NCBI GenBank assembly: GCA_022711715.1 | Contig: JAKLEC010000001.1 | Location: forward strand, 112,860 to 176,859 | Reading direction: 5' to 3' | Length of the DNA stretch: 64,000 nucleotides | Origin: Acidobacteriota bacterium | GTDB lineage: Bacteria; Acidobacteriota; Aminicenantia; UBA2199 | In this document: positions 1 to 64,000 of the stretch, in pieces | Layout of the letters: every line of letters starts with the position of its first letter | How positions within the stretch are numbered: position 1 is the first letter of the stretch | Notes under the pieces: generated by a model | What the model was told of the DNA's origin: nothing | What the model saw: only the letters and a program-made list of their open reading frames with translations | The model's database searches: none | Translations under genes and position numbers: made by a program

Positions 1-2
1 GC

Positions 3-662
3 ATGGAGGAGATGAAGTCCGACATGGCCGGCGCCGCCGCCGTGCTGGGGGCGGTCAACGCCGCCGCCCGCCTGCGCCTGGGCCTGAAGGTGACGGCGCT
101 GGCGCCGCTGGCCGAGAACCTGCCCGGCCGCCGCGCCTACAAGCCGGGGGACGTCATCGCCTACGCCAACGGCAAGACGGTGGAGATCGTCAATACCGAC
201 GCCGAGGGCCGGCTGATCCTGGCCGACGCCCTGATCGCGGCCGCCCGGCGCCGGCCCGGCCGCATCGTCGAGCTCTCCACCCTCACCGGCGCCATCGTCA
301 CCGCCCTGGGCGACTCCTACGCCGGGCTCTTCTGCCGCGACCGCCGGCTGGCGGCCGCGCTGCTGCGTGCCGGCGAGGCCAGCGGCGAGCGGCTGTGGCA
401 GCTGCCCCTGCCCGAGGAATACCGCGAGAGCATCGCCTCCAAGGTCGCCGATCTGAAGAACGCCAACTACAACGGCGCCTCATCGGTCAAGGCCGGGCTG
501 TTCCTCGCCGAGTTCGCCGGACGCGTCCCCTTCGCCCACATCGACATCGCCGGCACGGCGTTCCTGGGCAAGCCCAACGCCTTCTATGCCGCCGAAGGCG
601 CCACCGGCTTCGGCGTGCGCCTGCTGGTCGAGTTCATGAGGGAGCTGGCCCGCTCTAAATGA
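3..662 (+). CDS. pepA: Leucyl aminopeptidase (peptidase M17), C-terminal catalytic part; 5' end outside window
   Basis: ORF open to the left edge. M17 signatures MKSDMAGAAAV and NTDAEGRLILADAL. GC3-rich codon usage. Confidence 0.9.
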   Translation: MEEMKSDMAGAAAVLGAVNAAARLRLGLKVTALAPLAENLPGRRAYKPGDVIAYANGKTVEIVNTDAEGRLILADALIAAARRRPGRIVELSTLTGAIVTALGDSYAGLFCRDRRLAAALLRAGEASGERLWQLPLPEEYRESIASKVADLKNANYNGASSVKAGLFLAEFAGRVPFAHIDIAGTAFLGKPNAFYAAEGATGFGVRLLVEFMRELARSK

Positions 663-685
663 ACATGGAGTCGCGGCCAGCGGGA

Positions 686-795
686 CTTGGCGTACGGCGT
701 ACGGCAAACGGTGGACGGCAAAAGGCAATTTCAGGATCAGGTGCTGGCATGGCAGTTGCCGTATGCCCTACGCCGTATGCCGTATGCCGAGCTCA
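686..795. repeat. GCCGTAY-type hairpin element (empty form)
   Basis: Left arm ggcgtac ggcgtac ggcaaac ggtggac ggcaaaa (689-728). Right arm tgccgta tgcccta cgccgta tgccgta tgccgagc (757-792). About 25-nt loop. Confidence 0.85.
745..760 (+). promoter_or_regulatory. Sigma54-type -24/-12 element TGGCAT-N5-TTGCC
   Basis: TGGCATGGCAGTTGCC has the canonical GG-N10-GC spacing, about 60 nt upstream of ATG 820. It sits in the loop of a repeat hairpin, so it could be fortuitous. Confidence 0.4.
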
Positions 796-819
796 TCGTC
801 GAGGTCCTGAGAGGATAAG

Positions 820-1305
820 ATGAATGAACTGTACAGCGTCCACTCCCTGATCCGCGGCTTCGCCTACGAAGGAACGACGTACGAGGAGGTGAAGGTCGCC
901 TGGTTCGTCGCCGGGCGCGCCGCCCCGCTCGTCCCCTTTGAACAGGCCATCCAGGACTGCACCCGCCTCTCCGCCAGCGAGCGCGCTTTCCCCGAGGGCT
1001 ACGTCCGCGAGTTTTTCGGCCGCGAAGAGGCGCAGGCGCTGAAGGCCTACCTGGATCGCCGCCGCGAACTGACGACCTTCATCGAGCCCGTCGAGTTGCC
1101 GGTCATGGCCAACGCCAGCGGCTGCCGGAGGCTGCCGCGCGGCCACGGCGCCGACTTCCTGGCCCTGCACCGCGAGAAGGGATACTCCCTGCCGTTCAAG
1201 GTCGAGGGCTATTTCAGCGTGCGCCTGGCGGCTCCCCGCGTGCAGGGCGACGACCGCCGGACGGAAATCGCGGCAAGGGCTGCCAAAAAATCGAGTGACA
1301 AGTGA
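820..1305 (+). CDS. Hypothetical protein, 161 aa, no family recognised
   Basis: ATG preceded by GAGAGGA. GC3-rich codons. TGA stop lies inside a GAGTGAC heptamer array. Sigma54-like motif about 60 nt upstream. Confidence 0.6.
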   Translation: MNELYSVHSLIRGFAYEGTTYEEVKVAWFVAGRAAPLVPFEQAIQDCTRLSASERAFPEGYVREFFGREEAQALKAYLDRRRELTTFIEPVELPVMANASGCRRLPRGHGADFLALHREKGYSLPFKVEGYFSVRLAAPRVQGDDRRTEIAARAAKKSSDK

Positions 1306-1326
1306 CGAGTTATGAGTGACGAGGCA
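1292..1326. repeat. GAGTGAC-type heptamer array (4-5 units)
   Basis: gagtgac aagtgac gagttat gagtgac gaggcat. TGA occurs at 1296, 1303, 1313 and 1317, covering all three frames. Contains the stop codon of CDS 820-1305. Confidence 0.85.
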
Positions 1327-1337
1327 TAAAAAGACTA

Positions 1338-1427
1338 ATCGATCGTAATTCGTGATTCGGTAGAAAAACAGCGACGGAGCGAACTATTGCTGTTGCGAAT
1401 TACGAATTACGCCTTACGAATTACGAT
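1338..1427. repeat. CGTRATT-armed hairpin element, copy 1
   Basis: atcgatCGTAATTCGTGATTCGg - core aaaaACAGCGAcggagcgaactatTGCTGTT - gCGAATTACGAATTACGccttACGAATTACGat. Confidence 0.9.
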
Positions 1428-1429
1428 GC

Positions 1430-1924
1430 TTACTGCTCGATGCCGCCGAAATCGTCGTCCGACAGCGACTCGAACCAGCGGTCGATGCGCTCCTGGCCGG
1501 TGAGGCAGTTGCTGAACACGTCGGCCAGCACCGACGTCTCCAGCACCTGGCGGGAAACGTAGATCTTGGCGTGGTTCTTGAGCGCCAGCGCTACGGCGTC
1601 GGAGGGACGGCAGTCGATCACCCGCTCCTGGCCGTTCTTCTCGATGTGCAACTCGGCGTAATAGGTGTTCTCGACGATATCGGTGATGATGACCTTGGCC
1701 AGGATGGCCTCCAGGTCGCGCATGATGTTGCGCAGCAGGTCGTGGGTCATGGGCCGGGGCGAGCAGATGTTCTCCAGCTCCATGGCGATGGCATTGGCCT
1801 CGTTCATGCCGATCCAGATGGGGATGACCTTCTTCTCGTCGCGGGCCTTGAGCATCATCACTGGCGACTTGGAAACCTGGTCCATGATCAGGCCGACGAG
1901 GTTGACTTCGATGAACGGTTCCAT
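1430..1924 (-). CDS. Bifunctional nuclease family protein (BFN/DUF151)
   Basis: Matches the BFN pattern (VIPIWIGMNEANAIAMELE...PRPMTHDLL...RPSDAVALAL). ATG at 1924 is preferred over the in-frame GTG at 1933 because a TTGACA-17-TATATA promoter ends at 1935. Confidence 0.85.
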   Translation of the reverse strand: MEPFIEVNLVGLIMDQVSKSPVMMLKARDEKKVIPIWIGMNEANAIAMELENICSPRPMTHDLLRNIMRDLEAILAKVIITDIVENTYYAELHIEKNGQERVIDCRPSDAVALALKNHAKIYVSRQVLETSVLADVFSNCLTGQERIDRWFESLSDDDFGGIEQ

Positions 1925-1934
1925 GTTCCCCACT

Positions 1935-1963
1935 TATATAGTATCAATTCGCGGTTTTGTCAA
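1935..1963 (-). promoter_or_regulatory. Sigma70-type promoter TTGACA-17-TATATA for the BFN nuclease gene
   Basis: Minus strand reads TTGACAaaaccgcgaattgatacTATATA. The -10 box ends 10 nt before ATG 1924, giving a very short leader. Confidence 0.6.
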
Positions 1964-2023
1964 TTTGGAAGGAAACAAGCGGTCGTGACGGTGGCAGCGG
2001 TAGAAGAGGCATTGACTGAAGCG

Positions 2024-2117
2024 ATCGCAATTCGTAAGGCGCAATTCGTAATTCGCAACAGCGATAGTTCGCTCCGTCGCTGTTTTTCTGCCGAATCGCG
2101 AATTCCGATCAATCGAT
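2024..2117. repeat. CGTRATT-armed hairpin element, copy 2 (inverted relative to copy 1)
   Basis: Reverse complement of 1338-1427 aligns with about 6 mismatches and one small indel over about 90 nt (hand alignment). Confidence 0.9.
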
Positions 2118-2127
2118 TTTCCTGATT

Positions 2128-2156
2128 CGTCACGCGTCACGCGTTTCGCGTCACGA
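2128..2156. repeat. GTCACGC heptamer array (complement of GCGTGAC), 4 units
   Basis: gtcacgc gtcacgc gtttcgc gtcacga. Contains the mazG stop codon on the minus strand. Confidence 0.85.
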
Positions 2157-2930
2157 TGGCTCGGTCAGCTCCGTCTTGGACCTCTGCCACAGCGCCTCCA
2201 TCTCCGCCAGCGAGGCGGAGGCGACGTCCCGGCCGCCGCGGCGCAGCTCGGCCTCGATGAAGCGGAAGCGGGCGGTGAACTTGCGGTTGGCGCGCGCCAA
2301 AGCGAACTCGGGGTTGATGTCCAGCAGCCGCGCCACGTTGGCCACGGCGAACAGCAGGTCGCCGACCTCGTCCTCGGCCGCATGGCGGCGGCCGGCGGCG
2401 ATCTCGGCGCGCAGCTCGGCGCACTCCTCGGCGACCTTCTCCAGCGCCTGCCCGGCGTCGCCCCAGTCGAAGCCGACCCCCGAGGCCTGCGAGGCGATGC
2501 GCTTGGCCAGCAGCAGCGCCGGCATGGAGGCCGGGTAATCGGAGATGACGCTGGCCTTGTTTTTCTCGGCGATCTTGATTTTCTCCCAGTTGGCCTTGAC
2601 CTCGTCGGCGTTGTCGACCTTCGTCCCGGCAAAGATATGCGGGTGGCGGCGCACCAGCTTCTCGACGATGCCGGCGGCGACGTCGTCGATGGTGAAGCGT
2701 CCCTCCTCGGCGGCGATCTGGGACAGGAAAACGATCTGCAGCAGCAGGTCGCCCAGCTCCTCGCGCACGGCCCGCGGGTCGTTGCCGTCGATGGCCTCGA
2801 GCAGCTCGTGAGCCTCTTCCAGGACGTACTCCTTGAGCGAGGCGGGGGTCTGCTTCAGGTCCCAGGGGCAGCCGCGCTTGGGATGGCGCAGCTTCTTCAT
2901 GACGGCGACCAGGCGGTTGAACGGCTTCAT
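2151..2930 (-). CDS. mazG: Nucleoside triphosphate pyrophosphohydrolase MazG
   Basis: Two MazG repeats (EEAHELLEAI, GDLLLQIVF; EECAELRAEI, GDLLFAVANV). ATG 2930 chosen because the upstream ATG 2966 lies inside the predicted -10 box. Stop lies inside a GCGTGAC array. Confidence 0.9.
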   Translation of the reverse strand: MKPFNRLVAVMKKLRHPKRGCPWDLKQTPASLKEYVLEEAHELLEAIDGNDPRAVREELGDLLLQIVFLSQIAAEEGRFTIDDVAAGIVEKLVRRHPHIFAGTKVDNADEVKANWEKIKIAEKNKASVISDYPASMPALLLAKRIASQASGVGFDWGDAGQALEKVAEECAELRAEIAAGRRHAAEDEVGDLLFAVANVARLLDINPEFALARANRKFTARFRFIEAELRRGGRDVASASLAEMEALWQRSKTELTEPS

Positions 2931-2961
2931 GGCGGTGTCCCCCGCAGCGCGGGGAAGCGAT

Positions 2962-2990
2962 ATCATAGCCCGGAACGGCCCTTATGGCAA
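2962..2990 (-). promoter_or_regulatory. Sigma70-type promoter TTGCCA-17-TATGAT for mazG
   Basis: Read on the minus strand. About 30 nt upstream of ATG 2930. Confidence 0.5.
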
Positions 2991-3015
2991 GGGCAGCAGA
3001 TCTGTCCACAATGCT

Positions 3016-3225
3016 CGTGGCAAGTGACGCGTGACGAGCGACAAGTAGCAGCACGGGAACGAGCGATCGTAATTCGTGATTCGTAATTCGTGATTCGGAA
3101 CGGCAATAGTTCGGCTCATGCTGTTCCTAACACAAACACGAACCCGAACACGGAGAAAGGCTTTTCCCGCCCTCTCTTCCCTCATTCCTCCCTCCCTCTT
3201 CCCTTTATTTTCCCTGTGATTTTGA
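3016..3225. repeat. Composite mosaic: GTGAC array - linker - CGTRATT array - AACGGCAATAG core - CACAAA/CACGAA array - CTTCCC-rich arm
   Basis: Read directly from the sequence. The first four modules are colinear with 46067-46237. Confidence 0.85.
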
Positions 3226-3250
3226 ATCTGGAACTCCCCTGTGGTATAGT
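3222..3250 (+). promoter_or_regulatory. Sigma70-type promoter TTGAAT-17-(TGg)TATAGT, leaderless configuration
   Basis: The -10 box ends at 3250 and the ATG is at 3258. Confidence 0.55.
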
Positions 3251-3257
3251 GGGGTCC

Positions 3258-3536
3258 ATGGCCAAGGGGATCGCTTATCCGGAGCAACGGGACATCCGCG
3301 CCGTCATCATCCTGCTCGCCACCCAGGGGATGATCCGCCTGGGCGAGATCCCCGACCCGCTCAGCGGCCAGCCCGCCCTTGACGCCGACGGGGGGCGCTT
3401 CTTCATCGACCTGCTCGAGGAGCTCAAGCGCAAGACGGCGGGCAACCTGCTTCCCCAGGAAGCGGCCTTCCTTGACGACGTGCTGGGCAACCTGCGCCAG
3501 GTGCTGGCGCGCAAGACGGAGGCCGCCCGTGGCTAG
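3258..3536 (+). CDS. DUF1844 domain protein
   Basis: DUF1844-like sequence (LATQGMIRLGEIPDP...FFIDLLEELKRKTAGNL). ATG begins 7 nt after a TGgTATAGT extended -10, so this is a leaderless candidate. Confidence 0.75.
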   Translation: MAKGIAYPEQRDIRAVIILLATQGMIRLGEIPDPLSGQPALDADGGRFFIDLLEELKRKTAGNLLPQEAAFLDDVLGNLRQVLARKTEAARG

Positions 3537-5304
3537 GCGCACGCGGGGGCTGGCCTCCGGCCTGCTGCTGCTGACCGTCCTCCCCGCCCTGGCGGCGGGG
3601 GCGGCCAATCCCTGGGGCGACCTGAAGAAGATCCGCTTCTACGAGGCCGGCGGCGACCTGGCCCAGGTGCGCCGCGCCCTGGAGCGCCTCGACGCCCAGG
3701 GCCTGCCGCCCAACGACAAGGCCGAGCTGCTGCGCGATCTCGTCGACCTGGGCGACCGCTACCGGGGCCGGGGGAACGACCCCCTGGCCGAGGCCTTCTA
3801 CCGCAAGGCGCTGGCCGTCTCGCCGCGGGACGCCTGGCCGGTCTACAACGCCCTGGAGCGCATGGCCCGCCGGCGCGGCCGCCTCCTCTGGCGCTTCACC
3901 GACGTCGGGCGGCAGTTCGCCCTGGTGACGCATGGCTTCAGCGGCTCGTTCATGCTGCTGGCCTCGATCTTCGACGTCCTGATGTTCGCGGGGCTGCTGC
4001 TGTTCTTCATGGTCGCCGCCGCCCTGGCCGTCCGCTACGTCAAGCTGGCCGCCCACGACTTCATCCTGGAGGGGCGGGACCGCTTCCAGTGGCTGAACCT
4101 GCTGATCCTGCTGCTGCTCCTGCTCTGGCCGCTGCTGCTCACCGGCGGCTGGGCGATCTACCCCTTCCTGCTCTGCGGCGTCCTCTGGAGCTACCTCAGC
4201 CATGACGAGCGCGTCACCGTCAAGCGCATCCAGGCCCTGCTGCTGGTCCTTGCCTGCCTGTACGGCGTGGGCCAGTACCTGCAGCGCAGCCTGTCCAGCC
4301 CCGGCTTCCAGGCCGTGCAGCAGGCCTACTCCGGCCGCCTCTTTCCCGCCGAGAAGGTCGCCGGCTTCGACAACGAGCTGAAGGTCATGGCGGCCTACGC
4401 CTACTACCATGACGGCCAGGGCGAAACCGCCTGGGACATCCTGCAGGAGACGGGAGGCGCCTACGGCACGCCGCTGAAATACACCCTGATGGGCGACATC
4501 CAGCTGGAGCGGGGCAACGTGCCGATGGCCATCCAGGCCTACCGCCAGGCGCTGCGCCTGGACAGCGGCAACCCGGCGACGTTGAAGAACTTCACCGTCG
4601 CCCTGCTGCGCAACAACGACCCGGAGCTCTTCCACTTCTACGGCAAGAGCTACCCGCAGATCAACCGCTACAAGGACCGGGTGTCGCAGATGCAGAAGGA
4701 GCCCCTGCCGATCGCGCTCCTGTGGCGGCGGCTGCTGCGCTTCTCCTGGCAGCGCTTCCACTTCTGGCACTTCCTGGAGGTGACCGCCCTCGAGTTCCTG
4801 CGCTTCCCGGTGCTGCTGGCCATGCTGGCCATGGCGGCCACCATCCAGCTGCTGCGGCGCTTCTCCCCCGCCCTGGGGCAGAGCGTCTTCTGCAGCAAGT
4901 GCGGCAAGATCATCCGCAAACTGTCGATCGAGCAGGCGCAGTCGCACGCGCTGTGCGAGGAGTGCTACCAGCTCTTCCTGATCAAGGATCCCATCTTCCT
5001 GGAGGCCAAGCTGCTCAAGGAGAAGGAGATCGGCCGCCGCCTGCAGCGCAAGCAGGCGCTGCTGCTGGGGACGTCGCTGCTCGTGCCCGGCTTCATCCTG
5101 AACTTCCGCAACCAGGGCAAGGCCTTCGCCCTGCTCTTTTTCCTCTTCGCCTCGTGCTTCGGCCTGTACGCCGTCAACGCCCTGAATTTCAAGGGCGTCT
5201 TCGGCACGGCGCCCATGTTCCTGAACCTGGCCGGGCTGGCCGCCCTGCTGCTCTACCTGGGCATCGCCGTCTATGTCCAGCGGGAGGGCCCCGATGGCCT
5301 TTAA
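3529..5304 (+). CDS. Polytopic membrane protein with TPR-like N-terminal region and CxxC...CxxC zinc-ribbon-like motif
   Basis: GTG 3529 overlaps the DUF1844 stop by 8 nt. Signal/TM segment LASGLLLLTVLPALAAG, many hydrophobic helices, and CSKCGK...CEECY. Start codon uncertain. Confidence 0.7.
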   Translation: MARRTRGLASGLLLLTVLPALAAGAANPWGDLKKIRFYEAGGDLAQVRRALERLDAQGLPPNDKAELLRDLVDLGDRYRGRGNDPLAEAFYRKALAVSPRDAWPVYNALERMARRRGRLLWRFTDVGRQFALVTHGFSGSFMLLASIFDVLMFAGLLLFFMVAAALAVRYVKLAAHDFILEGRDRFQWLNLLILLLLLLWPLLLTGGWAIYPFLLCGVLWSYLSHDERVTVKRIQALLLVLACLYGVGQYLQRSLSSPGFQAVQQAYSGRLFPAEKVAGFDNELKVMAAYAYYHDGQGETAWDILQETGGAYGTPLKYTLMGDIQLERGNVPMAIQAYRQALRLDSGNPATLKNFTVALLRNNDPELFHFYGKSYPQINRYKDRVSQMQKEPLPIALLWRRLLRFSWQRFHFWHFLEVTALEFLRFPVLLAMLAMAATIQLLRRFSPALGQSVFCSKCGKIIRKLSIEQAQSHALCEECYQLFLIKDPIFLEAKLLKEKEIGRRLQRKQALLLGTSLLVPGFILNFRNQGKAFALLFFLFASCFGLYAVNALNFKGVFGTAPMFLNLAGLAALLLYLGIAVYVQREGPDGL

Positions 5305-6280
5305 GGGCACGCTGCGCGAGTTCAAGGTCCCGGACATCCTGCAGCTCATCTCGCTGCAGAAGAAGACCGGCATCCTGACCTTCAACAGCCAGGAAGGCTT
5401 CATCACCCTCATCTTCGAGGACGGCTACATCATCGGCATCGACGCCTTTCCCAAGAAGCTGGAGATGCGCGTGGGCAACGTCTTCGTCAAGCAGGAGATC
5501 ATCAGCGAGGAGATGCTGCAGCGGGCGCTGGCCATCCAGAAGCGCACCAGCCAGAAGGTCGGCGAGATCCTCATCGGCATGGGGCTGATCGACGAGAAGA
5601 TCATCCCCGAGGTGCTCAAGATCCAGGCCACGCAGATCGTGCTGTCGCTGTTCAACTGGAAGAAGGGCGAGTACAACTTCAAGGTCCTGGACTACGTCGA
5701 CAAGGAGCTGCGCCTGTTCACCCCCATCGCCGTCGACAACCTGATCATGGAAGGGGTGCAGATGCTCGACGAGTGGCCGCTGATCAAGAAGGCCATCCCG
5801 TCGGAGGACATCGTCTTCGAGCCGGTGTTCCTGGGCAGCAAGAAGGTCGCCCTGGTTTCGGAGTACGACGACGAGGCCCCCGCCGGGGACGGCAACACCC
5901 TGCACATGACCGAGACCGAGGTCAACCTGCTCAAGCACATCAACGGCCGCAACTCGGTCCGGGACATCGTCGAGCTGGGGCAGTTCACCGAGTACAAGGT
6001 CTACAAGACCCTGTACAACCTCCTCAACAAGGGGCTGATGAAGAAGAAGGTGAAGACCGAGATCCAGGAGATCGAGGAGCGCAAGCGCTTCGAGGACCTG
6101 GAGCAGGAGAACGCCCGCAAGTGCGGCCTGATCGGCCGGCTGCTGCTGGCGGCGCTGGCCCTGCTGCTGTTGCTCACCTTCTTCACGCCGCTGCGCCCCT
6201 TCCGCCGCGACAACATGCTCTTGCGGGCGCCGGAGTACCGCCAGCGCCTGCCCCTCTCCCTGCCTCGCGCCGAGCGATGA
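5294..6280 (+). CDS. DUF4388 (PatA-N-like) domain protein with C-terminal TM segment
   Basis: N-terminus FKGTLREFKVPDILQLISLQKKTGILTF is typical of DUF4388. ATG 5294 overlaps the upstream stop. Confidence 0.75.
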   Translation: MAFKGTLREFKVPDILQLISLQKKTGILTFNSQEGFITLIFEDGYIIGIDAFPKKLEMRVGNVFVKQEIISEEMLQRALAIQKRTSQKVGEILIGMGLIDEKIIPEVLKIQATQIVLSLFNWKKGEYNFKVLDYVDKELRLFTPIAVDNLIMEGVQMLDEWPLIKKAIPSEDIVFEPVFLGSKKVALVSEYDDEAPAGDGNTLHMTETEVNLLKHINGRNSVRDIVELGQFTEYKVYKTLYNLLNKGLMKKKVKTEIQEIEERKRFEDLEQENARKCGLIGRLLLAALALLLLLTFFTPLRPFRRDNMLLRAPEYRQRLPLSLPRAER

Positions 6281-7179
6281 GACGGCACTTCCGCCTGCAG
6301 GGGCTGCCCGGCCCCAGCGCCCTGGCCATCGGCAACTTCGACGGTTTCCACGCCGGCCACCGGCGCGTCCTGCGCCTGCTGGCCGCCCAGGCCCGGCGCC
6401 GCCGGCTGGAGGCGGCGGTCCTCACCTTCCATCCCCACCCGCGGGTGTTCCTCGGCCAGGACGTGCGCCTGATCCAGACCGACGCCCAGCGCCTGGAGAT
6501 CCTGAGCCTCCAGGAACTGGATCATCTCTTCTTCATCGACTTCGCCGCCGTGGCCGGCATCCCGGCCGCCGACTTCGTGAGCGGCGTGCTGCTGGCCGCC
6601 CTGCGCGCGCGCCTGCTGGTCGTCGGCTCGGACTTCCGCTTCGGCCGCGGCCGCGAGGGCGACCTGGCCTTCCTGCGCCGCGCCGTTGCCGGTCGCTGCG
6701 CCGTCGTCGCCGCCCCCGACGCCGTGGTCGACGGCCGGCGCGTGGCCAGCTCGCTCATCCGCCGCCTGCTGGCGCTCGGGCAGGTGCGCGAGGCATCCCG
6801 GCTGCTGGGACGCCCCTACTGCATCGACGGCATCGTCGTGCGCGGCGCCGGCCGGGGCACGGAGCTGGGCTTCCCCACCATGAACATCGACAGCGCCAAC
6901 GACATCCTGCCGGGCGGCGTCTTCCGCACCGAGTTGGAGCTGCGCGCCTTTCCCGGCCGCCGGCTGCCCTCGGCCACCTTCATCGGCCGCGCCCCGGCCT
7001 TCACCGACCCGGCGCGGCCGCTGCGCGTCGAGACCCACGTGCCCGGCTTCCGCGCCAGCGTCTACGGCCGCCGCGTGCGCCTGCACTTCATCGCCAAGAT
7101 CCGCGAGGAGAAGAGATTCGCCGGCGCCGCCGAGCTGACGGCCCAGATCCGCCGCGACCTCGACGCCCTGGGCGATTGA
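6277..7179 (+). CDS. ribF: Bifunctional riboflavin kinase / FAD synthetase
   Basis: GNFDGFHAGH, GSDFRFG and GFPTMN motifs. ATGA start/stop overlap with the upstream gene. The long N-terminal extension of the tracked ORF (5773) is rejected. Confidence 0.9.
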   Translation: MRRHFRLQGLPGPSALAIGNFDGFHAGHRRVLRLLAAQARRRRLEAAVLTFHPHPRVFLGQDVRLIQTDAQRLEILSLQELDHLFFIDFAAVAGIPAADFVSGVLLAALRARLLVVGSDFRFGRGREGDLAFLRRAVAGRCAVVAAPDAVVDGRRVASSLIRRLLALGQVREASRLLGRPYCIDGIVVRGAGRGTELGFPTMNIDSANDILPGGVFRTELELRAFPGRRLPSATFIGRAPAFTDPARPLRVETHVPGFRASVYGRRVRLHFIAKIREEKRFAGAAELTAQIRRDLDALGD

Positions 7180-7246
7180 CAAGCCGGCGCTTTTTTGTTA
7201 CAGTTTTCCTAAGCCTTTCCCGAACCCGACACCAGGAGCCACCACC

Positions 7247-8572
7247 ATGAACCACGAACACGCGGACACGGAGAACAAGCCCGTCTCCCCCGGCCCGGCC
7301 GCCGCAGCGCCGGGCGCCGTCGAAGACAGCCCGCTGGTCCGCCGCTTCCAGATCGAGATGCCCGGAGCCGAGATGGCCGGCGAGATCGACCGCCTGGCCG
7401 AGGAAACCAGCCGCACCATGAAGATGCCCGGCTTCCGCCAGGGCAAGGTGCCGGTCGACGTGGTCAAGAAGGTCCATCAGCAGGCGCTGCGCGAGGAGGT
7501 CGTGCAGAAGGCGGTCGGCCGCCTGGCCTTCGCCCGCATCGAGCGCGACCGCCTGGCCATCGCCGGCGAGCCCTGGGTGGAGAAGCTCGACGACCGCGGC
7601 GCCGACGGCTTCCTGGCCGACGTCGCCGTCGAGGTGCTACCCGACTTCGAGCTGCCCGACCTGGAGAAACTGCGCGTCGAGCTCCCCGCCGCCAGCCTCA
7701 AGGCCGAGCCTTTCGACGAGGCCGCCCAGCTCGAGCGCGTGCTCGAGGCCCACAAGCGCTCGCAGCCGGTGAGCGGCCGCGCCGCCGTCGCCGGCGACCT
7801 GGCGCAGCTGCAGGTCCAGTCGCGCGACGTCGCCAGCAAGCGCAAGTGGCCGCGCCAGGAGACCTACTTCCTGCTGGAGGCCGGCAAACCGTCCGAGATT
7901 CCCGGCCTGGTCGAGGCGCTGCTGGGCAAGAGCGCCGGCGAATCGCTGGCGCTGACCGTCCGTCATCCCGCCGACGCCGCCAAGAAGGCCTGGGCCGGCA
8001 AGGAGATCGAGCACCAGGTGGAGATCAAGGCGCTCTTCGAGCTGAAGAAGCCCGAGCTGAACGAGGAGTTCCTGAAGTCGCTGGGCATGAAGAGCGCCGA
8101 GGAGCTCGCCGGGCGGCTGCGCCAGGATTTCGAGCACCACCAGGAGCACCGCCGCGAGGAAGCCGTGCTGGAGGGGATTTACGACAAGCTGCTCGAGGCC
8201 GTGTCGTTCCCCGTGCCGCGCTCGCTGCAGGAGCAGGAGGTGGCCCGCCGCCTGAGCCAGGCCCGGCAGGTGCCGGCCTTCCAGGACGACGGGGAGAAGG
8301 CCCGCTTCAAGGAGCTGCTCTTCGCCCAGGCGGAGAAGGCGGTGCGCCTGTCGCTGATCCTGGACAAGGTGCGCGAGCGCTTCAGCCTGGCGGTGGCCCC
8401 GGCCGACCTGGAGAAGGAGTACGCCCACCTGGCGCAACACCACCAGGTGTCCGAGCGGGAGATCCGCCAGTACTACGGCGACGAGAAGCGCGCCGCCGAG
8501 CTCAAGGAGCATCTGCTGCAGGCCCGCGTCAACGGCTTCCTGCGGGAAAAAATCAAGGTCAGCGAGGTGTGA
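7247..8572 (+). CDS. tig: Trigger factor
   Basis: PGFRQGKVP ribosome-binding signature. Position immediately upstream of clpP-clpX. Confidence 0.88.
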
Positions 8573-8573
8573 C

Positions 8574-9179
8574 ATGCCGCTCATCCCCATGGTCATCGAG
8601 CAGTCGGGCAACGTCGAGCGCGCCTACGACATCTACTCCCGCCTGCTGAAGGACTCGATCATTTTCCTGGGCTCGCCCATCGACGACAACGTGGCCAACG
8701 TGACCATCGCCCAGCTGCTGTTCCTGGAGGCCGAGGACCCGGAGAAGGACGTCTCCATCTACATCAACTCGCCGGGCGGCATCATCAGCTCCGGCCTGGC
8801 CATCTACGACACCATGCGTTTCATCAAGAACGACGTGGTGACCATCTGCATCGGCCAGGCCGCCTCCATGGCCGCCATCCTGCTGGCCGGCGGCACCAAG
8901 GGCAAGCGCTTCGCCCTGCCCAACGCCAAGGTGATCATCCACCAGCCGCTGGGCGGCTTCGAGGGCCAGGCCACCGACATCCTCATCCAGGCCGAGGAGA
9001 TGCGCAAGGTCAAGGAGAAGACCATCGAGATCCTCTCGCTGCACACCGGCCAGAAGCCCGAGAAGGTGGCCCAGGACATCGAGCGCGACTGCATCATGTC
9101 GCCGGAGGAGGCGCTGAAGTACGGCATCATCGACGCCGTGGTCGCCGAGCGCAAGAAGGAGAAGAAAGGGGGCAAATGA
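8574..9179 (+). CDS. clpP: ATP-dependent Clp protease proteolytic subunit
   Basis: Full-length ClpP similarity (GQAASMAA active-site Ser context, IHQPLGG). Confidence 0.97.
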
Positions 9180-10386
9180 AGGAAGAGAAGGAAGCCCGCT
9201 GCAGCTTCTGCGGCATCCCCCAGTCGCGGGCGGTCAAGCTGATCGCCGGCCCCGGGGTCTACATCTGCGACGAGTGCACCAAGACCGCCTACAACCTCAT
9301 CTTCAGCGGCGGCGAGGCGCCCAAGCCCGCCGCCAGCGCCAAGAAGCTGAAGCTGCTCACCCCCGCCGAGATCAAGGCCAGGCTCGACGAGTACATCATC
9401 TCCCAGGACGCGGCCAAGAAGAAGCTGGCCGTGGCCGTCTACAACCACTACAAGCGCATCCAGCACGGCCAGAACCTGGCCAGCAAGGTCGACATCCGCA
9501 AGAGCAACGTGCTGCTCATCGGCCCCACCGGCACCGGCAAGACGCTGCTGGCCGAGACGCTGGCCAAGGTGCTGGACGTGCCCTTCGCCATGGCCGACGC
9601 CACCACCCTGACCGAGGCCGGCTACGTCGGCGAGGACGTGGAGAACATCCTGCTCAAGCTCTACCAGGCCGCCGGCGAGAACCGCGAGCTGGCCGAGAAG
9701 GGCATCGTCTACATCGACGAGCTCGACAAGATCTCGCGCAAGAGCGAGAACCCGTCCATCACCCGCGACGTCTCCGGCGAGGGCGTGCAGCAGGCGCTGC
9801 TGAAGATCGTCGAGGGCACGGTGGCCAACGTGCCGCCGCTGGGCGGGCGCAAGCACCCCTACCAGGAGTTCCTCAAGATCGACACCAAGAACATCCTGTT
9901 CATCGCCGGCGGCGCCTTCGTCGGCCTGGACAAGATCATCCAGCGCCGCCTCAAGAAGAACGTCATCGGCTTCTCCACCCCCAAGGAGCGCGACAAGAGC
10001 CGCGCCTACCGCGCCGACGTCTTCGAGCAGGTGCAGCCCGACGACCTGATCCGCTACGGCCTCATCCCCGAGCTCGTCGGCCGCTTCTCGGTCACCGGCG
10101 TGCTCAACGAGCTCGACCGCGAGCAGCTGTACCGCATCCTGCTGGAGCCCAAGGACGCCATCACCAAGCAGTTCAAGGCCCTGCTCAAGATGGACGGCGT
10201 CGACCTGGAGTTCTCCAAGGAGGCGCTGGAGATGATCACCGGCCAGGCCATCTCGCGCGGCGTCGGCGCCCGCGGCCTGCGCGCCATCTTCGAGGAGATC
10301 ATGCTCGACCTGATGTTCGAGGTGCCCTCGCGCAAGGAGGCGGCCGGCAGGGTGGTCATCGACGGCCAGTTCCTCAGGGACCGCAA

Positions 10387-10399
<13 letters not shown>
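9176..10399 (+). CDS. clpX: ATP-dependent Clp protease ATP-binding subunit ClpX
   Basis: N-terminal zinc ribbon CSFCG...CDEC. Walker A GPTGTGKT. 4-nt overlap with clpP. Confidence 0.97.
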
Positions 10400-12720
<2,321 letters not shown>

Positions 12721-12742
12721 GCGCGCGCGCCCTTTCACGACC

Positions 12743-13309
12743 ATGAACATAAAACGAGCCGAGCTCGCCGGCACCTACTTCAACGCCCGCCAGCTGCCCG
12801 CCGATCCGCGCCCCAAGGTGCTGTTCCTCGGGCGCTCCAACGTGGGCAAGTCCTCGCTGATCAACGCCCTGCTGGGCCGGCGCCTGGCGCGCACCAGCGC
12901 CACCCCCGGCAAGACGCTGAGCGTCAACTACTTCGCCGTCGACGGCCGGCTGCTTTTCGCCGACCTGCCGGGCTACGGCTACGCCCGCGTCGCCAAGGAC
13001 GAGGCGGCGCGCGTGCGCCGGCTGATCGCCGACTTCCTGCAGCGGGTGGAGAACGCGCGCCTGGCGCTGCTGCTCATCGACTCGCGGCGCGGCTTCCTGC
13101 CCGCGGACCTGGAGACGCTGGCGGCGCTGCTGGAAAAAAGCCTCCCCGTCTTGACAATCCTCACCAAGAGTGATAAGATTTCGCTTTCGCAACAGCGGAA
13201 TCTCATCGACCAATTCAAGAACAAGTTCGGCCTGCTCGCCATCCCCTTTTCGATCCGCTCCGCGGCGGGGAGAGACGAGGTCTGGCGGCGCATCCAAGAG
13301 GCCATCTAA
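12743..13309 (+). CDS. engB: Ribosome biogenesis GTP-binding protein YihA/EngB
   Basis: G1 motif GRSNVGKSSLIN and DLPGYGYA motif. Confidence 0.9.
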   Translation: MNIKRAELAGTYFNARQLPADPRPKVLFLGRSNVGKSSLINALLGRRLARTSATPGKTLSVNYFAVDGRLLFADLPGYGYARVAKDEAARVRRLIADFLQRVENARLALLLIDSRRGFLPADLETLAALLEKSLPVLTILTKSDKISLSQQRNLIDQFKNKFGLLAIPFSIRSAAGRDEVWRRIQEAI

Positions 13310-13318
13310 GGAGATATC

Positions 13319-14584
<1,266 letters not shown>

Positions 14585-14599
14585 GTCGAGATCAGCGAC

Positions 14600-14784
14600 C
14601 TATCGTGACGCGTAACGCGTGACGCGTGACGCGGAACAGCCTGAGCCTGATCACCAAAGAGTGCAGCCATCAAATCAAAGAGGGTAATTCTGCAGATAAT
14701 TTTTCAGGAAACTTTATAGATTACAAGAATAGATCTTCCTTTTGCTGCTACTTGTCACGCGTCACGCGTTACGCGTCACGATAG
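14600..14784. repeat. Perfect 31-bp inverted repeat of GCGTRAC heptamers enclosing a 123-nt AT-rich insert
   Basis: 14600-14630 ctatcgtgacgcgtaacgcgtgacgcgtgac is the exact reverse complement of 14754-14784. The right arm contains the stop of CDS 14776-15951. Confidence 0.95.
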
Positions 14785-15951
14785 CTGCAGCACTTCTTCG
14801 ATCCCCTGCCGGATCTCTCTGATCACTACCCTCCATGAGTAGTACTGCTGCACATACTTCCTGCCGCGGCGGCCCATGAGGAAGCGTCGCAGGGGGTGGC
14901 CGGCGACGGCGCGGAAGCCGGCCAGGAACTCCTCCCCGTTGCCGTAGGTCAAGCCGCCGCCCGACATGCGCACATGCTCGACCAGGGCGGCGCAATCGCG
15001 GTTGACCAGCACCGGCGTGCCCATGGCGAAGGACTCCAGGGTGGTGATCGACAGGCTCTCCAGCAGCGAGGGCTGCAGCGACAGCACCGCGCCCTGGAAG
15101 GCGGCGTGCTTGTCGGCCTCGGGGACGAAGCCGAGATAGCGCAGCCCCGGCAGGTCGGGCAGGTCCATCAGCTTCTTGCCGATCAGCACCAGGTCCACTT
15201 GGCGCTCGCGGCGCAGGGCACGGAAGTGGTCGAACACCGGCTCCAGCCCCTTGCCCCTCTCGATGCGGCCGGCGTACATCAGGTAGGGCGCCCGCAAGTT
15301 GTGGCGCCGGCGGAAGGAGCCTGCGTCGGCGCGGCCGGGGAGGTCGAGCCCGGTGCGCACCAGGCGCAGCGTTCCCGGCGGGTCGAACAGCCGCTTCACC
15401 AGGTCCATTTCGGCGCGGGTCAGAAAGAAGAGGGCGCGCGGCGTGCGGAAGATCCCGGCCATCAGCCGCATGTGGATGGGCGGCTCGTCGTGGGCCGTGG
15501 GAAAGAGGATCGCCGGCTTGCCCAGAACGCGCAGCCCGGCCACGGTGGGATAGTACAGGTAGGTGAAGAAGAGGTACAGGTCGGTGTTCGGCTCGGCATC
15601 GGCCAAGGCCTGGACCAGCCCGGGGCACAGGGGCCCCTGTGCGGCGATCCAGGCCTCCTCGTCGCGGTCGCCGCCGGGCGGCGCGGCGAAAAAGCTGTCG
15701 GACAGGCGATTGAAGGCGGCGATGTCGCGCTCGCGCTCCACCGGGAAGCGGCGCAGCGCAACGCCGTTCAGCCGCGATTCGCCGGGCTCGTACTCGTTGC
15801 GCCAGGTGACGTAGTCGCGGGCGCAGGTGGTGTAGACGGTCACCGCCAGCCCCTGGCCGGCCAGGCGCTCAGCCACGTCGCGGGCCAGGGTCTCGGCGCC
15901 GCCGACCACCTCCGCGCCGTAGCGCTGCACCACGATGCCCAGGGAGATCAT
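14776..15951 (-). CDS. Glycosyltransferase, GT-B fold (family 1/4-like)
   Basis: GT4-like C-terminal pattern (ESLSITTLESFAMGTPVLV). Stop codon sits inside a GCGTGAC array. Confidence 0.8.
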   Translation of the reverse strand: MISLGIVVQRYGAEVVGGAETLARDVAERLAGQGLAVTVYTTCARDYVTWRNEYEPGESRLNGVALRRFPVERERDIAAFNRLSDSFFAAPPGGDRDEEAWIAAQGPLCPGLVQALADAEPNTDLYLFFTYLYYPTVAGLRVLGKPAILFPTAHDEPPIHMRLMAGIFRTPRALFFLTRAEMDLVKRLFDPPGTLRLVRTGLDLPGRADAGSFRRRHNLRAPYLMYAGRIERGKGLEPVFDHFRALRRERQVDLVLIGKKLMDLPDLPGLRYLGFVPEADKHAAFQGAVLSLQPSLLESLSITTLESFAMGTPVLVNRDCAALVEHVRMSGGGLTYGNGEEFLAGFRAVAGHPLRRFLMGRRGRKYVQQYYSWRVVIREIRQGIEEVLQLS

Positions 15952-17006
15952 AGCGCCTCCAGGCGGGCGAGCAGCCTTTGGGGGTCGGCCTCGCGCCGGT
16001 ATTCGTTGAACCGGCGCTGCGCCGCCTGGCGCAGCCGCCGGCGCAGCTTCTCGTCGGCCAGCACGCGCTCGATCGCGGCCGCCGCGGCCGGCAGGTCGCG
16101 GCGCAGCAGCAGCAGGCCGGCGCCCCCCAGAGTCTCGGGCACGGCGCCGGCGGCAAGGGCCACCACCGGCAGGCCGGCGCGGCAGCTCTCGATCAGCGGC
16201 AGGCAGAAGCCCTCGTGCTCGCTCAGGGAGACGAACACGTCGGCCAGGCCGTAGGCGGCCGCCAGCTCGGCGTCGCTCAGGCGGCCGGCGAAGACCAGGT
16301 CGCGGTTGTCCAGCCCCAGGCGGTCGGCCAGGGCCAGCAGGGCTTGGTGATAGCGCGGCAGGCCGGCGTAGTTGCCGGCGATGATCAGCCGCGCCGGGAC
16401 CGTTGCCTGGCGCTTGAGCAGGGCCAGCATGCGGACCAGCTCCTCGATGCGCTTGTTGGGCGTCACCCGGCCGACGAAGAGCAGGTTGCGCCGGCCGTCG
16501 CGAAAGGGGGCGGCGAAGGAGGGGCTGGGCGTGGCAGCAACGGCCGCCTCGTCGAGCAGCACCGGGAAGACGAAGACGTCCTTGGCCCCCAATCGCCGCA
16601 GCTCCCCGGCGTTGAATTCCGAGTCGGCGACGAAATGGTCCAGCGCCGCGACCAGCCCGCGCAGCTCGCCGCGCGCCGCCGCGGTCAGGCGGCGCAGCGG
16701 CTCGGAGATGCCGGCGAAGAACTCGGGCGGGGTGACGTTGTGGTACAGGAGAACCTTGCGCCCGTTCAGGCGCAGGAAAGCTTCCGTGATCGGCGAGGCG
16801 ATGGCGAAATGGTAGATGCGCAGCGCGTCGGGATGGGGCGGCCGCTCCCGGGGCGTCGCCGCCTCGTTGCGCAGCTCCGGGTCGATGGTCAGGGCCAGCA
16901 CCCGGCTGTCATGGCCGCGCCCCAGCAGGAAGCGGTGGAAGCGGCGCGCATAGCCGCCCACGGCGTCGCCGGCGTGGAAGGCGGAGAGGTACTGCTCGAC
17001 GACCAT
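15948..17006 (-). CDS. Glycosyltransferase, GT-B fold (paralog A)
   Basis: EHEGFCLPLIES and GLPVVA motifs. 4-nt overlap with the downstream GT. Clear paralog of 17011-18069. Confidence 0.8.
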   Translation of the reverse strand: MVVEQYLSAFHAGDAVGGYARRFHRFLLGRGHDSRVLALTIDPELRNEAATPRERPPHPDALRIYHFAIASPITEAFLRLNGRKVLLYHNVTPPEFFAGISEPLRRLTAAARGELRGLVAALDHFVADSEFNAGELRRLGAKDVFVFPVLLDEAAVAATPSPSFAAPFRDGRRNLLFVGRVTPNKRIEELVRMLALLKRQATVPARLIIAGNYAGLPRYHQALLALADRLGLDNRDLVFAGRLSDAELAAAYGLADVFVSLSEHEGFCLPLIESCRAGLPVVALAAGAVPETLGGAGLLLLRRDLPAAAAAIERVLADEKLRRRLRQAAQRRFNEYRREADPQRLLARLEAL

Positions 17007-17010
17007 GGCG

Positions 17011-18069
17011 CTACAATTGCCGCAGCCAGCCGGCCAGGACGGCGGGGTCGGCCTGGCGGCGGTAGCGCTCGACGCGCGGCGCGCCCTGGGCGCGCAGGCG
17101 GCGGTTCAGCTCGCCGTCCTCCAGCGCCTGGCGCAGCAGCTCGGCCGCCCGCGCCGGGTCCTTGTCACGGAAGAGGATGCCGGCGCCGTCCATGGTCTCG
17201 GCCACGGCGGCGGCGTCGAAGGCCAGCAGCGGCAGCCCGAACAGGCAGCTCTCCAGCAGCGGCAGGCAGAAGCCCTCGTGCTCGCTCATCGACAGGAACA
17301 CGTCGGCGCTACGGTAGACGGCCAGGAACTCGTCCAGCGGCAGGTGGCCGGTGAACAGCACGTCCTCCGAGGTCAGGTGGAAGCGCGCCGCCAGGTCGGC
17401 CACGGCGTGGAAGTACTTCGGCAGCGAGCGCGTGTTGCCCATCACGATCAGGCGCACGGCCGGGGAGACGAACTTCTTGTAGTAGAACACCGTGCGCACC
17501 AGGTCCTCGATGCGCTTGTTGGGGATGACCCGGCCCACGAACAGGATGTTCCTGCGCTCGTCGTCCAGCATCTTCATCATCGGCCGGTTGGGCTCGCCGC
17601 CGTAGGCGTCGAGGTCGGCCAGCAGCGGGAAGGAGCGCACCGCGGGGTAGCCTAGCTCGCGCAACTCGCCGGCGCTGTACTCCGACATGCCCACGGCCAG
17701 GTCGAAGGCCCCGGCCAGCCGGCCCAGGTGCTCGCGGCCGGCGCTGACGAAGCGCACGAAGAAGTCGGAATAGCCGACGAAGAAGCGCGCCGGCGTGATG
17801 TTGTGGTAGAGCATGGCCTTGGGGCCCTTCTGCTCCAGGAAGAAGTCGGTCAGCGGCGAGGGGACGGCGAAGTGCAGCACCTTGACCGCGGCGGCGTCGG
17901 GACGATGGCCGGCGAAGGACACGGCGCGGTCGCGCATGCCCTCGTCGCAGGTCAGCGTCACCAGCCGCGAGCCGATCCCCTGCCCGCGCAGGAAGCGGTC
18001 GAGGGCCAGGGCGGCGTTGCTGACCGCGTCGCCGTAGTGGAAGGCCGGGAGGTACTGCTCGACGATCAT
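17011..18069 (-). CDS. Glycosyltransferase, GT-B fold (paralog B)
   Basis: Same 352-aa length as 15948-17006 and colinear similarity to it (M(I/V)VEQYL.AFH.GDAV, EHEGFCLPLLES). Confidence 0.8.
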   Translation of the reverse strand: MIVEQYLPAFHYGDAVSNAALALDRFLRGQGIGSRLVTLTCDEGMRDRAVSFAGHRPDAAAVKVLHFAVPSPLTDFFLEQKGPKAMLYHNITPARFFVGYSDFFVRFVSAGREHLGRLAGAFDLAVGMSEYSAGELRELGYPAVRSFPLLADLDAYGGEPNRPMMKMLDDERRNILFVGRVIPNKRIEDLVRTVFYYKKFVSPAVRLIVMGNTRSLPKYFHAVADLAARFHLTSEDVLFTGHLPLDEFLAVYRSADVFLSMSEHEGFCLPLLESCLFGLPLLAFDAAAVAETMDGAGILFRDKDPARAAELLRQALEDGELNRRLRAQGAPRVERYRRQADPAVLAGWLRQL

Positions 18070-18123
18070 GGCGTTCTTGTAACAGAAAAGAAGGCCTGGG
18101 TCAATCGCAGGGCTTTCAGGAAA

Positions 18124-18214
18124 GTGATAGTGGTAGTGATAGTGATAGTAACAGCATCAACGGCAATTTGTGTTAGTGTTTGTGTTAGGAACAGCAATAA
18201 GAGAGCAGCTCTTT
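18124..18214. repeat. GTGRTA array - AACAGCA junction - GTGTTN array - GGAACAGCAATAAG core
   Basis: gtgata gtggta gtgata gtgata (18124-18150). gtgtta gtgttt gtgtta gg (18170-18189). Confidence 0.85.
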
Positions 18215-18231
18215 CCGAAACTAGTAGGACT

Positions 18232-18513
18232 AAAGCACCAAGTTCCAAGCATCAAATTCCAAATAAACGCCAAGCACCAATGACCAAATAACCAAAACCA
18301 AGAAAAGTGATTGTGATAGTGTTAGTGTTTGTTAGTGCACTCAAACGATTTCTAATGGAATTATGAGATCAATAGAATGTATTTATGACCGAAACTCAAT
18401 TCATCTAAAGGCAAATTGAAGAGCCCTTTACATTGTTCTAAAGAGGATTTCGTTGCGGGTTTTTCCTAACACTATCACTAACACCATCACTTTCTTTGGT
18501 GCTTGGTGCTTGG
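18232..18513. repeat. Nested hairpin: CACCAAG-type and GTGWTA-type arms around an AT-rich insert of about 125 nt
   Basis: Outer arms caccaagttccaagc...gccaagcaccaa (18236-18305) versus ctttggtgcttggtgcttgg (18493-18513). Inner arms gtgattgtgatagtgttagtgtttgttagtg (18307-18337) versus cctaacactatcactaacaccatcac (18465-18490). Confidence 0.8.
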
Positions 18514-18562
18514 AATTTTAATCTTACGAGTATCTGACCTTGACTAAAATCCGCGATGAGCC

Positions 18563-18599
18563 AAAAAAGCCGGGCCGGCGCCCGAGGCGCCGGCCCGGC
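18563..18599 (-). terminator. Intrinsic terminator after the Yip1 gene
   Basis: 14-bp GC stem (GCCGGGCCGGCGCC / GGCGCCGGCCCGGC) followed by U6 on the minus strand. Confidence 0.85.
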
Positions 18600-18623
18600 G
18601 GGATAGGCGCGAAAAGAAACTGT

Positions 18624-19229
18624 TTAGAAGCCGCCCAGGTTGGCCAGCCCGGAGATGCTGCCCAGGGCGATGCGGCTGACGATGAAGCCCACCAGCCAGT
18701 AGATCACCACCATGGCGACGATGGCGGCGACGAGGTAGGGCATCAGCTTGTCCTTGGCCGGCTCCTTGATCTTCTGCAGGCCGAGGTACATGAGGTAGAG
18801 CGAGTAGATACTGGCAATGATCATCAGCACCGACAGGGCGGGGATGATGCCCAGTATGCCGGCGATCCAGGCCGGGGTATAGGAGAAGACGGCGATCTTG
18901 ACGGCGGCCACCATGTTCTTCTGGCAGCCGAAGGTCGGCGCCAGGGCGTCGATGATGAAGGCCAGCAGGAACACGCCGGCCAGGCCGAGGACGTAGGTCA
19001 GGACCGCCCAGACCAGGGCGGTGCCGATCGGCCAGCGGAAGGTGCCGAAGCCGCCGAACGACATGCCGATGACCACGTAGCCGATGAGGCCGGCGACGGC
19101 CGGGATGGCGGCCAGGATCATGGCGTACTTGGTGAACATCTCGGCGATGGTCAGGGACTCGCCCTTGATCACGTCCCATTCCTTGGCCGGGGCCAAGATG
19201 ATGTTCTTCGCTCTTTCAACCAGGTTCAT
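18624..19229 (-). CDS. Yip1/DUF1282 family membrane protein
   Basis: N-terminus MNLVERAKNIILAPAKEWDVIK plus 5 hydrophobic helices. GGAGGAAACA SD before ATG 19229. Strong terminator follows. Confidence 0.75.
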   Translation of the reverse strand: MNLVERAKNIILAPAKEWDVIKGESLTIAEMFTKYAMILAAIPAVAGLIGYVVIGMSFGGFGTFRWPIGTALVWAVLTYVLGLAGVFLLAFIIDALAPTFGCQKNMVAAVKIAVFSYTPAWIAGILGIIPALSVLMIIASIYSLYLMYLGLQKIKEPAKDKLMPYLVAAIVAMVVIYWLVGFIVSRIALGSISGLANLGGF

Positions 19230-19259
19230 CTGTTTCCTCCTATGATTTCGGTATGCACA

Positions 19260-19288
19260 TAGATACCGTAAAGAAGTAGAAATGTCAA
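19260..19288 (-). promoter_or_regulatory. Sigma70-type promoter TTGACA-17-TATCTA for the Yip1 gene
   Basis: Read on the minus strand, about 30 nt upstream of ATG 19229. Confidence 0.5.
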
Positions 19289-19305
19289 TCTGCCAGTGCA
19301 AGCTA

Positions 19306-19357
19306 ACCTAAGTGTTCGTGTTAGTGGTAGTGTTAGTAGAGGGCAATAGCAAATCTC
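19306..19357. repeat. GTGTTN/GTGGTA array plus GGGCAATAGCAAAT core-like junction
   Basis: cctaa gtgttc gtgtta gtggta gtgtta gtag agggcaatagcaaatctc. Confidence 0.75.
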
Positions 19358-19461
19358 TTTTTTTACAAACCCGGATTCATCGACACATTGAATCTCAATA
19401 TGGATTTTTTTGCTATTTCCTTTGCCGTGCATCGTTCATAAAAGGTATTTTACTTTTGCTT

Positions 19462-19700
19462 CACCATACGCCGTATGCCGTACGCCGTGCGCCAAGGGCA
19501 TTTTCCTCTTTCATCACCGTATGCCGTATGCCGTACGCCCAGGGCATTTTCCTCTTTCATCACCGTACGCCGTATGCCGTACGCCCAGGGCATTTTCCTC
19601 TTTCTTCACCGTACGCCGTATGCCGTACACCGTGCGCCCAGGGCATTTTCCTCTTTCTTCACCGTACGCCGTATGCCGTACGCCGTGCGCCCAGCTCTCC
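19462..19700. repeat. Tandem repeat, 4.5 copies of a 46/53-bp unit (GCCGTAY heptamers + CAGGGCATTTTCCTCTTTCWT)
   Basis: Copies at 19462-19514 (53 nt), 19515-19560 (46), 19561-19606 (46), 19607-19659 (53) and 19660-~19700 (partial). The length difference is exactly one heptamer. Confidence 0.92.
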
Positions 19701-19701
19701 T

Positions 19702-19729
19702 TTCACTCAGCGCCCCACTTTGCTATAAT
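19702..19729 (+). promoter_or_regulatory. Sigma70-type promoter TTCACT-16-(TGc)TATAAT for the bat operon
   Basis: Perfect extended -10 at 19721-19729, immediately after the 46/53-bp tandem repeat. Confidence 0.5.
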
Positions 19730-19782
19730 ATCGACACCACAATGGCAAAATCGGAACTGCTGCGGCTCGCGGATTTCCTCAC

Positions 19783-20793
19783 ATGACCTTCGCCTATCCG
19801 CATCTGCTGTGGCTGCTGCTGTTGCTCGTGCCGTTCACCGGCCTGGTCATCTACAATTTCAGGAAGAAAAGGCAGCTATTGCGCGCGTTCATATCCGACG
19901 CGGCGCAGGCGCGGACGGTGGTGCGCTCCGGCCGCGAGATCGACTTCTTCAAGTCGGCGCTGCTGCTGGCCGCCCTGACCTTCCTCATCCTGGCCCTGGC
20001 TCGGCCGCAATGGGGCGAGCGCTACGAAACCCTGGACATCCGCGGCCTGGAGATCGTCTTCCTGCTCGACACCTCGGCCTCGATGAACGCCGAGGACCTG
20101 CCGCCCTCGCGGCTGGAGGTGGCCCGCAACCTGGTGGCGGCCGTCGTCGACGCCCTGCGCACCGACCTGGTCAGCCAGGTCAACTTCGCCGGCTCGGCCT
20201 ACGTGCAGTGCCCGCCCACCCTGGACTACGAGGCTTTCAAGCTGCTGGCCCTGGCCTCGCAGCCCAGCCCGCCCGAGGAGCAGGGCACCGACCTGGGCAA
20301 GGCCTTCACCCTGGGGCTGCGCCTGTTCCGCGACTCCCGCTCCAGCCGCCGGGTGATGATTTTGGTCACCGACGGCGAGGACCAGGAGGGAGCCTGGCCG
20401 GAGGCGGTGCGCGAGCTGCAGAAGCGCGGCATCGCCGTGTTCACCGTGGGCGTCGGCGCCGCCGGCGGCGCCCCCATCCCGCTGCGCGACGCGGAAGGGC
20501 GCACCAGCGGCTGGAAGAAGGACAAGCAGGGGCGCATCGTCAAGTCGCGGCTGGACGAGGAGACCCTGGCGCGCATCGCCGCCGACTGCAACGGCCAGTA
20601 CTACCGCCTGGGCGACGCCGCCGGCATCGCGCCCATGGTGGGCATCCTGCGCGCCTACGAGCGCCGCGAGCTGGCGCGCAAGGTCAAGAGCCGCAAGATC
20701 GACCGCTACGCCTATCCCCTGCTGCTGGCCGTCGCCCTGCTGGTCGCGGAGATGGCCCTCAGCGACCGGAGGATCGCATGGCGCCGGGGCTGA
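19783..20793 (+). CDS. batA: VWA domain membrane protein, BatA/BatB-like
   Basis: N-terminal TM segment. MIDAS motif DTSASM. Gene order with BatC/D/E-like genes. Confidence 0.8.
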   Translation: MTFAYPHLLWLLLLLVPFTGLVIYNFRKKRQLLRAFISDAAQARTVVRSGREIDFFKSALLLAALTFLILALARPQWGERYETLDIRGLEIVFLLDTSASMNAEDLPPSRLEVARNLVAAVVDALRTDLVSQVNFAGSAYVQCPPTLDYEAFKLLALASQPSPPEEQGTDLGKAFTLGLRLFRDSRSSRRVMILVTDGEDQEGAWPEAVRELQKRGIAVFTVGVGAAGGAPIPLRDAEGRTSGWKKDKQGRIVKSRLDEETLARIAADCNGQYYRLGDAAGIAPMVGILRAYERRELARKVKSRKIDRYAYPLLLAVALLVAEMALSDRRIAWRRG

Positions 20794-21389
20794 AGCCGCT
20801 GCCGGCCCTGCTGCTGCTGGCCGCCCTGGCCCGGCCCCTGGGGGCGTGGCACTGGTTCGAGCCCGCCGCCCGCCGCAACCAGAAGGGCATCGAGGCCTTC
20901 CGCAAGGGCGATTTCGCCGCCGCCCTGGAGCAGTTCCTCTCGGCCAAGGGGCTGAAGCCGGAGGAGCCGCGGCTGAAGAACAACACCGCCGAGGCCCTCT
21001 ACCAGCTGAAGAAGTACAAGGAGGCGCTCAACGAGCTCGCCAGCGCCGACGCGGCCAGGCTGGGCCCGGCCCGCGCCGCCTTCCACTACAACCTGGGCAA
21101 CGTCCAGTACCGGCTGGGCCAGTACCCGCAGGCGCTGGAAAGCTACAAGCGCAGCCTGAAGCTCGCCCCCGACGACGTGCCGGCCAAGAAGAACTACGAG
21201 CTGACCCTGAAGAAGATCCAGGAGCAGCAGCAACAGCAGCAGCCCCAGCCGCAGCAGCAGCAGGACCAGGCCGAGCAACAGAAGCAGAAGTACGAGGCCA
21301 TGATGCAGTTCCTCAACCAGAACGAGAAGGAACAGCAGCAGAAGCGCAAGCACAAGGCCGAGCCCGCCCGCAATGAAAAGGACTGGTAA
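20778..21389 (+). CDS. batC: TPR protein with Q-rich C-terminus, BatC-like
   Basis: Signal peptide, TPR repeats and a QEQQQQQQPQPQQQQ tail. Overlaps the batA stop. Confidence 0.7.
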   Translation: MAPGLKPLPALLLLAALARPLGAWHWFEPAARRNQKGIEAFRKGDFAAALEQFLSAKGLKPEEPRLKNNTAEALYQLKKYKEALNELASADAARLGPARAAFHYNLGNVQYRLGQYPQALESYKRSLKLAPDDVPAKKNYELTLKKIQEQQQQQQPQPQQQQDQAEQQKQKYEAMMQFLNQNEKEQQQKRKHKAEPARNEKDW

Positions 21390-23136
21390 GCTCCTCCTGC
21401 TGATCGCCCTGGCCCTCGCAACCGCGCCGCTCCTGCTTCCGGCCGCCGACGCCCAGGTGACCGCCGAGGTCTCCGCCTCCAAGATCGGCCTGGACGACAC
21501 CCTGATCTACACCCTGACCTTCCGCGACATCGAGAACCCGCAGCAGCCCGACCTGTCGTACCTGGACGACTTCAAGGTGCTGCAGACCTCGCGCAGCTCC
21601 GAGTTCCAATTCAGCGACGGCGCCGCCACCAGCACCACCCGTTTCACCTACTACCTGATGCCGACGCGCACCGGCCGCCTGCCCTTGCCCCCCGTGACCT
21701 ACCGCCACCAGGGGCGCGAATACCGCACCGCGGCCTTCACGGTGGAGGTGGCCAAGGGCAGCCTCGCCCAGCCGTCCCGGCCGCAGGCTGCGCCGCCCTC
21801 GCTGTTCGACGACGACTTCTTCTCCTCGCCCTTCGCCCAGGGCCGGCGCCAGCCGGTCGACGCCTACCTGCGCGCGGTGGTCTCCAAGCCCGAGTGCCTG
21901 AAGGGGGAGCAGATCCTCTTCCGCGTGCTGCTCTACACCCGCAACCGCATCGAGGCGGTGAACATGCTTTCCAGCGCCTCGTTCGCCGGCTTCTGGCAGG
22001 AATGGTTCCCCACGCCGCAGTCGATCGCGCCCGCGACCGAGAACGTCCAGGGCGTCATCTACCAGGTCTATGAGATCCGCAAGGCGGCTCTCTTCCCCAG
22101 CGAGGCCGGGCTGCTGGCCATCCCGCCTCTGCAGTTCGAGCTGCAGCTGGCCGACCCCGCGTCGGCATTCATGACCAGCCAGGAACTGCGCCGCTCGACC
22201 TCCGAGCTGAAGGTGCGGGTCAACGAGCCGCCCGCGGCGGCGCGCGGGCTGCCGGTCGGCCGCTTCACTTTTTCGCTGGAGAGCCCGCGCCGCGAGGCCG
22301 ACGTCAACGAGATCATCACCCTGCGCCTGCGCATCAGCGGCAGCGGCAACACCAAGGCCATCCTGCCGCCGGCGTTGCCCGAGATCGACATGGCCGTGGT
22401 CTACCCGCCCAAGGTCACCCACGAGACCTCGTTCGCCGAGGCCGCGGTCAGCGGCATCCTGGCGGCCGAGATCCCGGTGGCCTTCAAGCGCCGGGGCGAG
22501 GCCGTGTTCCCGCCCGTCGAGTTCCGCTACTTCGACCCCGAACGCAGCGCCGTGGTCGGGCTGCGCAGCGATCCCGTGCGCCTGGAAATCAGCGGCGAGA
22601 AGCAGGCGCCGGCGGTGACGCGCACCCTGCCCGGCAGCGCCGTGGTGCAGGAGGGCGAGGACATCGAGTTTATCCGCGACGGCCCGCTGCCAGCGCTGGC
22701 GCGGCCGCTCCACCGCCAGGGCTGGTTCCTGCCGCTGCTGGCCGCCCTCTTCGCCGTCAACCTGCTGACGCTGCTCAAGATCATCGCCTGGGACCGCGGC
22801 ATCGCCGCCAGCGCCGGCATGCGCCACCGCCGCATCCTGGCCGCGGCGCTGAAGGAGCTGGACGCCGTGCGCCGGTCCGAGGACCTGGCGCCGGTCGTGG
22901 AGAGGTTCCTCTGCGCCAAGCTGGGGCTGGGCCTCTCCGAAGTCAGCGACCGGCGCGTCGCCGAGGCGTTGGGCGAAAAGGGGCTGGAGCGAAGCGACAT
23001 CGACCGCCTGCTGTTCCTCAAGGGGCAGTCGGAGCTGGCCCGCTTCGCGCCGGGGGGCAAGTCGGCCCTGGAGCTGCGCCGTGACCGGCTGGCGCTGCGG
23101 ACGCTGTTCCGCGCCATAGACCGGAGGACGCGATGA
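21373..23136 (+). CDS. batD: BatD family (oxygen-tolerance) protein
   Basis: Signal peptide, BatD-like N-domain and C-terminal TM segments. Operon context. Confidence 0.75.
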   Translation: MKRTGKLLLLIALALATAPLLLPAADAQVTAEVSASKIGLDDTLIYTLTFRDIENPQQPDLSYLDDFKVLQTSRSSEFQFSDGAATSTTRFTYYLMPTRTGRLPLPPVTYRHQGREYRTAAFTVEVAKGSLAQPSRPQAAPPSLFDDDFFSSPFAQGRRQPVDAYLRAVVSKPECLKGEQILFRVLLYTRNRIEAVNMLSSASFAGFWQEWFPTPQSIAPATENVQGVIYQVYEIRKAALFPSEAGLLAIPPLQFELQLADPASAFMTSQELRRSTSELKVRVNEPPAAARGLPVGRFTFSLESPRREADVNEIITLRLRISGSGNTKAILPPALPEIDMAVVYPPKVTHETSFAEAAVSGILAAEIPVAFKRRGEAVFPPVEFRYFDPERSAVVGLRSDPVRLEISGEKQAPAVTRTLPGSAVVQEGEDIEFIRDGPLPALARPLHRQGWFLPLLAALFAVNLLTLLKIIAWDRGIAASAGMRHRRILAAALKELDAVRRSEDLAPVVERFLCAKLGLGLSEVSDRRVAEALGEKGLERSDIDRLLFLKGQSELARFAPGGKSALELRRDRLALRTLFRAIDRRTR

Positions 23137-23894
23137 GGAGGCGCCGCGCGCTCCGCCTCCTGGTCCTGGCCGTCCTGGCGGGCGCGGCGCTGTCCGCCAC
23201 CGCCATGGCGGGCGCCCGCGAGGACTTCACCGCCGCCCACCGCGCCTACGGCCAGGGACGCTTCCGCGAGGCCCTGGCGCTCTACCAGGGGGTCGCCCGC
23301 GAGACGGGCGACTGGCAGGCGCTGTACGACATCGGCAATTGCCACTACAAGCTGGGCGACTTCCTGCAGGCCAAGGTGTACTACCTGCGGGCGCGCAAAC
23401 TGCGGCCGCTGGAGCCGGCCATCGCCCGCAACATCGCCATGACCGACCGTCATTTCCTGGACGACGCCCGCCTGCCCGCTCCCGGCTTCTTCGTCCGCTC
23501 CCGCCAGCGCCTGGAGAGCTGGGTGAGCATGGACCTGCTGAGCGCCCTGTTGCTGCTGGCGGCGCTGGCGCTCAACGTCCTGCTGTTCCGGCTGCTCACC
23601 CGCGGCGGCCGCCGCCGGCTCTGCTACGGCCTGGCCTTCGCGCTGCTCCTCTTCCTGGGCCTGGGCGCCTGCCACGTCTCCCGCCGCGTTGGCGCGGCCC
23701 GCCGCGACATGGCCGTGGTGGCCGAGGCGGAGGCGCCGCTGCGCAGCGGCCCGGGCGAGGACAACACCGTGCTGTTCAAGGTCAACCCCGGGCTGGAGGT
23801 GCGCATCGTCGACCGCGCCGGCGCCTGGGTGCAGGTGGCCGCCTCGGAGCGCGTCGCCGGCTGGATCGAGCGGAAGCGCCTGATCCTGATTTGA
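23133..23894 (+). CDS. batE: TPR + SH3b protein, BatE-like
   Basis: TPR at the N-terminus, TM segments, and a C-terminal SH3-like region (VNPGLEVRIVDRAGAWVQV...GWIE). Confidence 0.7.
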   Translation: MRRRRALRLLVLAVLAGAALSATAMAGAREDFTAAHRAYGQGRFREALALYQGVARETGDWQALYDIGNCHYKLGDFLQAKVYYLRARKLRPLEPAIARNIAMTDRHFLDDARLPAPGFFVRSRQRLESWVSMDLLSALLLLAALALNVLLFRLLTRGGRRRLCYGLAFALLLFLGLGACHVSRRVGAARRDMAVVAEAEAPLRSGPGEDNTVLFKVNPGLEVRIVDRAGAWVQVAASERVAGWIERKRLILI

Positions 23895-24955
23895 GACCCG
23901 CCGGCCTGTACGTCCATTTCCCCTTCTGCCGCCGCGCCTGCTTCTACTGCCACTTCTTCAAGCGCGTCTTCCGGCCGCGCGACGCGGCGTCGTTCCTGCC
24001 CCTGCTGCAGCGCGAGCTGCGCCTGCGCCGCGACCCGGGACTGCGCGTCGACTCGGTCTATTTCGGCGGCGGCTCGCCCTCGCTGCTCGAGCCCGGCCAG
24101 GCGGCGGCGCTGCTGGAGGCGGCGGCGCGCTCCTTCGCCCTCGACGCCGGCGCCGAGGTCACCCTGGAGGCCAACCCCGAGGACCTGTCGCCGGCGCGGC
24201 TGCGCGGCCTGCGCGGCGCCGGCGTCAACCGCCTGAGCATCGGCGTGCAGTCGTTCCAGGAGCGCGACCTGCGCTTCCTGCGCCGCGGCCACGACGCCGC
24301 CGCCTCGGTCGCCGCCGTGGCCATGGCCCGCGACGCCGGCTTCGCGAACGTCAGCCTCGACCTGATGATCGGCCTGCCCGCACAGACGGCGCGGAGCATG
24401 GAGCTGAACTTCCGACTGCTAGGGGCGCTGCGGCCCGAGCACGTCTCGGTCTACATCCTGGAGAACGCGCCGCTCCCGGCCGGTGCCCAGCCGTCGCCCG
24501 AGCGCGACGCCCGGCTGTACCATCAGGCACGCCGCGCCCTGGCCGTTCTCGGTTACAGCCACTACGAAGTCTCCAATTTCGCCCGGCCCGGCCGCGCTTC
24601 GCGCCACAACCTCAAGTACTGGCGCATGGAGCCCTACATCGCCGTCGGGCCTTCGGCCGCCGGATTCCTGGCCGGCCGCGACTACCGCGACGTGGCCGAC
24701 CTGGGCCGCTACGGCGAGGCGGTCCGGGGCGGCCGGCTGCCCGAAGCCAGGAGCAAGCCGCTGGACCCGGCGCAGCGGCGCGTCGTCACCGGCCTGCGCC
24801 TGCTTGAAGGCATCCCCGCCGCGGCCCTGGACCCGTTCCGCGAGCAGGCCGGCTTCCTGCTGAAGGAAAAATTCCTGGTCCGCCGCGACGAGAACATCGC
24901 CGTCCCCGCGCAGAAAATATTGCTGCTCAATGAAATTCTAGAATACTTCATCTAG
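23891..24955 (+). CDS. hemW: Radical SAM heme chaperone HemW (HemN-like, oxygen-independent coproporphyrinogen oxidase family)
   Basis: Radical SAM motif CRRACFYC. Start is probably TTG 23891, overlapping the batE stop. The tracked start 23339 is rejected. Confidence 0.85.
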   Translation: MRPAGLYVHFPFCRRACFYCHFFKRVFRPRDAASFLPLLQRELRLRRDPGLRVDSVYFGGGSPSLLEPGQAAALLEAAARSFALDAGAEVTLEANPEDLSPARLRGLRGAGVNRLSIGVQSFQERDLRFLRRGHDAAASVAAVAMARDAGFANVSLDLMIGLPAQTARSMELNFRLLGALRPEHVSVYILENAPLPAGAQPSPERDARLYHQARRALAVLGYSHYEVSNFARPGRASRHNLKYWRMEPYIAVGPSAAGFLAGRDYRDVADLGRYGEAVRGGRLPEARSKPLDPAQRRVVTGLRLLEGIPAAALDPFREQAGFLLKEKFLVRRDENIAVPAQKILLLNEILEYFI

Positions 24956-24965
24956 TACCCCGCGC

Positions 24966-25092
24966 TCAGGGAAAGCAGAGGGAAGAGAAAGGGAAGAATG
25001 ACGGGAGAGAGAGTGGGAAAAGCCCTGTTGGAACCTCTTTCCCAATTCGTCTTCCCTCTGTCTTTCCCTCTGACTTTCCTCTCTTATCCCTG
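24966..25092. repeat. GGGAAG-type hairpin element (inverted orientation relative to 37081-37210)
   Basis: Purine arm cagggaaagcagagggaagagaaagggaagaatgacgggagagagagtgggaaaag. Pyrimidine arm ctctttcccaattcgtcttccctctgtctttccctctgactttcctctcttatccctg. Confidence 0.85.
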
Positions 25093-25208
25093 CCGCATGC
25101 CTGAGCCCAGGGGCCCGCTTCATCCCCGGATTGACAAAGCCGGCATATTTTCCTACCCTATAGACAATCGCTGGCGACCGCAGGCCACGAAAGCGAAAGG
25201 AGAAATCC

Positions 25209-26078
25209 ATGATCAAAAGGGTGAGCAGGCGAATCCGTTCCCTGTTGAGCAGGCCTTGGCAAAACAAGCAAGGCCCCAAATGCTCCCCGCAGACGAAGGT
25301 GGCTCAGCGCCATCTGTTCAATTATTACCAGAACGAGATCCGCTGCGGTCGGTTCTGGAAACTCAGCGACACCGGCTTCCGGAATTTTTCCCAGTTCGAG
25401 GAAGATGGGATGCTGCTCTATATCTTCGCCGCCATCGGCGCGAACCGGAAGCTGTTCGTCGACATCGGCGGCAATAACGGGATCAACAGCAATTGCGCCA
25501 ACCTGGCCATCAACTTCGGTTGGCATGGGATCTTCATCGACGGCAATGCGCGTCTCGTCCGCAAAGGCCGGGCCTTTTATGCCCGGCATGATGACACGTG
25601 GCAATTCCCGCCGCGCTTCGTCCAGGCCTTCGTGCAACGGGAAAACATCAACCGCCTGCTGGAGGAAAATGGTTTTTCCGGCGAAGTCGACCTGCTGTCC
25701 ATCGATCTTGACGGCAATGACTACTGGATTTGGGACGCGCTGAACGCGGTCCAGCCGCGCGTGGTCATCATCGAGACCCATGTCGAGTTCGGCCTGCAGA
25801 ACATCGTCGTCCCCTACGACAAGGACTATTTCTTCCCCGGCAAGCATCCCTGCTACCATGGAGCGTCCCCCGTGGCCATGGCCAAACTGGCCGCCCAGAA
25901 GGGCTATCGGCTCGTCGGCGCCAACGCCTACGGCTTCAACACGATCTACGTGAAACGCGGCATCGGCGAGGACGTTCTGCCCGAGGTGAACGTCGAGTCG
26001 GTGCTCCGTCATCCCCGCTGCCTGGAAGCGTCCAAGTCGTTTGCGGAGATCAGGGACTGGGAGTACCTGCAGCCCTGA
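25209..26078 (+). CDS. FkbM-like SAM-dependent methyltransferase
   Basis: VDIGGNNG and IDLDGNDYWIW...VIIETH motifs resemble the FkbM family. AAAGGAG SD. Visibly lower GC than the neighbouring genes. Confidence 0.6.
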   Translation: MIKRVSRRIRSLLSRPWQNKQGPKCSPQTKVAQRHLFNYYQNEIRCGRFWKLSDTGFRNFSQFEEDGMLLYIFAAIGANRKLFVDIGGNNGINSNCANLAINFGWHGIFIDGNARLVRKGRAFYARHDDTWQFPPRFVQAFVQRENINRLLEENGFSGEVDLLSIDLDGNDYWIWDALNAVQPRVVIIETHVEFGLQNIVVPYDKDYFFPGKHPCYHGASPVAMAKLAAQKGYRLVGANAYGFNTIYVKRGIGEDVLPEVNVESVLRHPRCLEASKSFAEIRDWEYLQP

Positions 26079-26146
26079 GACCCCGCGCTGGGGGCGGCAG
26101 CCTGCGAACCGCGACGGATCGCCATGGTGCCGCCATCGTTGCTCGC

Positions 26147-26254
26147 CACTTGTCACTCAGCTCGAAAATCTATCGCTGCTTCTCGTCATGCGTCACGATA
26201 GATGGATCTGTTACTGTTTCGAGTCACGAATCACGAATCACGAATTACGATAGC
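26147..26254. repeat. Degenerate array mosaic (GTCAC-type and CACGAAT-type units)
   Basis: cacttgtcactcag...ctcgtcatgcgtcacgatag...gagtcacgaatcacgaatcacgaattacgatagc. Confidence 0.7.
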
Positions 26255-26259
26255 TCTTA

Positions 26260-26619
26260 CTATTTCAGCGGCTCATTAAAAGGTATCGCCCGCGCCGGGG
26301 CGCGGTCGCTGCAATCGGCCACCAGGCGCAGGTAATCGGCGGGCGGCCGCGGGATTTGTATGCCCAGCTCGTGGGGCTTGTTCTCGAGCTCCCCGCTGTA
26401 CTCGTGGGTCCAGCGCACCACGCCGTCGAGGAAAATGGAGTCGCTGGCTATGGCCAGGGCGATGCGCACCTTGCGGTTGTCCTCGGGGCGGTGCATGCAC
26501 TGGATGCCGATGCCGTGCTGCGAGACATCCTGCGTGAATCCCGGGTGCATCTCGTCGCCGCACTTGCAGATGATCAACTTCCGGAAAGGTACGCGCTTCT
26601 CCTCCCTTTTCTTGATCAT
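26260..26619 (-). CDS. PilZ domain protein
   Basis: PilZ-like pattern REEKRVPFR...DVSQHGIGI. Confidence 0.6.
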   Translation of the reverse strand: MIKKREEKRVPFRKLIICKCGDEMHPGFTQDVSQHGIGIQCMHRPEDNRKVRIALAIASDSIFLDGVVRWTHEYSGELENKPHELGIQIPRPPADYLRLVADCSDRAPARAIPFNEPLK

Positions 26620-26688
26620 GGCCCACCCCTTTTTGTCCGCTATAGACCTATATATTCAAAAAAAGGGGGTTTTCAATCAGGAAATTCG

Positions 26689-28788
26689 TCAGCCGATGCC
26701 CAGGTCGCGGCCGTCGACGAATCCCGGCTTGTCGATGCCGAAGGCGGCCAGCACCGTGGGCGAGATGTCCACCAGCCCGGGGTCCTTCTCCTTCATTTTG
26801 CGGTTGCAGAAGAAGATGCCCGGCACCTGGTCGCGGGTGAAGGCGTGGTCGCCGCTCCACATGCGGGTGTTGTCGGAGAACAGCTCCTGGCCCACGTAAT
26901 TCACCGCCGACTCCCAGGAGACGCGATAGCCCGCCTCGTAGCCGACGACGACGTCGGGGGCGTTGACCACGTAAGGGCCGCGGTAGATCTCTTCGCGGGC
27001 GTAGGCCTTGCGCACGGCCTTCTTGCCGGTTTGCGGGTCGGCCACCTGCATCAGCTTCTCCTTGATCTCCTTCTTCAGCTTTTCGGCCTCGGCGCCGGGC
27101 TCGACGATGCCCTGGCTCTCCCGGCCCTTCACGTTGAGGAAGATGCCGTTCAGCCCCTGGCCGTAGGCGCGCGAGCGGCTCCAGTCGACGTCGGCGTACC
27201 ACTTGCCGCTCTCCTTCCTGCCGTCCTTGAGCGCCAGGTAGCCCTCGCGGTGCAGCCAGGAGTTGAGGTGAAAGCCGCGGTTGAAGGCGCTGAAGCCGTG
27301 GTCGGAGACGATCATCAGCAAGTCGTCGGGGCGCATGCGGGCGAACAGCTTCTCCAGGAAGGCGTCCATGGCCCGGTAGCTCTCCAGGATCGAGGCTGTC
27401 ACCCGCGCGTCGTGGCTGGGCCGGGCCGCCGGCGAGCCCGAGTCGGGCAGGTAACGCCAGAACATATGCTGGATGCGGTCGGTGGTCTCGAAGACCTGCA
27501 CGATCAGCCCCTCGCGCACCGTGGCCAGGGTGTTGAAGAAGATGCGCTCACGCTCCTCCTGGGTGCGGTAGACCTGCTCGACGAAGTTCCCCTCCGAGAG
27601 GACGCGCTCGTTCAGCGACCAGGTATCCTCGGCCATGCCCAGGGTGGCATAGGGCCCCAGCAGCTTGGCCAGGTAGACCGAGAAGATCTTGGGGTGGGAG
27701 ACGGGCATGGAGGGCTTTTCCGGATCGATGTTGATCGGCGACAGGTAGAGCTTCAGCGGCGCCGTGTCCTCCAGCACCCACTGGGCGATGCCGGCCACGG
27801 TCACCAGCCCGGCCTTGAACTCCAGCTTGACCCAGCGCGAGAGGCGGTTCTTCTCCAGGGTGACCTTCTCCCTGCCCACGGCGATCTCGGCGCGCTGCGC
27901 CTCGCGGTCCAGCGCCAGGGTGAAGGGGACCTCCAGCGGCGGGTTGCCCTTGCGGAAGGGGTGGCCGGGCCCCTTGATCTTCCCGCTGAAGCGGCCGTCG
28001 CCCAGGGGCTGCAGGGGCTCGAAGACGCCGTCGGAGATGTCGAAGCTCTCGCCGGCGCCGTCGGAGTAGAAGCTGAAGCTGCCCTGGGTGCCGCGCAGGT
28101 CGGGAGTTCCCAGGCCGGCCAGCATCGAGCCGTAGAACTTTTCCGGGGGGAAGGTGAAGGGCATGCGCAGCACCGAGGCGTAGACGCCCTTGGAGCCGAC
28201 GATCTTCCAGAAGCTCTGGCTCTTGCGCTTCAGCTCGATCTTGGGGCTGCCCAGCGGGAACTCCCAGCCGCCGACGCGCAGGGTGCGCCGCGGCGGAATG
28301 ATGTCGGAGCCGGCCATCTTGGGCATGTACGTGGCGCGGTCGGTGGTCAGGAAGTCGAAGATGTTGTGCTTGCCGGGGTTGACGCCGGTGGTGAAGGTCG
28401 ACCAGGCCACCGGCGAGATGGGCGGCTCGGTGCTCCACAGCGGCGAAAAAGTCCCTTCCCTGGCCAGCTTCTCGAAATGGGGGAACTTGTGCCCTTCTTT
28501 CTGGAAGCGGCGGAACAGGTTGTAGTCCATGCCGTCGAAGCCGATCAGCAGCACGCGCTTGAACTTGGCCTTCTTCATGATGCGCGCCCGCTTGATGAAG
28601 CGCAGCAGGGCGCGGACGGGGAAGGTGAGGAAGTTGAAGACGGCCAGGAAAAAGGCGGCGAAGATGAAGAAGAACGAGCCGACGAAGGCGAAGCCGGCGC
28701 CCGGGCCGACGTAGGCGAGCAGCGGCGCCGTGGCGAGCAGGGTCAGGAGCAGGAAGATCCGTGTTTTGCGCATCATGCATTTTACCAT
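26689..28788 (-). CDS. Alkaline phosphatase superfamily protein (type I phosphodiesterase / nucleotide pyrophosphatase-like), N-terminal TM anchor
   Basis: LLIGFDGMDYNL...PPISPVAWSTFTTG...VSDHGF motifs. Start is ATG 28788 or 28776. The tracked start 28854 lies in a GTGRTA array and is rejected. Confidence 0.8.
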   Translation of the reverse strand: MVKCMMRKTRIFLLLTLLATAPLLAYVGPGAGFAFVGSFFFIFAAFFLAVFNFLTFPVRALLRFIKRARIMKKAKFKRVLLIGFDGMDYNLFRRFQKEGHKFPHFEKLAREGTFSPLWSTEPPISPVAWSTFTTGVNPGKHNIFDFLTTDRATYMPKMAGSDIIPPRRTLRVGGWEFPLGSPKIELKRKSQSFWKIVGSKGVYASVLRMPFTFPPEKFYGSMLAGLGTPDLRGTQGSFSFYSDGAGESFDISDGVFEPLQPLGDGRFSGKIKGPGHPFRKGNPPLEVPFTLALDREAQRAEIAVGREKVTLEKNRLSRWVKLEFKAGLVTVAGIAQWVLEDTAPLKLYLSPINIDPEKPSMPVSHPKIFSVYLAKLLGPYATLGMAEDTWSLNERVLSEGNFVEQVYRTQEERERIFFNTLATVREGLIVQVFETTDRIQHMFWRYLPDSGSPAARPSHDARVTASILESYRAMDAFLEKLFARMRPDDLLMIVSDHGFSAFNRGFHLNSWLHREGYLALKDGRKESGKWYADVDWSRSRAYGQGLNGIFLNVKGRESQGIVEPGAEAEKLKKEIKEKLMQVADPQTGKKAVRKAYAREEIYRGPYVVNAPDVVVGYEAGYRVSWESAVNYVGQELFSDNTRMWSGDHAFTRDQVPGIFFCNRKMKEKDPGLVDISPTVLAAFGIDKPGFVDGRDLGIG

Positions 28789-28819
28789 AGTCCCGGCCGG
28801 CGGCAAAGACGGAAAACAA

Positions 28820-28963
28820 GTGATAGTGGTAGTGGTAGTGATAGTAGCGAGCACGAAAATGCCCTATAGGAAAGTGCTATTCGGATGTTTCCCATGATAC
28901 CAACAAGGTCTTATTAGGTCGGCACATGCAGTTCCTACCACTACCACTATCACTACCACTAAG
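28820..28963. repeat. GTGRTA / TAYCAC inverted arrays enclosing an 86-nt insert
   Basis: Left arm gtgatagtggtagtggtagtgatagtag (28820-28847). Right arm cctaccactaccactatcactaccactaag (28934-28963). Confidence 0.88.
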
Positions 28964-29014
28964 GGCCGGCGAGTTCCATCTTGTTGCGATTAGTTAAATT
29001 CTAAATTTTTGCCA

Positions 29015-29042
29015 TTGATTTCCGCCCGGGAAGCGTTATAAT
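29015..29042 (+). promoter_or_regulatory. Sigma70-type promoter TTGATT-16-TATAAT for ackA
   Basis: Perfect -10 box, 36 nt upstream of ATG 29079. Confidence 0.6.
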
Positions 29043-29078
29043 CTAAACTAAATCACTCGGGCAAAACACGGGGGAGCC

Positions 29079-30284
29079 ATGAAGATACTGGTCATCAATT
29101 GCGGGAGTTCGTCGATCAAGTTCCAGCTGCTCAACATGGAAACGGGGCAGGTCCTGGCCAAGGGCCTGCTGGAGCGCATCGCCATCCCCGGCTCGGTGCT
29201 GAACTACTACCAGGGCGAGACCAAGCACGTCGTCAACCGCAACGTGGCCAATCACGAGGAGGGAGTGCAGCTCATCGTCAGCCTGCTCACCGACCCCGCC
29301 AAGGGCGTCATCCGCGACAAGAGCGAGATCTTCGCCATCGGCCACCGCGTGGTCCACGCCGGCGAGAAGTTCAACGGCACCGTACCCATCACCCCGGCCG
29401 TGCTGGCCGCGCTCAAGGAGTGCATCCCGCTGGCGCCGCTGCACAACCCGCCCAACATCACCGGCATCGAGGCCTGCCAGAAGATCCTGCCCGGCATTCC
29501 CATGGCCGGCACTTTCGACACCGCCTTCCACCAGACCATGCCGGAGAAGGCCTACATATACCCCCTGCCCTACGAGTACTACCGCGAGCACAAGATCCGC
29601 CGCTACGGCTTCCACGGCACCTCGCACTTCTACGTGGCCAAGCAGGGGGCCAAGGCCATGGGCCGCAGGCTGGAGGAGCTGAAGATCATCACCTGCCACC
29701 TGGGAAACGGCTCGTCGATGGCCGCCATTCGCAACGGCGTCTCGGTCGACACCTCGATGGGCTACACGCCGCTGGAGGGGCTGCCCATGGGCACGCGCTG
29801 CGGCGACCTCGACCCGGCCATCCCGCTGGTGCTGCAGCGCACGCTCGGGCTGAGCGGCGAGCAGGTCGACGCCGTGCTCAACCGCAAGAGCGGCATGCTG
29901 GGCATCTCCGGCGTCTCCTCCGACATGCGCGACATCAACGACCAGGCCGCCGCCGGCCATGCCCAGGCCCGGCTGGCGCTGGAGATCTTCGCCTACCGCA
30001 TCAAGAAGTACATCGGCGCGTACATCGCCGCCATGAACGGCGCGGACCTGGTCATCTTCACCGCCGGCATCGGCGAGCGCGGCCGCAGGGAACGCGAGCT
30101 GATCCTGAGCGACATGGAGTTCCTGGGCATCGAGTTCGACGCCGCGGCCAACCATGAGGCCTTCGGCAGGCTGGGAACCATCTCCAAGCCCGGCTCGCGC
30201 GTCCGCGTCATGGTCGTGCCCACCAACGAGGAGCTGGAGATCGCCGAGCAGACGCTGAAGGTCATTCAAAACAACAAGAAATAG
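29079..30284 (+). CDS. ackA: Acetate kinase
   Basis: MKILVINCGSSSIKFQL N-terminus and full-length AckA similarity. TAG stop is the first unit of a (TAGTGA)n array. Confidence 0.97.
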   Translation: MKILVINCGSSSIKFQLLNMETGQVLAKGLLERIAIPGSVLNYYQGETKHVVNRNVANHEEGVQLIVSLLTDPAKGVIRDKSEIFAIGHRVVHAGEKFNGTVPITPAVLAALKECIPLAPLHNPPNITGIEACQKILPGIPMAGTFDTAFHQTMPEKAYIYPLPYEYYREHKIRRYGFHGTSHFYVAKQGAKAMGRRLEELKIITCHLGNGSSMAAIRNGVSVDTSMGYTPLEGLPMGTRCGDLDPAIPLVLQRTLGLSGEQVDAVLNRKSGMLGISGVSSDMRDINDQAAAGHAQARLALEIFAYRIKKYIGAYIAAMNGADLVIFTAGIGERGRRERELILSDMEFLGIEFDAAANHEAFGRLGTISKPGSRVRVMVVPTNEELEIAEQTLKVIQNNKK

Positions 30285-30400
30285 TGATAGTGATAGTGTT
30301 AGTGTTAGGAACAGCAATAGCAGAACTTTTTTCATCCTGACACGTTTCGGATCAGGGGCTTTCACTTTTACCTTTTTCCTTTTACCTTTTGCCTTTTGCC
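30282..30400. repeat. (TAGTGA)n / GTGTTA array - GGAACAGCAATAG core - CTTTTNC heptamer array
   Basis: The array starts with the ackA stop codon. cttttac ctttttc cttttac cttttgc cttttgc at 30361-30400. Confidence 0.85.
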
Positions 30401-30482
30401 CGATGCGGTCACGAAGCCCCGGAGGCTATTCAATCCCCGACCGCGGGGCAATGACGCCCCACGGGCCATTCAGTGTAAATAA

Positions 30483-30678
30483 GCTCGGCGTACGGCTGAC
30501 GGCATACGGCAACAGCACGTCTGCGATAGATAGCGCTGCGCAACTAGTGACGGACAAATTACCTCAGCGTATGGCTTTGACAATCTTGGATTGAAAAACT
30601 CATCGAAATTCAGGATTGCGCAGCAATGTCCCACTTTGGCTTTACCGTACGCCGTATGCCGTACGCCGTATGCCAAGC
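30483..30678. repeat. GCCGTAY-type hairpin element (filled form, insert of about 120 nt)
   Basis: Left arm gctcggcgtacggctgacggcatacggcaacagc. Right arm ggctttaccgtacgccgtatgccgtacgccgtatgccaagc. Inner 9-bp inverted repeat gctgcgcaa (30534) / ttgcgcagc (30616). Confidence 0.85.
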
Positions 30679-30711
30679 TCATCGAAGTCCCAAAATGCCG
30701 CCGCTGATGGT

Positions 30712-30740
30712 TTGCCAGAACCCTCCCGTATTGCTATAAT
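30712..30740 (+). promoter_or_regulatory. Sigma70-type promoter TTGCCA-17-(TGc)TATAAT for the small-ORF/kinase/bEBP/rluB operon
   Basis: Near-consensus -35 box, extended -10 and 17-nt spacer. Confidence 0.65.
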
Positions 30741-30779
30741 CAGGGCAAAGGAGACGCGGCCCGACGGGGCGCTGACGGC

Positions 30780-31061
30780 ATGAAAAAGGTGTTCCTGGTT
30801 CTCCTGCTCGCCCTGCTGCTGGCTCCCCCCCCCTTCCAGGCCACGGCCCAGGAGGCCAATCCCGACGGCGCCTCGCTGCGCACCATCCCCCCGGCCGGGA
30901 GGGCCGAGAGCTATCCCGACAGCGAGGACGACATCTTTTCCAGCTCGTTCGAGCGCGAGATGCTGACCCGCCGCTTCTTCCAGAAGACCCTGCCGCCGCT
31001 CAAGCCCCGGGAGAAGGTGGCCTGGGCCTTCCGCACCTCCCGGGCCAGCATCCTGTTATGA
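30780..31061 (+). CDS. Small secreted protein (93 aa), hypothetical
   Basis: Signal peptide MKKVFLVLLLALLLAPPPFQATAQE. ATGA overlap with the sensor kinase start. Strong sigma70 promoter upstream. Confidence 0.6.
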   Translation: MKKVFLVLLLALLLAPPPFQATAQEANPDGASLRTIPPAGRAESYPDSEDDIFSSSFEREMLTRRFFQKTLPPLKPREKVAWAFRTSRASILL

Positions 31062-33858
31062 AGCCCCCGCTGCTGCGGCGCCTGGCCGCCGCCGTCCCCG
31101 ACGCCGCCCGCCAGTACATCTGGCACTTCATGTTCGCAGCCTTCATCCTGCTCAGCCTGGCCAACATCTTCCAGAAACTGAAGTGGAGCTCGGCCACCGA
31201 CCACATCGCCTGGGAGCCGGGCCCCCAAGGGCTGGTCTGCCGCTCGGCCCCGGCCGGCGGCCAGGTCCGCCCCGGCGACATCCTGCTGGCCGTCAACAAG
31301 TACCAGGTGGGCGGCCGCATCGACCTGCTGCGCGCCATCGCCGGCCGCAACTACTGCCGCTACGAGATCGAGCGCGACGGCATCCTCAAGAACGTCGGTG
31401 TCGACATCGACCCGGTGTTCACCCCCTTCTCCTATTACATCCTGGTCTTCGTCGGCATCCTGTCCGTGCTGCTCACCCTGGGCATCCTCAACGTATACGT
31501 GCGCCAGGCGACGCTGTTCCCGCCGCCGCAGGTGTTCTTCGTCCTCAGCCTGACCCTGTCGGGGTTCCTGATCTTCTCCCCCACCGGCGATTTCGGCGCC
31601 AGCGACTACCTGTTCACCGTTCTGGACGCCGCCTGCTTCGCCCTCTTCCCGGCCGTGCTGCTGCACTATGCGCTGCAGTACCCGCTGCGCGCCCGCGGCC
31701 TCAAGCGGCTCAACTCGCGGCTGCGCGACCTGCTGATCTACCTGACGCCGCTGGCGCTGCTGGCCTTCAACGGCTACTTCGTCCTGCACAACCTGCTGGC
31801 GCCCGACGCCGAGGTCCTGACCACGACCATCAACCACTTCCGCTCCCTGGGCCAGAAGTACTTCGCCGTCTACGTGCTGCTGGCCTGGGCGCGCATCGGC
31901 CACTCCTCGCTCAGCCTGGTCCTGAAGAAGCGCCAGAAGCGCTACCTCGTCCCCCTGGCCGGCATCTCGCTGAGCTTCGTCTCGCTGCTGCTGCTTAACT
32001 TCACCCGCCAGGCCCCGGAAGCGGCCCCCGGTCCGCTCGTCTACCTGAGCATGATCTTCCTGCCCTTCCTGCCGCTGAGCCTGGTGTACTTCCTCTCGCC
32101 GCGGCGGGTGACCGACATCGAGAACATCATCAAGAAGACGCTCTCGATCTCCTCGCTGTTCCTGTTCATCTTCGGCACCTACCTGTTCCTGGGCCTGAAC
32201 ATCGGCCAGAACAAGCTGCTGGGCATCTTCTGGTCGCTGGCGGCCATCCTCATGGCCGGCCTGCTGTTCAAGCCCCTGGAAGGGACGCTGCAGCGCGTCT
32301 TCGAGCGGCTGTTCTACCGCGAGACCTTCAACTTCAAGCGCAAGCTGAAGGAATTGGAGGGCTCGATCAGCGCCCAGCGCGACCTCTCTTCGCTGTCGCA
32401 GAACTTCCTGGAGATCATCGGCCGCGGCTTCCAGCTGCAGGCCGCCTCGCTGCTGGTCCCCTACCGCAACAACCTGTTCTATTCGCTGCCCGGCCGCCGG
32501 CGGTTCTTTCTGACCCGCAGCTTCCTCGACGCCCTGCAAAGCCGCGACCACCTGGTGTTCCTCTCCGAGCAGGAGTTCGCCACCAAGTTCCCCGGCGACC
32601 AGGCGGCCATGCCCGCCGAGAAGCTGTTCCAGTTCCAGCCGCTGCGCATCGGCGAGCGCCTGGTCGGCGTCGTGGCCATGGGCCGCAAGACCGACCACTC
32701 CTACCTGACGGTCGAGGACTGGGACCTGATGGCCAGCATCGCCTCGCCCCTGGCGCTGTCGGTGGAGAACGCCTTCCTCTACTCGCGCCTGGAGGGGCAG
32801 CTGGCCGAACTCAACCAGCTCAAGGAGTTCAACGAGAACATCATCGAGAACATCAACCTGGGCATCCTGGTCGTCTCGCGGCTGAACCTGGTGCAGACCT
32901 GGAACACCTTCATGGAGGAGCGCTGGGGCATCCCGCGCGCCAAGGCGCTGCGCAAGCGGGCCCCGCAGCTGCTGGGCCGCGAGCTGTGGGAGCGGCTGCA
33001 GCCCGGCCAGCCGGGCACGCACACGCTGCGCAACGTCAAGGTCCCCATCGGCGAGGCCGAGACCTTCTTCGACCTCTATGTCTCGCCGCTCAAGGACGAG
33101 TCGGGCAGCATCTCCGGCCGCATCTTCGTCTTCGAGGACGTGACCGAGAAGAACCGCATCCAGAACCAGCTGGTCACCTCGGAAAAGATGGCCTCGCTGG
33201 GCCTGCTGTCGGCGGGCATCGCCCACGAGATCAACACGCCGCTGACCGGCATCTCCTCCTACTGCCAGTTCCTGCTCGACAACCCCGGCGGCCGCGACAA
33301 TCCCGAGCTGATCGCCAAGATGCAGGACCAGGTGCTGCGCGCCAACAAGATCGTGCGCACCCTGCTCGACTTCTCGCGCCAGAAGGGGCAGCAGCCCGGG
33401 CCCGTCGACCTGAACCGCGTCCTCGACGAGAGCCTGGCCCTGGTCGAGCACAAGCTGAAGAAGAAGAACATCCGCGTGCGCCGCGAGGCCGAGTTCCGCG
33501 GCCGCTTCGCCGGCTTCCCCACCCGGCTGCAGCAGCTGTTCATCAACCTGTTCATCAACGCCATCGACGCCATCGACGGCGAAGGCTGGATCTCCGTCGG
33601 CGGCGAGGAGAGCGCCGAGCAGGTAACGGTGCGTTTCAAGGACAGCGGCCGCGGCATCGCCCCGCGTGACCTGGAGCGCATCTTCGACCCGTTCTTCACC
33701 ACCAAGGATGTCGGCCAGGGGACCGGCCTGGGGCTGGCCATCGTCTACAACATCGTCAAGGAGCACTACGGCGAGATCGAGGCGCACAGCCGCGTCGGCC
33801 GCGGCACCACCTTCATCATCACCTTCCCCCTGCAGAGCCCGCTGAGGAGCATGAACCT

Positions 33859-33862
<4 letters not shown>
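31058..33862 (+). CDS. Sensor histidine kinase: PDZ-like domain, polytopic membrane region, GAF, PAS, HisKA, HATPase
   Basis: PDZ-like GQVRPGDILLAVN. About 8 TM helices. H-box AHEINTPL. G-box GTGLGLAI. Confidence 0.9.
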
Positions 33863-35204
<1,342 letters not shown>

Positions 35205-35208
<4 letters not shown>

Positions 35209-36080
35209 GGGAAATCAAGCTGCAGAGGTTCCTCCAGGAATGCGGCGTGGCCAGCCGCCGCGACATCCGCCGCTGGATCCACGAGGGGCGCTTCCAGGTG
35301 GCGGGCCGGGCCGTGACCGACCCCAACCACCCGGTGCGCCATCCCGGCGACGAGGTGCGTCTCGACGGCCGGCCGCTGCGGCGGGCGCCGCAGGCGCGGA
35401 GCTACTTCATCCTCAACAAGCCGGCCGGGGTCGTCTCCACCCTGTCCGATCCCGAGGGGCGGCCGACAGTCGCCGCCCTCATCCGCCGCATCCGCGAGCG
35501 CGTCTTCCCGGTGGGGCGCCTCGACTTCCACTCCGACGGCCTGATGCTGCTGACCAACGACGGCGAGCTGGCCAACTTCATCCTCTCGGCGCGCAACGGC
35601 GTGCCCAAGACCTACCTGCTCAAGATCAAGGGCGAGCTGTCCGAGGCCGAGCGCGGCAAGCTGGAGCGCGGCTTCGTCCTGGAGGGCGAGCGTCTCAACC
35701 CCTTCGTCATCGAGCCGCAGAGCCGCACCAGCGCCGGCAACTCCTGGCTGCGCGTGACCATCACCGAGGGCAAAAAGCATATCCTGCGCAAGGCCTTCCA
35801 GTTCTCGGGCCACCCGGTGGAAAAGCTGCGCCGCGTGGCCATCGGCGGCATCACCCTGGGCAAGCTGCCGCCGGGCGAGTGGCGCGAGCTGCGCGAGGAA
35901 GAGGTCGAGTCGTTCAAGCGCCAGTACCGCTTCAACGCACCGGCCTCAGGGAAGAAACAGGGAAGAATGAGGGAAGACAGAGGGGCTGGACTAGAAAACC
36001 TCTCGGTCCGTCGAGGTTCCACGTACCACGTACCACGTACCAAGTTGAAGACAAAGGCCTTTCCGCAGAGAACGAAGTGA
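35205..36080 (+). CDS. rluB: Pseudouridine synthase (RsuA/RluB family) with about 50-aa repeat-encoded C-terminal tail
   Basis: S4 domain and the catalytic GRLDFHSDGLMLLTNDG motif. The last about 150 nt read through a GGGAAG-rich repeat element. Confidence 0.85.
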
Positions 36081-36137
36081 GAAAGAAGTTCTGAAAATGC
36101 CTTTCCCACTCTCTCTTCCCTCTGTCTTCCCTTGAGA
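35947..36137. repeat. GGGAAG-type element with inserted CACGTAC x3 array; overlaps the rluB 3' end
   Basis: cagggaagaaacagggaagaatgagggaagacagagggg ... ccacgtaccacgtaccacgtacc (36019-36043) ... gtgagaaagaagttctgaaaatgcctttcccactctctcttccctctgtcttcccttgaga. Confidence 0.85.
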
Positions 36138-36160
36138 TGGGTGGTTCTCAGGTGTAGAAT
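36132..36160 (+). promoter_or_regulatory. Sigma70-type promoter TTGAGA-17-TAGAAT for paralog 1
   Basis: The -35 box is the terminal CTTCCCTTGAGA of the GGGAAG-type repeat. The same architecture occurs at 37205-37233. Confidence 0.5.
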
Positions 36161-36190
36161 GATCCCATGCACTGTCCCGAGGAGAATCTG

Positions 36191-37093
36191 ATGCGCCATA
36201 AAATCACGATCGGCGTTTTGGCACTGCTTCTGGGCATCCTGACCGCTCCCGCCCGCCTTCATGCCTCGGCCCCGCGCAACATCATCGTCTACTTCGAGTT
36301 CCTCGACAACGCCAACGGCATCGAGGAGGCCGTCTCCTTCCTGTTCGGGCGCATGCTGCGGCCCGGCGACCAGCTGATCGTGCAGTCGCCGGCCAGGACC
36401 TACGGCTTCTCGCCGGCCAGCCTGGGACGCTCCAAGGCCGAGCTGGCCGTCTCCCTGCAGGGCCGGCTGCGCGGCGACATTTCCCGCTCGGGCCAGGGCT
36501 ATAAGCAGGTCCTCCTGGACCTGGACGCGGCGGCGCTGGAGATCGCCGAGCTCGCCTACCCGACCGGCGTGGTGGACGCCAACAAGGACCTGGGCGAGAT
36601 GTTCATCCTCTACCGCCAGGGCCTGGCCAACCTGCGGCAGCTGCGCCAGGTGAGCGCCGCCTCGCTGCGCCGGCTCAGCGGCGCCTTCCAGGGCCAAAAG
36701 GGTGAAAACCACGTCATCGTCCTCTTCGAGCGCGAGTTCCGCCCCATCCCGCGCCGCGAGGCGCTGAACGCGCTGGCCGACATGCCCGCCTTCGCCATGA
36801 AGGCCAACGAGATGTTCTCCGCGACCGAGCTTGACCCGCCCTTTGACGTGCCAGCGCTGGCCGCTTTCTTCCGCGGCGTGCCGCTGACCCTGCACTTCGT
36901 CTACGTCACCTCCAAGAACACGACGATCGCCGGCAACCGCTTTGAGAGTTCGGGCGACATCTACTCCGCCTTCAGCAAGCTCGCCGAAGCCACCGGCGGC
37001 GTATGCGCGGCGACGGCAGAACCAAGGGACGGGCTGAAAGCGGTATTGAAGGCCTGGCAGGGCTCAAAATTGAGCGGATCCAGGGAAGAATGA
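36191..37093 (+). CDS. Secreted alpha/beta protein, tandem paralog 1 (VWA-like fold suspected, no MIDAS)
   Basis: GAGGAG SD 5 nt before ATG 36191. Signal peptide. Shares PRNIIV(Y/F)FE, GDQLI.QSP, QKGENH.IVLFEREFRP.PRREALN, VPLTLHFVYVT and ATGGVC with the two downstream genes. Confidence 0.8.
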   Translation: MRHKITIGVLALLLGILTAPARLHASAPRNIIVYFEFLDNANGIEEAVSFLFGRMLRPGDQLIVQSPARTYGFSPASLGRSKAELAVSLQGRLRGDISRSGQGYKQVLLDLDAAALEIAELAYPTGVVDANKDLGEMFILYRQGLANLRQLRQVSAASLRRLSGAFQGQKGENHVIVLFEREFRPIPRREALNALADMPAFAMKANEMFSATELDPPFDVPALAAFFRGVPLTLHFVYVTSKNTTIAGNRFESSGDIYSAFSKLAEATGGVCAATAEPRDGLKAVLKAWQGSKLSGSREE

Positions 37094-37210
37094 GGGAAGA
37101 CAGAGGGAAAGGCAGAGGGAAAATAAAGTGAGAAAGAGGTTCTGAAAAGGCCTTTCCCACTCTCTCTTCCCTTTCTCCTCCCTCACTCTTCCCTCTGTCT
37201 TCCCTTGAGA
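37081..37210. repeat. GGGAAG-type hairpin element (compact form)
   Basis: Purine arm 37081-37137, loop ttctgaaaagg, pyrimidine arm 37150-37210. Contains the TGA stop of paralog 1 and the -35 box of paralog 2. Confidence 0.9.
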
Positions 37211-37233
37211 TTCTTAATTCCTGGGTGTAGGAT
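37205..37233 (+). promoter_or_regulatory. Sigma70-type promoter TTGAGA-17-TAGGAT for paralog 2
   Basis: Homologous to 36132-36160, with conserved GGTGTAG(A/G)ATGATCCCA. Confidence 0.5.
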
Positions 37234-37262
37234 GATCCCATAAACTTCCCTAGGAGGCCCTG

Positions 37263-38153
37263 ATGCCCCGAAAATCTCCCGCCTTCATTCTCACCCTCAT
37301 CCTGTTCCTGGCCGCCCTGGCCGCCCCGTGCCGCCTGGCGGCTGCCGGGCCGCGCAACATCATCGTCTTCTTCGAGCTCCGCGATGATGTCGCCGGCGTG
37401 GAGAGCGCCGTGGAGACGGTTTTCGACAAGATGCTCGCGCCCGGCGACCAGCTCATCATCCAGTCGCCGGTCCGCGTCTACGGGTTCTCGGCGCAGACCC
37501 TAGCCCGGCCCAAGGCCGAGCTGGTCGCGGCCATCAACGACAAGCTGCGCGCCGACATCACCCGGGCGGCGCAGACCTACAAGCAGGTGATCGGCGAGCT
37601 CGAGACGGCGGCCCGCAACATCGCCAGCCTCGCCTACCCCGACCTCGAGTCGAGCGGCGCCCTGCCCGAGGTCCGCGACATGGGCGAGCTGTTCAACTTC
37701 TACCGCCAGGGGCTGGCCAACCTGGCCGTCCTGCGCAAGGCCAACGACGCCTCCCTGCGCCAGCTGGCCGGCGCCTTCCGCGGCCAGAAGGGCGAAAACC
37801 ATATTATCGTCCTCTTCGAGCGCGAGTTCCGGCCGGTCCCCCGGCGCGAGGCCTTGAACGTGCTGGCCGACATGCCCAAGATCGCCTTCCAAGCCAACGA
37901 GCTGTTCACCATCGGCAACCTGAAGGAACCCTTCGACGCCGACGCCCTGGCCGGGTTCCTCAAGGGAGTGCCGCTGACGCTCCATTTCGTCTACGTCACC
38001 GGCAAGACCACGTCGGCAACCGGCAACCTGCTGGAGAACTCGGGCGACGTCTATTCGGCGTTCAGCGAGGCGGCCCAGGCCACCGGCGGCGTGTGCACGA
38101 CGACCGCCGAGCCCAGCGATGGGCTGAAAACGATTCTTAAATCCTGGAAATAG
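37263..38153 (+). CDS. Secreted alpha/beta protein, tandem paralog 2
   Basis: AGGAGG SD, signal peptide, colinear with paralogs 1 and 3. Confidence 0.85.
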   Translation: MPRKSPAFILTLILFLAALAAPCRLAAAGPRNIIVFFELRDDVAGVESAVETVFDKMLAPGDQLIIQSPVRVYGFSAQTLARPKAELVAAINDKLRADITRAAQTYKQVIGELETAARNIASLAYPDLESSGALPEVRDMGELFNFYRQGLANLAVLRKANDASLRQLAGAFRGQKGENHIIVLFEREFRPVPRREALNVLADMPKIAFQANELFTIGNLKEPFDADALAGFLKGVPLTLHFVYVTGKTTSATGNLLENSGDVYSAFSEAAQATGGVCTTTAEPSDGLKTILKSWK

Positions 38154-38160
38154 AAAAGGG

Positions 38161-38261
38161 CTATCGTAATTCGTAAGGCGTAATTCGTGATTCGTAGCGG
38201 CAAAAGGCCGATCCGTTGCGGTTCTTTTTCCGAATTCCGAATTACGAATCACGAGTGATCG
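38161..38261. repeat. CGTRATT-armed hairpin element, copy 3
   Basis: ctatCGTAATTCGTaaggCGTAATTCGTGATTCGtagcggcaaaaggccgatccgttgcggttctttttcCGAATTCCGAATTACGAATCACGagtgatcg. Confidence 0.9.
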
Positions 38262-38325
38262 TCCTCCCTGTATTTATATTTGACAAAGGAGTATCATTCC
38301 ATCGAGACAATCCACAGGAGATGCC

Positions 38326-39237
38326 ATGCGACGCAAAAAATCGATTTCCCTGCTGGCCCTGTTCCTGGCACTGGCCGCCCTGGCCGTTCCCGCCCCGCTG
38401 CAGGCCGCCGGGCCGCGCAACATCATCGTCTTCTTCGAGTTCCGCGAAGTCACCGGCGGCGTAGATGCCGCTTTGGAGACGGTCTTCAACCGCATGCTCG
38501 GCCCCAGCGACCAGCTGATCATCCAGTCGCCGGCGCGGCTCTACGGCTTCTCGCCGCAGACCCTGGCCCGGCCCAAGACGGAGCTGATCGCCATGATGCA
38601 CGAGAAGCTGCGCGGCGACATCTCCCAGGCGGCGCAGAACTACCAGCAGGTCACCAAGGACCTGGAGATCGCCGTGCGCAACCTGGAGGGTTTCGTGATG
38701 CCTTCGGGGGTCCCCGAAGCCGGCGGCATGGGCGGCGGCAGGGAAACCCGGGACCTCAGCGAGCTCTTCAACGGCTACCGCCAGGGGCTGGACAACCTGG
38801 CCGTCCTGCGCAAGGTCAACGAGGCCGCATTGCGCCAGCTGGCCGGCGCCTTCCGCGGCCAGAAGGGAGAGAACCACATTATCGTCCTGTTCGAGCGCGA
38901 ATTCCGGCCGGTGCCGCGGCGTGAGGCGCTGAACATCCTGGGCGACATGCCCAAGTTCGCCTTCCAGGCCAACGAGCTGTTCACCATCGGCAACCTGAAG
39001 GAACCCTTCGACGGCGCCGCCCTGGCCGAGTTTTTCAAGGAGGTGCCGCTGAAGTTGCATTTCGTCTACGTCACCGGCAAGACCACGTCGGCAACCGGCA
39101 ATCTGCTGGAGAACTCGGGCGACGTCTACTCGGCCTTCAGCAAGGCGGCCCGGGCCACCGGCGGCGTGTGTGAGACCACGGCCGAGCCGGCGGACGGCTT
39201 GAAGGCGGTCATGAAGGCCTGGAAGGACGAAAAATAG
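38326..39237 (+). CDS. Secreted alpha/beta protein, tandem paralog 3
   Basis: AGGAG SD, signal peptide, colinear with paralogs 1 and 2. Confidence 0.85.
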   Translation: MRRKKSISLLALFLALAALAVPAPLQAAGPRNIIVFFEFREVTGGVDAALETVFNRMLGPSDQLIIQSPARLYGFSPQTLARPKTELIAMMHEKLRGDISQAAQNYQQVTKDLEIAVRNLEGFVMPSGVPEAGGMGGGRETRDLSELFNGYRQGLDNLAVLRKVNEAALRQLAGAFRGQKGENHIIVLFEREFRPVPRREALNILGDMPKFAFQANELFTIGNLKEPFDGAALAEFFKEVPLKLHFVYVTGKTTSATGNLLENSGDVYSAFSKAARATGGVCETTAEPADGLKAVMKAWKDEK

Positions 39238-39246
39238 CGGCAGAAG

Positions 39247-39340
39247 CGATCGTAATTCGTTAGACGTAATTCGTAATTCGTAACCGCAACAGATCGATCC
39301 GTTGCAGTTCCTCTTCCGAATTACGAATCAGGAGTGATCG
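39247..39340. repeat. CGTRATT-armed hairpin element, copy 4
   Basis: Same architecture and orientation as 38161-38261. Core ccgcaacagatcgatccgttgcag. Confidence 0.9.
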
Positions 39341-39367
39341 TTCCCCCTGTAGTTCTTTTGGCAGGGG

Positions 39368-39471
39368 CTATCGCAATTCGTCAGGCGTAATTCATAATTC
39401 ATAGCCGCAAAAGACTGGTCTATTGCCGCTTTTCTTCCGAATTTCGAACCACGAATTACGAATTACGGATC
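39368..39471. repeat. CGTRATT-armed hairpin element, copy 5 (more diverged)
   Basis: ctatcgcaattcgtcaggcgtaattcataattcatagccgcaaaagactggtctattgccgcttttcttccgaatttcgaaccacgaattacgaattacggatc. Confidence 0.85.
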
Positions 39472-39515
39472 TCGGTTTTCATGAAACGGCCGTGTTTCGG
39501 CCGGCGTCTATAATA

Positions 39516-39524
39516 TGGTATAAT
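39516..39524 (+). promoter_or_regulatory. Extended -10 TGgTATAAT for the GWxTD operon
   Basis: Perfect extended -10 box 25 nt before ATG 39549. A second TATAAT lies at 39509-39514. Confidence 0.5.
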
Positions 39525-39548
39525 AAGGAAAAAGAGGATCCAAGCACC

Positions 39549-41642
39549 ATGCATTCTCCAGCAACCCGACCGATGTTCCACCGCTCCCGACGGCGGGCGG
39601 CCCTGCTGCTGGGTCTTTTCCTGCTCCTGGGCGGGGCTTCCCGCGGCGATGCGCCCAAGCGCCCGCCCCTGGCCGAGAAATACCGCCAATGGCTCGAGCT
39701 GGTCGAATACATCATCACCCCCGACGAGCGCCGCATCTTCATCGACCTGGACAACGACCGCGACCGCGAGGCCTTCATCAACATCTTCTGGAACCAGCGC
39801 GACCCCAGCCGCGGCACGCCGGCCAACGAGTTCAAGGACGAGCACGTCCGCCGCTTCGAGTACGTCAACCGCTACTTCGGCTTCTCCTCGCCGCTGCCCG
39901 GCTGGAAGACCGACCGCGGCCGCATCTACATCCTGCTGGGGCCGCCGGTCAGCCGCGACGAGGTCTTCAGCAGCTACCTCTACCCCATCGAGATCTGGGA
40001 TTACTACGGCGAGCCGGGCAAGGGCATGCCGACGATGTTCAACGTCGTGTTCTACCGCAAGGGCAACGCCGGTGACTTCAAGTTGTACATCCCGGCCGTC
40101 GACGGCCCGGACCAGCTGCTGATCACCGGGGTGGGCGAGTTCCGCTCCACCGACTACCAGGCCATCGTCAAGAAGCTCAACGAGATCAAGCCCGAGGTCG
40201 CCGACATCGCCCTGTCGCTGATCCCCGGCGAAAAGACCACCAACTTCTCGCCCTCCATGCGCGACCTGACGCTGATGGCCAAGATCAGCGACCTGCCCAA
40301 GCAGAACATCAACACCACCTACGCCAACCAGTTCCAGCGCTTCAAGGCCTATGTCAACGTCGAGAACTCGGCCGACTACCTGGGCAGCCGCCGCGAGGTG
40401 CTCCTGCTGCGCGATCCCGTGTCGCGGCTGACTTTCCTGCACTTCGCCATCTGGCCCGAGCGCATATCGGTCGATTTCTCGCCGGACACCAAGCAATACG
40501 CCTGCTCCTACAAGATGGCGGTGGACCTGCGCCGGGGCGAGGCGATCGTCTTCCAGCAGACCAAGACCCTGCCCTTCGCCTACGACCAGGCCGGCATGGA
40601 GAAGACGCTGGCCGACGGCTTGGTGCTGGCCGACATGATCCCGGTGATCGCCGGCGATTTCGAGCTGACCGTGCTGGTGCAGAACTCGGTCAACAACGAA
40701 TTCGCCACCTTCAGCGAGCGGGTGCGCGTGCCCGGCGATGGCCAGGCGGCGGTCTTCGGCCCGCTCGTCTCCTACCGCGTGCAGGCCGGCGCCCGCGCCG
40801 TCTTCTCCGCCTTCGCCACCCGCAACCTGCAGGCCAGCCCCGATCCCCAGCGCACCTTCGGCGAGAAGGAGCCGCTGCAGGCGCTGCTGGGCGCCGACTT
40901 CGGCGCCGCTCCCGGCGGCGCCCCGCCGGAAGTCGAGCTGACCAGCGTTCCGGCCGCCGGCGCCGCTCCCGTTTCCCGGCGGCTGCAGCCGCGTTCGAGC
41001 GGCGGCGACCGGGTGCAGACCTACCATGTCGAGCTGGGGGCGCTGCCCCCCGGCTACTACCGCCTGCGCGCCGTCCTGCGCGACGCCCGAGGCGGCGAGA
41101 TCGCCGGCGACGAGACGAACTTCACCGTCTCGCGGCTGCCGGCGGTGTCCCACCCGGCCGTGGCGGCGCCGAGCGTTCCCGCCGCCCGCGAGTACGCCTT
41201 CCGCGCCATGCTGGCCGCCCAGTACGAGGCCAGCGGCCGCCCCGACGACGCCGAGCGCGAGTACGACGAGGCGCTGCGCCAGGGCGGCGACAACCTGCCG
41301 CTGCGAGTCGCCTTCGCCCGCTTCCTGCTCGCCCAGGCCAAGCCCGAGCGGGCGCTGGAGGTGTCCGCCCCACTGCCGGAGCAGGGCGCGCATGCCTTCG
41401 ACCGCTTCGCCCTGCGCGGCAAGGCCCTGTACCGCCTCGGCCGCTGGCAGGAGGCCGTCGACGAGCTGCTGCGCGCCAACGCCCTCTACGACAGCGACAT
41501 CTCGGTGCTCAACGGCCTCGGCCTCTCGCTGCTGCGCCTGGGCAACCCCCAGGAAGCGCGCAAGGCGCTGGCGGCGTCGCTGAAGATCAAGGCGGAGCAG
41601 CCCGACATCGCCGCCGTGCTGCGGCAGACGGAGGCCCCATGA
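39549..41642 (+). CDS. GWxTD domain protein with C-terminal TPR region
   Basis: FINIFWNQRDP...PLPGWKTDRGRIYILLGPP matches the GWxTD family signature. TPR-like C-terminus. Start ATG 39549 follows a TGgTATAAT promoter. Confidence 0.85.
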   Translation: MHSPATRPMFHRSRRRAALLLGLFLLLGGASRGDAPKRPPLAEKYRQWLELVEYIITPDERRIFIDLDNDRDREAFINIFWNQRDPSRGTPANEFKDEHVRRFEYVNRYFGFSSPLPGWKTDRGRIYILLGPPVSRDEVFSSYLYPIEIWDYYGEPGKGMPTMFNVVFYRKGNAGDFKLYIPAVDGPDQLLITGVGEFRSTDYQAIVKKLNEIKPEVADIALSLIPGEKTTNFSPSMRDLTLMAKISDLPKQNINTTYANQFQRFKAYVNVENSADYLGSRREVLLLRDPVSRLTFLHFAIWPERISVDFSPDTKQYACSYKMAVDLRRGEAIVFQQTKTLPFAYDQAGMEKTLADGLVLADMIPVIAGDFELTVLVQNSVNNEFATFSERVRVPGDGQAAVFGPLVSYRVQAGARAVFSAFATRNLQASPDPQRTFGEKEPLQALLGADFGAAPGGAPPEVELTSVPAAGAAPVSRRLQPRSSGGDRVQTYHVELGALPPGYYRLRAVLRDARGGEIAGDETNFTVSRLPAVSHPAVAAPSVPAAREYAFRAMLAAQYEASGRPDDAEREYDEALRQGGDNLPLRVAFARFLLAQAKPERALEVSAPLPEQGAHAFDRFALRGKALYRLGRWQEAVDELLRANALYDSDISVLNGLGLSLLRLGNPQEARKALAASLKIKAEQPDIAAVLRQTEAP

Positions 41643-42577
41643 AACGACTGGCTCCCCTGGCCTGCGCCGCCCTACTCCTCGGCCTGGCGCTGCTGCGGCC
41701 CGTCGCCGCGGCGCCCAAGCTCGACGCCGACAGCGAGGAATTTTACCGCATGGCGCGCTATTTCATGACCCGCGACGAGGAGAAGCGCTTCCGCAACCTG
41801 GCCACCCCCGAACTGCGCCGGGAGTTCATCGACGCCTTCTGGGAGATCCGCGACCCCGATCCCCTCACGACGGAGAACGAGTTCCGCGACGAGTTGGAGG
41901 AGCGTTTCGAATTCGTCGGCCGCTACCTGCGCGAGGGCAACCGCCCGGGCTGGGACACGGCCCGGGGCATGATCTACCTGGTGCTGGGGCCGCCCGACAC
42001 CATGACCGCCGGCTCGACGCCCTACCCCAGCGCCTCCCCCTACAACCGCGACTCGGCGTCCGACACCACCTCCGGCGTCATTGTCTGGCCCTATCCCCTG
42101 CTCAGCGTCAACGTCGTCTTTGTCGACCGCCAGGGCTTCGGCATCTACGAGCTGGACATGCTTCGCACCTCGCCGCGGCTGCTGGCGCTGCTGAAGGCGG
42201 GCAAGACCCGCTTCATCCGCGACGGCGCCAAGTCCGCCGATGAGCCGTTCCTGCCGTTCAAGGCCGACGTCGACGCCGCCCGCGGCGTCGTGCGCGTCGT
42301 CCTCGCCGCCAGGGAGCTGCGCTACGAGATCGATCCCGACGGCTCCTATTACGCCCGCGTGCAGATGGCGGCCAACGTCTACCACAGCGACGGCCGCATC
42401 GTGAGCCGCAAGGAGGAGCAGCGGGTCGCGCTCGGCGTTCCGGGGCAGGAGAAGGAGAAGCTGGAGTTGGAGTGGGCGATCCCGCTGGCGCCGGGACGCA
42501 ACCAGGTCGACCTGCTGGTCTCGGACCAGGTCAGCGGCCGCTCGAACCGCCTGTTCCTGGCAGTGAAAAAAAAGTGA
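41639..42577 (+). CDS. GWxTD domain protein (GWDTA variant)
   Basis: FIDAFWEIRDPDP...RPGWDTARGMIYLVLGPPD. 4-nt overlap with the upstream gene. Confidence 0.85.
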   Translation: MKRLAPLACAALLLGLALLRPVAAAPKLDADSEEFYRMARYFMTRDEEKRFRNLATPELRREFIDAFWEIRDPDPLTTENEFRDELEERFEFVGRYLREGNRPGWDTARGMIYLVLGPPDTMTAGSTPYPSASPYNRDSASDTTSGVIVWPYPLLSVNVVFVDRQGFGIYELDMLRTSPRLLALLKAGKTRFIRDGAKSADEPFLPFKADVDAARGVVRVVLAARELRYEIDPDGSYYARVQMAANVYHSDGRIVSRKEEQRVALGVPGQEKEKLELEWAIPLAPGRNQVDLLVSDQVSGRSNRLFLAVKKK

Positions 42578-42611
42578 AGCGAACCGTCGAACCAAGATAA
42601 GGAGGATATGC

Positions 42612-43568
42612 ATGCGCAACACCATCCGTCACTTCCTGGCCGGCGCCCTGCTGCTGGCCGTCGCCGTCGCGCTCCCCGCCCAGGAGGGCCGCGGCAACGG
42701 CCGCCTCACCGGCACCGTGGTCGATGAGAACGGCGCCCCGCTGGAGAACGCGACCATCACCCTGAAGTACATGGAGTTCAACAATACCCGCGAGACGAGG
42801 TCCAACAACAAGGGACAGTGGGGCTTCCTCGGCCTGGGCAAGGGCACGGTGCAGGTCACCGGCGCCCTGGAGGGCTACGCCTCCACGACCACCCAGCAGC
42901 CGGTCAGCGGCGCCAAGCCCAATCCGGAGATCCACCTGGTGCTCAAGAAGGGCGGCACCGGCATCGCCGGCGACCCCAACCGCGACGCCATCCTGCGCGC
43001 CCACGACCTGTTCGACAAGCGCCAGTACGCCGAGGCGCTGGCCCTGTACCAGGAGTTCGCCCAGAAGAACCCGGCCAACTACCAGATCGGCGTCTACATC
43101 GGCAACTGCATGACCGAAATGGGCGACTACGAGGAGGCCCTGGCCGAATACCAGAAGGTGCTGGCCGAGGTCACCAAGGAGAACCCCGAGCTGAAGGGCA
43201 ATACCACCGCCTCGCTGGTCTTCGCCGGCATCGGCGACGTCTACCTGCGCCAGGAGAAGTGGAAGCCGGCGGTGGAGAACTTCCAGCGCTCGATCGACAT
43301 CCAGCCCAGCGACCCGGCCCTGCCCTTCAACGTGGCCGAGATCATGTTCGCCCGCAACAAGCCCGAGGAGGCCGAGAAATACTACCTGATGGCCGTCCAG
43401 ATCAAGCCCGAGTGGCCCAAACCCTACCTGAAGCTGGCCTACGTGGCCATGAACCGCGGCCAGATGGACAAGGCGGTCGAGCACCTGAAGAAGTACATCG
43501 AGATCGGCAAGGACGACCCCGGCTTCGCCGAGGGCCAGGCGCTGCTCGAGCTGCTGCAGAAGAAATAG
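42612..43568 (+). CDS. CarboxypepD_reg-like domain + TPR protein, secreted
   Basis: AAGGAGGA SD. Signal peptide. GRLTGTVVDENGAPLENATITL beta-sandwich motif followed by TPR repeats. Confidence 0.8.
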   Translation: MRNTIRHFLAGALLLAVAVALPAQEGRGNGRLTGTVVDENGAPLENATITLKYMEFNNTRETRSNNKGQWGFLGLGKGTVQVTGALEGYASTTTQQPVSGAKPNPEIHLVLKKGGTGIAGDPNRDAILRAHDLFDKRQYAEALALYQEFAQKNPANYQIGVYIGNCMTEMGDYEEALAEYQKVLAEVTKENPELKGNTTASLVFAGIGDVYLRQEKWKPAVENFQRSIDIQPSDPALPFNVAEIMFARNKPEEAEKYYLMAVQIKPEWPKPYLKLAYVAMNRGQMDKAVEHLKKYIEIGKDDPGFAEGQALLELLQKK

Positions 43569-43572
43569 CCCC

Positions 43573-46062
43573 GTGCCCACGTTCGCGAGGCGGTGGCGCG
43601 GCGCCGCCGCCGCGGCGCTGCTGCTGGCCCTGGCGTTCGCTGTCGGCGCCTGCCGCCGCCAGCAGCCGGGGCCGGGCGGCTCCGCCGGCGGCCGCTTCAA
43701 CCTGCTGCTCATCACTTTGGACACCACCCGGGCCGACCGCCTGGGCTGCTACGGCGACGCCCGCGCCGCGACGCCCGTGCTGGACCGCCTGGCCCGCGAG
43801 GGCGTGCGCTTCGAGCGCGCCTATACCACCGCGCCGCTCACCCTGCCGGCCCACGTCAGCCTGATGACCGGCCGCGGGCCCCAGGCCCACCAGGTGCGCA
43901 ACAACGGCACCTATGCGCTGCGCCCCGAGGAGGCCACCCTGGCCGAGGAGCTGAAGCGCGCCGGCTTTTCCACCGCGGCCATGATCGCCGCCTTCGTGCT
44001 GGAAGCCAAGTTCGGACTGGCCCAGGGGTTCGACCGCTACGACGACGCGCTGGACAAGCCGCAGGGCTACACCAACTTCCGCTCCGAGATCACCGCCGAC
44101 CGGGTGCACGACAAGTTCCGCCGCTGGCTGGACGGCGCCCCCGGGGCGCCCTTCTTCTGCTGGGTGCACCTCTACGATCCCCACGCCCCCTACGCGCCGC
44201 CCGCCCCCTACCGCGAGCGCTTCGCCGGCGACCCCTACCGCGGCGAGATCGCCTTCATGGACGAGACCATCGGCCGCATGCTGGCCGACCTGGAGGAGCG
44301 CGGCCTGCTGGAGAACACCCTGGTGGTGGCCGTGGGCGACCACGGCGAGGGCTTCGACGAGCACGGCGAGAGCGGGCACGGCGTCTTCTGCTACGAGGAG
44401 TCGCTGCGCGTGCCGCTCATCTTCCGCCTGCCGCGCCTTTTCGCCGGCGGCCGGGCGGTGAAGCGGCCGGTGGGACTGGTCGACGTGCTGCCCACCGTGC
44501 TCGATCTCTGCCGGCTGCCGCGCCCCGCCGGCATGCAGGGGCGCAGCCTGGGGACGCTGCTCCGCTCCGCCGGGGAGGACGGCGGCGAGGCCCCCCTCTA
44601 CTTCGAGAGCCTGTACGGCATGGAGGAGATGGGCTGGGCGCCCCTGTCGGGACTGCTGAGCGGCTCCTGGAAGTACATCTCCCTGCCCAAGCCGGAGCTG
44701 TACGACCTCGCCGCCGATCCGCTGGAAAAGAGCAACCTGTACCTGCAGAAAAACGCGCAGGCCAAGCGCCTGGCGCGCGAGCTGGACGACCTGCTGAGCC
44801 GCACGGTGCCCGCTGGCGCCTCGGCGCTGCGGCCGCAGCAGACGCGCGCCAACCAGGCGCGCCTGCGCGCCCTCGGCTACCTGGCCGCGGCCGGGAACCA
44901 GGCCTGGCAGGGCTCGGGCGACGACCCCAAGGACGGCATCGGGCCATTGAACTTACTGATGAAGGCCCGCGAGGAGGTACGCCAGGGGCGCCTCGACTCC
45001 GCCGCCCGACAGTTCGCCGCCCTGCGCGCCAGCGGCATCGACCGCACGCTCCCCCAGTTCTACGACATGTACTACGAGCTGGCGCTGGCGCGCAAGGACC
45101 CGGCCCGGGTACGTGCCGCCCTGCGCGAGGCCAGCGAGCGCTTTCCCAGCCTGACGCGCTTCGACATGGTGCTGGCGGGCTACCTGCGCGAGCGCGGCGA
45201 CAAGCACGGCGCCGAGGCGGCGGCGCTGCGCGCCCTGGCCAAGGACCCGAAGACCGTCGAAGCCCACCTGCTGCTGGGCGAGCTCTACCGCAACCAGAAG
45301 CAGCTGGAGAAGGCCATCACCCATTTTCGCCAGGCCTGGGACCTGGAGCCCGACGGCGCCAAGCTGGGCCTCGCCCTAGCCGACCTCAGCCTGGAGGCGG
45401 GGCGCGCGCCGGAGGCGCTGGAGGCGTTGCGCCGCCTCCTGCGCCAGGCCGGCGACCGTCCCGACGCGCTGGAAGCCGACGTCCGCGCCCAGGCGGCCAA
45501 GCTGCTGCTCAAGCTCGGGCAGCCGGAGCTCGCGGAAGGCCTGCTGCGCGGCCTGGTCGGCGAGCAGGCCGGCAACCCGGCGCACTGGACGCAGCTGGGC
45601 CTGGCCCAGCTCGACCGCGGCCAGGGGGACGAGGCGCTGGCCTCCTTCACCCGCGCCCTCGAGCTCGATCCCCGGCAGGCGCTGGCCCTGAGCGGCATGG
45701 GCACCCTGCACCTGACCCTGTTCCGCCAGCGCAAGGACCGGCCGAGCCTGCAGCGCGCCGAGGAGTACTTCTCGCGGGCGGTGGCCGTGGACGCCAAGCT
45801 GGTCACGGCGCTGAACGGCCTGGGCGTGACCTATCTCTACCTCGGGGACGCGGCACAGGCCATCGAGCGGCTGCGCACCGCCGTCGCCGCCGACCCGGGC
45901 TTCGTCAACGCCTATTTCAACCTGGCCATCGCCCAGCTCAGCGCCGGCCGCAAGGGCGCGGCGAAGAACACGCTGGGCATGCTGCGCCAGCGCCACGGCG
46001 GGCGCCTCAGCGCCGGGGAGCGATCGCAGTACGAGGCGCTCTGGCGCGAAGCCACGTCCTAG
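43573..46062 (+). CDS. Sulfatase-like (alkaline phosphatase superfamily, Thr-type) hydrolase fused to TPR domain
   Basis: LLITLDTTRAD...APLTLPAHVSLMTG...VGDHGEGF, followed by about 350 aa of TPR. GTG start with a possible lipobox (AVGAC). Confidence 0.85.
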   Translation: MPTFARRWRGAAAAALLLALAFAVGACRRQQPGPGGSAGGRFNLLLITLDTTRADRLGCYGDARAATPVLDRLAREGVRFERAYTTAPLTLPAHVSLMTGRGPQAHQVRNNGTYALRPEEATLAEELKRAGFSTAAMIAAFVLEAKFGLAQGFDRYDDALDKPQGYTNFRSEITADRVHDKFRRWLDGAPGAPFFCWVHLYDPHAPYAPPAPYRERFAGDPYRGEIAFMDETIGRMLADLEERGLLENTLVVAVGDHGEGFDEHGESGHGVFCYEESLRVPLIFRLPRLFAGGRAVKRPVGLVDVLPTVLDLCRLPRPAGMQGRSLGTLLRSAGEDGGEAPLYFESLYGMEEMGWAPLSGLLSGSWKYISLPKPELYDLAADPLEKSNLYLQKNAQAKRLARELDDLLSRTVPAGASALRPQQTRANQARLRALGYLAAAGNQAWQGSGDDPKDGIGPLNLLMKAREEVRQGRLDSAARQFAALRASGIDRTLPQFYDMYYELALARKDPARVRAALREASERFPSLTRFDMVLAGYLRERGDKHGAEAAALRALAKDPKTVEAHLLLGELYRNQKQLEKAITHFRQAWDLEPDGAKLGLALADLSLEAGRAPEALEALRRLLRQAGDRPDALEADVRAQAAKLLLKLGQPELAEGLLRGLVGEQAGNPAHWTQLGLAQLDRGQGDEALASFTRALELDPRQALALSGMGTLHLTLFRQRKDRPSLQRAEEYFSRAVAVDAKLVTALNGLGVTYLYLGDAAQAIERLRTAVAADPGFVNAYFNLAIAQLSAGRKGAAKNTLGMLRQRHGGRLSAGERSQYEALWREATS

Positions 46063-46066
46063 CAAA

Positions 46067-46294
46067 GATATCGTGACGCGTAACGCGTGACAAGTAACCG
46101 CGTCAGGACGAGCGCTCGTGATTCGTCATTCGTAATTCGTGATTCGCAACAGCAATGGAACGGTTCATGCTATTCGAACACTCTCTCGTCATTGATTCGC
46201 TTCAGGGCTTTCCTAACACGAACACAAACACGAACACATAGTTAGATCGTTCGTTCTTTTTGGCTTTCCTACCACTATCACTACCACTACCACT
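46067..46294. repeat. Composite mosaic: GCGTRAC array - linker - CGTRATT array - CAACAGCAATGG core - CACGAA/CACAAA array - TAYCAC array
   Basis: Colinear with 3016-3153. The final taccac array continues into the conserved 3' flank of the sulfatase-like gene. Confidence 0.85.
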
Positions 46295-46310
46295 CAGAGC
46301 TCGGTACGTT

Positions 46311-48632
46311 CTACTTCTTCTCGAGCTCGGCAATGAGCCTTTCCCCCTCGCGCGTGTAGAAGTCCCGGCGCTCGGGGTTGCCCAGCGCGTTGAACAAATT
46401 GGTCAGCACGAAATAGCCGAACAGCGTGTCGCGGTCCCGCGGCGGCACGGCGATCCCCTTTAGGCAGAGGTCGACGGCTTCGTTGAGGTCGCCTCCCCGG
46501 CGCAGCAGGATCTCGGCCAGGTGGAAGCGCGGCAGCTTCAGCCCGGGGTTGGCGGCGATGGCCTGGCGGTAATAGCCCTCGGCCTCGCCGGCCCGTCCGG
46601 CCTGCTTGAGCAGGTTGCCCAGGTTGGCTGCCGCCTGGAAGTTCTGGCCGTTGACTTCCAGCTCGCCGCGATAGAACTCGATGGCCGCCTCAGGCTTCTG
46701 CAGCGCCTCCTGCACCTGCGCCAGCAGGAAGCGGGTGTTGCGCGCCCGCGGGTTCTCCCTGAGGCCGCGGCGCAGCAGCTCCTCGGCGGCGGCGTAGTCC
46801 CCCTTCAGGATCAGCGCCTCGCCGGCCTGGTTGTAGGCCTGGGGAGCGGCCGGGTCGATGGCGATCGCCCGCCGCAGCAGCGGCAGGGCCTCGTCGGGAC
46901 GGCGCTGCAGCATGCGGATGTGGCCCAGCTCCTCCAGCAGCGCCGGGTCGTCGGGGAAGACCTTCAGGAAAGCCAGGTTCTCCTCGGCGGCGGCGTCGAG
47001 CTCGCCCGACGTGGCCAGGGTCTTGACGACGTTGATCATCAGGAAATTGTTGTCGGGCTTGAGGGCCAGGGCGCGGCGGAAGGCCTCGAGCGCCTCCTGG
47101 CGCCGCTTGCGCTTCAGGTTGACGTTGCCCAGCAGGCTCCAGGCGTCGGCCAGCTCGGGCTCCTCGCGCGCCAGCTTCTCCAGCAGGACGGCGGCGTCCT
47201 CGAAGCGCTTCTGCTCCATCAGCGCGGATGCCCGCGAGATGGAGTTGCCGACGCCGATCTTGTCCTTGGGATCGGCCAGCGGCCTGGACTCGTCGACGCG
47301 CACCTCGCCCGACAGGTAGCCCAGGGCGGCCAGCCGCCGCTGGTCCTCGGGGCTCAGGCGGCTGCCGGCGGCGCTGCGCAGCGCGTTGCGCGAGCGGCGG
47401 CTGACGAAGTCCAGCAGGCGGCCGCGCAGCTCGCGGCGGCGCGGATCGCCAACCAGGTCGCGGCTCTCGCCGGGATCGCGCCCCAGGTCGTACAGCTCGT
47501 CGCGCGGCGCCAGGATGTACTTGAGCGCGCCGCGGTGGAAGGACTGCAGGGGCGACCAGCCGAAGTGGAAGCGGGGGTAGAAGGTCTCGCTGTAGGCCTC
47601 GCCCTCTCCGCCGGCATCGCGCCCGTCCAGCTGGGGCCAGAGCGACCGGCCCTGCCACTCCCGGGGCGCGGGAACGGCCAGCATCTCGAGGATGGTCGGT
47701 GCCACGTCGACCAGCTCCACGGTCCTGGGCACCGTGCGGGCGGCGAACGGCCGCGGGGCGCGGACGATCAGCGGCACGCGGACCGTCGTCTCGTACAGGA
47801 ACATGCCGTGGCCGTCCTCGCCGTGGTCGCCGAGCCCCTCGCCGTGGTCGGCGGCCACCACGATGAGCGTGCGCTCATACAGCCCCTTCTCCTTGAGAAA
47901 GGCGATGAACTTGCCCAGCTCGGCGTCGGTGTACTCCACTTCTCCGCGGTAGGCGGCGCGCGGTGTGCCGCGCGGGTAGGGCGGCGGCGGGTCGTAGGGT
48001 GAGTGCGGGTCGTACAGGTGGATCCAGGCGAAGAAGCGGCGGCCGCCGATCCTCTCCAGCCACTGGCGGGCCTCGCCCAGCACCTCGTCGGCGCGCTTCT
48101 CGTTCTCCAGCAGGATGCGGCCGTAGCGCGCCGGGTCGAAGCGGTCGGAGTAGAGGTCCCAGCCCTGGGCCAGTCCCCACTTGTTGTGCAGCACGAACGC
48201 GCCGATGAAGGCGGCGGTGGCCATCCCGCGCCCCTGCAGCACCTCGCTGAGCAGGGTCAGCGCGGCCGGCGCCTGGAAGCCGCCGTTGTCGCGGACCTGG
48301 TTGAAGGGCGGGTAGGTGCTGGAGAGGAGCGAGGTGTGCGAGGGCAGGGTGAGCGGCACCTGGGCGACGCAGCGGTCGAAGCGCGCCCCTTCCCCGGCCA
48401 GGGCGTCCAGCGCCGGCGTGCGCGCCAGCCCGGCGCCGTAAGCACCGACATGGTCGGCGCGCAGGGTGTCGATGGTGACCAGGATGACGCTGAGGTCGCC
48501 TGAGGGGAGCTGGCGGCCGGGAGCGGACAGGAAGCGGAAGGCCAGCCAGGCGGCCGCTGCCAGCAGCGCCACGGCCCCGGCAACGGCCCACCAGCGCGGA
48601 CGGAAAGGACGAGCGGCGGCGGGGACGGTCAT
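46311..48632 (-). CDS. Sulfatase-like (Thr-type) hydrolase fused to TPR domain, paralog
   Basis: VTIDTLRADH...VPLTLPSHTSLLS...AADHGEGLGDHGE plus TPR. 773 aa, colinear with 48892-51213. Confidence 0.88.
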   Translation of the reverse strand: MTVPAAARPFRPRWWAVAGAVALLAAAAWLAFRFLSAPGRQLPSGDLSVILVTIDTLRADHVGAYGAGLARTPALDALAGEGARFDRCVAQVPLTLPSHTSLLSSTYPPFNQVRDNGGFQAPAALTLLSEVLQGRGMATAAFIGAFVLHNKWGLAQGWDLYSDRFDPARYGRILLENEKRADEVLGEARQWLERIGGRRFFAWIHLYDPHSPYDPPPPYPRGTPRAAYRGEVEYTDAELGKFIAFLKEKGLYERTLIVVAADHGEGLGDHGEDGHGMFLYETTVRVPLIVRAPRPFAARTVPRTVELVDVAPTILEMLAVPAPREWQGRSLWPQLDGRDAGGEGEAYSETFYPRFHFGWSPLQSFHRGALKYILAPRDELYDLGRDPGESRDLVGDPRRRELRGRLLDFVSRRSRNALRSAAGSRLSPEDQRRLAALGYLSGEVRVDESRPLADPKDKIGVGNSISRASALMEQKRFEDAAVLLEKLAREEPELADAWSLLGNVNLKRKRRQEALEAFRRALALKPDNNFLMINVVKTLATSGELDAAAEENLAFLKVFPDDPALLEELGHIRMLQRRPDEALPLLRRAIAIDPAAPQAYNQAGEALILKGDYAAAEELLRRGLRENPRARNTRFLLAQVQEALQKPEAAIEFYRGELEVNGQNFQAAANLGNLLKQAGRAGEAEGYYRQAIAANPGLKLPRFHLAEILLRRGGDLNEAVDLCLKGIAVPPRDRDTLFGYFVLTNLFNALGNPERRDFYTREGERLIAELEKK

Positions 48633-48638
48633 CGGCTA

Positions 48639-48667
48639 ATCCTACCACAGGCGAAGCCACCTGGCAA
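48639..48667 (-). promoter_or_regulatory. Sigma70-type promoter TTGCCA-17-TAGGAT, leaderless configuration, for the sulfatase-like gene
   Basis: Minus strand reads TTGCCAggtggcttcgcctgtggTAGGATtagccgATG. A homologous segment precedes GTG 51213. Confidence 0.4.
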
Positions 48668-48689
48668 CGAGATACCAGCTAAGCAATCA

Positions 48690-48875
48690 GTGATAGTGGT
48701 AGTGGTAGTGATTGCAACCGCATTGAAGATCGATCTCATGAGGCTTTCTACGATGATCAACAGCGAAATACTTTGCTTTCAAGCCTCAATTTATCTTTAA
48801 ATGCACCATCCTCTGACCGGCAGCAGCAGGAGATCGCCATGTGCTGCTACTACCACGATCACTACCACTACCACT
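48690..48875. repeat. GTGRTA / TAYCAC inverted arrays enclosing a 132-nt insert
   Basis: Left arm gtgatagtggtagtggtagtgattg (48690-48714). Right arm ctactaccacgatcactaccactaccact (48847-48875). Confidence 0.88.
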
Positions 48876-48891
48876 TGGAGCTCGGCAATTT

Positions 48892-51213
48892 CTACTTTTT
48901 CTCGAGCTCGGCAATGAGCTTCTCCCCCTCGCGGGTATAGAAGTCGCGGCGCTCGTTGTCGCCCAGGGCGTTGTAGAGGTTGGTCAGCACGAAGTAGCCG
49001 AACAGCGTCTCGCGGTCCCGGGGCGGCAGCGCGATCCCCTCCAGGCAGAGGCCGACGGCGCGCTCCAGGCCGCGGCCCTGGCGCAGCAGGATCTCCGCCA
49101 GGTGGAAGCGTGCCATCTTCAGCCTGACGTCGGCGGCGACGGCCGCCTCGTAGTACCGGGCCGCTTCGTCGAGCCGGTCCTGCTGCTTCAGCAGGTTGGC
49201 CAGGCTGACCGCCGCCTCGTGGCGCCGGGGATCGGTCTCCAGCTCGCGGCGGTAATGCCCGGCCGCCTCCTCTTTCCGCCCCTCGCCCTCGGCGGCCAGC
49301 CCCAGCAGGTAGTGGCTTCCCGCGGCATTGGGCACGACGGCCAGCACCCCGTCCAGCAGCTCCCGGGCGGCGGCGAAATCGCCGGCGGCGACGCGCTTGG
49401 CGGCCGCCTCGTTGAGCCGGGGGTAGATCCCGGGATCGGCGGCGAAGGCCCGGCGCAGCGCCTGCAGCCCGTCCGCGCCGGCGCCCTGCGCCAAACGGAT
49501 GCGCCCCAACACGGCCAGGAGCTCCGGGTCGTTGGGGGCGTCGCGCAGGAAGCGTTCGGCCTCGGCGGCCGCCTCAGCGAGGCGGTTCAGCTTCTCCAGC
49601 GTCTTCAGCAAGTCGAGGCGGTTGTTGGCGTCCTCGGGCTTGAGGGCCAGGGCGCGGCGGAACGCGGCCAGCGCCTCTTCGAAGCGGCCGCCGGCGAACA
49701 GGGCGTTGCCCTCCAGGTTCACGGCGTCGGCGAAGCCGGGGTTGCGCCCGACGATGCCGCGGGCCGTTTCCAGCGCCTCCTGCCAGCGCCCCGAGCCGAG
49801 AACGGCCACCGCCTTGCCGAAGGCCACATAGTCGCCCAGCCTGTCCTTGGGATCGGGCAGCGTTTCATCGTCGCCGGCGGCGGCGACGGAGCCGCCCAGG
49901 TAGCCGAGAGCGGCCAGGCGGCGGCGGTCCTCGGCGCTCATGGCCTGGATGGCGGAAGGCGCCAAAGCCCCGCGGCCGGCCTTCTGCATGAACGCCAGTC
50001 CGCGCCCGCGCAGGTCGTCGCGGCGGCGCGGCCGCTCGCCGGCGAGGTTGCGCCGCTCGCCCGGGTCGGCGGCGAGGTCGTAGAGCTCGTCGCGCGGCGC
50101 GAAGATGTATTTCTCGCCGTTGCGGTAGAAGGCCTTGAGCGGCGACCAGCCGTAGTGCAGCCGCGGGTACCAGGTCTCGCTGTAGGCGTCGCCGAAGCGG
50201 GAGTCGCTTTCGCCGGCCAGCAGCCGCGTCAGCGGCTTCCCCTGCCAGCCGGGGGGGGCGGGAATGCCCAGCAGCTCCAGGATGGTCGGCGCCACGTCGA
50301 CCAGCTGCACCGTCGTGGCCACCGTGCGGGCGGCGAACGGCCGCGGGCCGCGGACGATCAGCGGCACGTGCAGCGTCGTCTCGTACAGGAAATAGCCGTG
50401 CTTCTGCTCGCCGTGGTCGTCGAGCCCCTCGCCGTGGTCGGCGGTCGCCACCACCAGGGTCCGCTCCCAGAGCCCCCTCTCCTTCAGGAAGGCGAAGAAA
50501 CGGCCCAGCTCGGCGTCGGTGTACTCCACCTCGCCGCGGTAGGGGTCGTTGCCGCGGTCGAAGGGCGGCGGCGGGACGTAGGGGAAATGGGGGTCGTAGA
50601 GGTGGATCCAGGCGAAGAAGCGCCGGTTGCTGATGGCGGCGAGCCAGCCGCGGGCTTCGGCCAGCACTTCGCCGGCCGGCTTCTTGGCCAGCAGATCCAG
50701 GCTGCCGCCGGCTCCGGGATCGAAGCGGTCGGCGTACAGGTCGAACCCCTGGTTGAGCCCCCACTTGCCGTGCAGGACGTAGCCGCCGATGAAGGCGGCG
50801 GTGGCGAAACCGCGCCCGCGCAGCACCTCGCTGACCAGCTCCAGCTGCGGCGGCGCCTGGAAGGCGCCGTTGTCGCGCAGGCGGTGGAACAGCGGCTGCG
50901 TGGCCGACAGCAGCGAGGCGTGCGATGGCAGGGTGAGCGGCGCCTGGGCGACGCAGTGCGCGAAACGCGTCCCCTCGCCGGCCAGGGCGTCGAGCGCCGG
51001 CGTCGCGGCCCGCCCCTGGCCGTAGGCGCCCACGTGGTCGGCGCGCAGGGTGTCGATGGTGACCAGCACCACGTTCCAGGAGGCGGGGTCGGCAAGGCCG
51101 GCCCGCGGGCGCAGCAGCCAGACGCCCAGGGCCAGCAGCGCGGCCAGGGCCATGACGGCCGGCCACAGGAGCCGACGGCGGCGGCCGGAGGGGGAAGCGG
51201 ATGGCGTTCTCAC
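48892..51213 (-). CDS. Sulfatase-like (Thr-type) hydrolase fused to TPR domain, paralog
   Basis: VTIDTLRADH...APLTLPSHASLLS...TADHGEGLDDHGE plus TPR. GTG start. Same C-terminal ...REGE(R/K)LIAELEKK as its neighbour. Confidence 0.88.
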   Translation of the reverse strand: MRTPSASPSGRRRRLLWPAVMALAALLALGVWLLRPRAGLADPASWNVVLVTIDTLRADHVGAYGQGRAATPALDALAGEGTRFAHCVAQAPLTLPSHASLLSATQPLFHRLRDNGAFQAPPQLELVSEVLRGRGFATAAFIGGYVLHGKWGLNQGFDLYADRFDPGAGGSLDLLAKKPAGEVLAEARGWLAAISNRRFFAWIHLYDPHFPYVPPPPFDRGNDPYRGEVEYTDAELGRFFAFLKERGLWERTLVVATADHGEGLDDHGEQKHGYFLYETTLHVPLIVRGPRPFAARTVATTVQLVDVAPTILELLGIPAPPGWQGKPLTRLLAGESDSRFGDAYSETWYPRLHYGWSPLKAFYRNGEKYIFAPRDELYDLAADPGERRNLAGERPRRRDDLRGRGLAFMQKAGRGALAPSAIQAMSAEDRRRLAALGYLGGSVAAAGDDETLPDPKDRLGDYVAFGKAVAVLGSGRWQEALETARGIVGRNPGFADAVNLEGNALFAGGRFEEALAAFRRALALKPEDANNRLDLLKTLEKLNRLAEAAAEAERFLRDAPNDPELLAVLGRIRLAQGAGADGLQALRRAFAADPGIYPRLNEAAAKRVAAGDFAAARELLDGVLAVVPNAAGSHYLLGLAAEGEGRKEEAAGHYRRELETDPRRHEAAVSLANLLKQQDRLDEAARYYEAAVAADVRLKMARFHLAEILLRQGRGLERAVGLCLEGIALPPRDRETLFGYFVLTNLYNALGDNERRDFYTREGEKLIAELEKK

Positions 51214-51261
51214 TATCCGATTATTCCACAGGATCGCCCCGGCGGCAAGCGCAAGAAGAAA

Positions 51262-51457
51262 GTGATAGTGATAGTGTTTGTGTTAGTAACAGCAAATCGA
51301 CGAACTCTTATCTACCGGCACCTGGCGACGGGCTCTTCACTTTACCCTTTTTACTTTTGCCTTTTGCCTTTCTGAGTGTCAGTATCAGCAGAAAACGGAA
51401 CGAACTGAAGCAAGGGCAACACCTTGCTTTTCACTTTTCACCTTTCACTTTTCACTG
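51262..51457. repeat. Array mosaic: GTGATA/GTGTTN - AACAGCAAAT core - CTTTTNC array - GTGTCAG units - TTTTCAC array
   Basis: Read directly from the sequence. cctttctgagtgtcagtatcagcag is homologous to 54541-54568. Confidence 0.85.
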
Positions 51458-51462
51458 AAGAT

Positions 51463-51492
51463 AAAAAAAGGGGGGCACTTTCGTGCCCCCCC
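51463..51492 (-). terminator. Intrinsic terminator after TonB-dependent receptor 1
   Basis: Minus strand reads GGGGGGCAC-GAAA-GTGCCCCCC followed by U7. Confidence 0.9.
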
Positions 51493-51520
51493 ATGGGAAC
51501 GAAACGATCGAGTTCCTAGA

Positions 51521-54358
51521 TCAGTTGAACTCGATGCGGGCGCCGAGCTGGAACATGCGCGGATCGTTGATGGTCAGCATGCGCTCGAACGAATACAGCG
51601 GGTTGCTGGAGTTGGCCCAGACCGAGGTGGCCACGCCCTGGTTGAAGACGTTGAAGCAGTCGGCGAAGGCGGCCAGGGTCACGTTCTTGATCTTGAAGGC
51701 CTTTTCCAGGCGTAGGTCGAGCCGCACCGCGTTGGGCAGGCGGCGGGCGCCGCGTTCCTCGGCGTTGATGGTCGTGCCGGAACGGCTCTGGGTGACGCTC
51801 ACGCCCAGGTAGCGGCTGGTGACGACGCGGTTGTAGGTGCCGCCACTCAGGAAGCGGAAGTAGCCGCTCAGGTTGATGCCCAGCGGGCCGGCCCACATGC
51901 CCTGCACCTTGAACTGGTGGCGGGCGTCGAGGTCCAGCGTGCCGTAGGCGTTGACGTGGGCGTTGGGATCGCCGAACAGGCCGGAGGTGCCCAGGGAGGC
52001 GTTGCCGCGGCCCTGCGAGATGAGGCCCTTGCCCTCGCCGTAGACGTAGGAGGTGTTCAGCGCCCAGCCGTGGCTGAAGCGCTTGTTGAGGGTGAGTTCC
52101 ACGCCGGTGTAATCGCGCTCGGCCCCCGGCGGGTTGACGATGTAGATCTCGCTGGCGGCGGTGTTCTTCTTGCTGTAGAAGGTGACGGTCTTGCCGTCGA
52201 AGGGATCGACGGTGGACTTGGCGATCCAGTTCTTGCTCCAGTCGAGCTCGCCGCTGGACATCAGCTTGTCGATGTCCAGCTGGGCGGCGTCGACCTGGTG
52301 GACCAGCCTGCGGTCCCACTTGCGGATGAAGCGGGCGCCGGCCGACCAGTCGGTGAAGAGCTCGCGCTCCAGGCCGACCGTCAGCTCATCGGTATAGGGT
52401 GCCTTGAGGTCGTAATTCTTGTAGCCCACCTTGGTGGAGGCGGGGACGGACCAGACCGACTCGGTGCCGGGGATCTGGGTGCCGTCGGGGTTCAGGAAGA
52501 CGATCCAGCCGACCCAGCCGTTGGGATGGGCGATGTTGATCCAGCCCGTCTGGTTGGCCATGGTGTAGCGCGACCAAGAGGCCTTGGCCAGCGTCTTGTT
52601 GTCGCCGGTTACGTCGTAGATGAGGCCGAAGCGCGGGGCCAGCGTGGTCCAGGAGAGCCCCTTGATCGGGTCGGTGATGGAGCGGTTAACGGTCAGGTAG
52701 CTGAGGGCGCCGGGGAGCTGGAAGGCGCCTTCGCCGCCGCCCTGCTTGGGCCAGGTCAGCGAGTTGTACTCCAGGCGCAGGCCGAGGTTCAGGGTCAGGT
52801 GGCGGTTGACGCGCCAGGTGTCCTGGATGAAGCCGAAGTAGTCATCCATGTTGTCCTTGCGGTCGAAGCCGTCGCCGGCCAGCTGCAGGCCGTAGTAGTA
52901 GTAGCCATCTGTGCCGAGCATGGCGTTGTAGTGGCAGTTGGAGACGGGGTCGGCCTTGCCGTAGACCATCCAGCCGACGCGGGCCAGCTGCGCCTCGCCG
53001 CCGACCTTCAGCTCGTGCGTGCCCATGAAGTCGTCAATGAAGGTGGTGGCGTCGACGTTGAAGTTGTAGCGGTCGCGGCCGTTGTGGTCCTGGGTGCGCC
53101 AGGCACCGCCGTTGTCGAGGTAGTTGTAGGTGTACAGGTCGTAGTAGAAGGGGGCGTCGAGGTTGGAATCGAGGTTCATCTGGAACTGGCTGATGCCGAC
53201 CTTGAAGTTGGCGTACATGTTCTCGCCGAAGTAGCGGTTCCAGTTGGCATTGATCACGTGGGTGGGGGTGGTCTGCTTGACGGTGTTGTTCTCGGTGTGC
53301 CAGCGGTCGGCGTTGCGGTTGTTGTTCAGGCGGTCGGAGTAGTTGTAGGAGAGGACGAACTTGTTCTTCTGGTTGGGCTGGAAGGTCAGCTTGATGTAGG
53401 GCAGGGGCTGGGTGACCTTGATGGTGGTCTTGGCGTTGGGCTTGTTGTAGGGGAAGCCGATCGCGTAGTTCTGCACCTGCTTGTAGGTGGCGGAGGCGAA
53501 GAACCACAGCTTGTCCTTGATGATCGGGCCGCCGATGGAGAAGGCGGGCTCGAACTCGAGGTGGTTGCCCGAGTAGCCCTCGTTCTCCAGCACGGTGCCC
53601 TTGCGGTTGTCGCCCACCAGGCTCTCGTGGTTCAGGTAGAAGGAGGCGGCGCCGGTGAAGCGGTTGCCGCCCGACTTGGTGACCACGTTGACCATGGCGC
53701 CGCGCACCGAGCCGTACTCGGCCGAGAGGCCGCCGGTCTGGACCGAGATCTCGTCCATGATGTCCAAGCCGAAGGTGACGTTGGTGACGCCGGTGGCCGG
53801 GTCGCCCAGGTTCACGCCGTCCAGGTTATAGGAGTTGTCCATGGTGGCCGAGCCGTGGGCGGAGTCGCCGGTCATGCCCGGGGCCATGTTGACGAAGTTG
53901 GCCAGGTTGCGGGGGGCGGGCAGCGACTTCAGGAACTGCACGTCGAAGTTGGCCGCGCGCGTCTGGCGCTGCGTGTCCACCGTGGGGCTCTGGCCGGTGA
54001 CCACGATCGCTTCCTGGATCGCTTCCTGCTTGATGGTGGCGTTGACCGTGAAGGTCTGCAGCGCCGCCACCTTGATGTCCTTGCGGATCACGGTGCGGAA
54101 GCCTTCCAGCTGGAAGGTGATTTCGTAGACGCCGACGGGCAGGTTGGCGAAGCGGTAGACGCCGTTTTCGTTGGTGACGGCGGTCATCTTGCCGATCACC
54201 AGGGCCGGCGAAGAGATGACTACGGTCACGCCGGGAACGGATACGCCGTCTTCCATGGAGACGACACCCATCAGCGTGCCGGTCTGGCTGGACTGCCCGT
54301 ACCCGACGGTCATGACCGCGAGCAGGAGCATCAGCCCGATGCTGAGCTTTTTCATCAT
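51521..54358 (-). CDS. TonB-dependent receptor with N-terminal CarboxypepD_reg-like domain
   Basis: Signal peptide. GTLMGVV...GVSVPGVTVV cap domain. Plug and beta-barrel. AGGAGG SD. Sigma54 promoter upstream and intrinsic terminator downstream. Confidence 0.9.
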   Translation of the reverse strand: MMKKLSIGLMLLLAVMTVGYGQSSQTGTLMGVVSMEDGVSVPGVTVVISSPALVIGKMTAVTNENGVYRFANLPVGVYEITFQLEGFRTVIRKDIKVAALQTFTVNATIKQEAIQEAIVVTGQSPTVDTQRQTRAANFDVQFLKSLPAPRNLANFVNMAPGMTGDSAHGSATMDNSYNLDGVNLGDPATGVTNVTFGLDIMDEISVQTGGLSAEYGSVRGAMVNVVTKSGGNRFTGAASFYLNHESLVGDNRKGTVLENEGYSGNHLEFEPAFSIGGPIIKDKLWFFASATYKQVQNYAIGFPYNKPNAKTTIKVTQPLPYIKLTFQPNQKNKFVLSYNYSDRLNNNRNADRWHTENNTVKQTTPTHVINANWNRYFGENMYANFKVGISQFQMNLDSNLDAPFYYDLYTYNYLDNGGAWRTQDHNGRDRYNFNVDATTFIDDFMGTHELKVGGEAQLARVGWMVYGKADPVSNCHYNAMLGTDGYYYYGLQLAGDGFDRKDNMDDYFGFIQDTWRVNRHLTLNLGLRLEYNSLTWPKQGGGEGAFQLPGALSYLTVNRSITDPIKGLSWTTLAPRFGLIYDVTGDNKTLAKASWSRYTMANQTGWINIAHPNGWVGWIVFLNPDGTQIPGTESVWSVPASTKVGYKNYDLKAPYTDELTVGLERELFTDWSAGARFIRKWDRRLVHQVDAAQLDIDKLMSSGELDWSKNWIAKSTVDPFDGKTVTFYSKKNTAASEIYIVNPPGAERDYTGVELTLNKRFSHGWALNTSYVYGEGKGLISQGRGNASLGTSGLFGDPNAHVNAYGTLDLDARHQFKVQGMWAGPLGINLSGYFRFLSGGTYNRVVTSRYLGVSVTQSRSGTTINAEERGARRLPNAVRLDLRLEKAFKIKNVTLAAFADCFNVFNQGVATSVWANSSNPLYSFERMLTINDPRMFQLGARIEFN

Positions 54359-54394
54359 ATACCTCCTAAAAATTTTTAATACCGCTTAATATAA

Positions 54395-54410
54395 TGCAAT
54401 TTTCATGCCA
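54395..54410 (-). promoter_or_regulatory. Sigma54 promoter TGGCAT-GAAAA-TTGCA
   Basis: Minus strand reads TGGCATGAAAATTGCA, with exact consensus blocks and spacing. The -12 element lies about 37 nt upstream of ATG 54358, and AGGAGG is in the leader. Confidence 0.8.
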
Positions 54411-54449
54411 AATCGAAAGGCCCGCGTATCAGGCAATTCGGCAACGGCT

Positions 54450-54465
54450 ATTCAAATATTTGAAT
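54450..54465. promoter_or_regulatory. Perfect 16-bp palindrome ATTCAAATATTTGAAT upstream of the sigma54 promoter (candidate activator or IHF site)
   Basis: Centre lies about 55 nt upstream of the -24 element. Flanked by CCCGCG...CGCGGG. Confidence 0.35.
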
Positions 54466-54540
54466 CCTCGCGGGCTTTTAGTCCAATTTTCTGAATGCTG
54501 TTTTTGTTAGAATTTTAACTAATTATGCCCGACCGGCGGT

Positions 54541-54889
54541 CTTTCTGAGTGTCAGTGTCCGTGTCAGCAAGAAAGAACTTTCAGCAACCTATGTGTTCGT
54601 GTTAGTGTTTGTGTTAGTGTTAGGAAAGCCAGGATCATGAACACCGTCGAGATATAAGTGGTAGTGATAGTGATAGTGGTAGGAGCGGCATGAACCGATC
54701 TAATGCCGTTGCGGATCACGAATTACGAATCACAATGGGTTATTTGCTGTTCCTCGTCACGCGTCACGCGTCACGATTGTTTTGGACAGATCGGGTGTCA
54801 GTGATAGTGTTAGGAACAGCAATCAACGAAATCCTATCAAGAACCGAGCAAAGGGCTCTTCACTTTTACCTTTTTCCTTTTACCTTTCG
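54541..54889. repeat. Super-mosaic containing seven array types in about 350 bp
   Basis: GTGTCMG (54541-54570), GTGTTN (54593-54624), GTGRTA (54658-54683), small hairpin cggcat...atgccg, CACGAAT (54713-54732), GTCACGC (54755-54777), GTGATA/GTGTTA + GGAACAGCAAT (54796-54827), CTTTTNC (54858-54889). Confidence 0.88.
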
Positions 54890-54912
54890 ATAGATTTTTT
54901 TACGTAAGGCAC

Positions 54913-54941
54913 AAAAAAAAGGGGGCACGTTCGTGCCCCCC
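54913..54941 (-). terminator. Intrinsic terminator after TonB-dependent receptor 2
   Basis: Minus strand reads GGGGGCAC-GAAC-GTGCCCCC followed by U8. Homologous to 51463-51492. Confidence 0.9.
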
Positions 54942-54965
54942 GGGAAAAAGAAGCGGGTCCTTGGG

Positions 54966-57815
54966 TCAGTTGAACTCGATGCGCGCCCCCAGCTGGAACA
55001 TGCGCGGGGTATTGATGGTCAGCATGCGCTCGAATTCGTAGGCGGGGTTGCTGGAGTTGGTCCAGACCGTCGTGGCGATGCCCTGGTTGAAGACGTTGAA
55101 GCAGTCGGCGAAGGCGGCCAGGGTGACATTCTTGATCTTGAAGGCCTTCTCCAGGCGCAGGTCGAGCTGCACCGTGTCGGGCAGCCGGCGCGATCCGCGC
55201 TCTTCGGCGTTGATGACGGCCCCGCTGCGGCTCTGGGAAACGGACACGCCCAGGTAGCGGGAGGTGATGGTGCGGGTGTAGGTGCCGCCGCTCAGGAAGC
55301 GGAAGTAGCCGCTCAGGTTGATGCCCAGCGGGCCGGCCCACACGCCCTGCATCTTGAACTGGTGGCGGGAATCAAGGTCCAGCGTGCCGTAGGCGTTGAC
55401 GTGGGCGTTGGGATCCTGGAAGAGGGAGGAGGTGCCCAGCGCCGAGCCCACCCGGCCCTGGGAGATGAGACCCTCGCTCTTGCCGTAGACGTAGGAGGTG
55501 TTCAGCGCCCAGCCGTGGCTGAAGCGCTTGTTGAGGGTGAGCTCCAGGCCGGAGAAGTCGCGCTCGGCGCCCGGCGGGTTGACGATGTGGCATTCCTTGG
55601 CCACGGTGTCGATCTTGCTGTAGAAGGTGACGGTCTTGCCGTCGAAGGGATCGGTCGCGGTCTTGGCGATCCAGTTCTTGCTCCAGTCGAGCTCGCCGCT
55701 GGCCATCAGCTTGTCCATGTCGAGCTGGGCGGCGTCGACCATGTGCATCAGGTTGCGGTCCCACTTGCGGATGAAACGGGCGCCGGCCGACCAGTCGGTG
55801 AAGATCTCGCGCTCGAGGCCGAGGGTCAGCTCGTCGGTGTAGGGCGCCGAGAGCTTGTAATCCTCGTATCCCACCCTGGTGCTGGAAGGGAGCCACAGGG
55901 GCCTCTCGGTATTGGGAATCGGCGTGCCGTCAGGCTCCAGGTCGATGAAGTAGGTGATCCAGCCGTTGGGATGGGCCTCGTTGACCCAGCCCACCTGGTT
56001 GGGCATGGTGTAGCGCGACCAGGAGACCTTGGCCAGCGTCTTGTTGTCGCCGGTCACGTCGTAGATGAGGCCGAGGCGCGGAGCCAGCGTGGTCCAGGAG
56101 AGCCCCTTGATCGGCTCGGTGACCGTGCGGTTGACGGTCAGGCCGCTCAGTGCGCCGGGGAGGGTGATGGCGCCGCCGTCGCCCTGCTTGGGCCAGGTCA
56201 GCGAGTTGTACTCCAGGCGCAGGCCGAGGTTCAGGGTCAGGTGGCGGTTGACGCGCCAGGTGTCCTGGACGAAGGCGAAGTAGTCGTCCATGTTGTCCTT
56301 GCGGTTAAAGCCGTCGCCCTGCAGGACGAGGCCCAAATAGTAGATCCCGCTCTCGCCGAGCATGCCGTTGTAGTGGCAGCCGGTTTTCGGGTCGGCCTTG
56401 CCGTAGACCAGCCAGCCGACGCGGGCCAGTTGCGCCTCGCCGCCGACCTTCAGCTCGTGCGTGCCCATGAAGTCGTCGATGAAGGTGGTGGCGTCGACGT
56501 TGACGTTGTAGCGGTCGCGCGAGTTGTGGTCCTGGGTGCGCCAGTTGCCGCCGTTGTCGAGGTAGTTGTAGGTGTACAGGTCGTAGTAGAAGGGGGCATC
56601 GAGATTGGAATCCAGGTTCATGTCAAAGCGGCTGACGCCGACCTTGAAGTTAACGTACATGTTCTCGCCGAAGTAGCGGTTCCAGTTGGCGTTGATCACG
56701 TGGGTGGGGGTGGTCTGCTTGCTGGTGTTGTTCTCGGTGTGGTAGCGGTCGGCGAAGCGGTTGTTATTGAGCTGGTCGGAATAGTTGTACGAGAGGGTGA
56801 ACTTGTTCTTCTGGTTGGGCTGGAAGGTGAACTTGATGTAGGGCAGCGGCTGGGTGATCTTGATGGCCGCCGGGTCGGGCTTGTTGTAGGGAAAGCCGCT
56901 GACGAAGCGCTGGGTGTCCTTGTAGGTGGCGGAGGCGAAAAACCACAGCTTGTCCTTGACGACCGGGCCGCCGATGGAGAAGGAGGGCTCGAACTGCCGG
57001 TGGTTGCCGGTCAGGCCTTCGTCCTCCAGCACGGTGCCCTTGCGGTTGTTGCCCACCAGGCTCTCGTGGTTGAAATAGAAGGAGGCGGCGCCGCTGACCC
57101 GGTTGCCGCCCGACTTGGTGACCACGTTGACCATGGCGCCGCGCACCGAGCCGTACTCGGCCGAGAGGCCGCCGGTCTGCACCGAGATTTCGTCCATGAT
57201 GTCCAGGCCGAAGGTGATGTTCTGCAGCCCGGTGGCCGGGTCGCCCAGGTTGACGCCGTCGAGGTTGACCGAGTTGTCCATGGTGGCCGAGCCGGAGGCG
57301 GAGGAGCCGCCGTTGACGTCGTCGGCGATCAGTCCCGGCGCCATGTTGATGAAGTTGGCCAGGTTGCGCGGGGCGGGCAGCGACTTCAGGAACTGCACGT
57401 CGAAGTTGGCCGCGCGTGTCTGCCGCTGGGTGTCGACCGTGGGGCTCTGGCCGGTGACCACGATCGCTTCCTTGATCGCCTCCTGGCGGATGGTGGCGTT
57501 GACCGTAAAGGTCTGCAGGGCGGCCACGCGGACGTCCTTGCGCACGTAGGGCCGGAAGCCCTCCAGCTGGAAGTCGAGCTCATAGACGCCGGGCGGCAGG
57601 TTGGCGAAGCGATAGACGCCGTTCTCGTTGGTCACGGCGCTCATCTTGCCGATCACCAGGGCCGGCGAGGCCGCGGTCACCGTGACGCCGGGGATGGAGA
57701 CGCCGTCCTCCATGGTGACGACGCCCATCAGCGTGCCGGTCTGGCTGGACTGCCCGTGCACCGCGGCGAAGGCCGCGAGCAGGAACAGCAGCGTGAAGAA
57801 TGATTTTTTGATCAT
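54966..57815 (-). CDS. TonB-dependent receptor with N-terminal CarboxypepD_reg-like domain (tandem paralog)
   Basis: Colinear with 51521-54358. ATG 57815 (GGAGG SD, signal peptide MIKKSFFTLLFLLAAFAAVHG) is preferred over 57845, which coincides with the predicted sigma54 transcription start. Confidence 0.9.
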   Translation of the reverse strand: MIKKSFFTLLFLLAAFAAVHGQSSQTGTLMGVVTMEDGVSIPGVTVTAASPALVIGKMSAVTNENGVYRFANLPPGVYELDFQLEGFRPYVRKDVRVAALQTFTVNATIRQEAIKEAIVVTGQSPTVDTQRQTRAANFDVQFLKSLPAPRNLANFINMAPGLIADDVNGGSSASGSATMDNSVNLDGVNLGDPATGLQNITFGLDIMDEISVQTGGLSAEYGSVRGAMVNVVTKSGGNRVSGAASFYFNHESLVGNNRKGTVLEDEGLTGNHRQFEPSFSIGGPVVKDKLWFFASATYKDTQRFVSGFPYNKPDPAAIKITQPLPYIKFTFQPNQKNKFTLSYNYSDQLNNNRFADRYHTENNTSKQTTPTHVINANWNRYFGENMYVNFKVGVSRFDMNLDSNLDAPFYYDLYTYNYLDNGGNWRTQDHNSRDRYNVNVDATTFIDDFMGTHELKVGGEAQLARVGWLVYGKADPKTGCHYNGMLGESGIYYLGLVLQGDGFNRKDNMDDYFAFVQDTWRVNRHLTLNLGLRLEYNSLTWPKQGDGGAITLPGALSGLTVNRTVTEPIKGLSWTTLAPRLGLIYDVTGDNKTLAKVSWSRYTMPNQVGWVNEAHPNGWITYFIDLEPDGTPIPNTERPLWLPSSTRVGYEDYKLSAPYTDELTLGLEREIFTDWSAGARFIRKWDRNLMHMVDAAQLDMDKLMASGELDWSKNWIAKTATDPFDGKTVTFYSKIDTVAKECHIVNPPGAERDFSGLELTLNKRFSHGWALNTSYVYGKSEGLISQGRVGSALGTSSLFQDPNAHVNAYGTLDLDSRHQFKMQGVWAGPLGINLSGYFRFLSGGTYTRTITSRYLGVSVSQSRSGAVINAEERGSRRLPDTVQLDLRLEKAFKIKNVTLAAFADCFNVFNQGIATTVWTNSSNPAYEFERMLTINTPRMFQLGARIEFN

Positions 57816-57854
57816 GTGAACCTCCATGCGCTCATTTTCATCCATGGAGGGAAT

Positions 57855-57870
57855 AGCAATAATGATGCCA
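57855..57870 (-). promoter_or_regulatory. Sigma54 promoter TGGCAT-CATTA-TTGCT
   Basis: Minus strand reads TGGCATCATTATTGCT with consensus spacing. The -12 element lies about 40 nt upstream of ATG 57815. Confidence 0.8.
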
Positions 57871-57983
57871 AGCGAATTTCCTTTATTATAGGCGATCTCC
57901 GATACCGTTTTTTTGGATATTCACTCCCCGTGTCCGGATCGCCCGGCAAATTCCGTTTTATTGAACGGCGAGGCAGCGAGCTA

Positions 57984-58104
57984 TTTGTGTTAGTGTTAGT
58001 GTTTGTGTTAGGAAAGCCAAACAGCGAACTTGTGTTCGTGTGTGTTAGGAAAGCCTTGGGACGAGCTAACTGAATTAGTGATAGTGGTAGTGATCGTGAT
58101 AGTG
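57984..58104. repeat. GTGTTN arrays (x2, each ending GTTAGGAAAGCC) plus a GTGRTA array
   Basis: tttgtgttagtgttagtgtttgtgttaggaaagcc...gtgttcgtgtgtgttaggaaagcc...gtgatagtggtagtgatcgtgatagtg. Confidence 0.85.
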
Positions 58105-58166
58105 AAAAAAAATAGCAAGAGAATTCGTTAGGTTCAGGACCTCCGGTTCACGAAAAATGGAAGAAG

Positions 58167-58194
58167 AAAAAAAAGGCGGCCTCAGCGGGCCGCC
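58167..58194 (-). terminator. Intrinsic terminator about 230 nt downstream of the prolyl oligopeptidase stop
   Basis: Minus strand reads GGCGGCC-CGCUGA-GGCCGCC followed by U8. The intervening 3' region is filled with repeat arrays. Confidence 0.7.
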
Positions 58195-58219
58195 CATTTC
58201 ATATTACTATGCTCGCGTT

Positions 58220-58416
58220 CTCATCACGCGTTACACGTCACGCAGGCTCGTCATTGCAGTTCGTTTTGCGGCAGCGGTACACCGAGCCCTGCTTTTCTTA
58301 CCGTACACCGTATGCCGCGGCGGTCCCGTCAGGGCCGCCGGCCGTATGCCAAACTCAGGCAAGTTCTCTTTTCTTGCCGTACGCCGTACGCCGTATACCG
58401 TATGCCGTATGCCGAG
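58220..58416. repeat. GTCACGC-like and GCCGTAY arrays with a GC hairpin, in the prolyl oligopeptidase 3' region
   Basis: catcacgcgttacacgtcacgc; ccgtacaccgtatgccg; hairpin cggcggtcccgtcagggccgccg; gccgtacgccgtacgccgtataccgtatgccgtatgccgag. Confidence 0.8.
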
Positions 58417-58426
58417 TTCTGTCAGC

Positions 58427-60553
58427 CTACTTGCACGTCATGCCCAGGTTCTTGAACACGAACGCCCAGGTGTCGGCCGAGATCTCGATCGCCTTGCGCA
58501 GGTTGGACGAGCCGTGGCCCGAGCGCGTCTCGACGCGGATCAGCACCGGGTTGTCGCCGCGCTGCTTCTCCTGCAGGGTGGCGATGAACTTGAAGGAGTG
58601 GGCCGGGAAGACGCGGTCATCGTGGTCGGCGGTGGTCACCAGCGTGGCCGGGTAGCGGACGCCGTCGCGGAGGTTGTGCAGCGGCGAATAGGCGTGCAGG
58701 TACTTGAACTGCACCGGGTCGTCGCTGGAGCCGTACTCCACCGCCCAGCCCCAGCCGACGGTGAACTTGTGGTAGCGCAGCATGTCCATGACGCCCACCG
58801 CGGGCAGGGCCACGCGGAACAGGTCGGGGCGCTGGGTCATGACCGCGCCGACCAGCAGGCCGCCGTTGGAGGCGCCGGATACGGCGAGGCGCGCCGGCGC
58901 GGTGTACTTCTCGCGGACCAGGTACTCGGCCGCGGCGATGAAGTCGTCGAAGACGTTCTGCTTCTTCTCCAGCATGCCGGCCTTGTGCCAAGCCTCGCCG
59001 TACTCGCCGCCGCCGCGGATGTTGGCCACGGCGTAGACGCCGCCGTTCTCCAGGAACACCAGGTTGGCGGCGCTGAAGTAGGGGGACATGCTGGCGTTGA
59101 AGCCGCCGTAGGCATACAGCAGGGCGGGATTGCCGCCGTCCCGCTTCAGGCCCTTCTTGTGGACGATGAACATGGGCACCCGCGTGCCGTCCTGGCTGGA
59201 GTAGAAGACCTGCCTGACCTCGTAGTCCTCGGGGACGAACTTGGCCTCGCTTTTGCGGAACAAGGTGCTGGCACCGCTGGCGATGTCGTAGCGGAAGATC
59301 ACCGGCGGATAGTTGAAGGAGGTGAAGGTGTAGAAGAGGGTCGTGTCCTCCTTCTTGCCGCCGAAGCCACCGGCCGTGCCCAGCCCGGGCAGGGCGATCT
59401 CGCGCTCCAGCCTGCCCGCCAGGTCGTGCTGGGTGACGCGGGTGGCGACGTCCTTGAGGTAGTGGCAGAAAAGCTTGCCGCCGGCCGTGCCGGCGCCCAG
59501 CAGCACCTCGGGCCCCTCGGGGATCACCGTCTTCCAGTTTCCGCGCTCCGGGTTGGCGCCGTCGATCAGCACCACCCGGTAGTTGGGGGCGCCGTCGTTG
59601 GTGTGCACCAGGAAGGAGCCGCCGATGTTGTCGATCGGGGAATAGTCGAACTCGAAGCCGGGGCAGAGCGTGTGAAAGGCGTCATCGGCCTTGCCCAGGT
59701 CGCGGAAGCGCACCTCGGAGCCGTGCGTCCCCTCGGAGATGCCCAGGAAGAGGTAGCGGCCGTCCTCGCTGACGCCGGCGCCGTAGTAGCGCAGCGGGTG
59801 CGCCGCGTCGGCGAAGACCAGCGCGTCCTTCTCCTGCGGGTCGCCCAGCTTGTGGTAGTACACCTTCTGGTTTTCGTTCTTGGCCTTCAGCTCCTCGCCG
59901 GCCTGGGGGGCGTCGTAGCGGGAGTAGAAGAAGCCGTCGCCGCTCCAGCCGGCGCCGGAGAACTTCACCCAGCGCAGGCGGTCGGGAAGCTCTCTGGCGG
60001 AGGCGATCTCCATCACGCGGATCTCCTGCCAGTCGGAGCCGGCCTCGGAGCGGGCGATGGCCATGTAGCGGTTGTCCTGCGACTCGCCCAGCAGGCCGAT
60101 GCGCACCGTGCCGTCGGCCGACAGGGCGTTGGCGTCGACGAAGACCTGCGGTTCGCCGTCCAGCCCCTTCTGGTAGTAGATCACCGACTGGTTCTGCAGG
60201 CCGTTGTTCTTGCTGAAAAAGTAGTACTCGCCGACGCGGAAGGGGGCCGAGTAGCGAGGATAGTTGAACAGCTCCTCCAGGCGCTTCTCGATGCCGGCGC
60301 GGCAGGGAATGGCGTTGAGGTAGGCGAAGGTGAGCCGGTTCTGCTCCTCCACCCAGGCCTTGACCTCGGGGGCATTGTCGTCCTCGAGCCAGCGGTAGGG
60401 ATCGGCGACCTTGACGCCGTGGTAATCGTCCACCACGTCGACTTTCCTGGTTTGCGGATACGCGGGCCGCTTCTCCCCGCCGGCGCCGTCTGCGGACACG
60501 AAGCAGAAGAAGACGGCGACCATCACGATCGCGAACAGGGCTTTCTTCATCAT
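58427..60553 (-). CDS. Prolyl oligopeptidase (S9A family serine peptidase)
   Basis: N-terminal beta-propeller region. Nucleophile motif GASNGGLL. C-terminal HG. AGGAGG SD before ATGATG. Signal peptide. Confidence 0.92.
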   Translation of the reverse strand: MMKKALFAIVMVAVFFCFVSADGAGGEKRPAYPQTRKVDVVDDYHGVKVADPYRWLEDDNAPEVKAWVEEQNRLTFAYLNAIPCRAGIEKRLEELFNYPRYSAPFRVGEYYFFSKNNGLQNQSVIYYQKGLDGEPQVFVDANALSADGTVRIGLLGESQDNRYMAIARSEAGSDWQEIRVMEIASARELPDRLRWVKFSGAGWSGDGFFYSRYDAPQAGEELKAKNENQKVYYHKLGDPQEKDALVFADAAHPLRYYGAGVSEDGRYLFLGISEGTHGSEVRFRDLGKADDAFHTLCPGFEFDYSPIDNIGGSFLVHTNDGAPNYRVVLIDGANPERGNWKTVIPEGPEVLLGAGTAGGKLFCHYLKDVATRVTQHDLAGRLEREIALPGLGTAGGFGGKKEDTTLFYTFTSFNYPPVIFRYDIASGASTLFRKSEAKFVPEDYEVRQVFYSSQDGTRVPMFIVHKKGLKRDGGNPALLYAYGGFNASMSPYFSAANLVFLENGGVYAVANIRGGGEYGEAWHKAGMLEKKQNVFDDFIAAAEYLVREKYTAPARLAVSGASNGGLLVGAVMTQRPDLFRVALPAVGVMDMLRYHKFTVGWGWAVEYGSSDDPVQFKYLHAYSPLHNLRDGVRYPATLVTTADHDDRVFPAHSFKFIATLQEKQRGDNPVLIRVETRSGHGSSNLRKAIEISADTWAFVFKNLGMTCK

Positions 60554-60593
60554 GGGCCTCCTATGAAAATTTGGACCGGTGCGCAAGAGACAT

Positions 60594-60623
60594 ATTATAC
60601 GCCATAAGGGGGAAAATGGTTAA
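60594..60623 (-). promoter_or_regulatory. Sigma70-type promoter TTAACC-18-TATAAT for prolyl oligopeptidase
   Basis: Perfect -10 box on the minus strand, about 40 nt upstream of ATG 60553. Confidence 0.45.
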
Positions 60624-60641
60624 TTCATGACATCGGCACTC

Positions 60642-61028
60642 GGCGTAAGGCTCAAGGCGCAAGGTACAGGGCAACTGCACTGAATGGTGCAGATCGTAAA
60701 AGGGCAGTTACCCTATGCCCTGCGCCCTACGCCGTATGCCGAGCCGGGCGGCCTCGGGCCGCTATTCGCGCCCGATTGGCGCAAGGCTCAAGGCGCAAGG
60801 TGCAAGGGAACTGCGCTGAATGCTACAGTTCGTGAAAGGGCAGTAACCCTATGTCGTACGCCGTATGCCGAGCTGGGCGGCCTTCGGCCGCTATTCGCGC
60901 CCGATTGGCGCAAGGCTCAAGGCGTAAGGTATAGGGTAAAGGCACTGAATGGTTCAGATCGGGAAAGGGCCGCTACCCTACGCCCTATGCCGTACGCCTT
61001 ATGCCGAGCTGGGCGGCCTTCGGCCGCC

Positions 61029-61031
<3 letters not shown>
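60642..61031. repeat. Three tandem copies of a structured unit of about 129-136 bp (AAGGCNC arm / GCCGTAY-type arm hairpin + GGCGGCC-N4-GGCCGCC hairpin), abutting the rpoC stop
   Basis: Unit starts at 60642, 60778 and 60907. Each unit ends ...gggcggcc(t)tcggccgc(t/c)attcgcgcccgatt. Confidence 0.9.

Positions 61032-64000
<2,969 letters not shown>

Follow-up and report, generated by a model that had tools for sequence, protein, structure and literature searches.

Gene organization of the locus

The window analyzed here is a stretch of 64,000 nucleotides on contig JAKLEC010000001.1 of an Acidobacteriota bacterium of the Aminicenantia. It carries four consecutive genes, designated G1 to G4, which were delimited from open reading frames and translations and assigned by profile searches (Pfam matches in the case of G3):

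39509-39524, forward strand: two overlapping TATAAT-like -10 elements and RBS AAGGAAAAAGAGGA, read from the sequence upstream of G1
39549-41642, forward strand: G1, 697 aa, GWxTD, Ig-like and TPR domains
41639-42577, forward strand: G2, 312 aa, GWxTD and Ig-like domains
42612-43568, forward strand: G3, 318 aa, CarboxypepD_reg and TPR domains
43573-46062, forward strand: G4, 829 aa, sulfatase-fold and TPR domains

The first-pass annotation had described four consecutive exported genes, and this is borne out by the reading frames, by their spacing of -4, 34 and 4 nt (the first being an overlap of G1 and G2), and by the N-termini of the translations, which are basic and then hydrophobic in the manner of signal sequences. 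The spacing is read as that of a single tight operon, and GC3 in the four frames (0.91-0.95) corresponds to the coding pattern of the genome. The elements at 39509-39524 are the putative, sigma70-type promoter region of this operon; no sigma54 -24/-12 match was found upstream of G1.

In G1, the signal peptide is followed by a GWxTD domain (residues ∼40-276), two Ig-like domains (280-400 and 401-545) and a TPR region (549-695). The GWxTD domain, with the motif GWKTD and the signature stretch PGWKTDRGRIYILLGPP, scored 101.7 bits against TIGR04514 (cut-off 28) and 42.5 bits against PF20094 (cut-off 26.9), and the AlphaFold2 model of the protein had a mean pLDDT of 88.2. More than 110 full-length orthologs of G1 were obtained, with identity as low as 27%. 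G2 is built from a signal peptide, a GWxTD domain and a single Ig-like beta-sandwich (207-311); it scored 80.8 bits (TIGR04514) and 34.6 bits (PF20094) against the same cut-offs, its motif is the variant GWDTA, in which Asp is replaced by Ala, its signature stretch is PGWDTARGMIYLVLGPP, and its AlphaFold2 model reached a mean pLDDT of 83.6. The GWxTD signature previously noted in both proteins is thus confirmed by profile scores. Domain profile searches detected neither an M56 nor a membrane-spanning domain in G1 or G2. G3 consists of a signal peptide, a CarboxypepD_reg beta-sandwich (residues 32-101; 47 bits against a cut-off of 32.3) and about five TPRs, and no lipobox was found in its family alignment. 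With their plain signal peptides, G1 to G3 would be placed in the periplasm. With TPRs also in G4, three of the four proteins carry this scaffold, as had been stated.

The surroundings of the operon, again in agreement with the earlier description, comprise three secreted paralogs, two sulfatase-TPR genes, two TonB-dependent receptor (TBDR) genes with sigma54 elements, and a kinase/bEBP pair:

31058-35208, forward strand: sensor histidine kinase (GAF, HisKA, HATPase) and NtrC-type sigma54 activator, from profile matches
36167-39237, forward strand: ParA, ParB and ParC, tandem secreted paralogs of ∼300 aa each, 59-60% identical by alignment
46311-48632, reverse strand: S2, G4 paralog (35% identity) with N-terminal hydrophobic anchor, T-L-P-S-H and TPR
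48892-51213, reverse strand: S3, G4 paralog (39% identity) with N-terminal hydrophobic anchor, T-L-P-S-H and TPR
51469-51492, reverse strand: intrinsic-terminator-like hairpin directly 3' of TBDR1, with a stem of 10 pairs that includes 8 G-C pairs and then the T-run TTTTTTT
51521-54358, reverse strand: TBDR1, from profile matches, with the TonB box read from the translation
54395-54410, reverse strand: sigma54-type -24/-12 element TGGCATGAAAATTGCA, matching the consensus at 10 of 11 positions and lying ∼40 nt upstream of where TBDR1 starts
54966-57845, reverse strand: TBDR2, a TBDR1 paralog of identical architecture
57855-57870, reverse strand: sigma54-type -24/-12 element TGGCATCATTATTGCT, matching the consensus at 9 of 11 positions and lying ∼12 nt upstream of where TBDR2 is annotated to start

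TBDR1 is arranged as a signal peptide, a CarboxypepD_reg N-terminal extension, the TonB-box-like sequence EAIVVTG, a divergent plug and a beta-barrel, with scores of 140.7 bits for OMP_b-brl_4, 51.2 for CarboxypepD_reg and 36.5 for TonB_dep_Rec_b-barrel. The extension covers residues 28-109 in TBDR1 and 38-119 in TBDR2, and in both translations it is followed by EAIVVTG and then the barrel. While the barrel-family scores of the two receptors exceed their cut-offs, the Plug domain falls below threshold (13-18.3 bits against 23.9, with 13 bits in TBDR1).

TGGCAT-N5-TTGC precedes each of the two TBDR genes. Sigma54 promoters were recognized by a -24 GG and a -12 GC with 10-nt spacing near a start codon, together with an available bEBP, and the predicted elements of TBDR1 and TBDR2 have all of these features, the bEBP gene lying at 33859-35208. 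Among relatives, TGGCAY-N5-TTGCW was found upstream of 26 of 62 TBDR genes, compared with 2 of 108 G1 genes and none of 38 sulfatase-TPR genes. Read in this way, the locus is composed of several predicted transcription units, with each TBDR gene having a sigma54 promoter and terminator of its own. The histidine kinase and the NtrC-type activator are candidate regulators of both sigma54-dependent TBDR genes; in two related loci (L070, L072) G1 orthologs are immediately preceded by such a pair, and in two others (L088, L090) one lies near the cluster.

Searches of Pfam, NCBIfam and PDB with ParA, ParB and ParC gave no match, leaving them an orphan family. Each of the three genes has its own sigma70-like promoter match or a nearby REP-like element. 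Homologs were found only in Aminicenantes/Acidobacteriota, two or three per contig, and were located upstream of G1 in L088, L089, L090 and L164 and within the cluster in L098 and L007. The Par proteins probably serve the locus as an accessory specific to this lineage.

A threonine-type active site in G4, S2 and S3

G4 is a lipoprotein (lipobox AVGAC) with a sulfatase-fold domain of the alkaline-phosphatase superfamily followed by C-terminal TPRs. G4, S2 and S3 scored 158.6, 135.2 and 139.4 bits against PF00884 (Sulfatase), and G4 additionally matched PF01663 (Phosphodiest) over residues 44-258 with 60.8 bits (cut-off 23); its PF00884 and SGSH_C matches both exceed their cut-offs. The best sequence matches were S1 sulfatases (among them mucin-desulfating, choline and carrageenan enzymes), with E-values of 1e-25 to 1e-33. 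NCBIfam equivalog models for arylsulfatase (169.2 against 481 bits) and choline-sulfatase (140 against 433) remained below their cut-offs, and transferase models were far below theirs (LapC/YejM, 30.4 against 825; LtaS, 26.7 against 970).

When G4 was aligned with the solved sulfatases 7P24, 7OZ8 and 5G2V, T90-L-P-A-H94 fell on their S-x-P-x-R motif and T90 on the formylglycine position, which upholds the "Thr-type" label that the domain had been given from the S/C-x-P-x-R position. The T-L-P-[SA]-H site is present in all three paralogs of the window; of the 40 family sequences aligned there without a gap, 39 have it and one has Ser in place of Thr. Conservation in 39-41 of 41 family members extends to D50, T90, P92, H94, N111, H199, D202, H204, D256, H257 and H269. 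By motif comparison, we presume that D50, D202, H204, D256, H257 and H269 occupy the two metal sites of NPP enzymes and that N111 binds the phosphoryl group. Because T-L-P-[SA]-H replaces C/S-x-P-x-R and the Asp/His/Asn set is NPP-like, the G4-type enzyme is probably a phosphoesterase rather than a sulfatase.

Likenesses to both groups can be listed. G4 shares with the NPP/alkaline phosphatase superfamily a Thr nucleophile in T-x-P-x-H, the PF01663 match, a conserved Asn ∼21 residues after the Thr, and the DHG motif with further conserved Asp and His residues; unlike NPP, it has the scaffold and C-terminal subdomain (SGSH_C) of S1 sulfatases and a fused TPR domain of 350 residues. S1 sulfatases are closest to it by sequence (∼30% identity) and share its fold and the DHG and PH-x-P motifs, but in G4 the Cys/Ser nucleophile is changed to Thr, the Arg of the motif to His and the sulfate-binding Lys after DHG to His, and GK-x-H is degenerate.

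The GWxTD family

Grouping at 50% identity divides the GWxTD family into at least 11,375 clusters. Its polar core consists of E, R, FW, RDP, T, NE, E, R, GW-T-RG, LGPP and W-Y; G1 and G2 fit this core, and apart from the Ala of G2 their core residues are ones that, among 341 instances of the domain, are kept in 80% or more. A literature search returned no paper that mentions GWxTD, in line with the earlier remark that its function is unknown, and small CarboxypepD_reg-TPR proteins of the G3 type are likewise not known to have been studied. Foldseek detected no significant structural neighbor and no solved structure of the domain, and the matches obtained for GWxTD proteins came from their TPR and Ig-like domains.

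Nine of 10 long GWxTD proteins are fusions to Peptidase_M56, one of which also carries TonB_C, and GWxTD is the extracytoplasmic domain in these BlaR1-type proteases; directly upstream of one GWxTD-M56 gene lies a gene for a BlaI-type repressor. GWxTD may serve as a binding or sensing module. In surveys of M56 proteins, TonB_C, Plug and CarbopepD_reg_2 are common C-terminal domains (PMC13492132), and CarboxypepD_reg-like domains occur in TonB-dependent transporters (TBDTs) and TonB homologs, with a suggested contribution to how the TBDT-TonB complex forms (PMC10350073).

Conservation of the neighborhood

Across 160 related loci, genes like G1, G2, G3 and G4 group with TBDRs of the CarboxypepD_reg type. 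A search with the G1 family yielded 80 genomic loci, with two or three of them contributed by each of at least nine MAGs, and 41 loci had at least 6 kb of sequence on both sides. At least one partner family was present within 8 kb in 30 of these 41 (TBDR in 25, G3 in 18, sulfatase-TPR in 15 and short GWxTD in 12), and none in the other 11; some distant GWxTD genes had no TBDR nearby. G2 orthologs adjoin G1 orthologs at many loci, and clusters contain two to four tandem GWxTD paralogs. In the reciprocal search with G3, a GWxTD or TBDR gene lay within 8 kb in all 25 loci and immediately beside G3 in 22. Within 500 bp of a cluster gene were 73 of 92 TBDR genes (with G3 as nearest neighbor, 35; GWxTD, 23; sulfatase-TPR, 15), and the argument for enrichment is based on this adjacency rather than on the genome-wide density of TBDR genes. 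G3 is the gene with the tightest linkage to TBDRs.

The gene order of the window, G1-G2-G3-SULF-(SULF)-TBDR, was seen again in L088, L089, L091, L098, L022 and L050, and alternatives such as SULF-G3-TBDR-G1 in L002, L023 and L058. The enzymes varied: beta-lactamase-family genes, an S15/S9 peptidase and MR_MLE were found in L084 and L085, GH127 with two M24 genes on contig P0117, and M1, M14 and M24 peptidases at other loci, and many clusters had no enzyme. The conserved core is therefore TBDR, GWxTD and G3 (CarboxypepD_reg-TPR), and the hydrolases are variable cargo.

These results bear on how the four genes had been viewed. A conserved neighborhood had been proposed, with lack of conservation in other genomes as the outcome that would speak against it, and the gene set recurs in many genomes. 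As a system the four genes are not self-contained, being part of a TBDR locus that extends to at least 57870; likewise the sulfatase-like enzyme, counted as a component, is present here but exchangeable or absent elsewhere.

A probable TonB-dependent utilization locus and alternative explanations

The reading we prefer, to which we assign a probability of about 0.55, is that G1 to G4 form the periplasmic arm of a TonB-dependent nutrient-utilization locus that follows the logic of a PUL with other accessory proteins. The histidine kinase and sigma54 activator would turn on both TBDR genes through their sigma54 promoters, and the receptors, by means of extension, TonB box and barrel, would bring in a fragment of a polymer or an organic ester. 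G3 and the GWxTD proteins G1 and G2 would sit on the periplasmic side of the receptor as scaffold and binding module, presumably in physical contact with the TBDR. The TPR-tagged hydrolases, G4 as a lipoprotein and S2 and S3 as membrane-anchored proteins, would be kept there and process the cargo, with their sulfatase fold and Thr nucleophile most likely cutting phosphate (di)esters instead of sulfate esters; both this chemistry and the identity of the substrate are inferred. Counting against this reading are the 11 fully flanked G1 loci that have no partner family, the sub-threshold plug, the lack of a functional analogy for GWxTD, and the difference in promoter type, sigma70-like for G1-G4 and sigma54 for the TBDRs, which leaves their co-expression presumptive. 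Of the extracytoplasmic machine imagined in the first-pass annotation, the option of substrate capture or processing is favored, and that of envelope or matrix assembly gained no support.

The same proteins could instead serve in trans-envelope signaling, with the GWxTD proteins and perhaps G3 sensing or regulating the state of the TBDRs, like FecR/FecA or a BlaR1-type sensor. The use of GWxTD in M56 proteases paired with BlaI-type repressors, the TonB_C domain of one such fusion, the many clusters limited to GWxTD, G3 and TBDR genes, and the predicted tight sigma54 control of the TBDR genes would all fit such a role. However, G1 and G2 lack a protease or membrane-spanning domain and their operon a DNA-binding partner; soluble proteins encoded as tandem paralogs are a better match to binding proteins than to a single sensor; and the regulators encoded nearby, rather than being BlaI or an ECF sigma factor, form a classical histidine kinase/bEBP pair, with no Penicillinase_R gene among those annotated in the window. 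We consider signaling unlikely. That unrelated secreted proteins are encoded side by side by chance, without forming a functional unit, might be suspected from the several promoters of differing type and from how common TPR domains are. This explanation is contradicted by the neighborhood analysis, in which the same families occur together in many species and several gene orders at identities down to 27-35%, and its probability is close to negligible.

Two further explanations start from the enzymes. In envelope remodeling or assembly, they would add phospho-substituents to lipid A, an exopolymer or periplasmic glucans, or take them off, as is known for the enzymes EptA, LtaS, OpgB, BcsG and YejM, and the TPR proteins and barrel would be scaffolds and an export or assembly pore, an arrangement reminiscent of PgaA, BcsC and AlgK/AlgE. 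Phosphoethanolamine and phosphoglycerol transferases are indeed Thr-nucleophile members of PF00884, the G4 stretch DHGE-x3-(D/G)E-x-G-x3-HG is one that we take to resemble the EptA/MCR-1 motif, S2 and S3 seem membrane-anchored and G4 is a lipoprotein, and there are weak NCBIfam matches to LapC/YejM and LtaS. Those matches are far under their cut-offs, however, and in place of the polytopic membrane domain of lipid-directed transferases the three enzymes have a lipobox (G4) or a single anchor (S2, S3). It also counts against this explanation that it is the enzyme that varies between loci, with peptidases, beta-lactamase-family hydrolases or GH127 in its place or with none at all, that the barrel proteins carry a TonB box and TBDR-family barrels, that the cluster contains no synthase or glycosyltransferase, and that a tblastn search of plasmids returned sulfatase-type relatives and no mcr or ept genes; we judge it improbable. 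An ordinary sulfatase locus, with G4, S2 and S3 as genuine sulfatases that act on sulfated glycans or choline-O-sulfate and feed the TBDR, is what the S1 top matches and the PF00884 and SGSH_C scores would suggest at first sight. It is very improbable given the near-invariant T-L-P-[SA]-H site and the equivalog scores, all far under cut-off, and the genes annotated in the window include no formylglycine-generating enzyme, anSME or glycoside hydrolase.

Comparison with known systems and implications

The preferred reading, a TonB-dependent utilization locus, can be compared with the SusC/SusD PULs of Bacteroidota. Common to both are a CarboxypepD_reg-like N-terminal extension on the TonB-dependent transporter, accessory genes beside that of the transporter, genes for exchangeable hydrolases, the presence of several such loci in a genome, with a regulator dedicated to each, and co-localized degradative enzymes specific to the locus (sulfatase-fold here; peptidases, beta-lactamase-family and GH127 enzymes in relatives). 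In contrast to those PULs, a SusD-family gene is absent, no protein of the locus having a SusD-family Pfam match, and the accessories are GWxTD and CarboxypepD_reg-TPR proteins, which, given their plain signal peptides, probably lie in the periplasm instead of being surface lipoproteins. Control would be by sigma54 with a histidine kinase and bEBP, not by hybrid two-component or ECF/anti-sigma systems, and peptidases or phosphoesterase-like enzymes, instead of glycoside hydrolases, make up much of the cargo.

A second comparison is with the M56 sensor proteases of the BlaR1/MecR1 type, a group that includes the M56-TonB_C proteins of Bacteroidota. GWxTD occupies the extracytoplasmic sensor position in many M56 proteins and once stands beside TonB_C, whereas G1 and G2 are free soluble proteins in which it is joined to Ig-like domains (and TPRs in G1) without M56 or membrane segments. 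G3 resembles TonB7, TonB11 and the BT1763 extension of B. thetaiotaomicron in having a periplasmic Ig-like domain of the CarboxypepD_reg type that is genetically tied to TBDTs, but unlike TonB7 and TonB11 it has no TonB_C or membrane anchor and its partner domain is TPR.

More tentatively, we suggest that GWxTD and CarboxypepD_reg-TPR proteins might be an unrecognized class of proteins that partner TonB-dependent transporters in the periplasm of Acidobacteriota (Aminicenantes among them) and neighboring phyla. Held together by TPRs, such a "periplasmic utilisome" would dock on the N-terminal extension, receive the substrate and recruit exchangeable hydrolases, and GWxTD would have been reused as a sensing domain in BlaR1-type and TonB_C proteins, coupling transport to gene regulation. 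This is a possibility we hold with less than even confidence.

The association with TonB-dependent receptors gives the GWxTD family a concrete genomic context. Annotation routinely labels Thr-type enzymes of the sulfatase fold as sulfatases, and if they are phosphoesterases, many sulfur-cycle inferences based on metagenomes would have to be corrected. Soils, sediments and the subsurface harbor Acidobacteriota and Aminicenantes in abundance; these bacteria have many TBDRs of the CarboxypepD_reg type, and we know of no SusD that accompanies these receptors. If our suggestion is true, GWxTD and CarboxypepD_reg-TPR proteins would be the missing accessories and would explain high-affinity polymer uptake in these bacteria. 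They would also provide a marker for predicting utilization loci beyond Bacteroidota, and a hint at the binding partner of the N-terminal extension of TBDTs, a question shared with the SusC field.

Gene content of the locus

The window is from a Candidatus Aminicenantes bacterium, NCBI proteins of that label being 100% identical to G1 and G2. Its genome is 65% G+C, and true genes were recognisable by a GC3 above 0.9 and a GC1 exceeding GC2. The first-pass annotation had proposed that four consecutive genes for exported proteins, G1 to G4, form a conserved-looking and functionally undescribed envelope system. Searches of Pfam and NCBIfam confirmed every domain that it had named in these genes, and the flanking genes were as it described.

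Genes of the locus and its flanks (window coordinates)
31058-35208: histidine kinase and NtrC-type (sigma54) activator
36167-39237: ParA, ParB and ParC, three tandem secreted paralogs
39549-41642, + strand: G1, GWxTD domain (101.7 bits, cut-off 28) and TPR
41639-42577, + strand: G2, GWxTD domain (80.8 bits, cut-off 28); 4-nt overlap with G1
42612-43568, + strand: G3, CarboxypepD_reg and TPR; 34-nt gap after G2
43573-46062, + strand: G4, Sulfatase (PF00884) and TPR; 4-nt gap after G3
Flank, - strand: S2 and S3, two further sulfatase-TPR genes, paralogs of G4
Flank, - strand: TBDR1 and TBDR2, two TonB-dependent receptor genes

All four proteins, G1 to G4, have an N-terminal signal peptide, with a lipobox (AVGAC) in G4. 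Both receptors have what appears to be a divergent plug and carry a TonB-box-like EAIVVTG immediately C-terminal to their N-terminal extension. When the N-terminal domain of G3 was compared with the extension of TBDR1 by BLASTP, no direct similarity was found, the two having only their Pfam family in common. An oligopeptidase B-like gene and rpoC lie past TBDR2, so the end of the locus was placed near 57870; the former encodes an S9 peptidase and adjoins TBDR2 (58427-60619, - strand).

Elsewhere in the window, there is a Bat-like (Bacteroides aerotolerance) gene set at 19729-23894, comprising a VWA protein (19729-20793), BatD (21304-23136) and a BatE-like protein with TPR and SH3 domains (23085-23894), and two GT4 glycosyltransferase genes lie on the - strand at 15948-18156. 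Genes for a DUF4388 protein (5225-6280) and a 656-aa TPR protein (3334-5304), located upstream of trigger factor (7139-8572), and the gene for Rho (13310-14584) appear unrelated to the GWxTD/TBDR finding.

ParA, ParB and ParC are ∼300 aa long and 59-60% identical, and had no match in Pfam or NCBIfam, in both cases even at E = 10, and none in the PDB, nor was a relation to GWxTD found with hhalign. Their homologs, annotated as hypothetical throughout, were confined to Aminicenantes/Acidobacteriota and always present in two or three tandem copies per contig, and were often neighbours of the GWxTD cluster; in several relatives the genes were upstream of it or inside it. By these searches, Par is an orphan family restricted to this lineage.

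Conservation of the neighbourhood

More than 110 full-length G1 orthologs (GWxTD and TPR, ∼700 aa) were found, down to 27% identity. A scan with the G1 alignment, using one genome per species, yielded 80 loci, mostly from Aminicenantes. ORFs were called in the fetched loci and classified by phmmer against the window's proteins, using only their non-TPR parts to guard against TPR cross-matches. Forty-one G1 loci had 6 kb or more of sequence on either side, and 30 of these had at least one partner family within 8 kb, the partners being TBDR (25 loci), G3-like (18), sulfatase-TPR (15) and short GWxTD (12) genes. In the reciprocal test, seeded by G3 in metagenome contigs, 25 loci had 3.5 kb or more of sequence on either side. 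In every one of them a GWxTD or TBDR gene was no further than 8 kb away, and in 22 such a gene directly adjoined G3. When all loci were pooled, 73 of 92 TBDR genes were located no more than 500 bp from a G3 (35), GWxTD (23) or sulfatase-TPR (15) gene. The neighbourhood is thus conserved, as had been proposed from the window alone.

The window's order, G1-G2-G3-SULF-(SULF)-TBDR, where SULF is a sulfatase-TPR gene, was found again in six loci (L088, L089, L091, L098, L022 and L050). Other loci (L005, L009, L002, L023 and L058) had the order TBDR-G3-SULF-G2-G1 or SULF-G3-TBDR-G1, so the linkage is retained when the genes are rearranged. Two or three separate G1 loci came from each of at least nine MAGs; the cassette is multi-copy, and in this respect resembles PULs.

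Contigs of more distant GWxTD proteins, which lack TPR, were annotated with Pfam and carried the same trio with different enzymes. In L084 and L085, several beta-lactamase-family genes come after the trio of TBDR, GWxTD and CarboxypepD_reg/TPR genes, along with those for an S15/S9 peptidase, an amidohydrolase and MR_MLE epimerases. The P0117 contig has the order GWxTD, GH127, CarboxypepD_reg/TPR, TBDR and two M24 peptidases, and in the P0110 contig a GWxTD-TPR gene adjoins a TBDR gene and MacB-type permeases. Genes for M1, M14 and M24 peptidases are among those interleaved in other clusters, and many clusters consist of GWxTD, G3 and TBDR genes alone. The conserved core is TBDR, GWxTD and G3, and the sulfatase-TPR enzymes are one among several exchangeable hydrolase sets. 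Since peptidases (M1, M14, M24, S9, S15 and M20) recur across related clusters, peptides may be a common substrate class of GWxTD/TBDR loci.

Sulfatase-like enzymes

The greatest similarity of G4 was to solved S1 sulfatases (E values of 1e-25 to 1e-33), with Thr90 aligned with the formylglycine Cys/Ser and the Arg of the motif replaced by His94 (T-L-P-A-H). All sulfatase equivalog models scored G4 far below their cut-offs, and the match to PF01663 (type I phosphodiesterase), at 60.8 bits, cleared its threshold of 23. The hallmarks of NPP-type two-metal phosphodiesterases, as opposed to sulfatases, are a nucleophilic Thr within T-x-P-x-H, an Asn ∼21 positions further on, the DHG motif and extra Asp and His ligands. 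Among the 41 family members in the clusters, D50, T90, L91, P92, H94, N111, H199, D202, H204, D256, H257 and H269 were kept in 39-41, and the Asp and His residues among them are candidate ligands of the two metal sites. From the NPP-type hallmarks, G4-type enzymes are predicted to hydrolyse phosphate (di)esters. EptA/LtaS-type transferases have a polytopic membrane domain, whereas G4-type enzymes do not. Plasmid searches by tblastn returned sulfatase-type relatives only.

A type I phosphodiesterase/NPP domain (PF01663, 105 bits) marks the 724-aa product of a gene at 26689-28863 (- strand) as another alkaline-phosphatase-superfamily enzyme; it is encoded beside acetate kinase (29079-30284), ∼10 kb upstream of the locus.

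The GWxTD domain

The GWxTD family is large: clustering at 50% identity gave at least 11,375 clusters with E values of 1e-3 or below. AlphaFold2 models were confident (pLDDT of 88.2 for G1 and 83.6 for G2), with GWxTD modelled as an alpha+beta fold of ∼150-230 residues, followed by two Ig-like sandwiches and then a TPR solenoid in G1, and by one sandwich in G2. Searched against PDB sequences, G1, G2 and a G2-family profile gave TPR matches only and no GWxTD relative, and Foldseek searches with both models gave nothing convincing for the domain itself. The G1 model matched mainly TPR proteins and also, weakly and across several domains, transglutaminases and bacterial alpha-2-macroglobulin (TM ∼0.12, rmsd above 20 Å). 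The hits of the G2 model, all at E values of 2e-4 or worse, were confined to FnIII, RbmA and factor XIII barrel domains. The conserved core is made up of polar residues (E, R, R-D-P, T, N-E, E, R, G-W-x-T-x-R-G) and aromatics, and includes no conserved Cys or His. A transglutaminase- or papain-like core was rejected for this reason, and the residue pattern fits better with a binding site than with a hydrolase.

Domain fusion gives the most informative clue. Nine of ten long GWxTD proteins (P0285, P0317, P0326, P0348, P0356, P0358, P0373, P0415 and P0417; loci L168 and L169) are fused to a Peptidase_M56 (BlaR1-type) membrane protease, with one or, often, two GWxTD domains C-terminal to M56, at the position of BlaR1's extracytoplasmic sensor; P0317 ends in TonB_C as well. 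In L169, a gene for a Penicillinase_R (BlaI-type) repressor stands immediately ahead of the M56-GWxTD gene and overlaps its 5' end. In published surveys, TonB_C, Plug and CarbopepD_reg_2 are listed among the domains commonly found at the C-terminus of M56 proteins (PMC13492132), and CarboxypepD_reg-like domains, known from both TBDTs and TonB homologs, have been suggested to have a role in TBDT-TonB complex formation (PMC10350073). From the M56 and TonB_C fusions and these surveys, we therefore infer that GWxTD belongs to the same set of periplasmic, TBDT/TonB-associated modules.

Transcription units and promoters

The intergenic spacing argues for G1 to G4 being a single operon. In the 310-nt spacer ahead of G1, a pair of REP-like hairpin elements and two TATAAT hexamers are accompanied by a good ribosome-binding site. 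Each receptor gene is followed by a hairpin, that of TBDR1 being a strong terminator (51469-51492), and has a near-consensus sigma54 element.

Sigma54 elements of the receptor genes
54395-54410, - strand: TBDR1, TGGCATGAAAATTGCA
57855-57870, - strand: TBDR2, TGGCATCATTATTGCT

Such an element was absent ahead of the G1, S2, S3 and Par genes. A loose sigma54 pattern occurred four times in the window, with 4.9 expected, and is meaningful only by its position and conservation upstream of TBDR genes. The strict motif TGGCAY-N5-TTGCW was present in related loci upstream of 26 of 62 TBDR genes, compared with 2 of 108 G1 genes and none of 38 sulfatase-TPR genes, which argues that sigma54 control of the receptor genes is a conserved feature. 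Pairs of histidine kinase and sigma54 activator genes were near the cluster in close relatives (L088 and L090). Two distant lineages, Marinacidobacterales and a further acidobacterial MAG, have homologs of the window's pair immediately 5' of the G1 ortholog (L070, 5602-12088; L072, 5599-12082), with the remaining cluster genes not nearby.

The REP-like intergenic element consists of tandem CGTAATT heptamers and an inverted copy, in hairpin units of ∼97 nt (38158-38254, 39244-39340 and 39365-39461), with further sites at 1344-1425, 2026-2058, 3068-3093, 26224-26249, 46124-46142 and 54716-54727. The pattern CGTAATTCGTRA, allowing at most one mismatch, had 27 matches against 0.15 expected, all intergenic and several directly 3' of genes, where the elements could be terminators or mRNA stabilisers. 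An Rfam search of 30000-58500 found no RNA family.

Discussion

The evidence best supports reading the locus as a PUL-like one for TonB-dependent utilisation. In it, sigma54-controlled receptors would import a substrate, the G3 and GWxTD proteins would serve at the receptor as a periplasmic scaffold and binding module, and the cargo would be processed by TPR-tagged, Thr-type phosphoesterase-like enzymes.

Other readings may be considered. The role of GWxTD may be purely signalling, the domain occupying the sensor position in the M56 fusions. The exported proteins may instead serve in envelope remodelling, but the variable-cargo pattern and the features of the TBDRs speak against this. Similarly, the resemblance of G4 to S1 sulfatases may reflect a true sulfatase locus, but the formylglycine motif is missing.

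TonB-dependent utilisation loci as such are already known. Nothing of relevance on GWxTD, PF20094 or TIGR04514 came up in literature searches, and those for Aminicenantes with TonB or sulfatase, and for Acidobacteria with sigma54 or TBDR, were uninformative. The sources searched contain no description of this accessory set, which combines GWxTD proteins with a CarboxypepD_reg-TPR protein and lacks SusD, and the tie of GWxTD to TonB-dependent receptors or M56 sensors appears to be new.

Follow-up and report, generated by a model that had tools for sequence, protein, structure and literature searches.

Putative threonine-nucleophile phosphoesterases on an S1 sulfatase fold: three TPR-fused proteins of Candidatus Aminicenantes

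In the 64,000-nt stretch of DNA analysed here (the window), which belongs to a Candidatus Aminicenantes genome, three paralogous neighbouring genes encode proteins of 829, 773, and 773 aa that keep the fold of the sulfatases and carry active-site residues of the kind that act on phosphate esters. This combination makes membrane-tethered phosphoesterases, not sulfatases, their most probable identity, and we put at roughly 55% the probability that all three are membrane-held, TPR-targeted metallo-phosphoesterases with a Thr nucleophile, preferably hydrolases, on an S1 sulfatase fold. Protein A (HOW44059.1; 43573–46062, forward strand; 829 aa) consists of a lipoprotein-type signal ending in FAVGAC (aa 1–27), an S1-sulfatase-fold catalytic domain (aa ~40–415), a linker with invariant ALGYL and DPKD motifs (aa 431–454), and TPR repeats (aa ~452–829). 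Protein B (HOW44060.1; 46311–48632, reverse strand; 773 aa) comprises an N-terminal signal-anchor helix, the catalytic domain, and a TPR tail, and protein C (HOW44061.1; 48892–51213, reverse strand; 773 aa) has the same B-like architecture; its catalytic domain is 69% and its TPR domain 49% identical to that of B. The TPR tails span ~378 aa in A and ~317 aa in B and C, close to the 300–350 aa of the original prediction. That prediction also held a sulfatase annotation to be probably wrong; this applies to homologues elsewhere, which carry names such as ‘sulfatase’, ‘arylsulfatase A-like enzyme’, and ‘choline-sulfatase’, but less to A, B, and C themselves, whose GenBank product name is already hedged as ‘sulfatase-like hydrolase/transferase’. 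The principle that the name sulfatase is unfit for Thr-bearing PF00884 members has been in print since 2016 (PMC5066984), and the general point that such proteins are non-sulfatases is thus not new here.

At the nucleophile site, the motif stretch reads PLTLPAHVSLMTG in A (aa 88–100, nt 43834–43872), PLTLPSHTSLLS in B (aa 93–104), and PLTLPSHASLLS in C (aa 92–103), exactly the letters first reported for the three ORFs, with T-L-P-[AS]-H occupying the position of the sulfatase C/S-x-P/A-x-R. Alignments to solved sulfatases (phmmer against 7p24, 7oz8, 5g2v, 6pt6/6ptk, and the choline sulfatase 6fny/7pth) confirmed the proposed replacements, namely Thr for the formylglycine Cys/Ser and His for the motif Arg. 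Within PLTLPAH of A (43834–43854, forward strand), the formylglycine position is taken by T90, the predicted nucleophile, and the Arg position by H94; the corresponding PLTLPSH is found at 48336–48356 in B and 50920–50940 in C, both on the reverse strand. A Cys or Ser elsewhere serving as nucleophile was considered and ruled out, as eight sulfatase alignments agree on T90 and no such residue takes its place; position 95 is Cys in only ~15% of the homologues, and S96 lacks the P/R context. In the AlphaFold2 model of A (pLDDT 81.8; >90 in the catalytic part), helix 90–99 begins exactly at T90, the nucleophile position of the fold. The homologous domains, which come from Aminicenantes, Acidobacteriota, Planctomycetota, and other phyla, show that the motif is no chance occurrence: T-x-P-x-H occurs in 119 of the top 120 database matches, in 133 of 135 near-complete domains from 85 genomic loci (the remaining two having Ser), and in 144 of 146 domains drawn from representatives of 50%-identity clusters. 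The His is present in all 135 near-complete domains, and neither Cys nor Arg was found at the C/S-x-P-x-R positions in any of the 135 and 146 domains.

Overall, A, B, and C are far more similar to true sulfatases than to any phosphotransferase. The Pfam Sulfatase family (PF00884) matched them with E-values of 3e-46, 4e-39, and 2e-40, respectively (135–159 bits), together with SGSH_C and many TPR families; S1 sulfatases and phosphonate monoester hydrolases (PMH) account for all of the best PDB sequence matches (E ~1e-33) and for all of the top 50 Foldseek matches in the PDB (target-normalised TM-scores mostly 0.57–0.73, up to 0.80). With S1 sulfatases and PMH (9FO1 S1_16, 7OZ8 BT1918, 6FNY, EfAS 9KOQ, and ArPMH 4UPH) the family shares the two-lobed fold of PF00884 plus SGSH_C lobe, the first metal Asp, the D-H pair, the PH histidine, and the C-terminal ELYDL..DP.E motif. 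S1 sulfatases use Asp, Asp/Gln, Asp, and Asn/His as metal ligands; among these positions, D50, D256, and H257 are invariant and the second is Thr51, a position that is variable among true sulfatases too (DQ in 7oz8). Unlike S1 sulfatases and PMH, the A/B/C family lacks C/S-x-P-x-R, the Lys/His of GKWH, and the distal Lys, and adds H199, D202, a C-terminal TPR domain, and a membrane anchor. Specifically, GKWH, which holds the sulfate-binding and formylglycine-activating pair, aligns with A-A-F-V (Lys and His replaced by Ala and Val), and the distal sulfatase Lys aligns with H269/G270, its replacement H269 lying 12 residues after the DH histidine, the same spacing as between H312 and K324 in EfAS.

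These losses bear on whether A, B, and C might be true sulfatases that cleave sulfate esters using Thr or another residue instead of formylglycine. To our knowledge, no sulfatase with a Thr nucleophile has been described. Retention of the ELYDL..DP.E motif and the PH histidine, and nearest relatives in both sequence and structure that are all sulfatases, speak for sulfate-ester cleavage, but it is highly improbable, given that the formylglycine motif is missing from the homologous domains (133/135 and 144/146) and that the family keeps neither the Arg nor the Lys/His pair nor the distal Lys, all of which EfAS (9KOQ; R65, K110, H112, and K324) needs for activity. Moreover, Thr cannot be oxidised to formylglycine (PMC5066984).

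The replacing residues coincide with Zn1/Zn2 residues of MCR-1 and with the T-x-P-x-H...N of ENPP1, which supports the original prediction of an active site made up of phosphoryl-transferase rather than sulfatase residues. In hhalign, MCR-1 (94%) and E. coli EptA (93%) were matched with E ~1e-7, and ten pairs were aligned, given here with MCR-1 numbers: D50/E246, T51/T247, R53/R249, D55/D251, H199/H390, H204/H395, D256/D465, H257/H466, E259/E468, and H269/H478. The first four lie in LDTTRAD of A (43717–43737, forward strand), in which D50 is a predicted metal ligand and T51, R53, and D55 are invariant, and which matches E246-T247-x-R249-x-D251 of MCR-1; its counterparts are IDTLRAD at 48453–48473 in B and 51037–51057 in C (reverse strand). 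The two His pairs lie in HLYDPH (H199, D202, and H204; 44167–44184, forward strand; 48003–48020 in B and 50587–50604 in C, reverse strand), where H204 aligns with the sulfatase PH histidine as well. The last four fall in DHGEGFDEHGESGHG (44338–44382, forward strand), with D256 and H257 as the predicted metal ligands; the equivalent DHGE..HG stands at 47805–47849 in B and 50395–50439 in C (reverse strand). Both metal-ligand signatures named at the outset, DT..AD and DHG, are accordingly present and invariant, as D50 in DTTRAD and D256-H257 in DHG. In MCR-1, the aligned residues and the nucleophile Thr285 build the Zn1 and Zn2 sites, H395 being a Zn2 ligand and E468 the partner of H478 (PMC5216409). 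All of the Zn1 and Zn2 ligands were aligned except Thr285, which hhalign mis-registered 4–5 residues before T90; the predicted Thr nucleophile accompanies the Zn1 ligands, T90 being placed by the sulfatase alignments and not by hhalign. The equivalents of His395, His478, and Glu468 of the Zn2 site, namely H204, H269, and E259, are at least 98% conserved; the predicted ligand geometry and a possible second metal site both follow from this sequence equivalence.

Besides the predicted Thr nucleophile, the family has in common with EptA/MCR-1 the [D/E]-T-x-R-A-D, H-x4-H-x-P-x-Y, and D-H-G-E-x8-H-G motifs at identical spacing; in contrast, its first ligand is Asp instead of Glu, the nucleophile loop differs, the sequence likeness is remote, and it has an S1-type C-terminal lobe and a TPR domain that EptA lacks. 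The five-helix N-terminal membrane domain of EptA/MCR-1 is absent from A, B, and C, which have only one N-terminal helix or a lipobox. Among NCBIfam models, MCR-12 gave E 3e-4 and 19 bits against a cut-off of 1200, LtaS gave E 2e-6 and 27 bits against 970, and YejM also scored far below its cut-off.

TPR domains typically bind proteins. A group transferase in the manner of EptA/MCR-1, LtaS, and OpgB, which would move a phosphoethanolamine, phosphoglycerol, or phosphocholine headgroup from a membrane lipid via T90 to an envelope glycan or a TPR-recruited protein, would account for the one-for-one correspondence of the non-sulfatase residues with MCR-1/EptA, the E468/H478 pair included, for a catalytic domain lying only ~10–15 residues from the membrane anchor, and for paralogues whose divergence is concentrated in the TPR domain, the pattern that different acceptors would be expected to produce. 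We nevertheless regard such a transferase as rather unlikely, since the single anchor helix or lipid anchor stands against the five-helix membrane domain of lipid-dependent transferases, the scaffold and C-terminal lobe are of the soluble-hydrolase type, the scores with the LtaS, MCR, and YejM models are far too low, and the adjoining uptake receptors described below suit nutrient processing better.

The nucleophile loop itself resembles that of the NPPs. ENPP1 structures read T-F-P-N-H with an Asn at +21, a spacing equal to that of T90-H94-N111 in A (TLPAHVSLMTGRGPQAHQVRNN), and the wider pattern T-x-P-x-H-x-S-x-x-T-G-x-x-P-x-x-H...N, with the Asn 21 residues after the Thr, is shared with ENPP1, Xanthomonas NPP, and PF01663. 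This family (Phosphodiest) scored 60.8, 43.5, and 42.3 bits on A, B, and C (cut-off 23), far under PF00884. For the NPP Zn1 pattern (D-x3-H plus a distal His), the invariant H199, D202, H204, and H269 are candidates, but their spacing differs, and the C-terminal half of A/B/C is of the sulfatase or EptA type, unlike that of the NPPs. In a comparison with a neighbouring NPP-type protein (L055:15983-18646), 77 C-terminal columns were the only part to align. LtaS and related T-x-N-x-E proteins are likewise Thr-bearing PF00884 members and recognised non-sulfatases (PMC5066984); they differ in the motif itself (T-x-N-x-E vs T-x-P-x-H), LtaS has a multi-pass membrane domain, and the match is weak.

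Across distant phyla, D50, T90, H94, H199, D202, H204, D256, H257, E259, and H269 are near-invariant, and the residues of the active-site constellation are at least 95% conserved among the 135 and 146 domains, which indicates purifying selection on active-site residues. Columns with at least 90% conservation amount to 102 of 376 in the catalytic domain and 9 of 374 in the TPR domain. The paralogues, too, differ mainly within the TPR domain.

Pseudoenzymes are commonly marked by an absent canonical nucleophile motif, and fusion to a protein-interaction domain would fit catalytically dead proteins whose old pocket and TPR domain only bind ligands or partners. Some copies (L056, L077, P0158, and P0177) are clearly degenerate, but they are rare and have lost several residues together (T90 along with H199, H204, and D256), and elsewhere the constellation is as near-invariant across distant phyla as expected for a working metal site. 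A pseudoenzyme family is therefore the least probable of the explanations weighed here. A phosphoesterase being preferred, the best reading of the A/B/C clade is that of a large uncharacterised variant of the alkaline phosphatase superfamily with a putative phosphoryl-transfer active site. Its size is considerable: among 50%-identity cluster representatives, the top 150 all reach E-values ≤1e-100, and >561 genomic loci were counted as a lower bound. Searches of the literature for the family, sulfatase-TPR fusions, Aminicenantes sulfatases, superfamily similarity networks, and GWxTD found nothing specific.

A hydrophobic anchor or lipobox was found in 201 of 210 N-termini, and the catalytic domain begins at about residue 40, only ~10–15 residues past the membrane anchor. 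After export, the enzyme would be held at the membrane by a lipoprotein anchor in A or an uncleaved signal-anchor helix in B and C; export and membrane anchoring together imply that it faces the periplasm. A divalent metal on D50, T90, D256, and H257 would lower the pKa of the T90 hydroxyl, which could then act on a phosphate monoester, phosphate diester, or phosphonate ester, attacking its phosphorus and giving a covalent phospho-threonine intermediate. H204, H269 (held by E259), H199, and D202 might either coordinate a second metal or form hydrogen bonds with the phosphoryl and leaving-group oxygens, and N111 may contact a non-bridging oxygen. Release of the intermediate is proposed to occur by water, and it is on account of this step that a hydrolase is preferred. 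The TPR domain, with its poor conservation, could direct the enzyme to a partner, either a protein or a polymer.

The neighbourhood offers a hint to the material processed. Immediately upstream of C lies a gene for a TonB-dependent receptor-like outer membrane protein (51521–54358, reverse strand; 945 aa, CarboxypepD_reg and barrel), and its paralogue of 959 aa is found at 54966–57845 on the same strand. Among the 85 loci, a TonB-dependent receptor is the top neighbour cluster (46/85), usually on the same strand and upstream of the enzyme gene, with a density of 3.1 receptors per 10 kb at <500 bp compared with 0.24 at 3–5 kb. This adjacency was seen in Aminicenantes and Acidobacteriota. None of the 11 Planctomycetota loci has a receptor gene next to it, which indicates that the transporter link is not universal. 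Co-transcription of the receptor genes with B and C was rejected for the window, where sigma-54-type promoters and terminators set the receptor genes apart as transcription units of their own; Pho-type regulation was not observed. Two ORFs at 58157–60607 and 26356–28869 (both forward strand) were set aside as well, having no family matches and real genes on the opposite strand. Sulfatases of Bacteroidota commonly adjoin TonB-dependent transporters, a point in favour of sulfate-ester cleavage. For the preferred phosphoesterases, the Aminicenantes and Acidobacteriota enzymes probably process material imported via the neighbouring receptors, and the pairing provides a concrete, testable handle on their physiological role.

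A wider and decidedly speculative reading, to which we give little weight, is that the clade is a living intermediate between the Zn-dependent Thr phosphotransferases of the NPP/EptA type and the formylglycine sulfatases, an S1 scaffold that has kept or rebuilt a Thr and a His-rich, possibly two-metal site, and that its TPR domain docks the periplasmic CarboxypepD_reg extension of the TonB-dependent receptor while phosphate esters are stripped from imported polymers. If so, such loci would make up a previously unrecognised system that parallels polysaccharide utilisation loci outside the Bacteroidota, and its members, numbering in the thousands, would at present be tallied as sulfatases in environmental surveys. 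In Acidobacteriota, Planctomycetota, and candidate phyla, the degradation of sulfated polysaccharides is widely inferred from PF00884 counts; if the clade members are phosphoesterases, such counts overestimate the sulfatases, and a class of enzymes that process organophosphates is going unnoticed. The exchange of nucleophile and ligands has so far been studied chiefly by mutagenesis of promiscuous superfamily members, and the clade would present enzymologists with a natural experiment in which both were exchanged on a sulfatase scaffold.

Upstream of A, a gene for a CarboxypepD_reg and TPR protein of 318 aa (42612–43568, forward strand) ends 4 bp before the start of A, and is itself preceded by two GWxTD-domain genes (39423–42577, forward strand; 739 and 312 aa) whose stop and start overlap by 4 bp. 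The GWxTD pair, the CarboxypepD_reg-TPR gene, and A probably form a four-gene operon; a CarboxypepD_reg-TPR gene and an A-type gene are immediately adjacent in approximately eight other loci.

The three sulfatase-like/TPR fusion proteins A (HOW44059.1, 43573-46062, plus strand, 829 aa), B (HOW44060.1, 46311-48632, minus, 773 aa) and C (HOW44061.1, 48892-51213, minus, 773 aa) derive from a Candidatus Aminicenantes metagenome-assembled genome, and all are named "sulfatase-like hydrolase/transferase" in GenBank. In Pfam, each matched PF00884 (Sulfatase; E 3e-46 to 4e-39), SGSH_C (the sulfatase C-terminal lobe), many TPR families, and Phosphodiest (PF01663) at 42-61 bits, with a cut-off of 23. No NCBIfam model reached its cut-off for A, B or C, the best of them (arylsulfatase and choline-sulfatase models) attaining 1/4 to 1/3 of the required score. 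The original prediction held that T-x-P-x-H replaces the C/S-x-P-x-R motif and that the sulfatase annotation is probably wrong. Its three motif peptides were found letter for letter, and phmmer alignments to solved sulfatases (7p24, 7oz8, 5g2v, 6pt6/6ptk, and choline sulfatase wild-type C54 and C54S) matched T90 (numbering of A throughout) to the formylglycine Cys/Ser and H94 to the motif Arg. The observation was thus confirmed, and its interpretation is supported by alignments, active-site residues and conservation. In an AlphaFold2 model with a mean pLDDT of 81.8 and values mostly >90 over the catalytic part, T90 is the first residue of a helix, D50 directly follows strand 43-49, and D256-H257 directly follow strand 249-255, a modelled placement that is the fold's own nucleophile/metal-ligand topology; catalytic C61 of the Enterococcus arylsulfatase EfAS also lies at a helix N-terminus.

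Further sulfatase residues are replaced in the same alignments: T51 stands where sulfatases have the second metal Asp, the Lys/His of GKWH became A-A-F-V, and the distal Lys became H269/G270. In EfAS, mutation of R65, K110, H112, H220 or K324 abolished or nearly abolished activity, and K324 lies 12 residues after H312, the same spacing as H269 after H257. The nearest solved structures, by sequence and by Foldseek (including 9fo1, 7stt, 6ust, 3ed4, 4uph, 7oz8 and 9koq; E 1e-23 to 1e-19; target-normalised TM-scores about 0.6-0.73), belong without exception to the S1 sulfatases or the phosphonate monoester hydrolases, and the C-terminal S1 motif ELYDL..DP.E is retained. Therefore, the T-x-P-x-H/TPR clade branches within the S1 sulfatases or is their sister group, with a phosphotransferase-type site. 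That its members are true sulfatases is nevertheless very improbable, since they lack the S1 motif and the residues that bind sulfate, which also places the clade outside S1 by definition. ENPP1, whose nucleophile Thr is confirmed by PDB entries of the T-to-A mutant, shares the motif spacing of T-L-P-A-H-V-S-L-M-T-G-R-G-P-Q-A-H-Q-V-R-N-N in A; the clade carries the NPP motif, yet is much closer overall to sulfatases. The SulfAtlas paper states that many PF00884 members have Thr and should not be considered sulfatases, the group treated there being T-x-N-x-E (LtaS-like) rather than this clade (PMC5066984), and our literature search found no paper on the clade.

The residues replacing the sulfatase-specific ones are not random. 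Profile comparison by hhalign gave probabilities of 94% with MCR-1 and 93% with E. coli EptA, pairing D50, T51, R53, D55, H199, H204, D256, H257, E259 and H269 with MCR-1 E246, T247, R249, D251, H390, H395, D465, H466, E468 and H478, respectively. In MCR-1, E246, T285, D465 and H466 bind Zn1, and H395 and H478, the latter oriented by E468, bind Zn2 or contact phospho-Thr285 (PMC5216409). One weak point of the comparison is the nucleophile loop, whose length differs: hhalign placed T285 4-5 residues ahead of T90. In architecture and similarity, the clade falls outside both EptA/MCR-1 and LtaS. The proposed mechanism is metal-dependent phosphoryl transfer in which T90 is the nucleophile and a covalent phospho-Thr90 intermediate forms, with D50, T90, D256 and H257 as the predicted ligands of the first metal; H204 and H269 (oriented by E259) would, with H199 and D202, either form a second metal site or act as hydrogen-bond/proton donors, and N111 would contact the phosphoryl group.

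A word-indexed search retrieved 7168 proteins at E <= 1e-10, and T-L-P-[SA]-H was present in 119 of the best 120, sulfatase-TPR proteins of about 700 aa. An exhaustive search gave 29,520 clusters at E <= 1e-30, true sulfatases included; among the best 150 clusters (all E <= 1e-100), 144/146 domains had T-x-P-x-H, which is thus a family-wide property. Scanning species-representative genomes located more than 561 loci, a lower bound, in Aminicenantes, Acidobacteriota (Vicinamibacteria, Terriglobia, Thermoanaerobaculia), Planctomycetota, Sumerlaeota, Myxococcota and Binatia, and the clade is large and widespread inside a known superfamily. Among 135 near-complete domains from 85 loci, D50, H94, H257 and E259 were invariant, R53 and D55 occurred in 134, T51, T90 (the remaining two Ser), H204, D256 and H269 in 133, H199 in 132, H264 in 130 and D202 in 128 (plus five Glu). 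Degenerate copies were rare (L056:2824-4539(-) and L077:2829-4607(-), named by locus, and proteins P0158 and P0177): T90 and D256 were lost together in 4/4 and H199 and H204 also in 3/4, with D50, H94 and H257 retained. These paralogues, adjoining intact copies, are candidate pseudoenzymes. Such joint loss is expected if the residues form one functional unit, which argues for an active enzyme and makes it most improbable that the family as a whole is catalytically dead.

The N-terminus of A is a lipoprotein-like signal (..FAVGAC), those of B and C are an Arg-rich segment followed by a single hydrophobic helix, and in 201/210 homologues an anchor lies 10-15 residues ahead of the catalytic domain's first strand; the enzymes are therefore predicted to be exported and membrane-tethered. 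The preferred reaction would be hydrolysis of phosphate di-/monoesters or phosphonate esters, because the enzymes share their scaffold with soluble hydrolases, lack a polytopic membrane domain that would accommodate a lipid donor, and are encoded beside uptake receptors. Headgroup transfer onto an envelope or protein acceptor is unlikely on the same three grounds. We put the probability that the family is a Thr-nucleophile phosphoesterase at roughly 55%.

When every ORF lying no more than 6 kb from a family member at the 85 loci was clustered without bias, CarboxypepD_reg-Plug-barrel receptors emerged at 46, CarboxypepD_reg-TPR proteins at 14, FG-GAP/ASPIC at nine, GWxTD-TPR at eight and PF01663 proteins at six. 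Receptor genes per 10 kb numbered 3.1 within 500 bp of enzyme genes, 0.85 at 0.5-1.5 kb, 0.24 at 3-5 kb and 0 farther out, and in 20/42 close pairs the receptor was upstream on the same strand. This arrangement also occurred at four independently fetched loci, and a neighbouring receptor at 0/11 Planctomycetota loci. From this neighbourhood with receptors, candidate substrates would be phosphorylated polymers or organophosphates taken up by the cell. Upstream of B and C lie two TonB-dependent receptor-like genes (51521-54358 and 54966-57845, minus), each with a sigma-54-type promoter (TGGCAT-N5-TTGC) just upstream (54396-54410 and 57856-57870, minus) and a strong intrinsic terminator, GGGGGGCACGAA.GTGCCCCC plus a T-run, after it (51469-51492 and 54920-54941, minus). 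Only four one-mismatch sigma-54-type matches occur in the 64-kb window, two of them at these genes. Given their terminators, the receptor genes look monocistronic; the terminators are nearly identical, and the genes were probably duplicated along with them. B and C have separate sigma-70-like sites of their own, so the receptors and the enzymes are linked as neighbours rather than by a shared transcript. About 20 kb from the receptor promoters, 31058-33862 encodes a sensor kinase and 33859-35208 a sigma-54 activator response regulator.

A is the last of a tightly packed set (39423-43568, plus, and A) of two GWxTD genes (739 aa, then 312 aa with a 4-bp overlap) and a CarboxypepD_reg-TPR gene (318 aa, 4-bp gap before A), all translationally coupled, or nearly so, with A. 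The set recurs at other Aminicenantes loci, such as L002; no literature was found on GWxTD-domain proteins. A membrane-anchored PF01663 (NPP-type phosphodiesterase family) protein of 721 aa (26689-28854, minus) is related to the neighbour cluster at six loci; the long ORF on the opposite strand (26356-28869, plus) has no family match and is probably spurious. A prolyl oligopeptidase (S9) gene (58427-60586, minus) lies just past the second receptor gene, overlapped by an 816-aa plus-strand ORF without family match. BatD-like and TPR-SH3 genes (21373-23894, plus), seemingly members of a Bat (aerotolerance-type) cluster, appear unrelated to A, B and C.

In a 62-sequence alignment, 102/376 catalytic columns were at least 90% conserved versus 9/374 TPR columns. 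B and C share 69% identity over the catalytic and 49% over the TPR domain, and A shares 46-48% and 22-28% with them, as expected of a diversifying targeting module beside a constant catalytic engine. The linker between the domains is poorly conserved with low pLDDT, except for the invariant motifs L..ALGY(L/I) and DPK(D) (A residues 431-454, 44863-44934; also in B and C), which may serve for docking or as a hinge. Tandem arrays of 2-4 paralogues are common, and four homologues, P0122, P0123 and P0124 (1317-1549 aa) and P0146 (906 aa), carry two Thr-type catalytic domains per polypeptide.

Follow-up and report, generated by a model that had tools for sequence, protein, structure and literature searches.

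The two tandem TonB-dependent receptor (TBDR) genes of the window (the whole 64 kb stretch of DNA analysed here, from Candidatus Aminicenantes) are highly likely to be driven by sigma-54 promoters with upstream dyads bound by an NtrC-type activator, this being the best explanation of the data set out below. Sigma-54 dependence, binding of the dyads by the activator, the identity of that activator and the signal it relays are what we infer; the promoter elements, the dyads and their conservation are observed directly.

Two separately terminated receptor genes

Receptors 1 and 2 are tandem paralogs with 82% identity, and the following features define their transcription units.

51521..54358, minus strand: receptor 1 CDS, 945 aa, CarboxypepD_reg + OMP_b-brl_4 + TonB_dep_Rec_b-barrel; Shine-Dalgarno sequence AGGAGG at 54362-54367
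51469..51492, minus strand: intrinsic terminator after receptor 1
54966..57815, minus strand: receptor 2 CDS, 949 aa from the conserved ATG; Shine-Dalgarno sequence GGAGG at 57821-57825
54920..54941, minus strand: intrinsic terminator after receptor 2, separating both receptor transcription units
58174..58195, minus strand: intrinsic terminator 3′ of the prolyl oligopeptidase gene, which shields receptor 2 from upstream transcription

Both proteins matched TBDR barrel domains in Pfam (PF25183 at 141–161 bits; PF00593 at 36–42 bits, cut-off 27) and have the 22-strand beta-barrel of a TonB-dependent transporter. The plug domain PF07715 gave no match at E ≤ 0.001; residues ~120–235 are plug-like by eye (…ISVQTGGLSAEYGSVRGAMVNVVTKSGGN). 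The ATG assigned to receptor 2 by the ORF finder (57845) falls on the predicted transcription start, and orthologs do not keep it. Assignment as FecA-type surface-signalling receptors was rejected, the N-terminus being a CarboxypepD_reg domain and no ECF sigma/anti-sigma genes lying nearby (these families were absent from the ~39 window ORFs scanned). The neighbours of the receptor genes include prolyl oligopeptidase and sulfatase-TPR genes.

Predicted sigma-54 promoters upstream of both receptors

54395..54410, minus strand: P1, predicted sigma-54 promoter of receptor 1, TGGCATGAAAATTGCA, consensus match, 34.3 bits; doublets GG 54409-54408 and GC 54397-54396; predicted transcription start ~54385
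57855..57870, minus strand: P2, predicted sigma-54 promoter of receptor 2, TGGCATCATTATTGCT, 29.0 bits; predicted transcription start ~57845
57880..57892, minus strand: conserved (G/T)ATAAT box, 10–20 nt upstream of the -24 element in receptor-2-type promoters

An earlier note on this DNA had read the 16-mers TGGCATGAAAATTGCA (54410-54395) and TGGCATCATTATTGCT (57870-57855) as sigma-54 promoters, and their minus-strand coordinates were borne out. Its claims on consensus and spacing also held: both elements fit all 10 specified positions of TGGCAY-N5-TTGCW, with GG and GC exactly 10 nt apart (GG-N10-GC). They are the only two matches to this pattern in the window, shuffles of which contained 0.16 matches on average and reached two or more in 1 of 100 cases. 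A matrix scan of the sort that the note had suggested, run here on the window with a sigma-54 matrix built from 52 related promoters, returned P1 and P2 at the scores listed above, with the next site at 15.0 bits and without the GC. Each promoter lies, as had been claimed, at a proper distance from a Shine-Dalgarno sequence and start codon, the distance from promoter to ATG being 38–41 nt (receptor 1: C of TTGC 54396, AGGAGG 54367-54362, ATG 54358; receptor 2: C of TTGC 57856, GGAGG 57825-57821, ATG 57815). The coding strand ahead of each receptor gene contained no sigma-70-like promoter, and an Rfam search recovered no Rfam element or riboswitch; elsewhere, the source genome uses near-consensus sigma-70 promoters. 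The single GATAAT box upstream of P2 stays unexplained by a scheme of sigma-54 plus enhancer.

P1 and P2 are not independent events, because the genes that they precede are 82%-identical tandem paralogs. Across a comparison set of 75 related genome loci, exact TGGCA-N6-TTGC lay upstream of 38/63 receptor ORFs, compared with 6/342 ORFs of other kinds (p = 3e-30, odds ratio 85); there were 65 exact copies in 910 kb of Aminicenantes loci against ~7 expected, and ~50 of them were upstream of same-strand receptor ORFs. Across Aminicenantes, no other non-coding block ahead of orthologous and distantly paralogous receptor genes was conserved as strongly as the -24/-12 element, some promoter-bearing TBDR homologs being just 40–50% identical. 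Within ortholog alignments the sole invariant non-coding blocks were the dyads (described below), TTGGCA..TTGC and the Shine-Dalgarno sequence, with TTGGCA..TTGC invariant in 7 orthologous receptor 1 promoters and the P2 element invariant in 8 orthologous receptor 2 promoters. In one locus (L029) a tonB gene has a putative sigma-54 promoter of its own. On these comparative sequence data a chance origin of P1 and P2 is ruled out, and their reading as sigma-54 promoters is supported. CarboxypepD_reg-type receptor genes are usually preceded by this arrangement, a predicted sigma-54 promoter with dyads upstream, in all parts of the Aminicenantes.

It is very improbable that the TGGCA-N6-TTGC elements are not promoters at all, being instead chance matches copied by duplication or the site of another factor, with transcription from unrecognised sigma-70 or ECF promoters. 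Such a reading would draw on the paralogy of the receptor genes, which makes the two window matches dependent, and on rpoN, which gave no tblastn match (approximate E. coli RpoN query) in the ~1 Mb of window and related genome fragments, a miss to be expected from genomes sampled in pieces. However, the element is kept upstream of receptors only 40–50% identical whose flanks have diverged, in strict orientation and with exact GG-N10-GC spacing; activator genes adjoin such promoters in three loci (L029, L035 and L047); and neither a sigma-70-like site upstream of the receptors nor ECF sigma/anti-sigma genes among the scanned window ORFs offer another route. The conserved activators with GAFTGA or GAYTGA imply that rpoN is present.

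Paired dyads in the position of enhancers

54450..54465, no strand: site B, proximal dyad, ATTCAAATATTTGAAT, centre ~-73 relative to the predicted start, a placement kept in 7 orthologs
54481..54496, minus strand: site A, distal dyad, ATTCAGAAAATTGGAC, centre ~-104, 31 bp from site B
57950..57966, minus strand: site A′, degenerate dyad, GTTCAATAAAACGGAAT, core centre ~-114; T.CA....A..GGA columns invariant in 8 orthologs
57902..57918, minus strand: site B′, possible weak second dyad, ATCCAAAAAAACGGTAT; kept only in the closest three promoters

The perfect 16-bp palindrome reported earlier at 54450-54465 (site B) is present, and the proposal that it is an activator site was strengthened, as it forms one of a conserved pair of dyads with enhancer-like position and phasing (spacing of sites A and B 31–32 bp in 7/7 orthologs). 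The accompanying statement that receptor 2 has no equivalent palindrome was incorrect: the degenerate dyad at 57966-57950 is kept in 8/8 orthologous promoters. Site B′ lies 48 bp from site A′, a spacing that does not correspond to complete helical turns. The conserved dyads at ~-73 and ~-104 (P1) and ~-114 (P2) fit the range of sigma-54 upstream sites, roughly 70–150 bp from the start.

Unbiased enumeration of palindromic 5-mer dyads ranked TTCAA-N4-TTGAA / TCCAA-N4-TTGGA first, in 24–26 of the 52 promoters compared with 0.6–1.6 in shuffles; the dyad consensus is ATYCAA-N4-TTGRAT. Among 50 non-redundant TBDR sigma-54 promoters, 34 had a dyad at -135..-35, against 2/50 and 3/50 in flanking control windows and 1.0/50 in shuffles. 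Dyad positions clustered at -95, -85, -74 and -54, and in 24/50 promoters dyads were paired 19–22 or 30–33 bp apart. As predicted binding sites, pairs set two or three helical turns apart in this way are classic enhancer geometry. Scanning metagenomes for dyad plus promoter added 28 further receptor genes from more distant subfamilies.

That the dyads are instead IHF/HU-type bending sites, or sites of a repressor or co-regulator, with the true enhancer elsewhere, seems unlikely. The IHF consensus, WATCAA-N4-TTR, is overlapped by the dyad core TCAA-N4-TTG, the sites are A/T-rich, and the position of site B (~-73) is one that IHF sites can occupy at sigma-54 promoters. Yet the half-sites are conserved symmetrically, as are the A and T on their outer sides, bases that played no part in site selection, pointing to a symmetric dimer; the dyads are paired at two or three turns, out to ~-120; ortholog alignments contained no further conserved block within 130 nt upstream; and two dyads adjoin an orphan activator gene in another locus (L085).

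A candidate activator and its kinase

30712..30740, plus strand: sigma-70-like promoter TTGCCA-17-TATAAT (11/12) of the kinase/activator operon
31058..33862, plus strand: partner sensor kinase, PDZ - membrane region - GAF - PAS - HisKA - HATPase
33859..35208, plus strand: candidate activator, a response regulator of REC + sigma-54 AAA+ (GAYTGA) + HTH_8

This operon runs in the order small secreted ORF (30781-31059), kinase, activator, rluX. Pfam and tblastn agreed with the earlier note that the window encodes only one sigma-54 activator, and the PDZ/GAF/PAS description of its partner kinase stood, with a PDZ match that is weak in the window protein and clear in a collinear homolog. The activator (Pfam Sigma54_activat, E = 3e-65) has the REC, sigma-54 AAA+, lid and HTH_8 regions of the NtrC family and is 67–97% identical across the class, its contact loop being an intact GAYTGA in the window and GAFTGA in distant orthologs. 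As an equivalog of NtrC, AtoC or PrsR it was rejected, scoring 372, 384 and 363 bits against NCBIfam cut-offs of 559, 714 and 503; falling below the first of these, it is not NtrC. The kinase matched AtoS best, at 253 bits against a cut-off of 646.

Tentatively, the most likely activator of the receptors is this PDZ-GAF-PAS kinase/response-regulator pair (31058-35208), acting in trans; the link from the activator to the receptors is plausible and circumstantial. In three other contigs, operons for a homologous PDZ-GAF-PAS kinase and activator have the same module of dyad plus promoter directly upstream. The kinase of one module-bearing operon (L100) is collinear with the window kinase over 931 aa, and in two others (L120 and L156) the activator is 47% identical to that of the window, with a near-identical HTH.

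A real possibility, too, is that the sigma-54 promoters are genuine and the dyads are bound by a different enhancer-binding protein, whose gene lies elsewhere in the genome. The 20 kb proximity of activator and receptors is not conserved, because here a receptor-holding block of ~25 kb sits between rluX and rpoC, which adjoin in another Aminicenantes genome. No dyad was found in the window's own kinase/activator operon, where the promoter is of sigma-70 type, nor a dyad or sigma-54 promoter within 10 kb of the activator ortholog in L076. In L029 and L035, receptors have other activators as neighbours and other motifs upstream, so that more than one activator, including at least two other types, serves the receptor family. 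The orphan activator gene of L085 adjoins two perfect dyads and a sigma-54 promoter and encodes a different HTH sequence despite adjoining the same dyad, making HTH similarity a weak guide to specificity. Against this reading stand the modules on operons homologous to the window pair in three contigs, the close match of the window activator's HTH to that of L120, and the conservation of the activator, like that of the dyad, across the class.

Discussion

Under the preferred reading, each receptor gene would be a monocistronic unit with a sigma-54 (RpoN) promoter and an intrinsic terminator at its end. Sigma-54 RNA polymerase would sit on the -24 GG/-12 GC element as a closed complex, while dimers of an NtrC-type enhancer-binding protein would occupy the ATYCAA-N4-TTGRAT dyads, at two sites near -73 and -104 for receptor 1 and one conserved degenerate site near -114 for receptor 2. 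The activator would then oligomerise, loop to the promoter and drive its opening with ATP, yielding mRNAs with short leaders (~26–29 nt) and strong Shine-Dalgarno sequences. The PDZ sensor, together with the prolyl oligopeptidase and sulfatase-TPR genes nearby, makes nutrient or periplasmic peptide status the presumed signal.

The nearest known design is that of NtrB/NtrC at glnAp2 of enteric bacteria, which has two dyad-symmetric enhancer sites roughly 70–140 bp upstream of the promoter. There, as here, the activator is a response regulator of REC, AAA+ and Fis-type HTH, and a -24/-12 promoter is preceded by two dyad sites spaced by about three helical turns; however, the NtrC motif is TGCACC-N5-GGTGCA rather than ATYCAA-N4-TTGRAT, and the predicted targets here are outer-membrane receptors and the kinase a membrane PDZ-GAF-PAS protein. 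AtoS/AtoC, ZraS/ZraR and PrsK/PrsR (PEP-CTERM) share the overall architecture and include the best NCBIfam matches (AtoC, PrsR and AtoS), but the window pair scores far below the AtoC, PrsR and AtoS equivalog cut-offs, and the sensor part here consists of a PDZ domain with a polytopic membrane region. Control of receptor genes is generally ascribed to Fur, ECF sigma factors or hybrid two-component systems. Fur boxes, FecI/FecR/FecA and SusR/hybrid two-component systems act on the same target class, presumably with substrate-responsive induction in common, whereas the window receptors have no ECF sigma/anti-sigma neighbours, SusD partner or sigma-70-like promoter and are predicted to be controlled via sigma-54 and an enhancer.

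In Methylobacillus flagellatus, the lanthanide TBDR Mfla_1253 adjoins a sigma-54-dependent regulator, Mfla_1254, suggested as its controller (PMC9988556); that is a single proteobacterial locus with no enhancer motif defined, whereas the design described here recurs across a class. A survey of predicted sigma-54 regulons across phyla found TonB (COG0810) enriched in Flavobacteriia, a computational hint, comparable to the tonB gene of L029, that TonB uptake machinery may be under sigma-54; it makes no mention of Acidobacteriota, Aminicenantes or the receptor genes themselves (PMC12316311). The regulon predicted in Aminicenantes is new, and the kind of regulation already known.

Aminicenantes are uncultured anaerobes that abound in sediments and aquifers; we know of nothing reported on their gene regulation. 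More speculatively, they may have dedicated sigma-54 to nearly their whole CarboxypepD_reg-type outer-membrane transporter repertoire and to part of the TonB machinery. One ATYCAA-N4-TTGRAT enhancer would connect most of these genes to a single class-wide master two-component system, whose kinase, through its PDZ domain, may respond to peptides in the periplasm or to the C-termini of proteins; in some lineages this system would activate its own operon, and it may drive a small RNA as well. The combination of sigma-54 promoter, 16-bp dyad and candidate kinase/activator pair amounts to a testable cis-regulatory code for the main nutrient-uptake proteins of these bacteria. It would allow regulons to be predicted straight from metagenomes, indicate which transporters are co-induced and supply a defined protein-DNA pair for in-vitro work without cultivation, and it would widen the known scope of sigma-54 by placing receptor genes under enhancer-dependent transcription.

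Predicted sigma-54 promoters of the tandem receptor genes

Receptor 1 (51521-54358) and receptor 2 (54966-57815), tandem TonB-dependent receptor genes on the minus strand, have in common an N-terminal CarboxypepD_reg domain together with OMP_b-brl_4 and TonB_dep_Rec_b-barrel domains. Their 82% identity marks them as tandem paralogs, and for this reason the promoter motif copies preceding them, here P1 and P2, do not count as independent. The sigma-54 16-mers that the earlier note had read from the sequence are both present, and each gene ends in a terminator:

54410-54395, minus strand: P1 element, TGGCATGAAAATTGCA, upstream of receptor 1
57870-57855, minus strand: P2 element, TGGCATCATTATTGCT, upstream of receptor 2
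51492-51469, minus strand: strong intrinsic terminator, end of receptor 1
54941-54920, minus strand: strong intrinsic terminator, end of receptor 2
58195-58174, minus strand: intrinsic terminator downstream of the prolyl oligopeptidase gene

These three terminators make receptors 1 and 2 separate monocistronic units. A pattern scan for TGGCAY-N5-TTGCW returned exactly two matches in the window, P1 and P2 (shuffled sequence: mean 0.16 per window, two matches reached in 1/100 shuffles). The C of the -12 TTGC lies 38 nt from the ATG of receptor 1 and 41 nt from that of receptor 2, with the AGGAGG/GGAGG Shine-Dalgarno sequences between -12 element and ATG, in agreement with the spacing first described. 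A position weight matrix scan of the window (the earlier note had proposed one of the genome) placed P1 (34.3 bits) and P2 (29.0 bits) well above every other site; the matrix was built from 52 non-redundant sites, and the third-ranked window site reached 15.0 bits and lacks the GC. A third sigma-54-like match, TGGCATGGCAGTTGC (745-759, plus strand), stayed below 12 bits under the family matrix and falls within a (TGCCGTA)n microrepeat, and is probably a chance match; the ORF downstream of it (820-1305) has no Pfam match.

Upstream of the two receptors the coding strand shows no sigma-70-like site, and no Rfam family (riboswitch or known RNA) matched anywhere in the window, receptor leaders included. 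No match to rpoN was found in the window or in the fragmentary related-genome loci searched. Transcription is predicted to start at ~54385 for receptor 1 and ~57845 for receptor 2. The receptor 2 start kept among orthologs is ATG 57815; the ORF-finder start, ATG 57845, coincides with the predicted transcription start, is not kept in orthologs and was rejected.

Gene order on the minus strand is rpoC, prolyl oligopeptidase, receptor 2, receptor 1 and two sulfatase-TPR genes, the last of a kind that often adjoins such receptors in other Aminicenantes loci as well. The window is 66% G+C (~95% at third codon positions) and its housekeeping genes include tig-clpP-clpX-lon, rho and rpoC; for the receptors, and likewise for the activator discussed below, the nearest named homologs belong to Candidatus Aminicenantes. 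The ~25 kb between rluX and rpoC (36100-61000) hold three uncharacterised ~300-aa ORFs, GWxTD-TPR proteins, a CarboxypepD_reg-TPR protein, three sulfatase-TPR genes, both receptors and the prolyl oligopeptidase; the corresponding junction in L076, a locus from another Aminicenantes genome, is at 11344-16291.

Conservation of the promoter across Aminicenantes

Among 75 genome loci encoding receptor relatives (910 kb in total), exact TGGCA-N6-TTGC occurred 65 times, against ~7 expected at uniform composition, and ~50 of the 65 lay on the same strand as a receptor ORF, 10-350 nt upstream. Receptors preceded by the motif include homologs of only 40-50% identity and extra paralogs within the same loci. 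A 9/9 match within 400 nt upstream was found for 38/63 receptor genes versus 6/342 other ORFs (odds ratio 85, p = 3e-30), the receptor count being an underestimate because some ORF starts are over-extended across the promoter. The matrix consensus, (A/g)n(T)TGGCA(Y)(g/a/c)(w)(w)(T)(w)TTGC(W), reads as the canonical sigma-54 consensus. Orthologous upstream regions, when aligned, show diverged flanks; the only invariant blocks are TTGGCA..TTGC, the Shine-Dalgarno sequence and the dyads described below. This enrichment and conservation across loci exclude chance, or mere inheritance via tandem duplication, as the source of the two window motifs; the sigma-54 finding of the earlier note is correct, and extends far beyond the window.

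Some exact motifs precede genes of other kinds. One stands before a 432-aa ORF whose N-terminus looks, by eye, like an amino-acid dehydrogenase (L013, 1218), another before a sulfatase-TPR gene (L023, 12367, minus strand), and substrate-processing enzymes such as these may belong to the regulon too. At L029 (8945-9752 and 9906-10377) an exact sigma-54 promoter stands before a tonB gene (TonB_C domain), and another before a gene for a stand-alone receiver domain; both genes lie downstream of a sigma-54-driven receptor that adjoins a kinase/activator pair. Many ‘binchicken’ MAG records (L001, L009, L011, L021 and others), whose titles read ‘uncultured Clostridia’ or ‘Eubacteriales bacterium’, have receptors with 45-89% identity to Aminicenantes proteins and share the promoter module (dyad plus sigma-54 promoter) with them; the taxonomic labels of these records look wrong.

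A phased dyad as candidate enhancer

Upstream of the promoters lie the following elements, with centres counted from the predicted transcription start:

54465-54450, minus strand: site B, proximal dyad of receptor 1, ATTCAAATATTTGAAT, centre ~-73
54496-54481, minus strand: site A, distal dyad of receptor 1, ATTCAGAAAATTGGAC, centre ~-104
57966-57950, minus strand: degenerate dyad of receptor 2, GTTCAATAAAACGGAAT, centre ~-114
57918-57902, minus strand: second weak dyad copy of receptor 2
57892-57880, minus strand: (G/T)ATAAT box, ~10-20 nt upstream of the -24 element

Site B is the palindrome that had been picked out at first reading as a candidate upstream activator or IHF site, and proves to be the proximal member of a conserved, helically phased pair: both sites are kept in 7/7 orthologous promoters, at -54/-55 and -85/-87 from the T of TGGCA, with centres 31-32 bp apart. 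The accompanying statement that receptor 2 has no equivalent palindrome was wrong in substance, since the core positions of its degenerate dyad are invariant in 8 orthologous promoters. Its second copy is out of helical phase and is kept in the closest relatives only. The (G/T)ATAAT box is kept in 8/8 promoters of the receptor 2 type, and promoters of the receptor 1 type lack it; it may represent an overlapping sigma-70 -10 element, a bending site or a Fur-like half-site.

Enumeration of all 1024 palindromic 5-mer dyads, at spacings of 0-8, over -170 to -5 of 52 non-redundant receptor promoters gave ATTCA-N6-TGAAT, TTCAA-N4-TTGAA and TCCAA-N4-TTGGA as the top dyads (24-26/52 promoters versus 0.6-1.6 in shuffles), all registers of one site. 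T(T/C)CAA-N4-TTG(A/G)A at ≥9/10 was present at -135 to -35 in 34/50 promoters, compared with 2/50 at -335 to -235, 3/50 at +25 to +125 and 1.0/50 in shuffles. Positions cluster at -95, -85, -74 and -54, and 24/50 promoters carry pairs 19-22 or 30-33 bp apart, that is, two or three helical turns. The flanks, though unused in site selection, show symmetry, with A preceding and T following the site, and only A/T occurs in the spacer, giving as full site the 16-bp palindrome ATYCAA-W4-TTGRAT. These elements, their conservation and phasing, and the gene families they precede are direct observations.

The architecture would work like that of NtrC at glnAp2, where a pair of dyads spaced by three helical turns precedes a -24/-12 promoter, as at P1; the motif and the targets differ, and the activator in the window falls below the NtrC threshold.

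Nearly all intergenic regions of the window carry short microrepeats in tandem, with periods of 6, 7 or 11 (units such as AGTGAT, GTGTTA, CGTGACG, CCGTACG, CTTTTAC, TCGTAAT and AGGGAAGAAAG), for example at 689-789, 2025-2155, 3067-3215, 14604-14780, 18123-18513, 19311-19691, 30281-30674, 35948-36132, 37082-37205, 46072-46294, 51261-51456, 54548-54887, 57987-58414 and 60642-61027. They often occur in complementary pairs that form long imperfect hairpins; three tandem ~130-nt units downstream of rpoC have a folding z of -8.0 for the transcribed strand and -5.6 for its complement. Similar microrepeats occur in related genomes (L002, L003) at positions that are not conserved. Hexamer and heptamer microrepeats were rejected as enhancers, their position not being conserved among orthologs.

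The window activator and other candidate regulators

The window encodes a single sigma-54 activator, as the first reading had it: an NtrC-type response regulator (33859-35208, plus strand) with REC, AAA+ and HTH_8 domains. Its contact loop is GAYTGA, where more distant orthologs have GAFTGA; such an exchange of F for Y is tolerated. It reaches no NCBIfam equivalog cut-off (NtrC, AtoC, PrsR, ZraR or any other named), and its orthologs are 67-97% identical across Aminicenantes, a higher conservation than that of the receptors. Translational coupling links it to a kinase of 934 aa (31058-33862, plus strand) that is collinear with homologs of PDZ, membrane region, GAF, PAS, HisKA and HATPase architecture. 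The operon comprises a small secreted ORF, kinase, activator and rluX, behind a sigma-70-like promoter (11/12, 30712-30740).

Proximity is not evidence that this activator serves the receptors. In L076 the kinase-activator-rluX block is conserved, and with ackA before it the block directly abuts rpoC-rpoB, whereas in the window ~25 kb containing the receptors (36.1-61 kb) separate rluX from rpoC, and the proximity is therefore lineage-specific. No sigma-54 promoter or dyad was found within 10 kb of the activator ortholog in L076, and no receptor near the ortholog of the activator block in L077.

Support for the assignment comes from a metagenome pattern scan for dyad-N58-84-TGGCAY-N5-TTGC. About half of the 80 loci among the matches listed resemble chance matches (AT-rich, lacking a downstream ORF) and roughly 100 random matches are expected, so only matches with a recognisable downstream gene were used. 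These included at least 28 additional receptor genes from more distant subfamilies, and at least three contigs (L100, L120, L156) with the module directly upstream of a homologous kinase/activator operon. In L100 (29% G+C), dyads ATTCAATTTTTTGGAT and ATTCAAAAATTTGAAT, ~30 bp apart, and then a sigma-54 element, TGGCATAAAATTTGCA, directly precede a kinase 33% identical to the window kinase and collinear over 931 residues. In L120 and L156 (68% G+C), dyad and promoter precede genes for a GAF-PAS kinase and for an activator that shares 47% identity with the window activator and has a nearly identical helix-turn-helix (VQKRAAELLKLKPTTLHEIIKRL against VQKKAAEELQLKPSTLYELIKRL). The simplest reading of these arrangements would be positive autoregulation and, if so, the family of the window activator would recognise the dyad. 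In the window itself such autoregulation is absent: no sigma-54 element was found upstream of the kinase/activator operon, which has the sigma-70-like promoter instead. It is possible, if a little doubtful, that the window activator regulates receptors 1 and 2.

At L085 (3870-4245), downstream of an orphan response-regulator activator gene (41% identical), come two perfect GTTCAAAAAATTGAAC dyads and then a sigma-54 promoter, TGGCATcacgaTTGCA, a layout that again ties the dyad to an enhancer-binding protein; the helix-turn-helix of this activator differs from that of the window activator despite the adjacent dyads. An intrinsic terminator ~90 nt after the L085 promoter, with no ORF between, suggests a sigma-54-dependent small RNA, in a layout resembling LuxO/Qrr or GlrR/GlmY; a CCUCC stretch in the predicted transcript could pair with Shine-Dalgarno sequences.

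Other loci pair the receptors with other regulators. At L029 a GAF-PAS kinase and activator lie directly upstream of a receptor whose promoter has no dyad. At L035 (5820-5860) and L047 an FHA-GAF-AAA+-HTH activator gene directly precedes the receptor, which has a different perfect palindrome, TGTCTAAATATTAGACA, and then a sigma-54-like promoter (L035: TGGCACAAAAAATGC), pointing to a second activator/enhancer pair for this gene family. These loci indicate a general rule of sigma-54 for receptor genes with several activators, among whose putative enhancers the ATYCAA dyad is the commonest at receptor promoters.

Discussion

The classical regulators of receptor genes are Fur, ECF sigma/anti-sigma signalling, and SusR and hybrid two-component systems; no features of any of these were found at the receptors described here. 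There are few precedents for sigma-54 near TonB systems. In Methylobacillus flagellatus a receptor adjoins a sigma-54-dependent regulator, a link that is only suggested (PMC9988556), and predicted sigma-54 regulons of Flavobacteriia show a computational enrichment of TonB (COG0810) (PMC12316311). A literature search for Acidobacteriota or Aminicenantes found no paper on sigma-54 control of receptor genes.

We infer sigma-54 dependence, dyad occupancy, the identity of the activator and its signal. Sigma-54 RNA polymerase would sit on the -24/-12 element as a closed complex, while activator dimers would occupy the phased dyads, oligomerise and reach the polymerase via DNA looping, ATP hydrolysis then opening the promoter; transcripts would run from near 54385 and 57845 to the intrinsic terminators. 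That the signal is peptide or polymer-derived nutrients, as the PDZ kinase might hint, and with it the prolyl oligopeptidase and sulfatase-TPR genes nearby, is speculation. In kind this would be ordinary enhancer-dependent transcription, under a regulon design that is class-wide and has a newly defined candidate enhancer motif.

Follow-up and report, generated by a model that had tools for sequence, protein, structure and literature searches.

We propose that the spacer downstream of rpoC in this bacterium probably holds the product of an in-situ tandem amplification of the kind seen in REPIN clusters, in which ordinary repeat turnover copied one composite segment. The segment would have three parts: a short GC stem-loop, which in this clade abuts the stop codon of rpoC, an imperfect palindrome of ~100 nt that belongs to a lineage-specific extragenic family and has arms made of GGCRTAN runs, and a short linker that seems to combine a few terminal rpoC bases with downstream flank. 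The ancestral state would have been rpoC, the GC hairpin and one heptamer-armed palindrome. Before the window (the whole 64-kb stretch of DNA analysed here) separated from its close relative L100, three units could then have arisen through replication slippage or through unequal recombination between the repeats, and the units would later have evolved by heptamer gain and loss, by gene conversion between units and by nested insertion of other repeats. The extra copies would best be seen as selfish or neutral repeat DNA, and no new mechanism is revealed by the array.

Architecture of the array

Tandem Repeats Finder places the array at 60642-61027, with a period of 136/129 bp, 2.9 copies, 82-83% matches and a score of 485, the highest of any tandem repeat in the 64-kb window. 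A repeat search located the unit copies at 60642, 60778 and 60907, reproducing exactly the starts given in the earlier note. Mean column identity across the three aligned units is 84%, and the longest exact stretch common to two units is 28 nt. The array begins at the rpoC stop codon and takes up the greater part of the 478 nt that separate rpoC from the following peptidase gene (Table 1). In the source contig, the full rpoC product has 1381 aa and contains all of the Pfam domains RNA_pol_Rpb1_1 to RNA_pol_Rpb1_5; on the minus strand, the gene ends ...ACC ATC GCG AAA TAG.

Table 1. Coordinates of the array, its neighbouring genes and the related repeat loci in the window
Feature	Position	Strand	Evidence and remarks
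Closest dispersed family member, ~105-bp heptamer-armed palindrome	689..807	-	nhmmer E = 1e-10; between two co-oriented genes
Second higher-order array, 4.9 tandem copies of a 46-53-bp unit, three GGCRTAC heptamers each	about 19435..19715	-	TRF, profile search; tandem copies at 19447-19691
~215-bp palindrome with termini GATGAGCTTGGCATACGG ... CCGTACGCCGAGCTTAT	30484..30699	-	profile search
First canonical intrinsic terminator 3' of rpoC, GGGCGGCC..GGCCGCC + T8	58174..58195	-	after peptidase gene
(GGCRTAC)5 + (GGCRTAC)2 arrays with embedded GC hairpin	58242..58437	-	profile search, heptamer scan
S9 prolyl oligopeptidase, 707 aa	58427..60550	-	Pfam Peptidase_S9_N + Peptidase_S9; homologues
Promoter-like TTAACC-18-TATAAT, for prolyl oligopeptidase gene	60594..60623	-	promoter scan
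Unit 3 long palindrome	60633..60747	-	inverted repeat, arms 60633-60666 / 60709-60742
Unit 3 GC stem-loop GCGGCC-CGA-GGCCGC, 6 bp	60748..60762	-	sequence, folding
Linker 2, AATCGGGCGCGAATAG, same as linker 1	60762..60777	-	sequence
Unit 2 long palindrome	60778..60876	-	alignment; left arm with 7-nt (one heptamer) deletion
Unit 2 GC stem-loop GCGGCC-GAA-GGCCGC, 6 bp	60877..60891	-	sequence, folding
Linker 1, AATCGGGCGCGAATAG	60891..60906	-	stop-codon-like remnant at end
Unit 1 long imperfect palindrome	60907..61010	-	inverted repeat and fold
Proximal GC stem-loop GGGCGGCC-GAA-GGCCGCCC, 8 bp	61011..61029	-	sequence; no U-tract after
rpoC 3' part, cut by window end	61029..63986	-	ORF list; stop codon TAG 61031-61029

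Read in the rpoC sense, each unit runs from a short GC stem-loop through the motif (C/G)(A/G)GCTCGGCATA into an imperfect palindrome of ~100 nt, in which GGCRTAN heptamers follow one another along the left arm and near-complements of them (NCCTTRCG) along the right arm. An inverted-repeat search of the array units gives arms of 23-34 nt that are 76-83% complementary. For example, the left arm of unit 1 reads GGCATAA GGCGTAC GGCATAG GGCGTAG GGT and its right arm ACCCTAT ACCTTAC GCCTTGA GCCTTGC GCC. The architecture that the earlier note described, a GC hairpin and a heptamer-armed hairpin in every unit, stands with two corrections in detail: the distal GC stems are of 6 bp instead of 8, and unit 3, which has the loop CGA, starts CGGCTCGG and not CAGCTCGG. 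The GC stems of units 2 and 3 lack two bases on their 5' side (TAG followed by CGGCC...), so that 6 bp remain and the outer two pairs are lost. The complete right terminus of the palindrome (...CGCCGAGTGCCGA) is present only in unit 3.

The units are joined by identical 16-mer linkers and the GC hairpin is repeated with each of them, as in an ordered repeat cluster. Does the repeated block reach into rpoC, as the earlier note supposed when it included the last codons and stop of the gene in the duplication unit? Two linker variants are known, AATCGGGCGCGAATAG (window, L100 unit 2) and GATCAAGCGTGAATAG (L100 unit 3), and both, when right-anchored, align to the rpoC end as ATC--GCG-(G/A)AATAG. 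A similarity as high as this in the anchored comparison is reached by only 0.25% of random window 16-mers (p about 0.0025), and the unanchored local alignment of linker and rpoC end is weaker (p about 0.035); a proper alignment thus finds the resemblance of the unit ends to the rpoC terminus, with modest statistical weight. Because a likeness to the sequence 3' of the single L095 module, GCGCCAAGCCCGGGC, is seen as well in the 5' part of the linker, GCGCCAATCGGGC (p about 0.02), we limit the supposition to about the last 6-10 bases of rpoC and extend it no further. In the L004 lineage, rpoC ends alike although no module is present; the rpoC end is therefore the ancestral sequence, of which the linkers are copies. 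On the simplest reading, the duplicated block would run from a few bases inside rpoC to just past the right arm of the palindrome. The three TAGs share one frame, which is the rpoC frame continued through the array, and several further stops occur in that frame; the TAGs are therefore without meaning for translation. A read-through or coding reading is rejected on this ground, and the period of 136 is not a multiple of 3.

Relatives and dispersed copies

How old is the module, and how did it become threefold? Synteny between rpoC and the peptidase gene is conserved, which makes the orthologous spacers retrievable, and the rpoC downstream regions of relatives prove to contain zero units, the hairpin only, one unit or three (percentages below are peptidase nucleotide identity to the window unless stated otherwise). 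In L004/L113 (85.5%), the same rpoC end (ATCGCGAAATAG) is followed by an unrelated spacer of 244 nt and no module. Ordinary terminators, each a GC hairpin with T8-9, are found in L005 (82.4%) and in L007, where no peptidase gene lies downstream of rpoC. In L106-L110 (about 95%), rpoC ends in TAA and is followed by the stem AAGCGGCC-TGC-GGCCGCTT, by the first nine bases only of the element (TGCTCGGCG), and then by unrelated repeats. L095/L111/L112 (about 95%) have the same stem (AAGCGGCC/GGCCGCTT) and exactly one palindrome, whose loop matches that of unit 1 in the window (GGGTAGCGGCCCTTTC..GATCT). Three units, as in the window, are present in L098 and in L100 (98.7%; rpoC 99.9%); unit 2 of L100 is preceded by a linker of the window type, and its unit 3 is split by a nested element of ~370 bp that belongs to another heptamer family (GTGACRA). 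Finally, L117, of the P0004 lineage, with 83% peptidase protein identity, reads TAG-GGCGGCC..GGCCGCC-AGCTCGGC and then has one heptamer-armed hairpin, which is different in sequence and encloses a canonical terminator. The combination of rpoC stop, GC hairpin, AGCTCGGC and heptamer-armed hairpin thus recurs in a distant relative.

From this series it would follow that a single module is old at the rpoC site and that the triplication is derived and predates the split between the window and L100. The persistence of the module at this position in L117 could reflect a selected role for one module. The suggestion in the earlier note that the array is a replication-slippage product of the repeat system agrees well with these data, given the dispersed heptamer-armed family described below and the occurrence of zero, one or three units among relatives that are at least 95% identical.

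Units in the window and in its relatives have turned over at unequal rates. Unit 2 of the window is 96.9% identical to unit 2 of L100, and unit 1 of the window is 78.6% identical to unit 1 of L100; the latter is closer to unit 2 of the window (95.6%) than to its unit 1, which indicates conversion or turnover between units. Similarly, unit 1 of the window and the L095 module are 79% identical with 11 gapped bases, as compared to a third-codon-position divergence between window and L095 of 8.6% in the peptidase gene and 4.0% in rpoC. These alignments show the module diverging, by sequence comparison, faster than synonymous sites.

The proximal GC stem is the only part of the array that looks maintained. 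It is of 8 bp in four lineages, as GGGCGGCC/GGCCGCCC in the window and as AAGCGGCC/GGCCGCTT in L100, L095 and L106, and between these two forms two pairs are changed on both sides and thereby compensated. The first base of the stem-loop is the G of the rpoC stop codon, and one of the compensated pairs involves this third stop-codon base, TAA/TAG, whose change is coupled to a T/C change across the stem. In its 44-nt context, the window stem-loop folds at -20.8 kcal/mol. We infer from this that rpoC has its functional 3' structure, in this clade, in the proximal stem-loop, the distal copies being passengers. Over the final 1500 nt of rpoC, the window and L100 differ at two positions only; both lie in the last nine bases, and the exchange tract therefore reaches into rpoC. 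The window-type proximal hairpin (TAG-GGCGGCC...GCC-AGCTCGG) is common to the distant L117 and absent from L100, the rpoC of which is 99.9% identical. Its history is not simple, and the pattern in L117 and L100 implies recombination.

The palindrome of the array belongs to a larger family. A profile built from the three units matches four more loci in the window (689-807, 30.5 kb, 58.3 kb and 19.5 kb), none of which lies in coding sequence. Four more assemblies of the strain contain the element at 689-807 without a difference, the locus at 58.3 kb lies 12 nt past the stop codon of the peptidase gene, and the array at 19.5 kb sits between divergent genes. Dispersed members share their termini (GATGAGCTYGGCATACGG... 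and ...CCGTACGCCGAGCTYAT), their heptamer arms and their loop motifs, and copies of the family have the conserved termini GATGAGCTYGGC... and ...GCCGAGCTYAT. In the window, the hairpin-type copies have a GC-rich stem-loop 0-16 nt from one element end, on the side of the upstream gene. The element terminus GCTCGGCATANGGCRTANGGC occurs in only 7 stretches of JGI metagenome contigs, at no rpoC locus, which shows the family to be rare outside the lineage as judged from this sequence survey. No direct repeats flank the two solo copies, and none of the ten ORFs that flank the repeats encodes a RAYT (Y1 domain) or other transposase. The dispersed copies may have arisen by transposition or by de-novo growth of palindromes from heptamer microsatellites, two routes that look alike here because neither target-site duplications nor empty sites are definable for the dispersed copies.

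Heptamer repeats in this genome are not confined to the one family. The 64-kb window contains 14 runs of at least two (GGYRTAN) heptamers, at 5 loci, as against 0 in a set of other bacterial loci that totals 844,515 bp. Likewise, a motif-blind scan for 7-nt periodicity recovers at least five heptamer families in the window (GGCRTAC, TTCGTRA, GCGTRAC, CCTTTTN and CCACGTA), and the density of 7-nt-periodic runs is 3.1 per 10 kb for the window together with close relatives versus 0.03 per 10 kb for unrelated loci (799 kb), a difference of ~100-fold. These runs lie outside the ORF map with one exception in the 3' tail of a gene. The ~9 kb of the source contig beyond the window contain no further heptamer arrays.

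Transcription, folding and the competing explanations

Is the array transcribed, and does it act on the transcript? Taking an intrinsic terminator to be a GC-rich stem-loop with a U-rich tract 0-2 nt behind it, we found no terminator-like site (stem and T-run) between rpoC and the next gene, nor any in 60600-61030. The GC stems of the array fail this test, with the tails AGCTCGGCAT, CCAGCTCGGC and CCGGCTCGGC and no U-tract, and the scan thus bears out the earlier statement that no hairpin is followed by one. The promoter-like site of the peptidase gene occurs in the same form in L095 and L100 and as CTAACA-18-TATAAT in L117. Because the spacer lies upstream of this promoter and holds no canonical terminator, it is presumably transcribed as the rpoC 3' UTR. 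A terminator or stabiliser effect of the transcribed hairpins is plausible by analogy, and, from the example of E. coli REP elements, the hairpins would be expected to impede 3'-5' exonucleases and partly to attenuate read-through. We also considered insertion of the element into the U-tract of an ancestral terminator and rejected it; no T-run follows unit 3, and no T-rich target duplication accompanies the other copies.

For the sense RNA of the entire array, folding gives -214.8 kcal/mol (z = -8.7 versus shuffles), and for the antisense -211.2 kcal/mol. By unit, the sense folds are -64.4 kcal/mol (z = -5.2) for unit 1, -50.8 kcal/mol (z = -2.25, barely better than shuffles) for unit 2 and -81.9 kcal/mol (z = -6.3) for unit 3, and the antisense folds are -65.7, -53.2 and -76.2 kcal/mol, respectively. 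Since both strands fold about equally well, fold energies were set aside as a guide to the strand of function. Sense-strand U·G pairs were likewise set aside as evidence for the strand, for they trace to one T/C heptamer difference between left and right arm that was later amplified and are not independent. Consensus folding with three or six units finds compensatory change in a single pair of the long hairpin, out of 42 or 31. An Rfam search of the whole window at gathering thresholds gave 0 matches; at E<=10, the matches in 60400-61200 were all sub-threshold and involved, among others, generic models of miRNA precursors with long hairpins; the highest score was 29.9 bits against a threshold of 100. 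Taken together, the divergence of the module, the conversion between units, the decay of unit 2, the scant covariation and the equal antisense fold mean that the array behaves like an unconstrained DNA palindrome and not like a conserved RNA structure.

These observations bear directly on a selective explanation, under which the three units together would be a multi-hairpin 3' end of the rpoBC transcript, serving as a U-tract-less or Rho-assisted terminator and as a barrier to 3'-5' exonucleases, and insulating the peptidase gene from the heavily transcribed rpoBC operon. We regard it as unlikely. Several facts are consistent with it: a canonical terminator, which L005, L007 and L117 possess, is missing between rpoC and the peptidase gene; the sense RNA is very stable; compensated pairs keep the proximal stem; one module persists in L117; unit 1 contains a C-rich, G-poor stretch of ~70 nt (C/G about 2.5) of the kind used by Rho; and dual roles are documented for E. 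coli REP elements. However, relatives at least 95% identical differ in their number of copies (0, 1 or 3), the unit 2 hairpin is decaying, unit 3 of L100 is interrupted by a nested insertion, and compensatory change in the long hairpins is close to nil. The antisense folds about as well, as a DNA palindrome would, the module outpaces synonymous divergence, and the family has members at sites that are not expected to hold a 3' end, such as the one between the divergent genes at 19.5 kb. The dedicated triple 3' end, Rho-dependent or RNase-protective, that the earlier note had offered as one possibility is thus left unsupported. A broader version, in which the heptamer-armed palindromes would form a lineage-specific class of intergenic elements that are transcribed and have a function, either U-tract-less terminators and insulators or platforms for a factor that reads the 7-nt periodicity, strikes us as quite unlikely. 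If it were true, the rpoC array would have been retained to shield the downstream promoter from very strong rpoBC transcription, and one would have to assume an unrecognised mechanism by which a single genome produces many different heptamer families. Function could instead reside in the heptamer runs themselves, as arrays of protein-binding sites or as G-quadruplex/hairpin switches, with the rpoC array a high-valency platform. We give this very little credence. The arrays are about 100-fold enriched and extragenic, and for comparable intergenic heptamers outside this phylum, a binding of post-transcriptional regulators (TAACTGA, PMC4679880) or the formation of G4 structures (GGGNATC, PMC4692102) has been suggested, but no G3-type quadruplex motif exists on either spacer strand, which speaks against the G-quadruplex form of the proposal. 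Furthermore, the coexistence of at least five unrelated motifs favours a mutational bias, such as 7-nt polymerase slippage, over one binder, and orthologous units differ in heptamer sequence and number.

The remaining explanations concern how three copies came to be there. Three mobile elements (MITE or REPIN) might have inserted independently beside a preferred GC-hairpin target, and both the GC-rich stem-loop found next to the hairpin-type copies in the window and the documented insertion of REPINs beside existing REPINs could be read in this way. Flank copying is unexpected from such events, however, and the identical 16-mer linkers, the repeated GC hairpin and the rpoC-like bases are the signature of block duplication; independent insertion is therefore highly improbable. 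That an assembler expanded a single unit has next to no probability, although all of the available assemblies are apparently short-read. The 478-nt spacer is identical, within an exact match of 601 nt, in ERZ27257456 (MEGAHIT), in ERZ761563 / GCA_035390365.1 (SPAdes) and in Ga0116241 (JGI), so that the triple is base-for-base the same in three kinds of assembly of different samples. The units differ by about 15%, no exact stretch that they share is long enough to mislead an assembler, and another strain, L100, carries a related array of three units. Tandem amplification, in situ, of one composite segment, followed by repeat turnover, is the explanation that we retain.

Significance and comparison with known systems

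The locus offers a natural time series, from module absent through hairpin only, one unit and three units to three units with conversion and nested insertion. The series shows extragenic palindromes being amplified beside an essential, highly expressed operon while the flanking genes are 95-99.9% identical. Repeat turnover extends into the final bases of rpoC itself, where a stop-codon change is coupled to a compensating change in the stem. In practical terms, such repeats bear on 3'-end annotation in MAGs, on binning, on assembly and on strain typing. The analysis also flags an uncultured Aminicenantes (Acidobacteriota) clade as a heptamer-repeat-rich genome type, a type otherwise known mainly from cyanobacteria, Xanthomonas, Burkholderia and Beggiatoaceae. 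A literature search on Aminicenantes repeats returned nothing relevant.

Among known systems, the intrinsic terminator resembles the array in having a GC-rich stem-loop right after the stop codon, and the stem GGCGGCC/GGCCGCC is of the type found in the bona fide terminators of the clade (58174-58195; L005), but a U-tract is lacking behind all three stems. MITE-like elements (ERIC/IRU, Correia, RUP) share with the family imperfect palindromes of 100-200 bp, conserved terminal inverted repeats and transcribed intergenic sites. Unlike them, the elements described here have an internal heptamer periodicity, and neither a target-site duplication nor a parent IS was recognised in the DNA analysed. 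E. coli REP elements act as partial Rho-dependent terminators and mRNA stabilisers (bioRxiv 10.64898/2026.03.23.713779). REP/BIME sequences are, like the present array, palindromes between co-oriented genes, often several in a row, without a U-tract and variable between strains. In contrast to REPs of about 35 nt, the hairpins of the array are about 100 nt long and heptamer-periodic, and any effects on the transcript are assigned here by analogy.

Intergenic heptamer repeats have been described as GGGAATC in Xanthomonas and GGGGAYT in Nostoc (PMC4692102) and as TAACTGA in Beggiatoaceae (PMC4679880). Tandem heptanucleotides are also known in cyanobacteria (Calothrix). According to Mrazek 2007, as cited in PMC4692102 and PMC4679880, heptamer-rich 'long SSR' genomes exist, and, in the account of a citing paper, polymerase slippage in 7-nt units acts as a mutational bias. 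The repeats in our window agree with this type in having 7-nt units in 2-5 or more copies that are noncoding-enriched, lineage-restricted and variable in copy number among close relatives. At least 2-3 tandem 7-nt units with intergenic enrichment are found, as the definition of a heptanucleotide long SSR asks, together with period-7/14 rows in TRF, and inverted pairs capable of forming stem-loops were also noted in Xanthomonas. The differences lie in the motif, GGCRTAC, in the phylum and in the coexistence of several unrelated motifs. Moreover, the repeats here are the arms of long palindromes with conserved termini, re-amplified as units of 50-136 bp.

The closest parallel, from which our preferred explanation is drawn, is the REPIN. 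Ordered REPIN clusters in Pseudomonas fluorescens SBW25 are tandem hairpin repeats that include flanking sequence, can grow to 3-4 units and span several hundred bp (PMC3116915), and disordered clusters arise through insertion into existing elements (PMC3116915, Bertels & Rainey 2011). The family in our window is likewise extragenic and genome-specific, with two inverted arms and a spacer that form a hairpin of ~100 nt; it too forms tandem clusters that include flank, and it is subject to nested insertion, as in unit 3 of L100. It differs in that its arms are runs of 7-nt units instead of a unique REP of ~25 nt, in that the classical 5' GTAG is inconsistent and in its phylum, Acidobacteriota/Aminicenantes. 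What it has in common with REP/REPIN sequences is thus a lineage-confined extragenic repeat, inverted hairpin arms and ordered clusters, and the likeness extends to these traits and stops short of the RAYT link by which REPINs are defined.

The rpoC end and possible termination within the module

What does the sequence of the rpoC end suggest about the origin and function of the module, the ~130-bp repeat that follows the gene? Across the last 1500 nt of rpoC, the window differs from L100, a relative's locus that also carries three modules, at only two sites, ATC/ATT and TAG/TAA, both in the final nine bases. The stop-codon change is paired with a T/C change across the adjacent stem, and these matched changes suggest a recombination or conversion tract that would extend into the rpoC gene itself. 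Within unit 3 of the L100 array we also observed a nested palindrome of ~370 bp. Its arms consist of (GTGACRA)n heptamers, a family distinct from that of the GGCRTAC-type hairpin that hosts it.

Two further relatives bear on termination. In L117 (P0004 lineage) rpoC is followed by a heptamer-armed hairpin whose loop holds a canonical terminator, and in L095, which has a single module, a T-rich stretch (ATATTCATTTCTTTTTTCTTCC) lies 3′ of the right arm. Judged by these sequences, the L117 and L095 lineages, unlike the window, may terminate inside the module. In L007, a more distant Aminicenantes genome, the S9 peptidase gene is absent downstream of rpoC, and two near-identical segments flank a hexamer-repeat region. 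In the window, the next gene after the peptidase gene and its heptamer arrays encodes a TonB-dependent receptor, and a bidirectional terminator-like site separates the two.

Positions of repeats, terminator-like sites and paralogous genes
Locus	Position	Feature
Window	19447-19691	Higher-order GGCRTAC-family array, 46-53-bp unit, 4.9 tandem copies
Window	35940-36140	Long palindrome (AGGGAAGACAGAGGG / CCCTCTGTCTTCCCT), loop with (CCACGTA)3
Window	47313-48482; ~49900-51100	Sulfatase-TPR tandem paralogues, DNA identity ~78%
Window	51463-54335; 54913-57792	CarboxypepD_reg/TonB-dependent receptor tandem paralogues, DNA identity ~86%
Window	58174-58195	GC hairpin, T-runs on both strands
Window; L100	61029-61037; 2265-2273	rpoC differences
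L100	2540-2920	Nested palindrome
L117	1343-1369	ACACGG-cgaaatt-CCGTGT + TTTTTATT
L007	6990-7560	Two ~100-bp segments (…GGTATTTTTTCTTGAA…CGCCATTCGCCCA…) around (CTAACA)n
Window	3067-3097, 14604-14780, 26219-26251, 30360-30400, 36014-36046, 38228-38254, 46116-46146, 51347-51456, 54863-54887	Non-GGCRTAC heptamer repeats

Heptamer repeats elsewhere in the window

A second GGCRTAC array, with a repeat unit of three heptamers plus GGTGAAGAAAGAGGAAAATGCCCTGGGC, is flanked by divergent genes for a Yip1-domain protein (minus strand) and a BatA/VWA protein (plus strand), the extended −10 promoter of the latter (TTGCTATAAT) lying directly downstream of the array. Besides GGCRTAC, the window holds at least four heptamer tandem-repeat families, TTCGTRA, GCGTRAC, CCTTTTN and CCACGTA, every repeat of which is non-coding or within a gene 3′ tail. 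Perfect inverted copies of (GCGTRAC)4 at 14604-14634 and 14754-14780 form the arms of a long hairpin, and CCTTTTN heptamers are abundant in the spacers that part the genes of both the receptor and the sulfatase-TPR pairs. The palindrome with a CCACGTA loop overlaps the 3′ tail of ORF 35205-36080, whose N-terminus, read directly from the sequence, is S4/pseudouridine-synthase-like; the repeat may have displaced the annotated stop of this ORF. Compared with unrelated bacterial loci, the window is ~100-fold richer in heptamer repeats.
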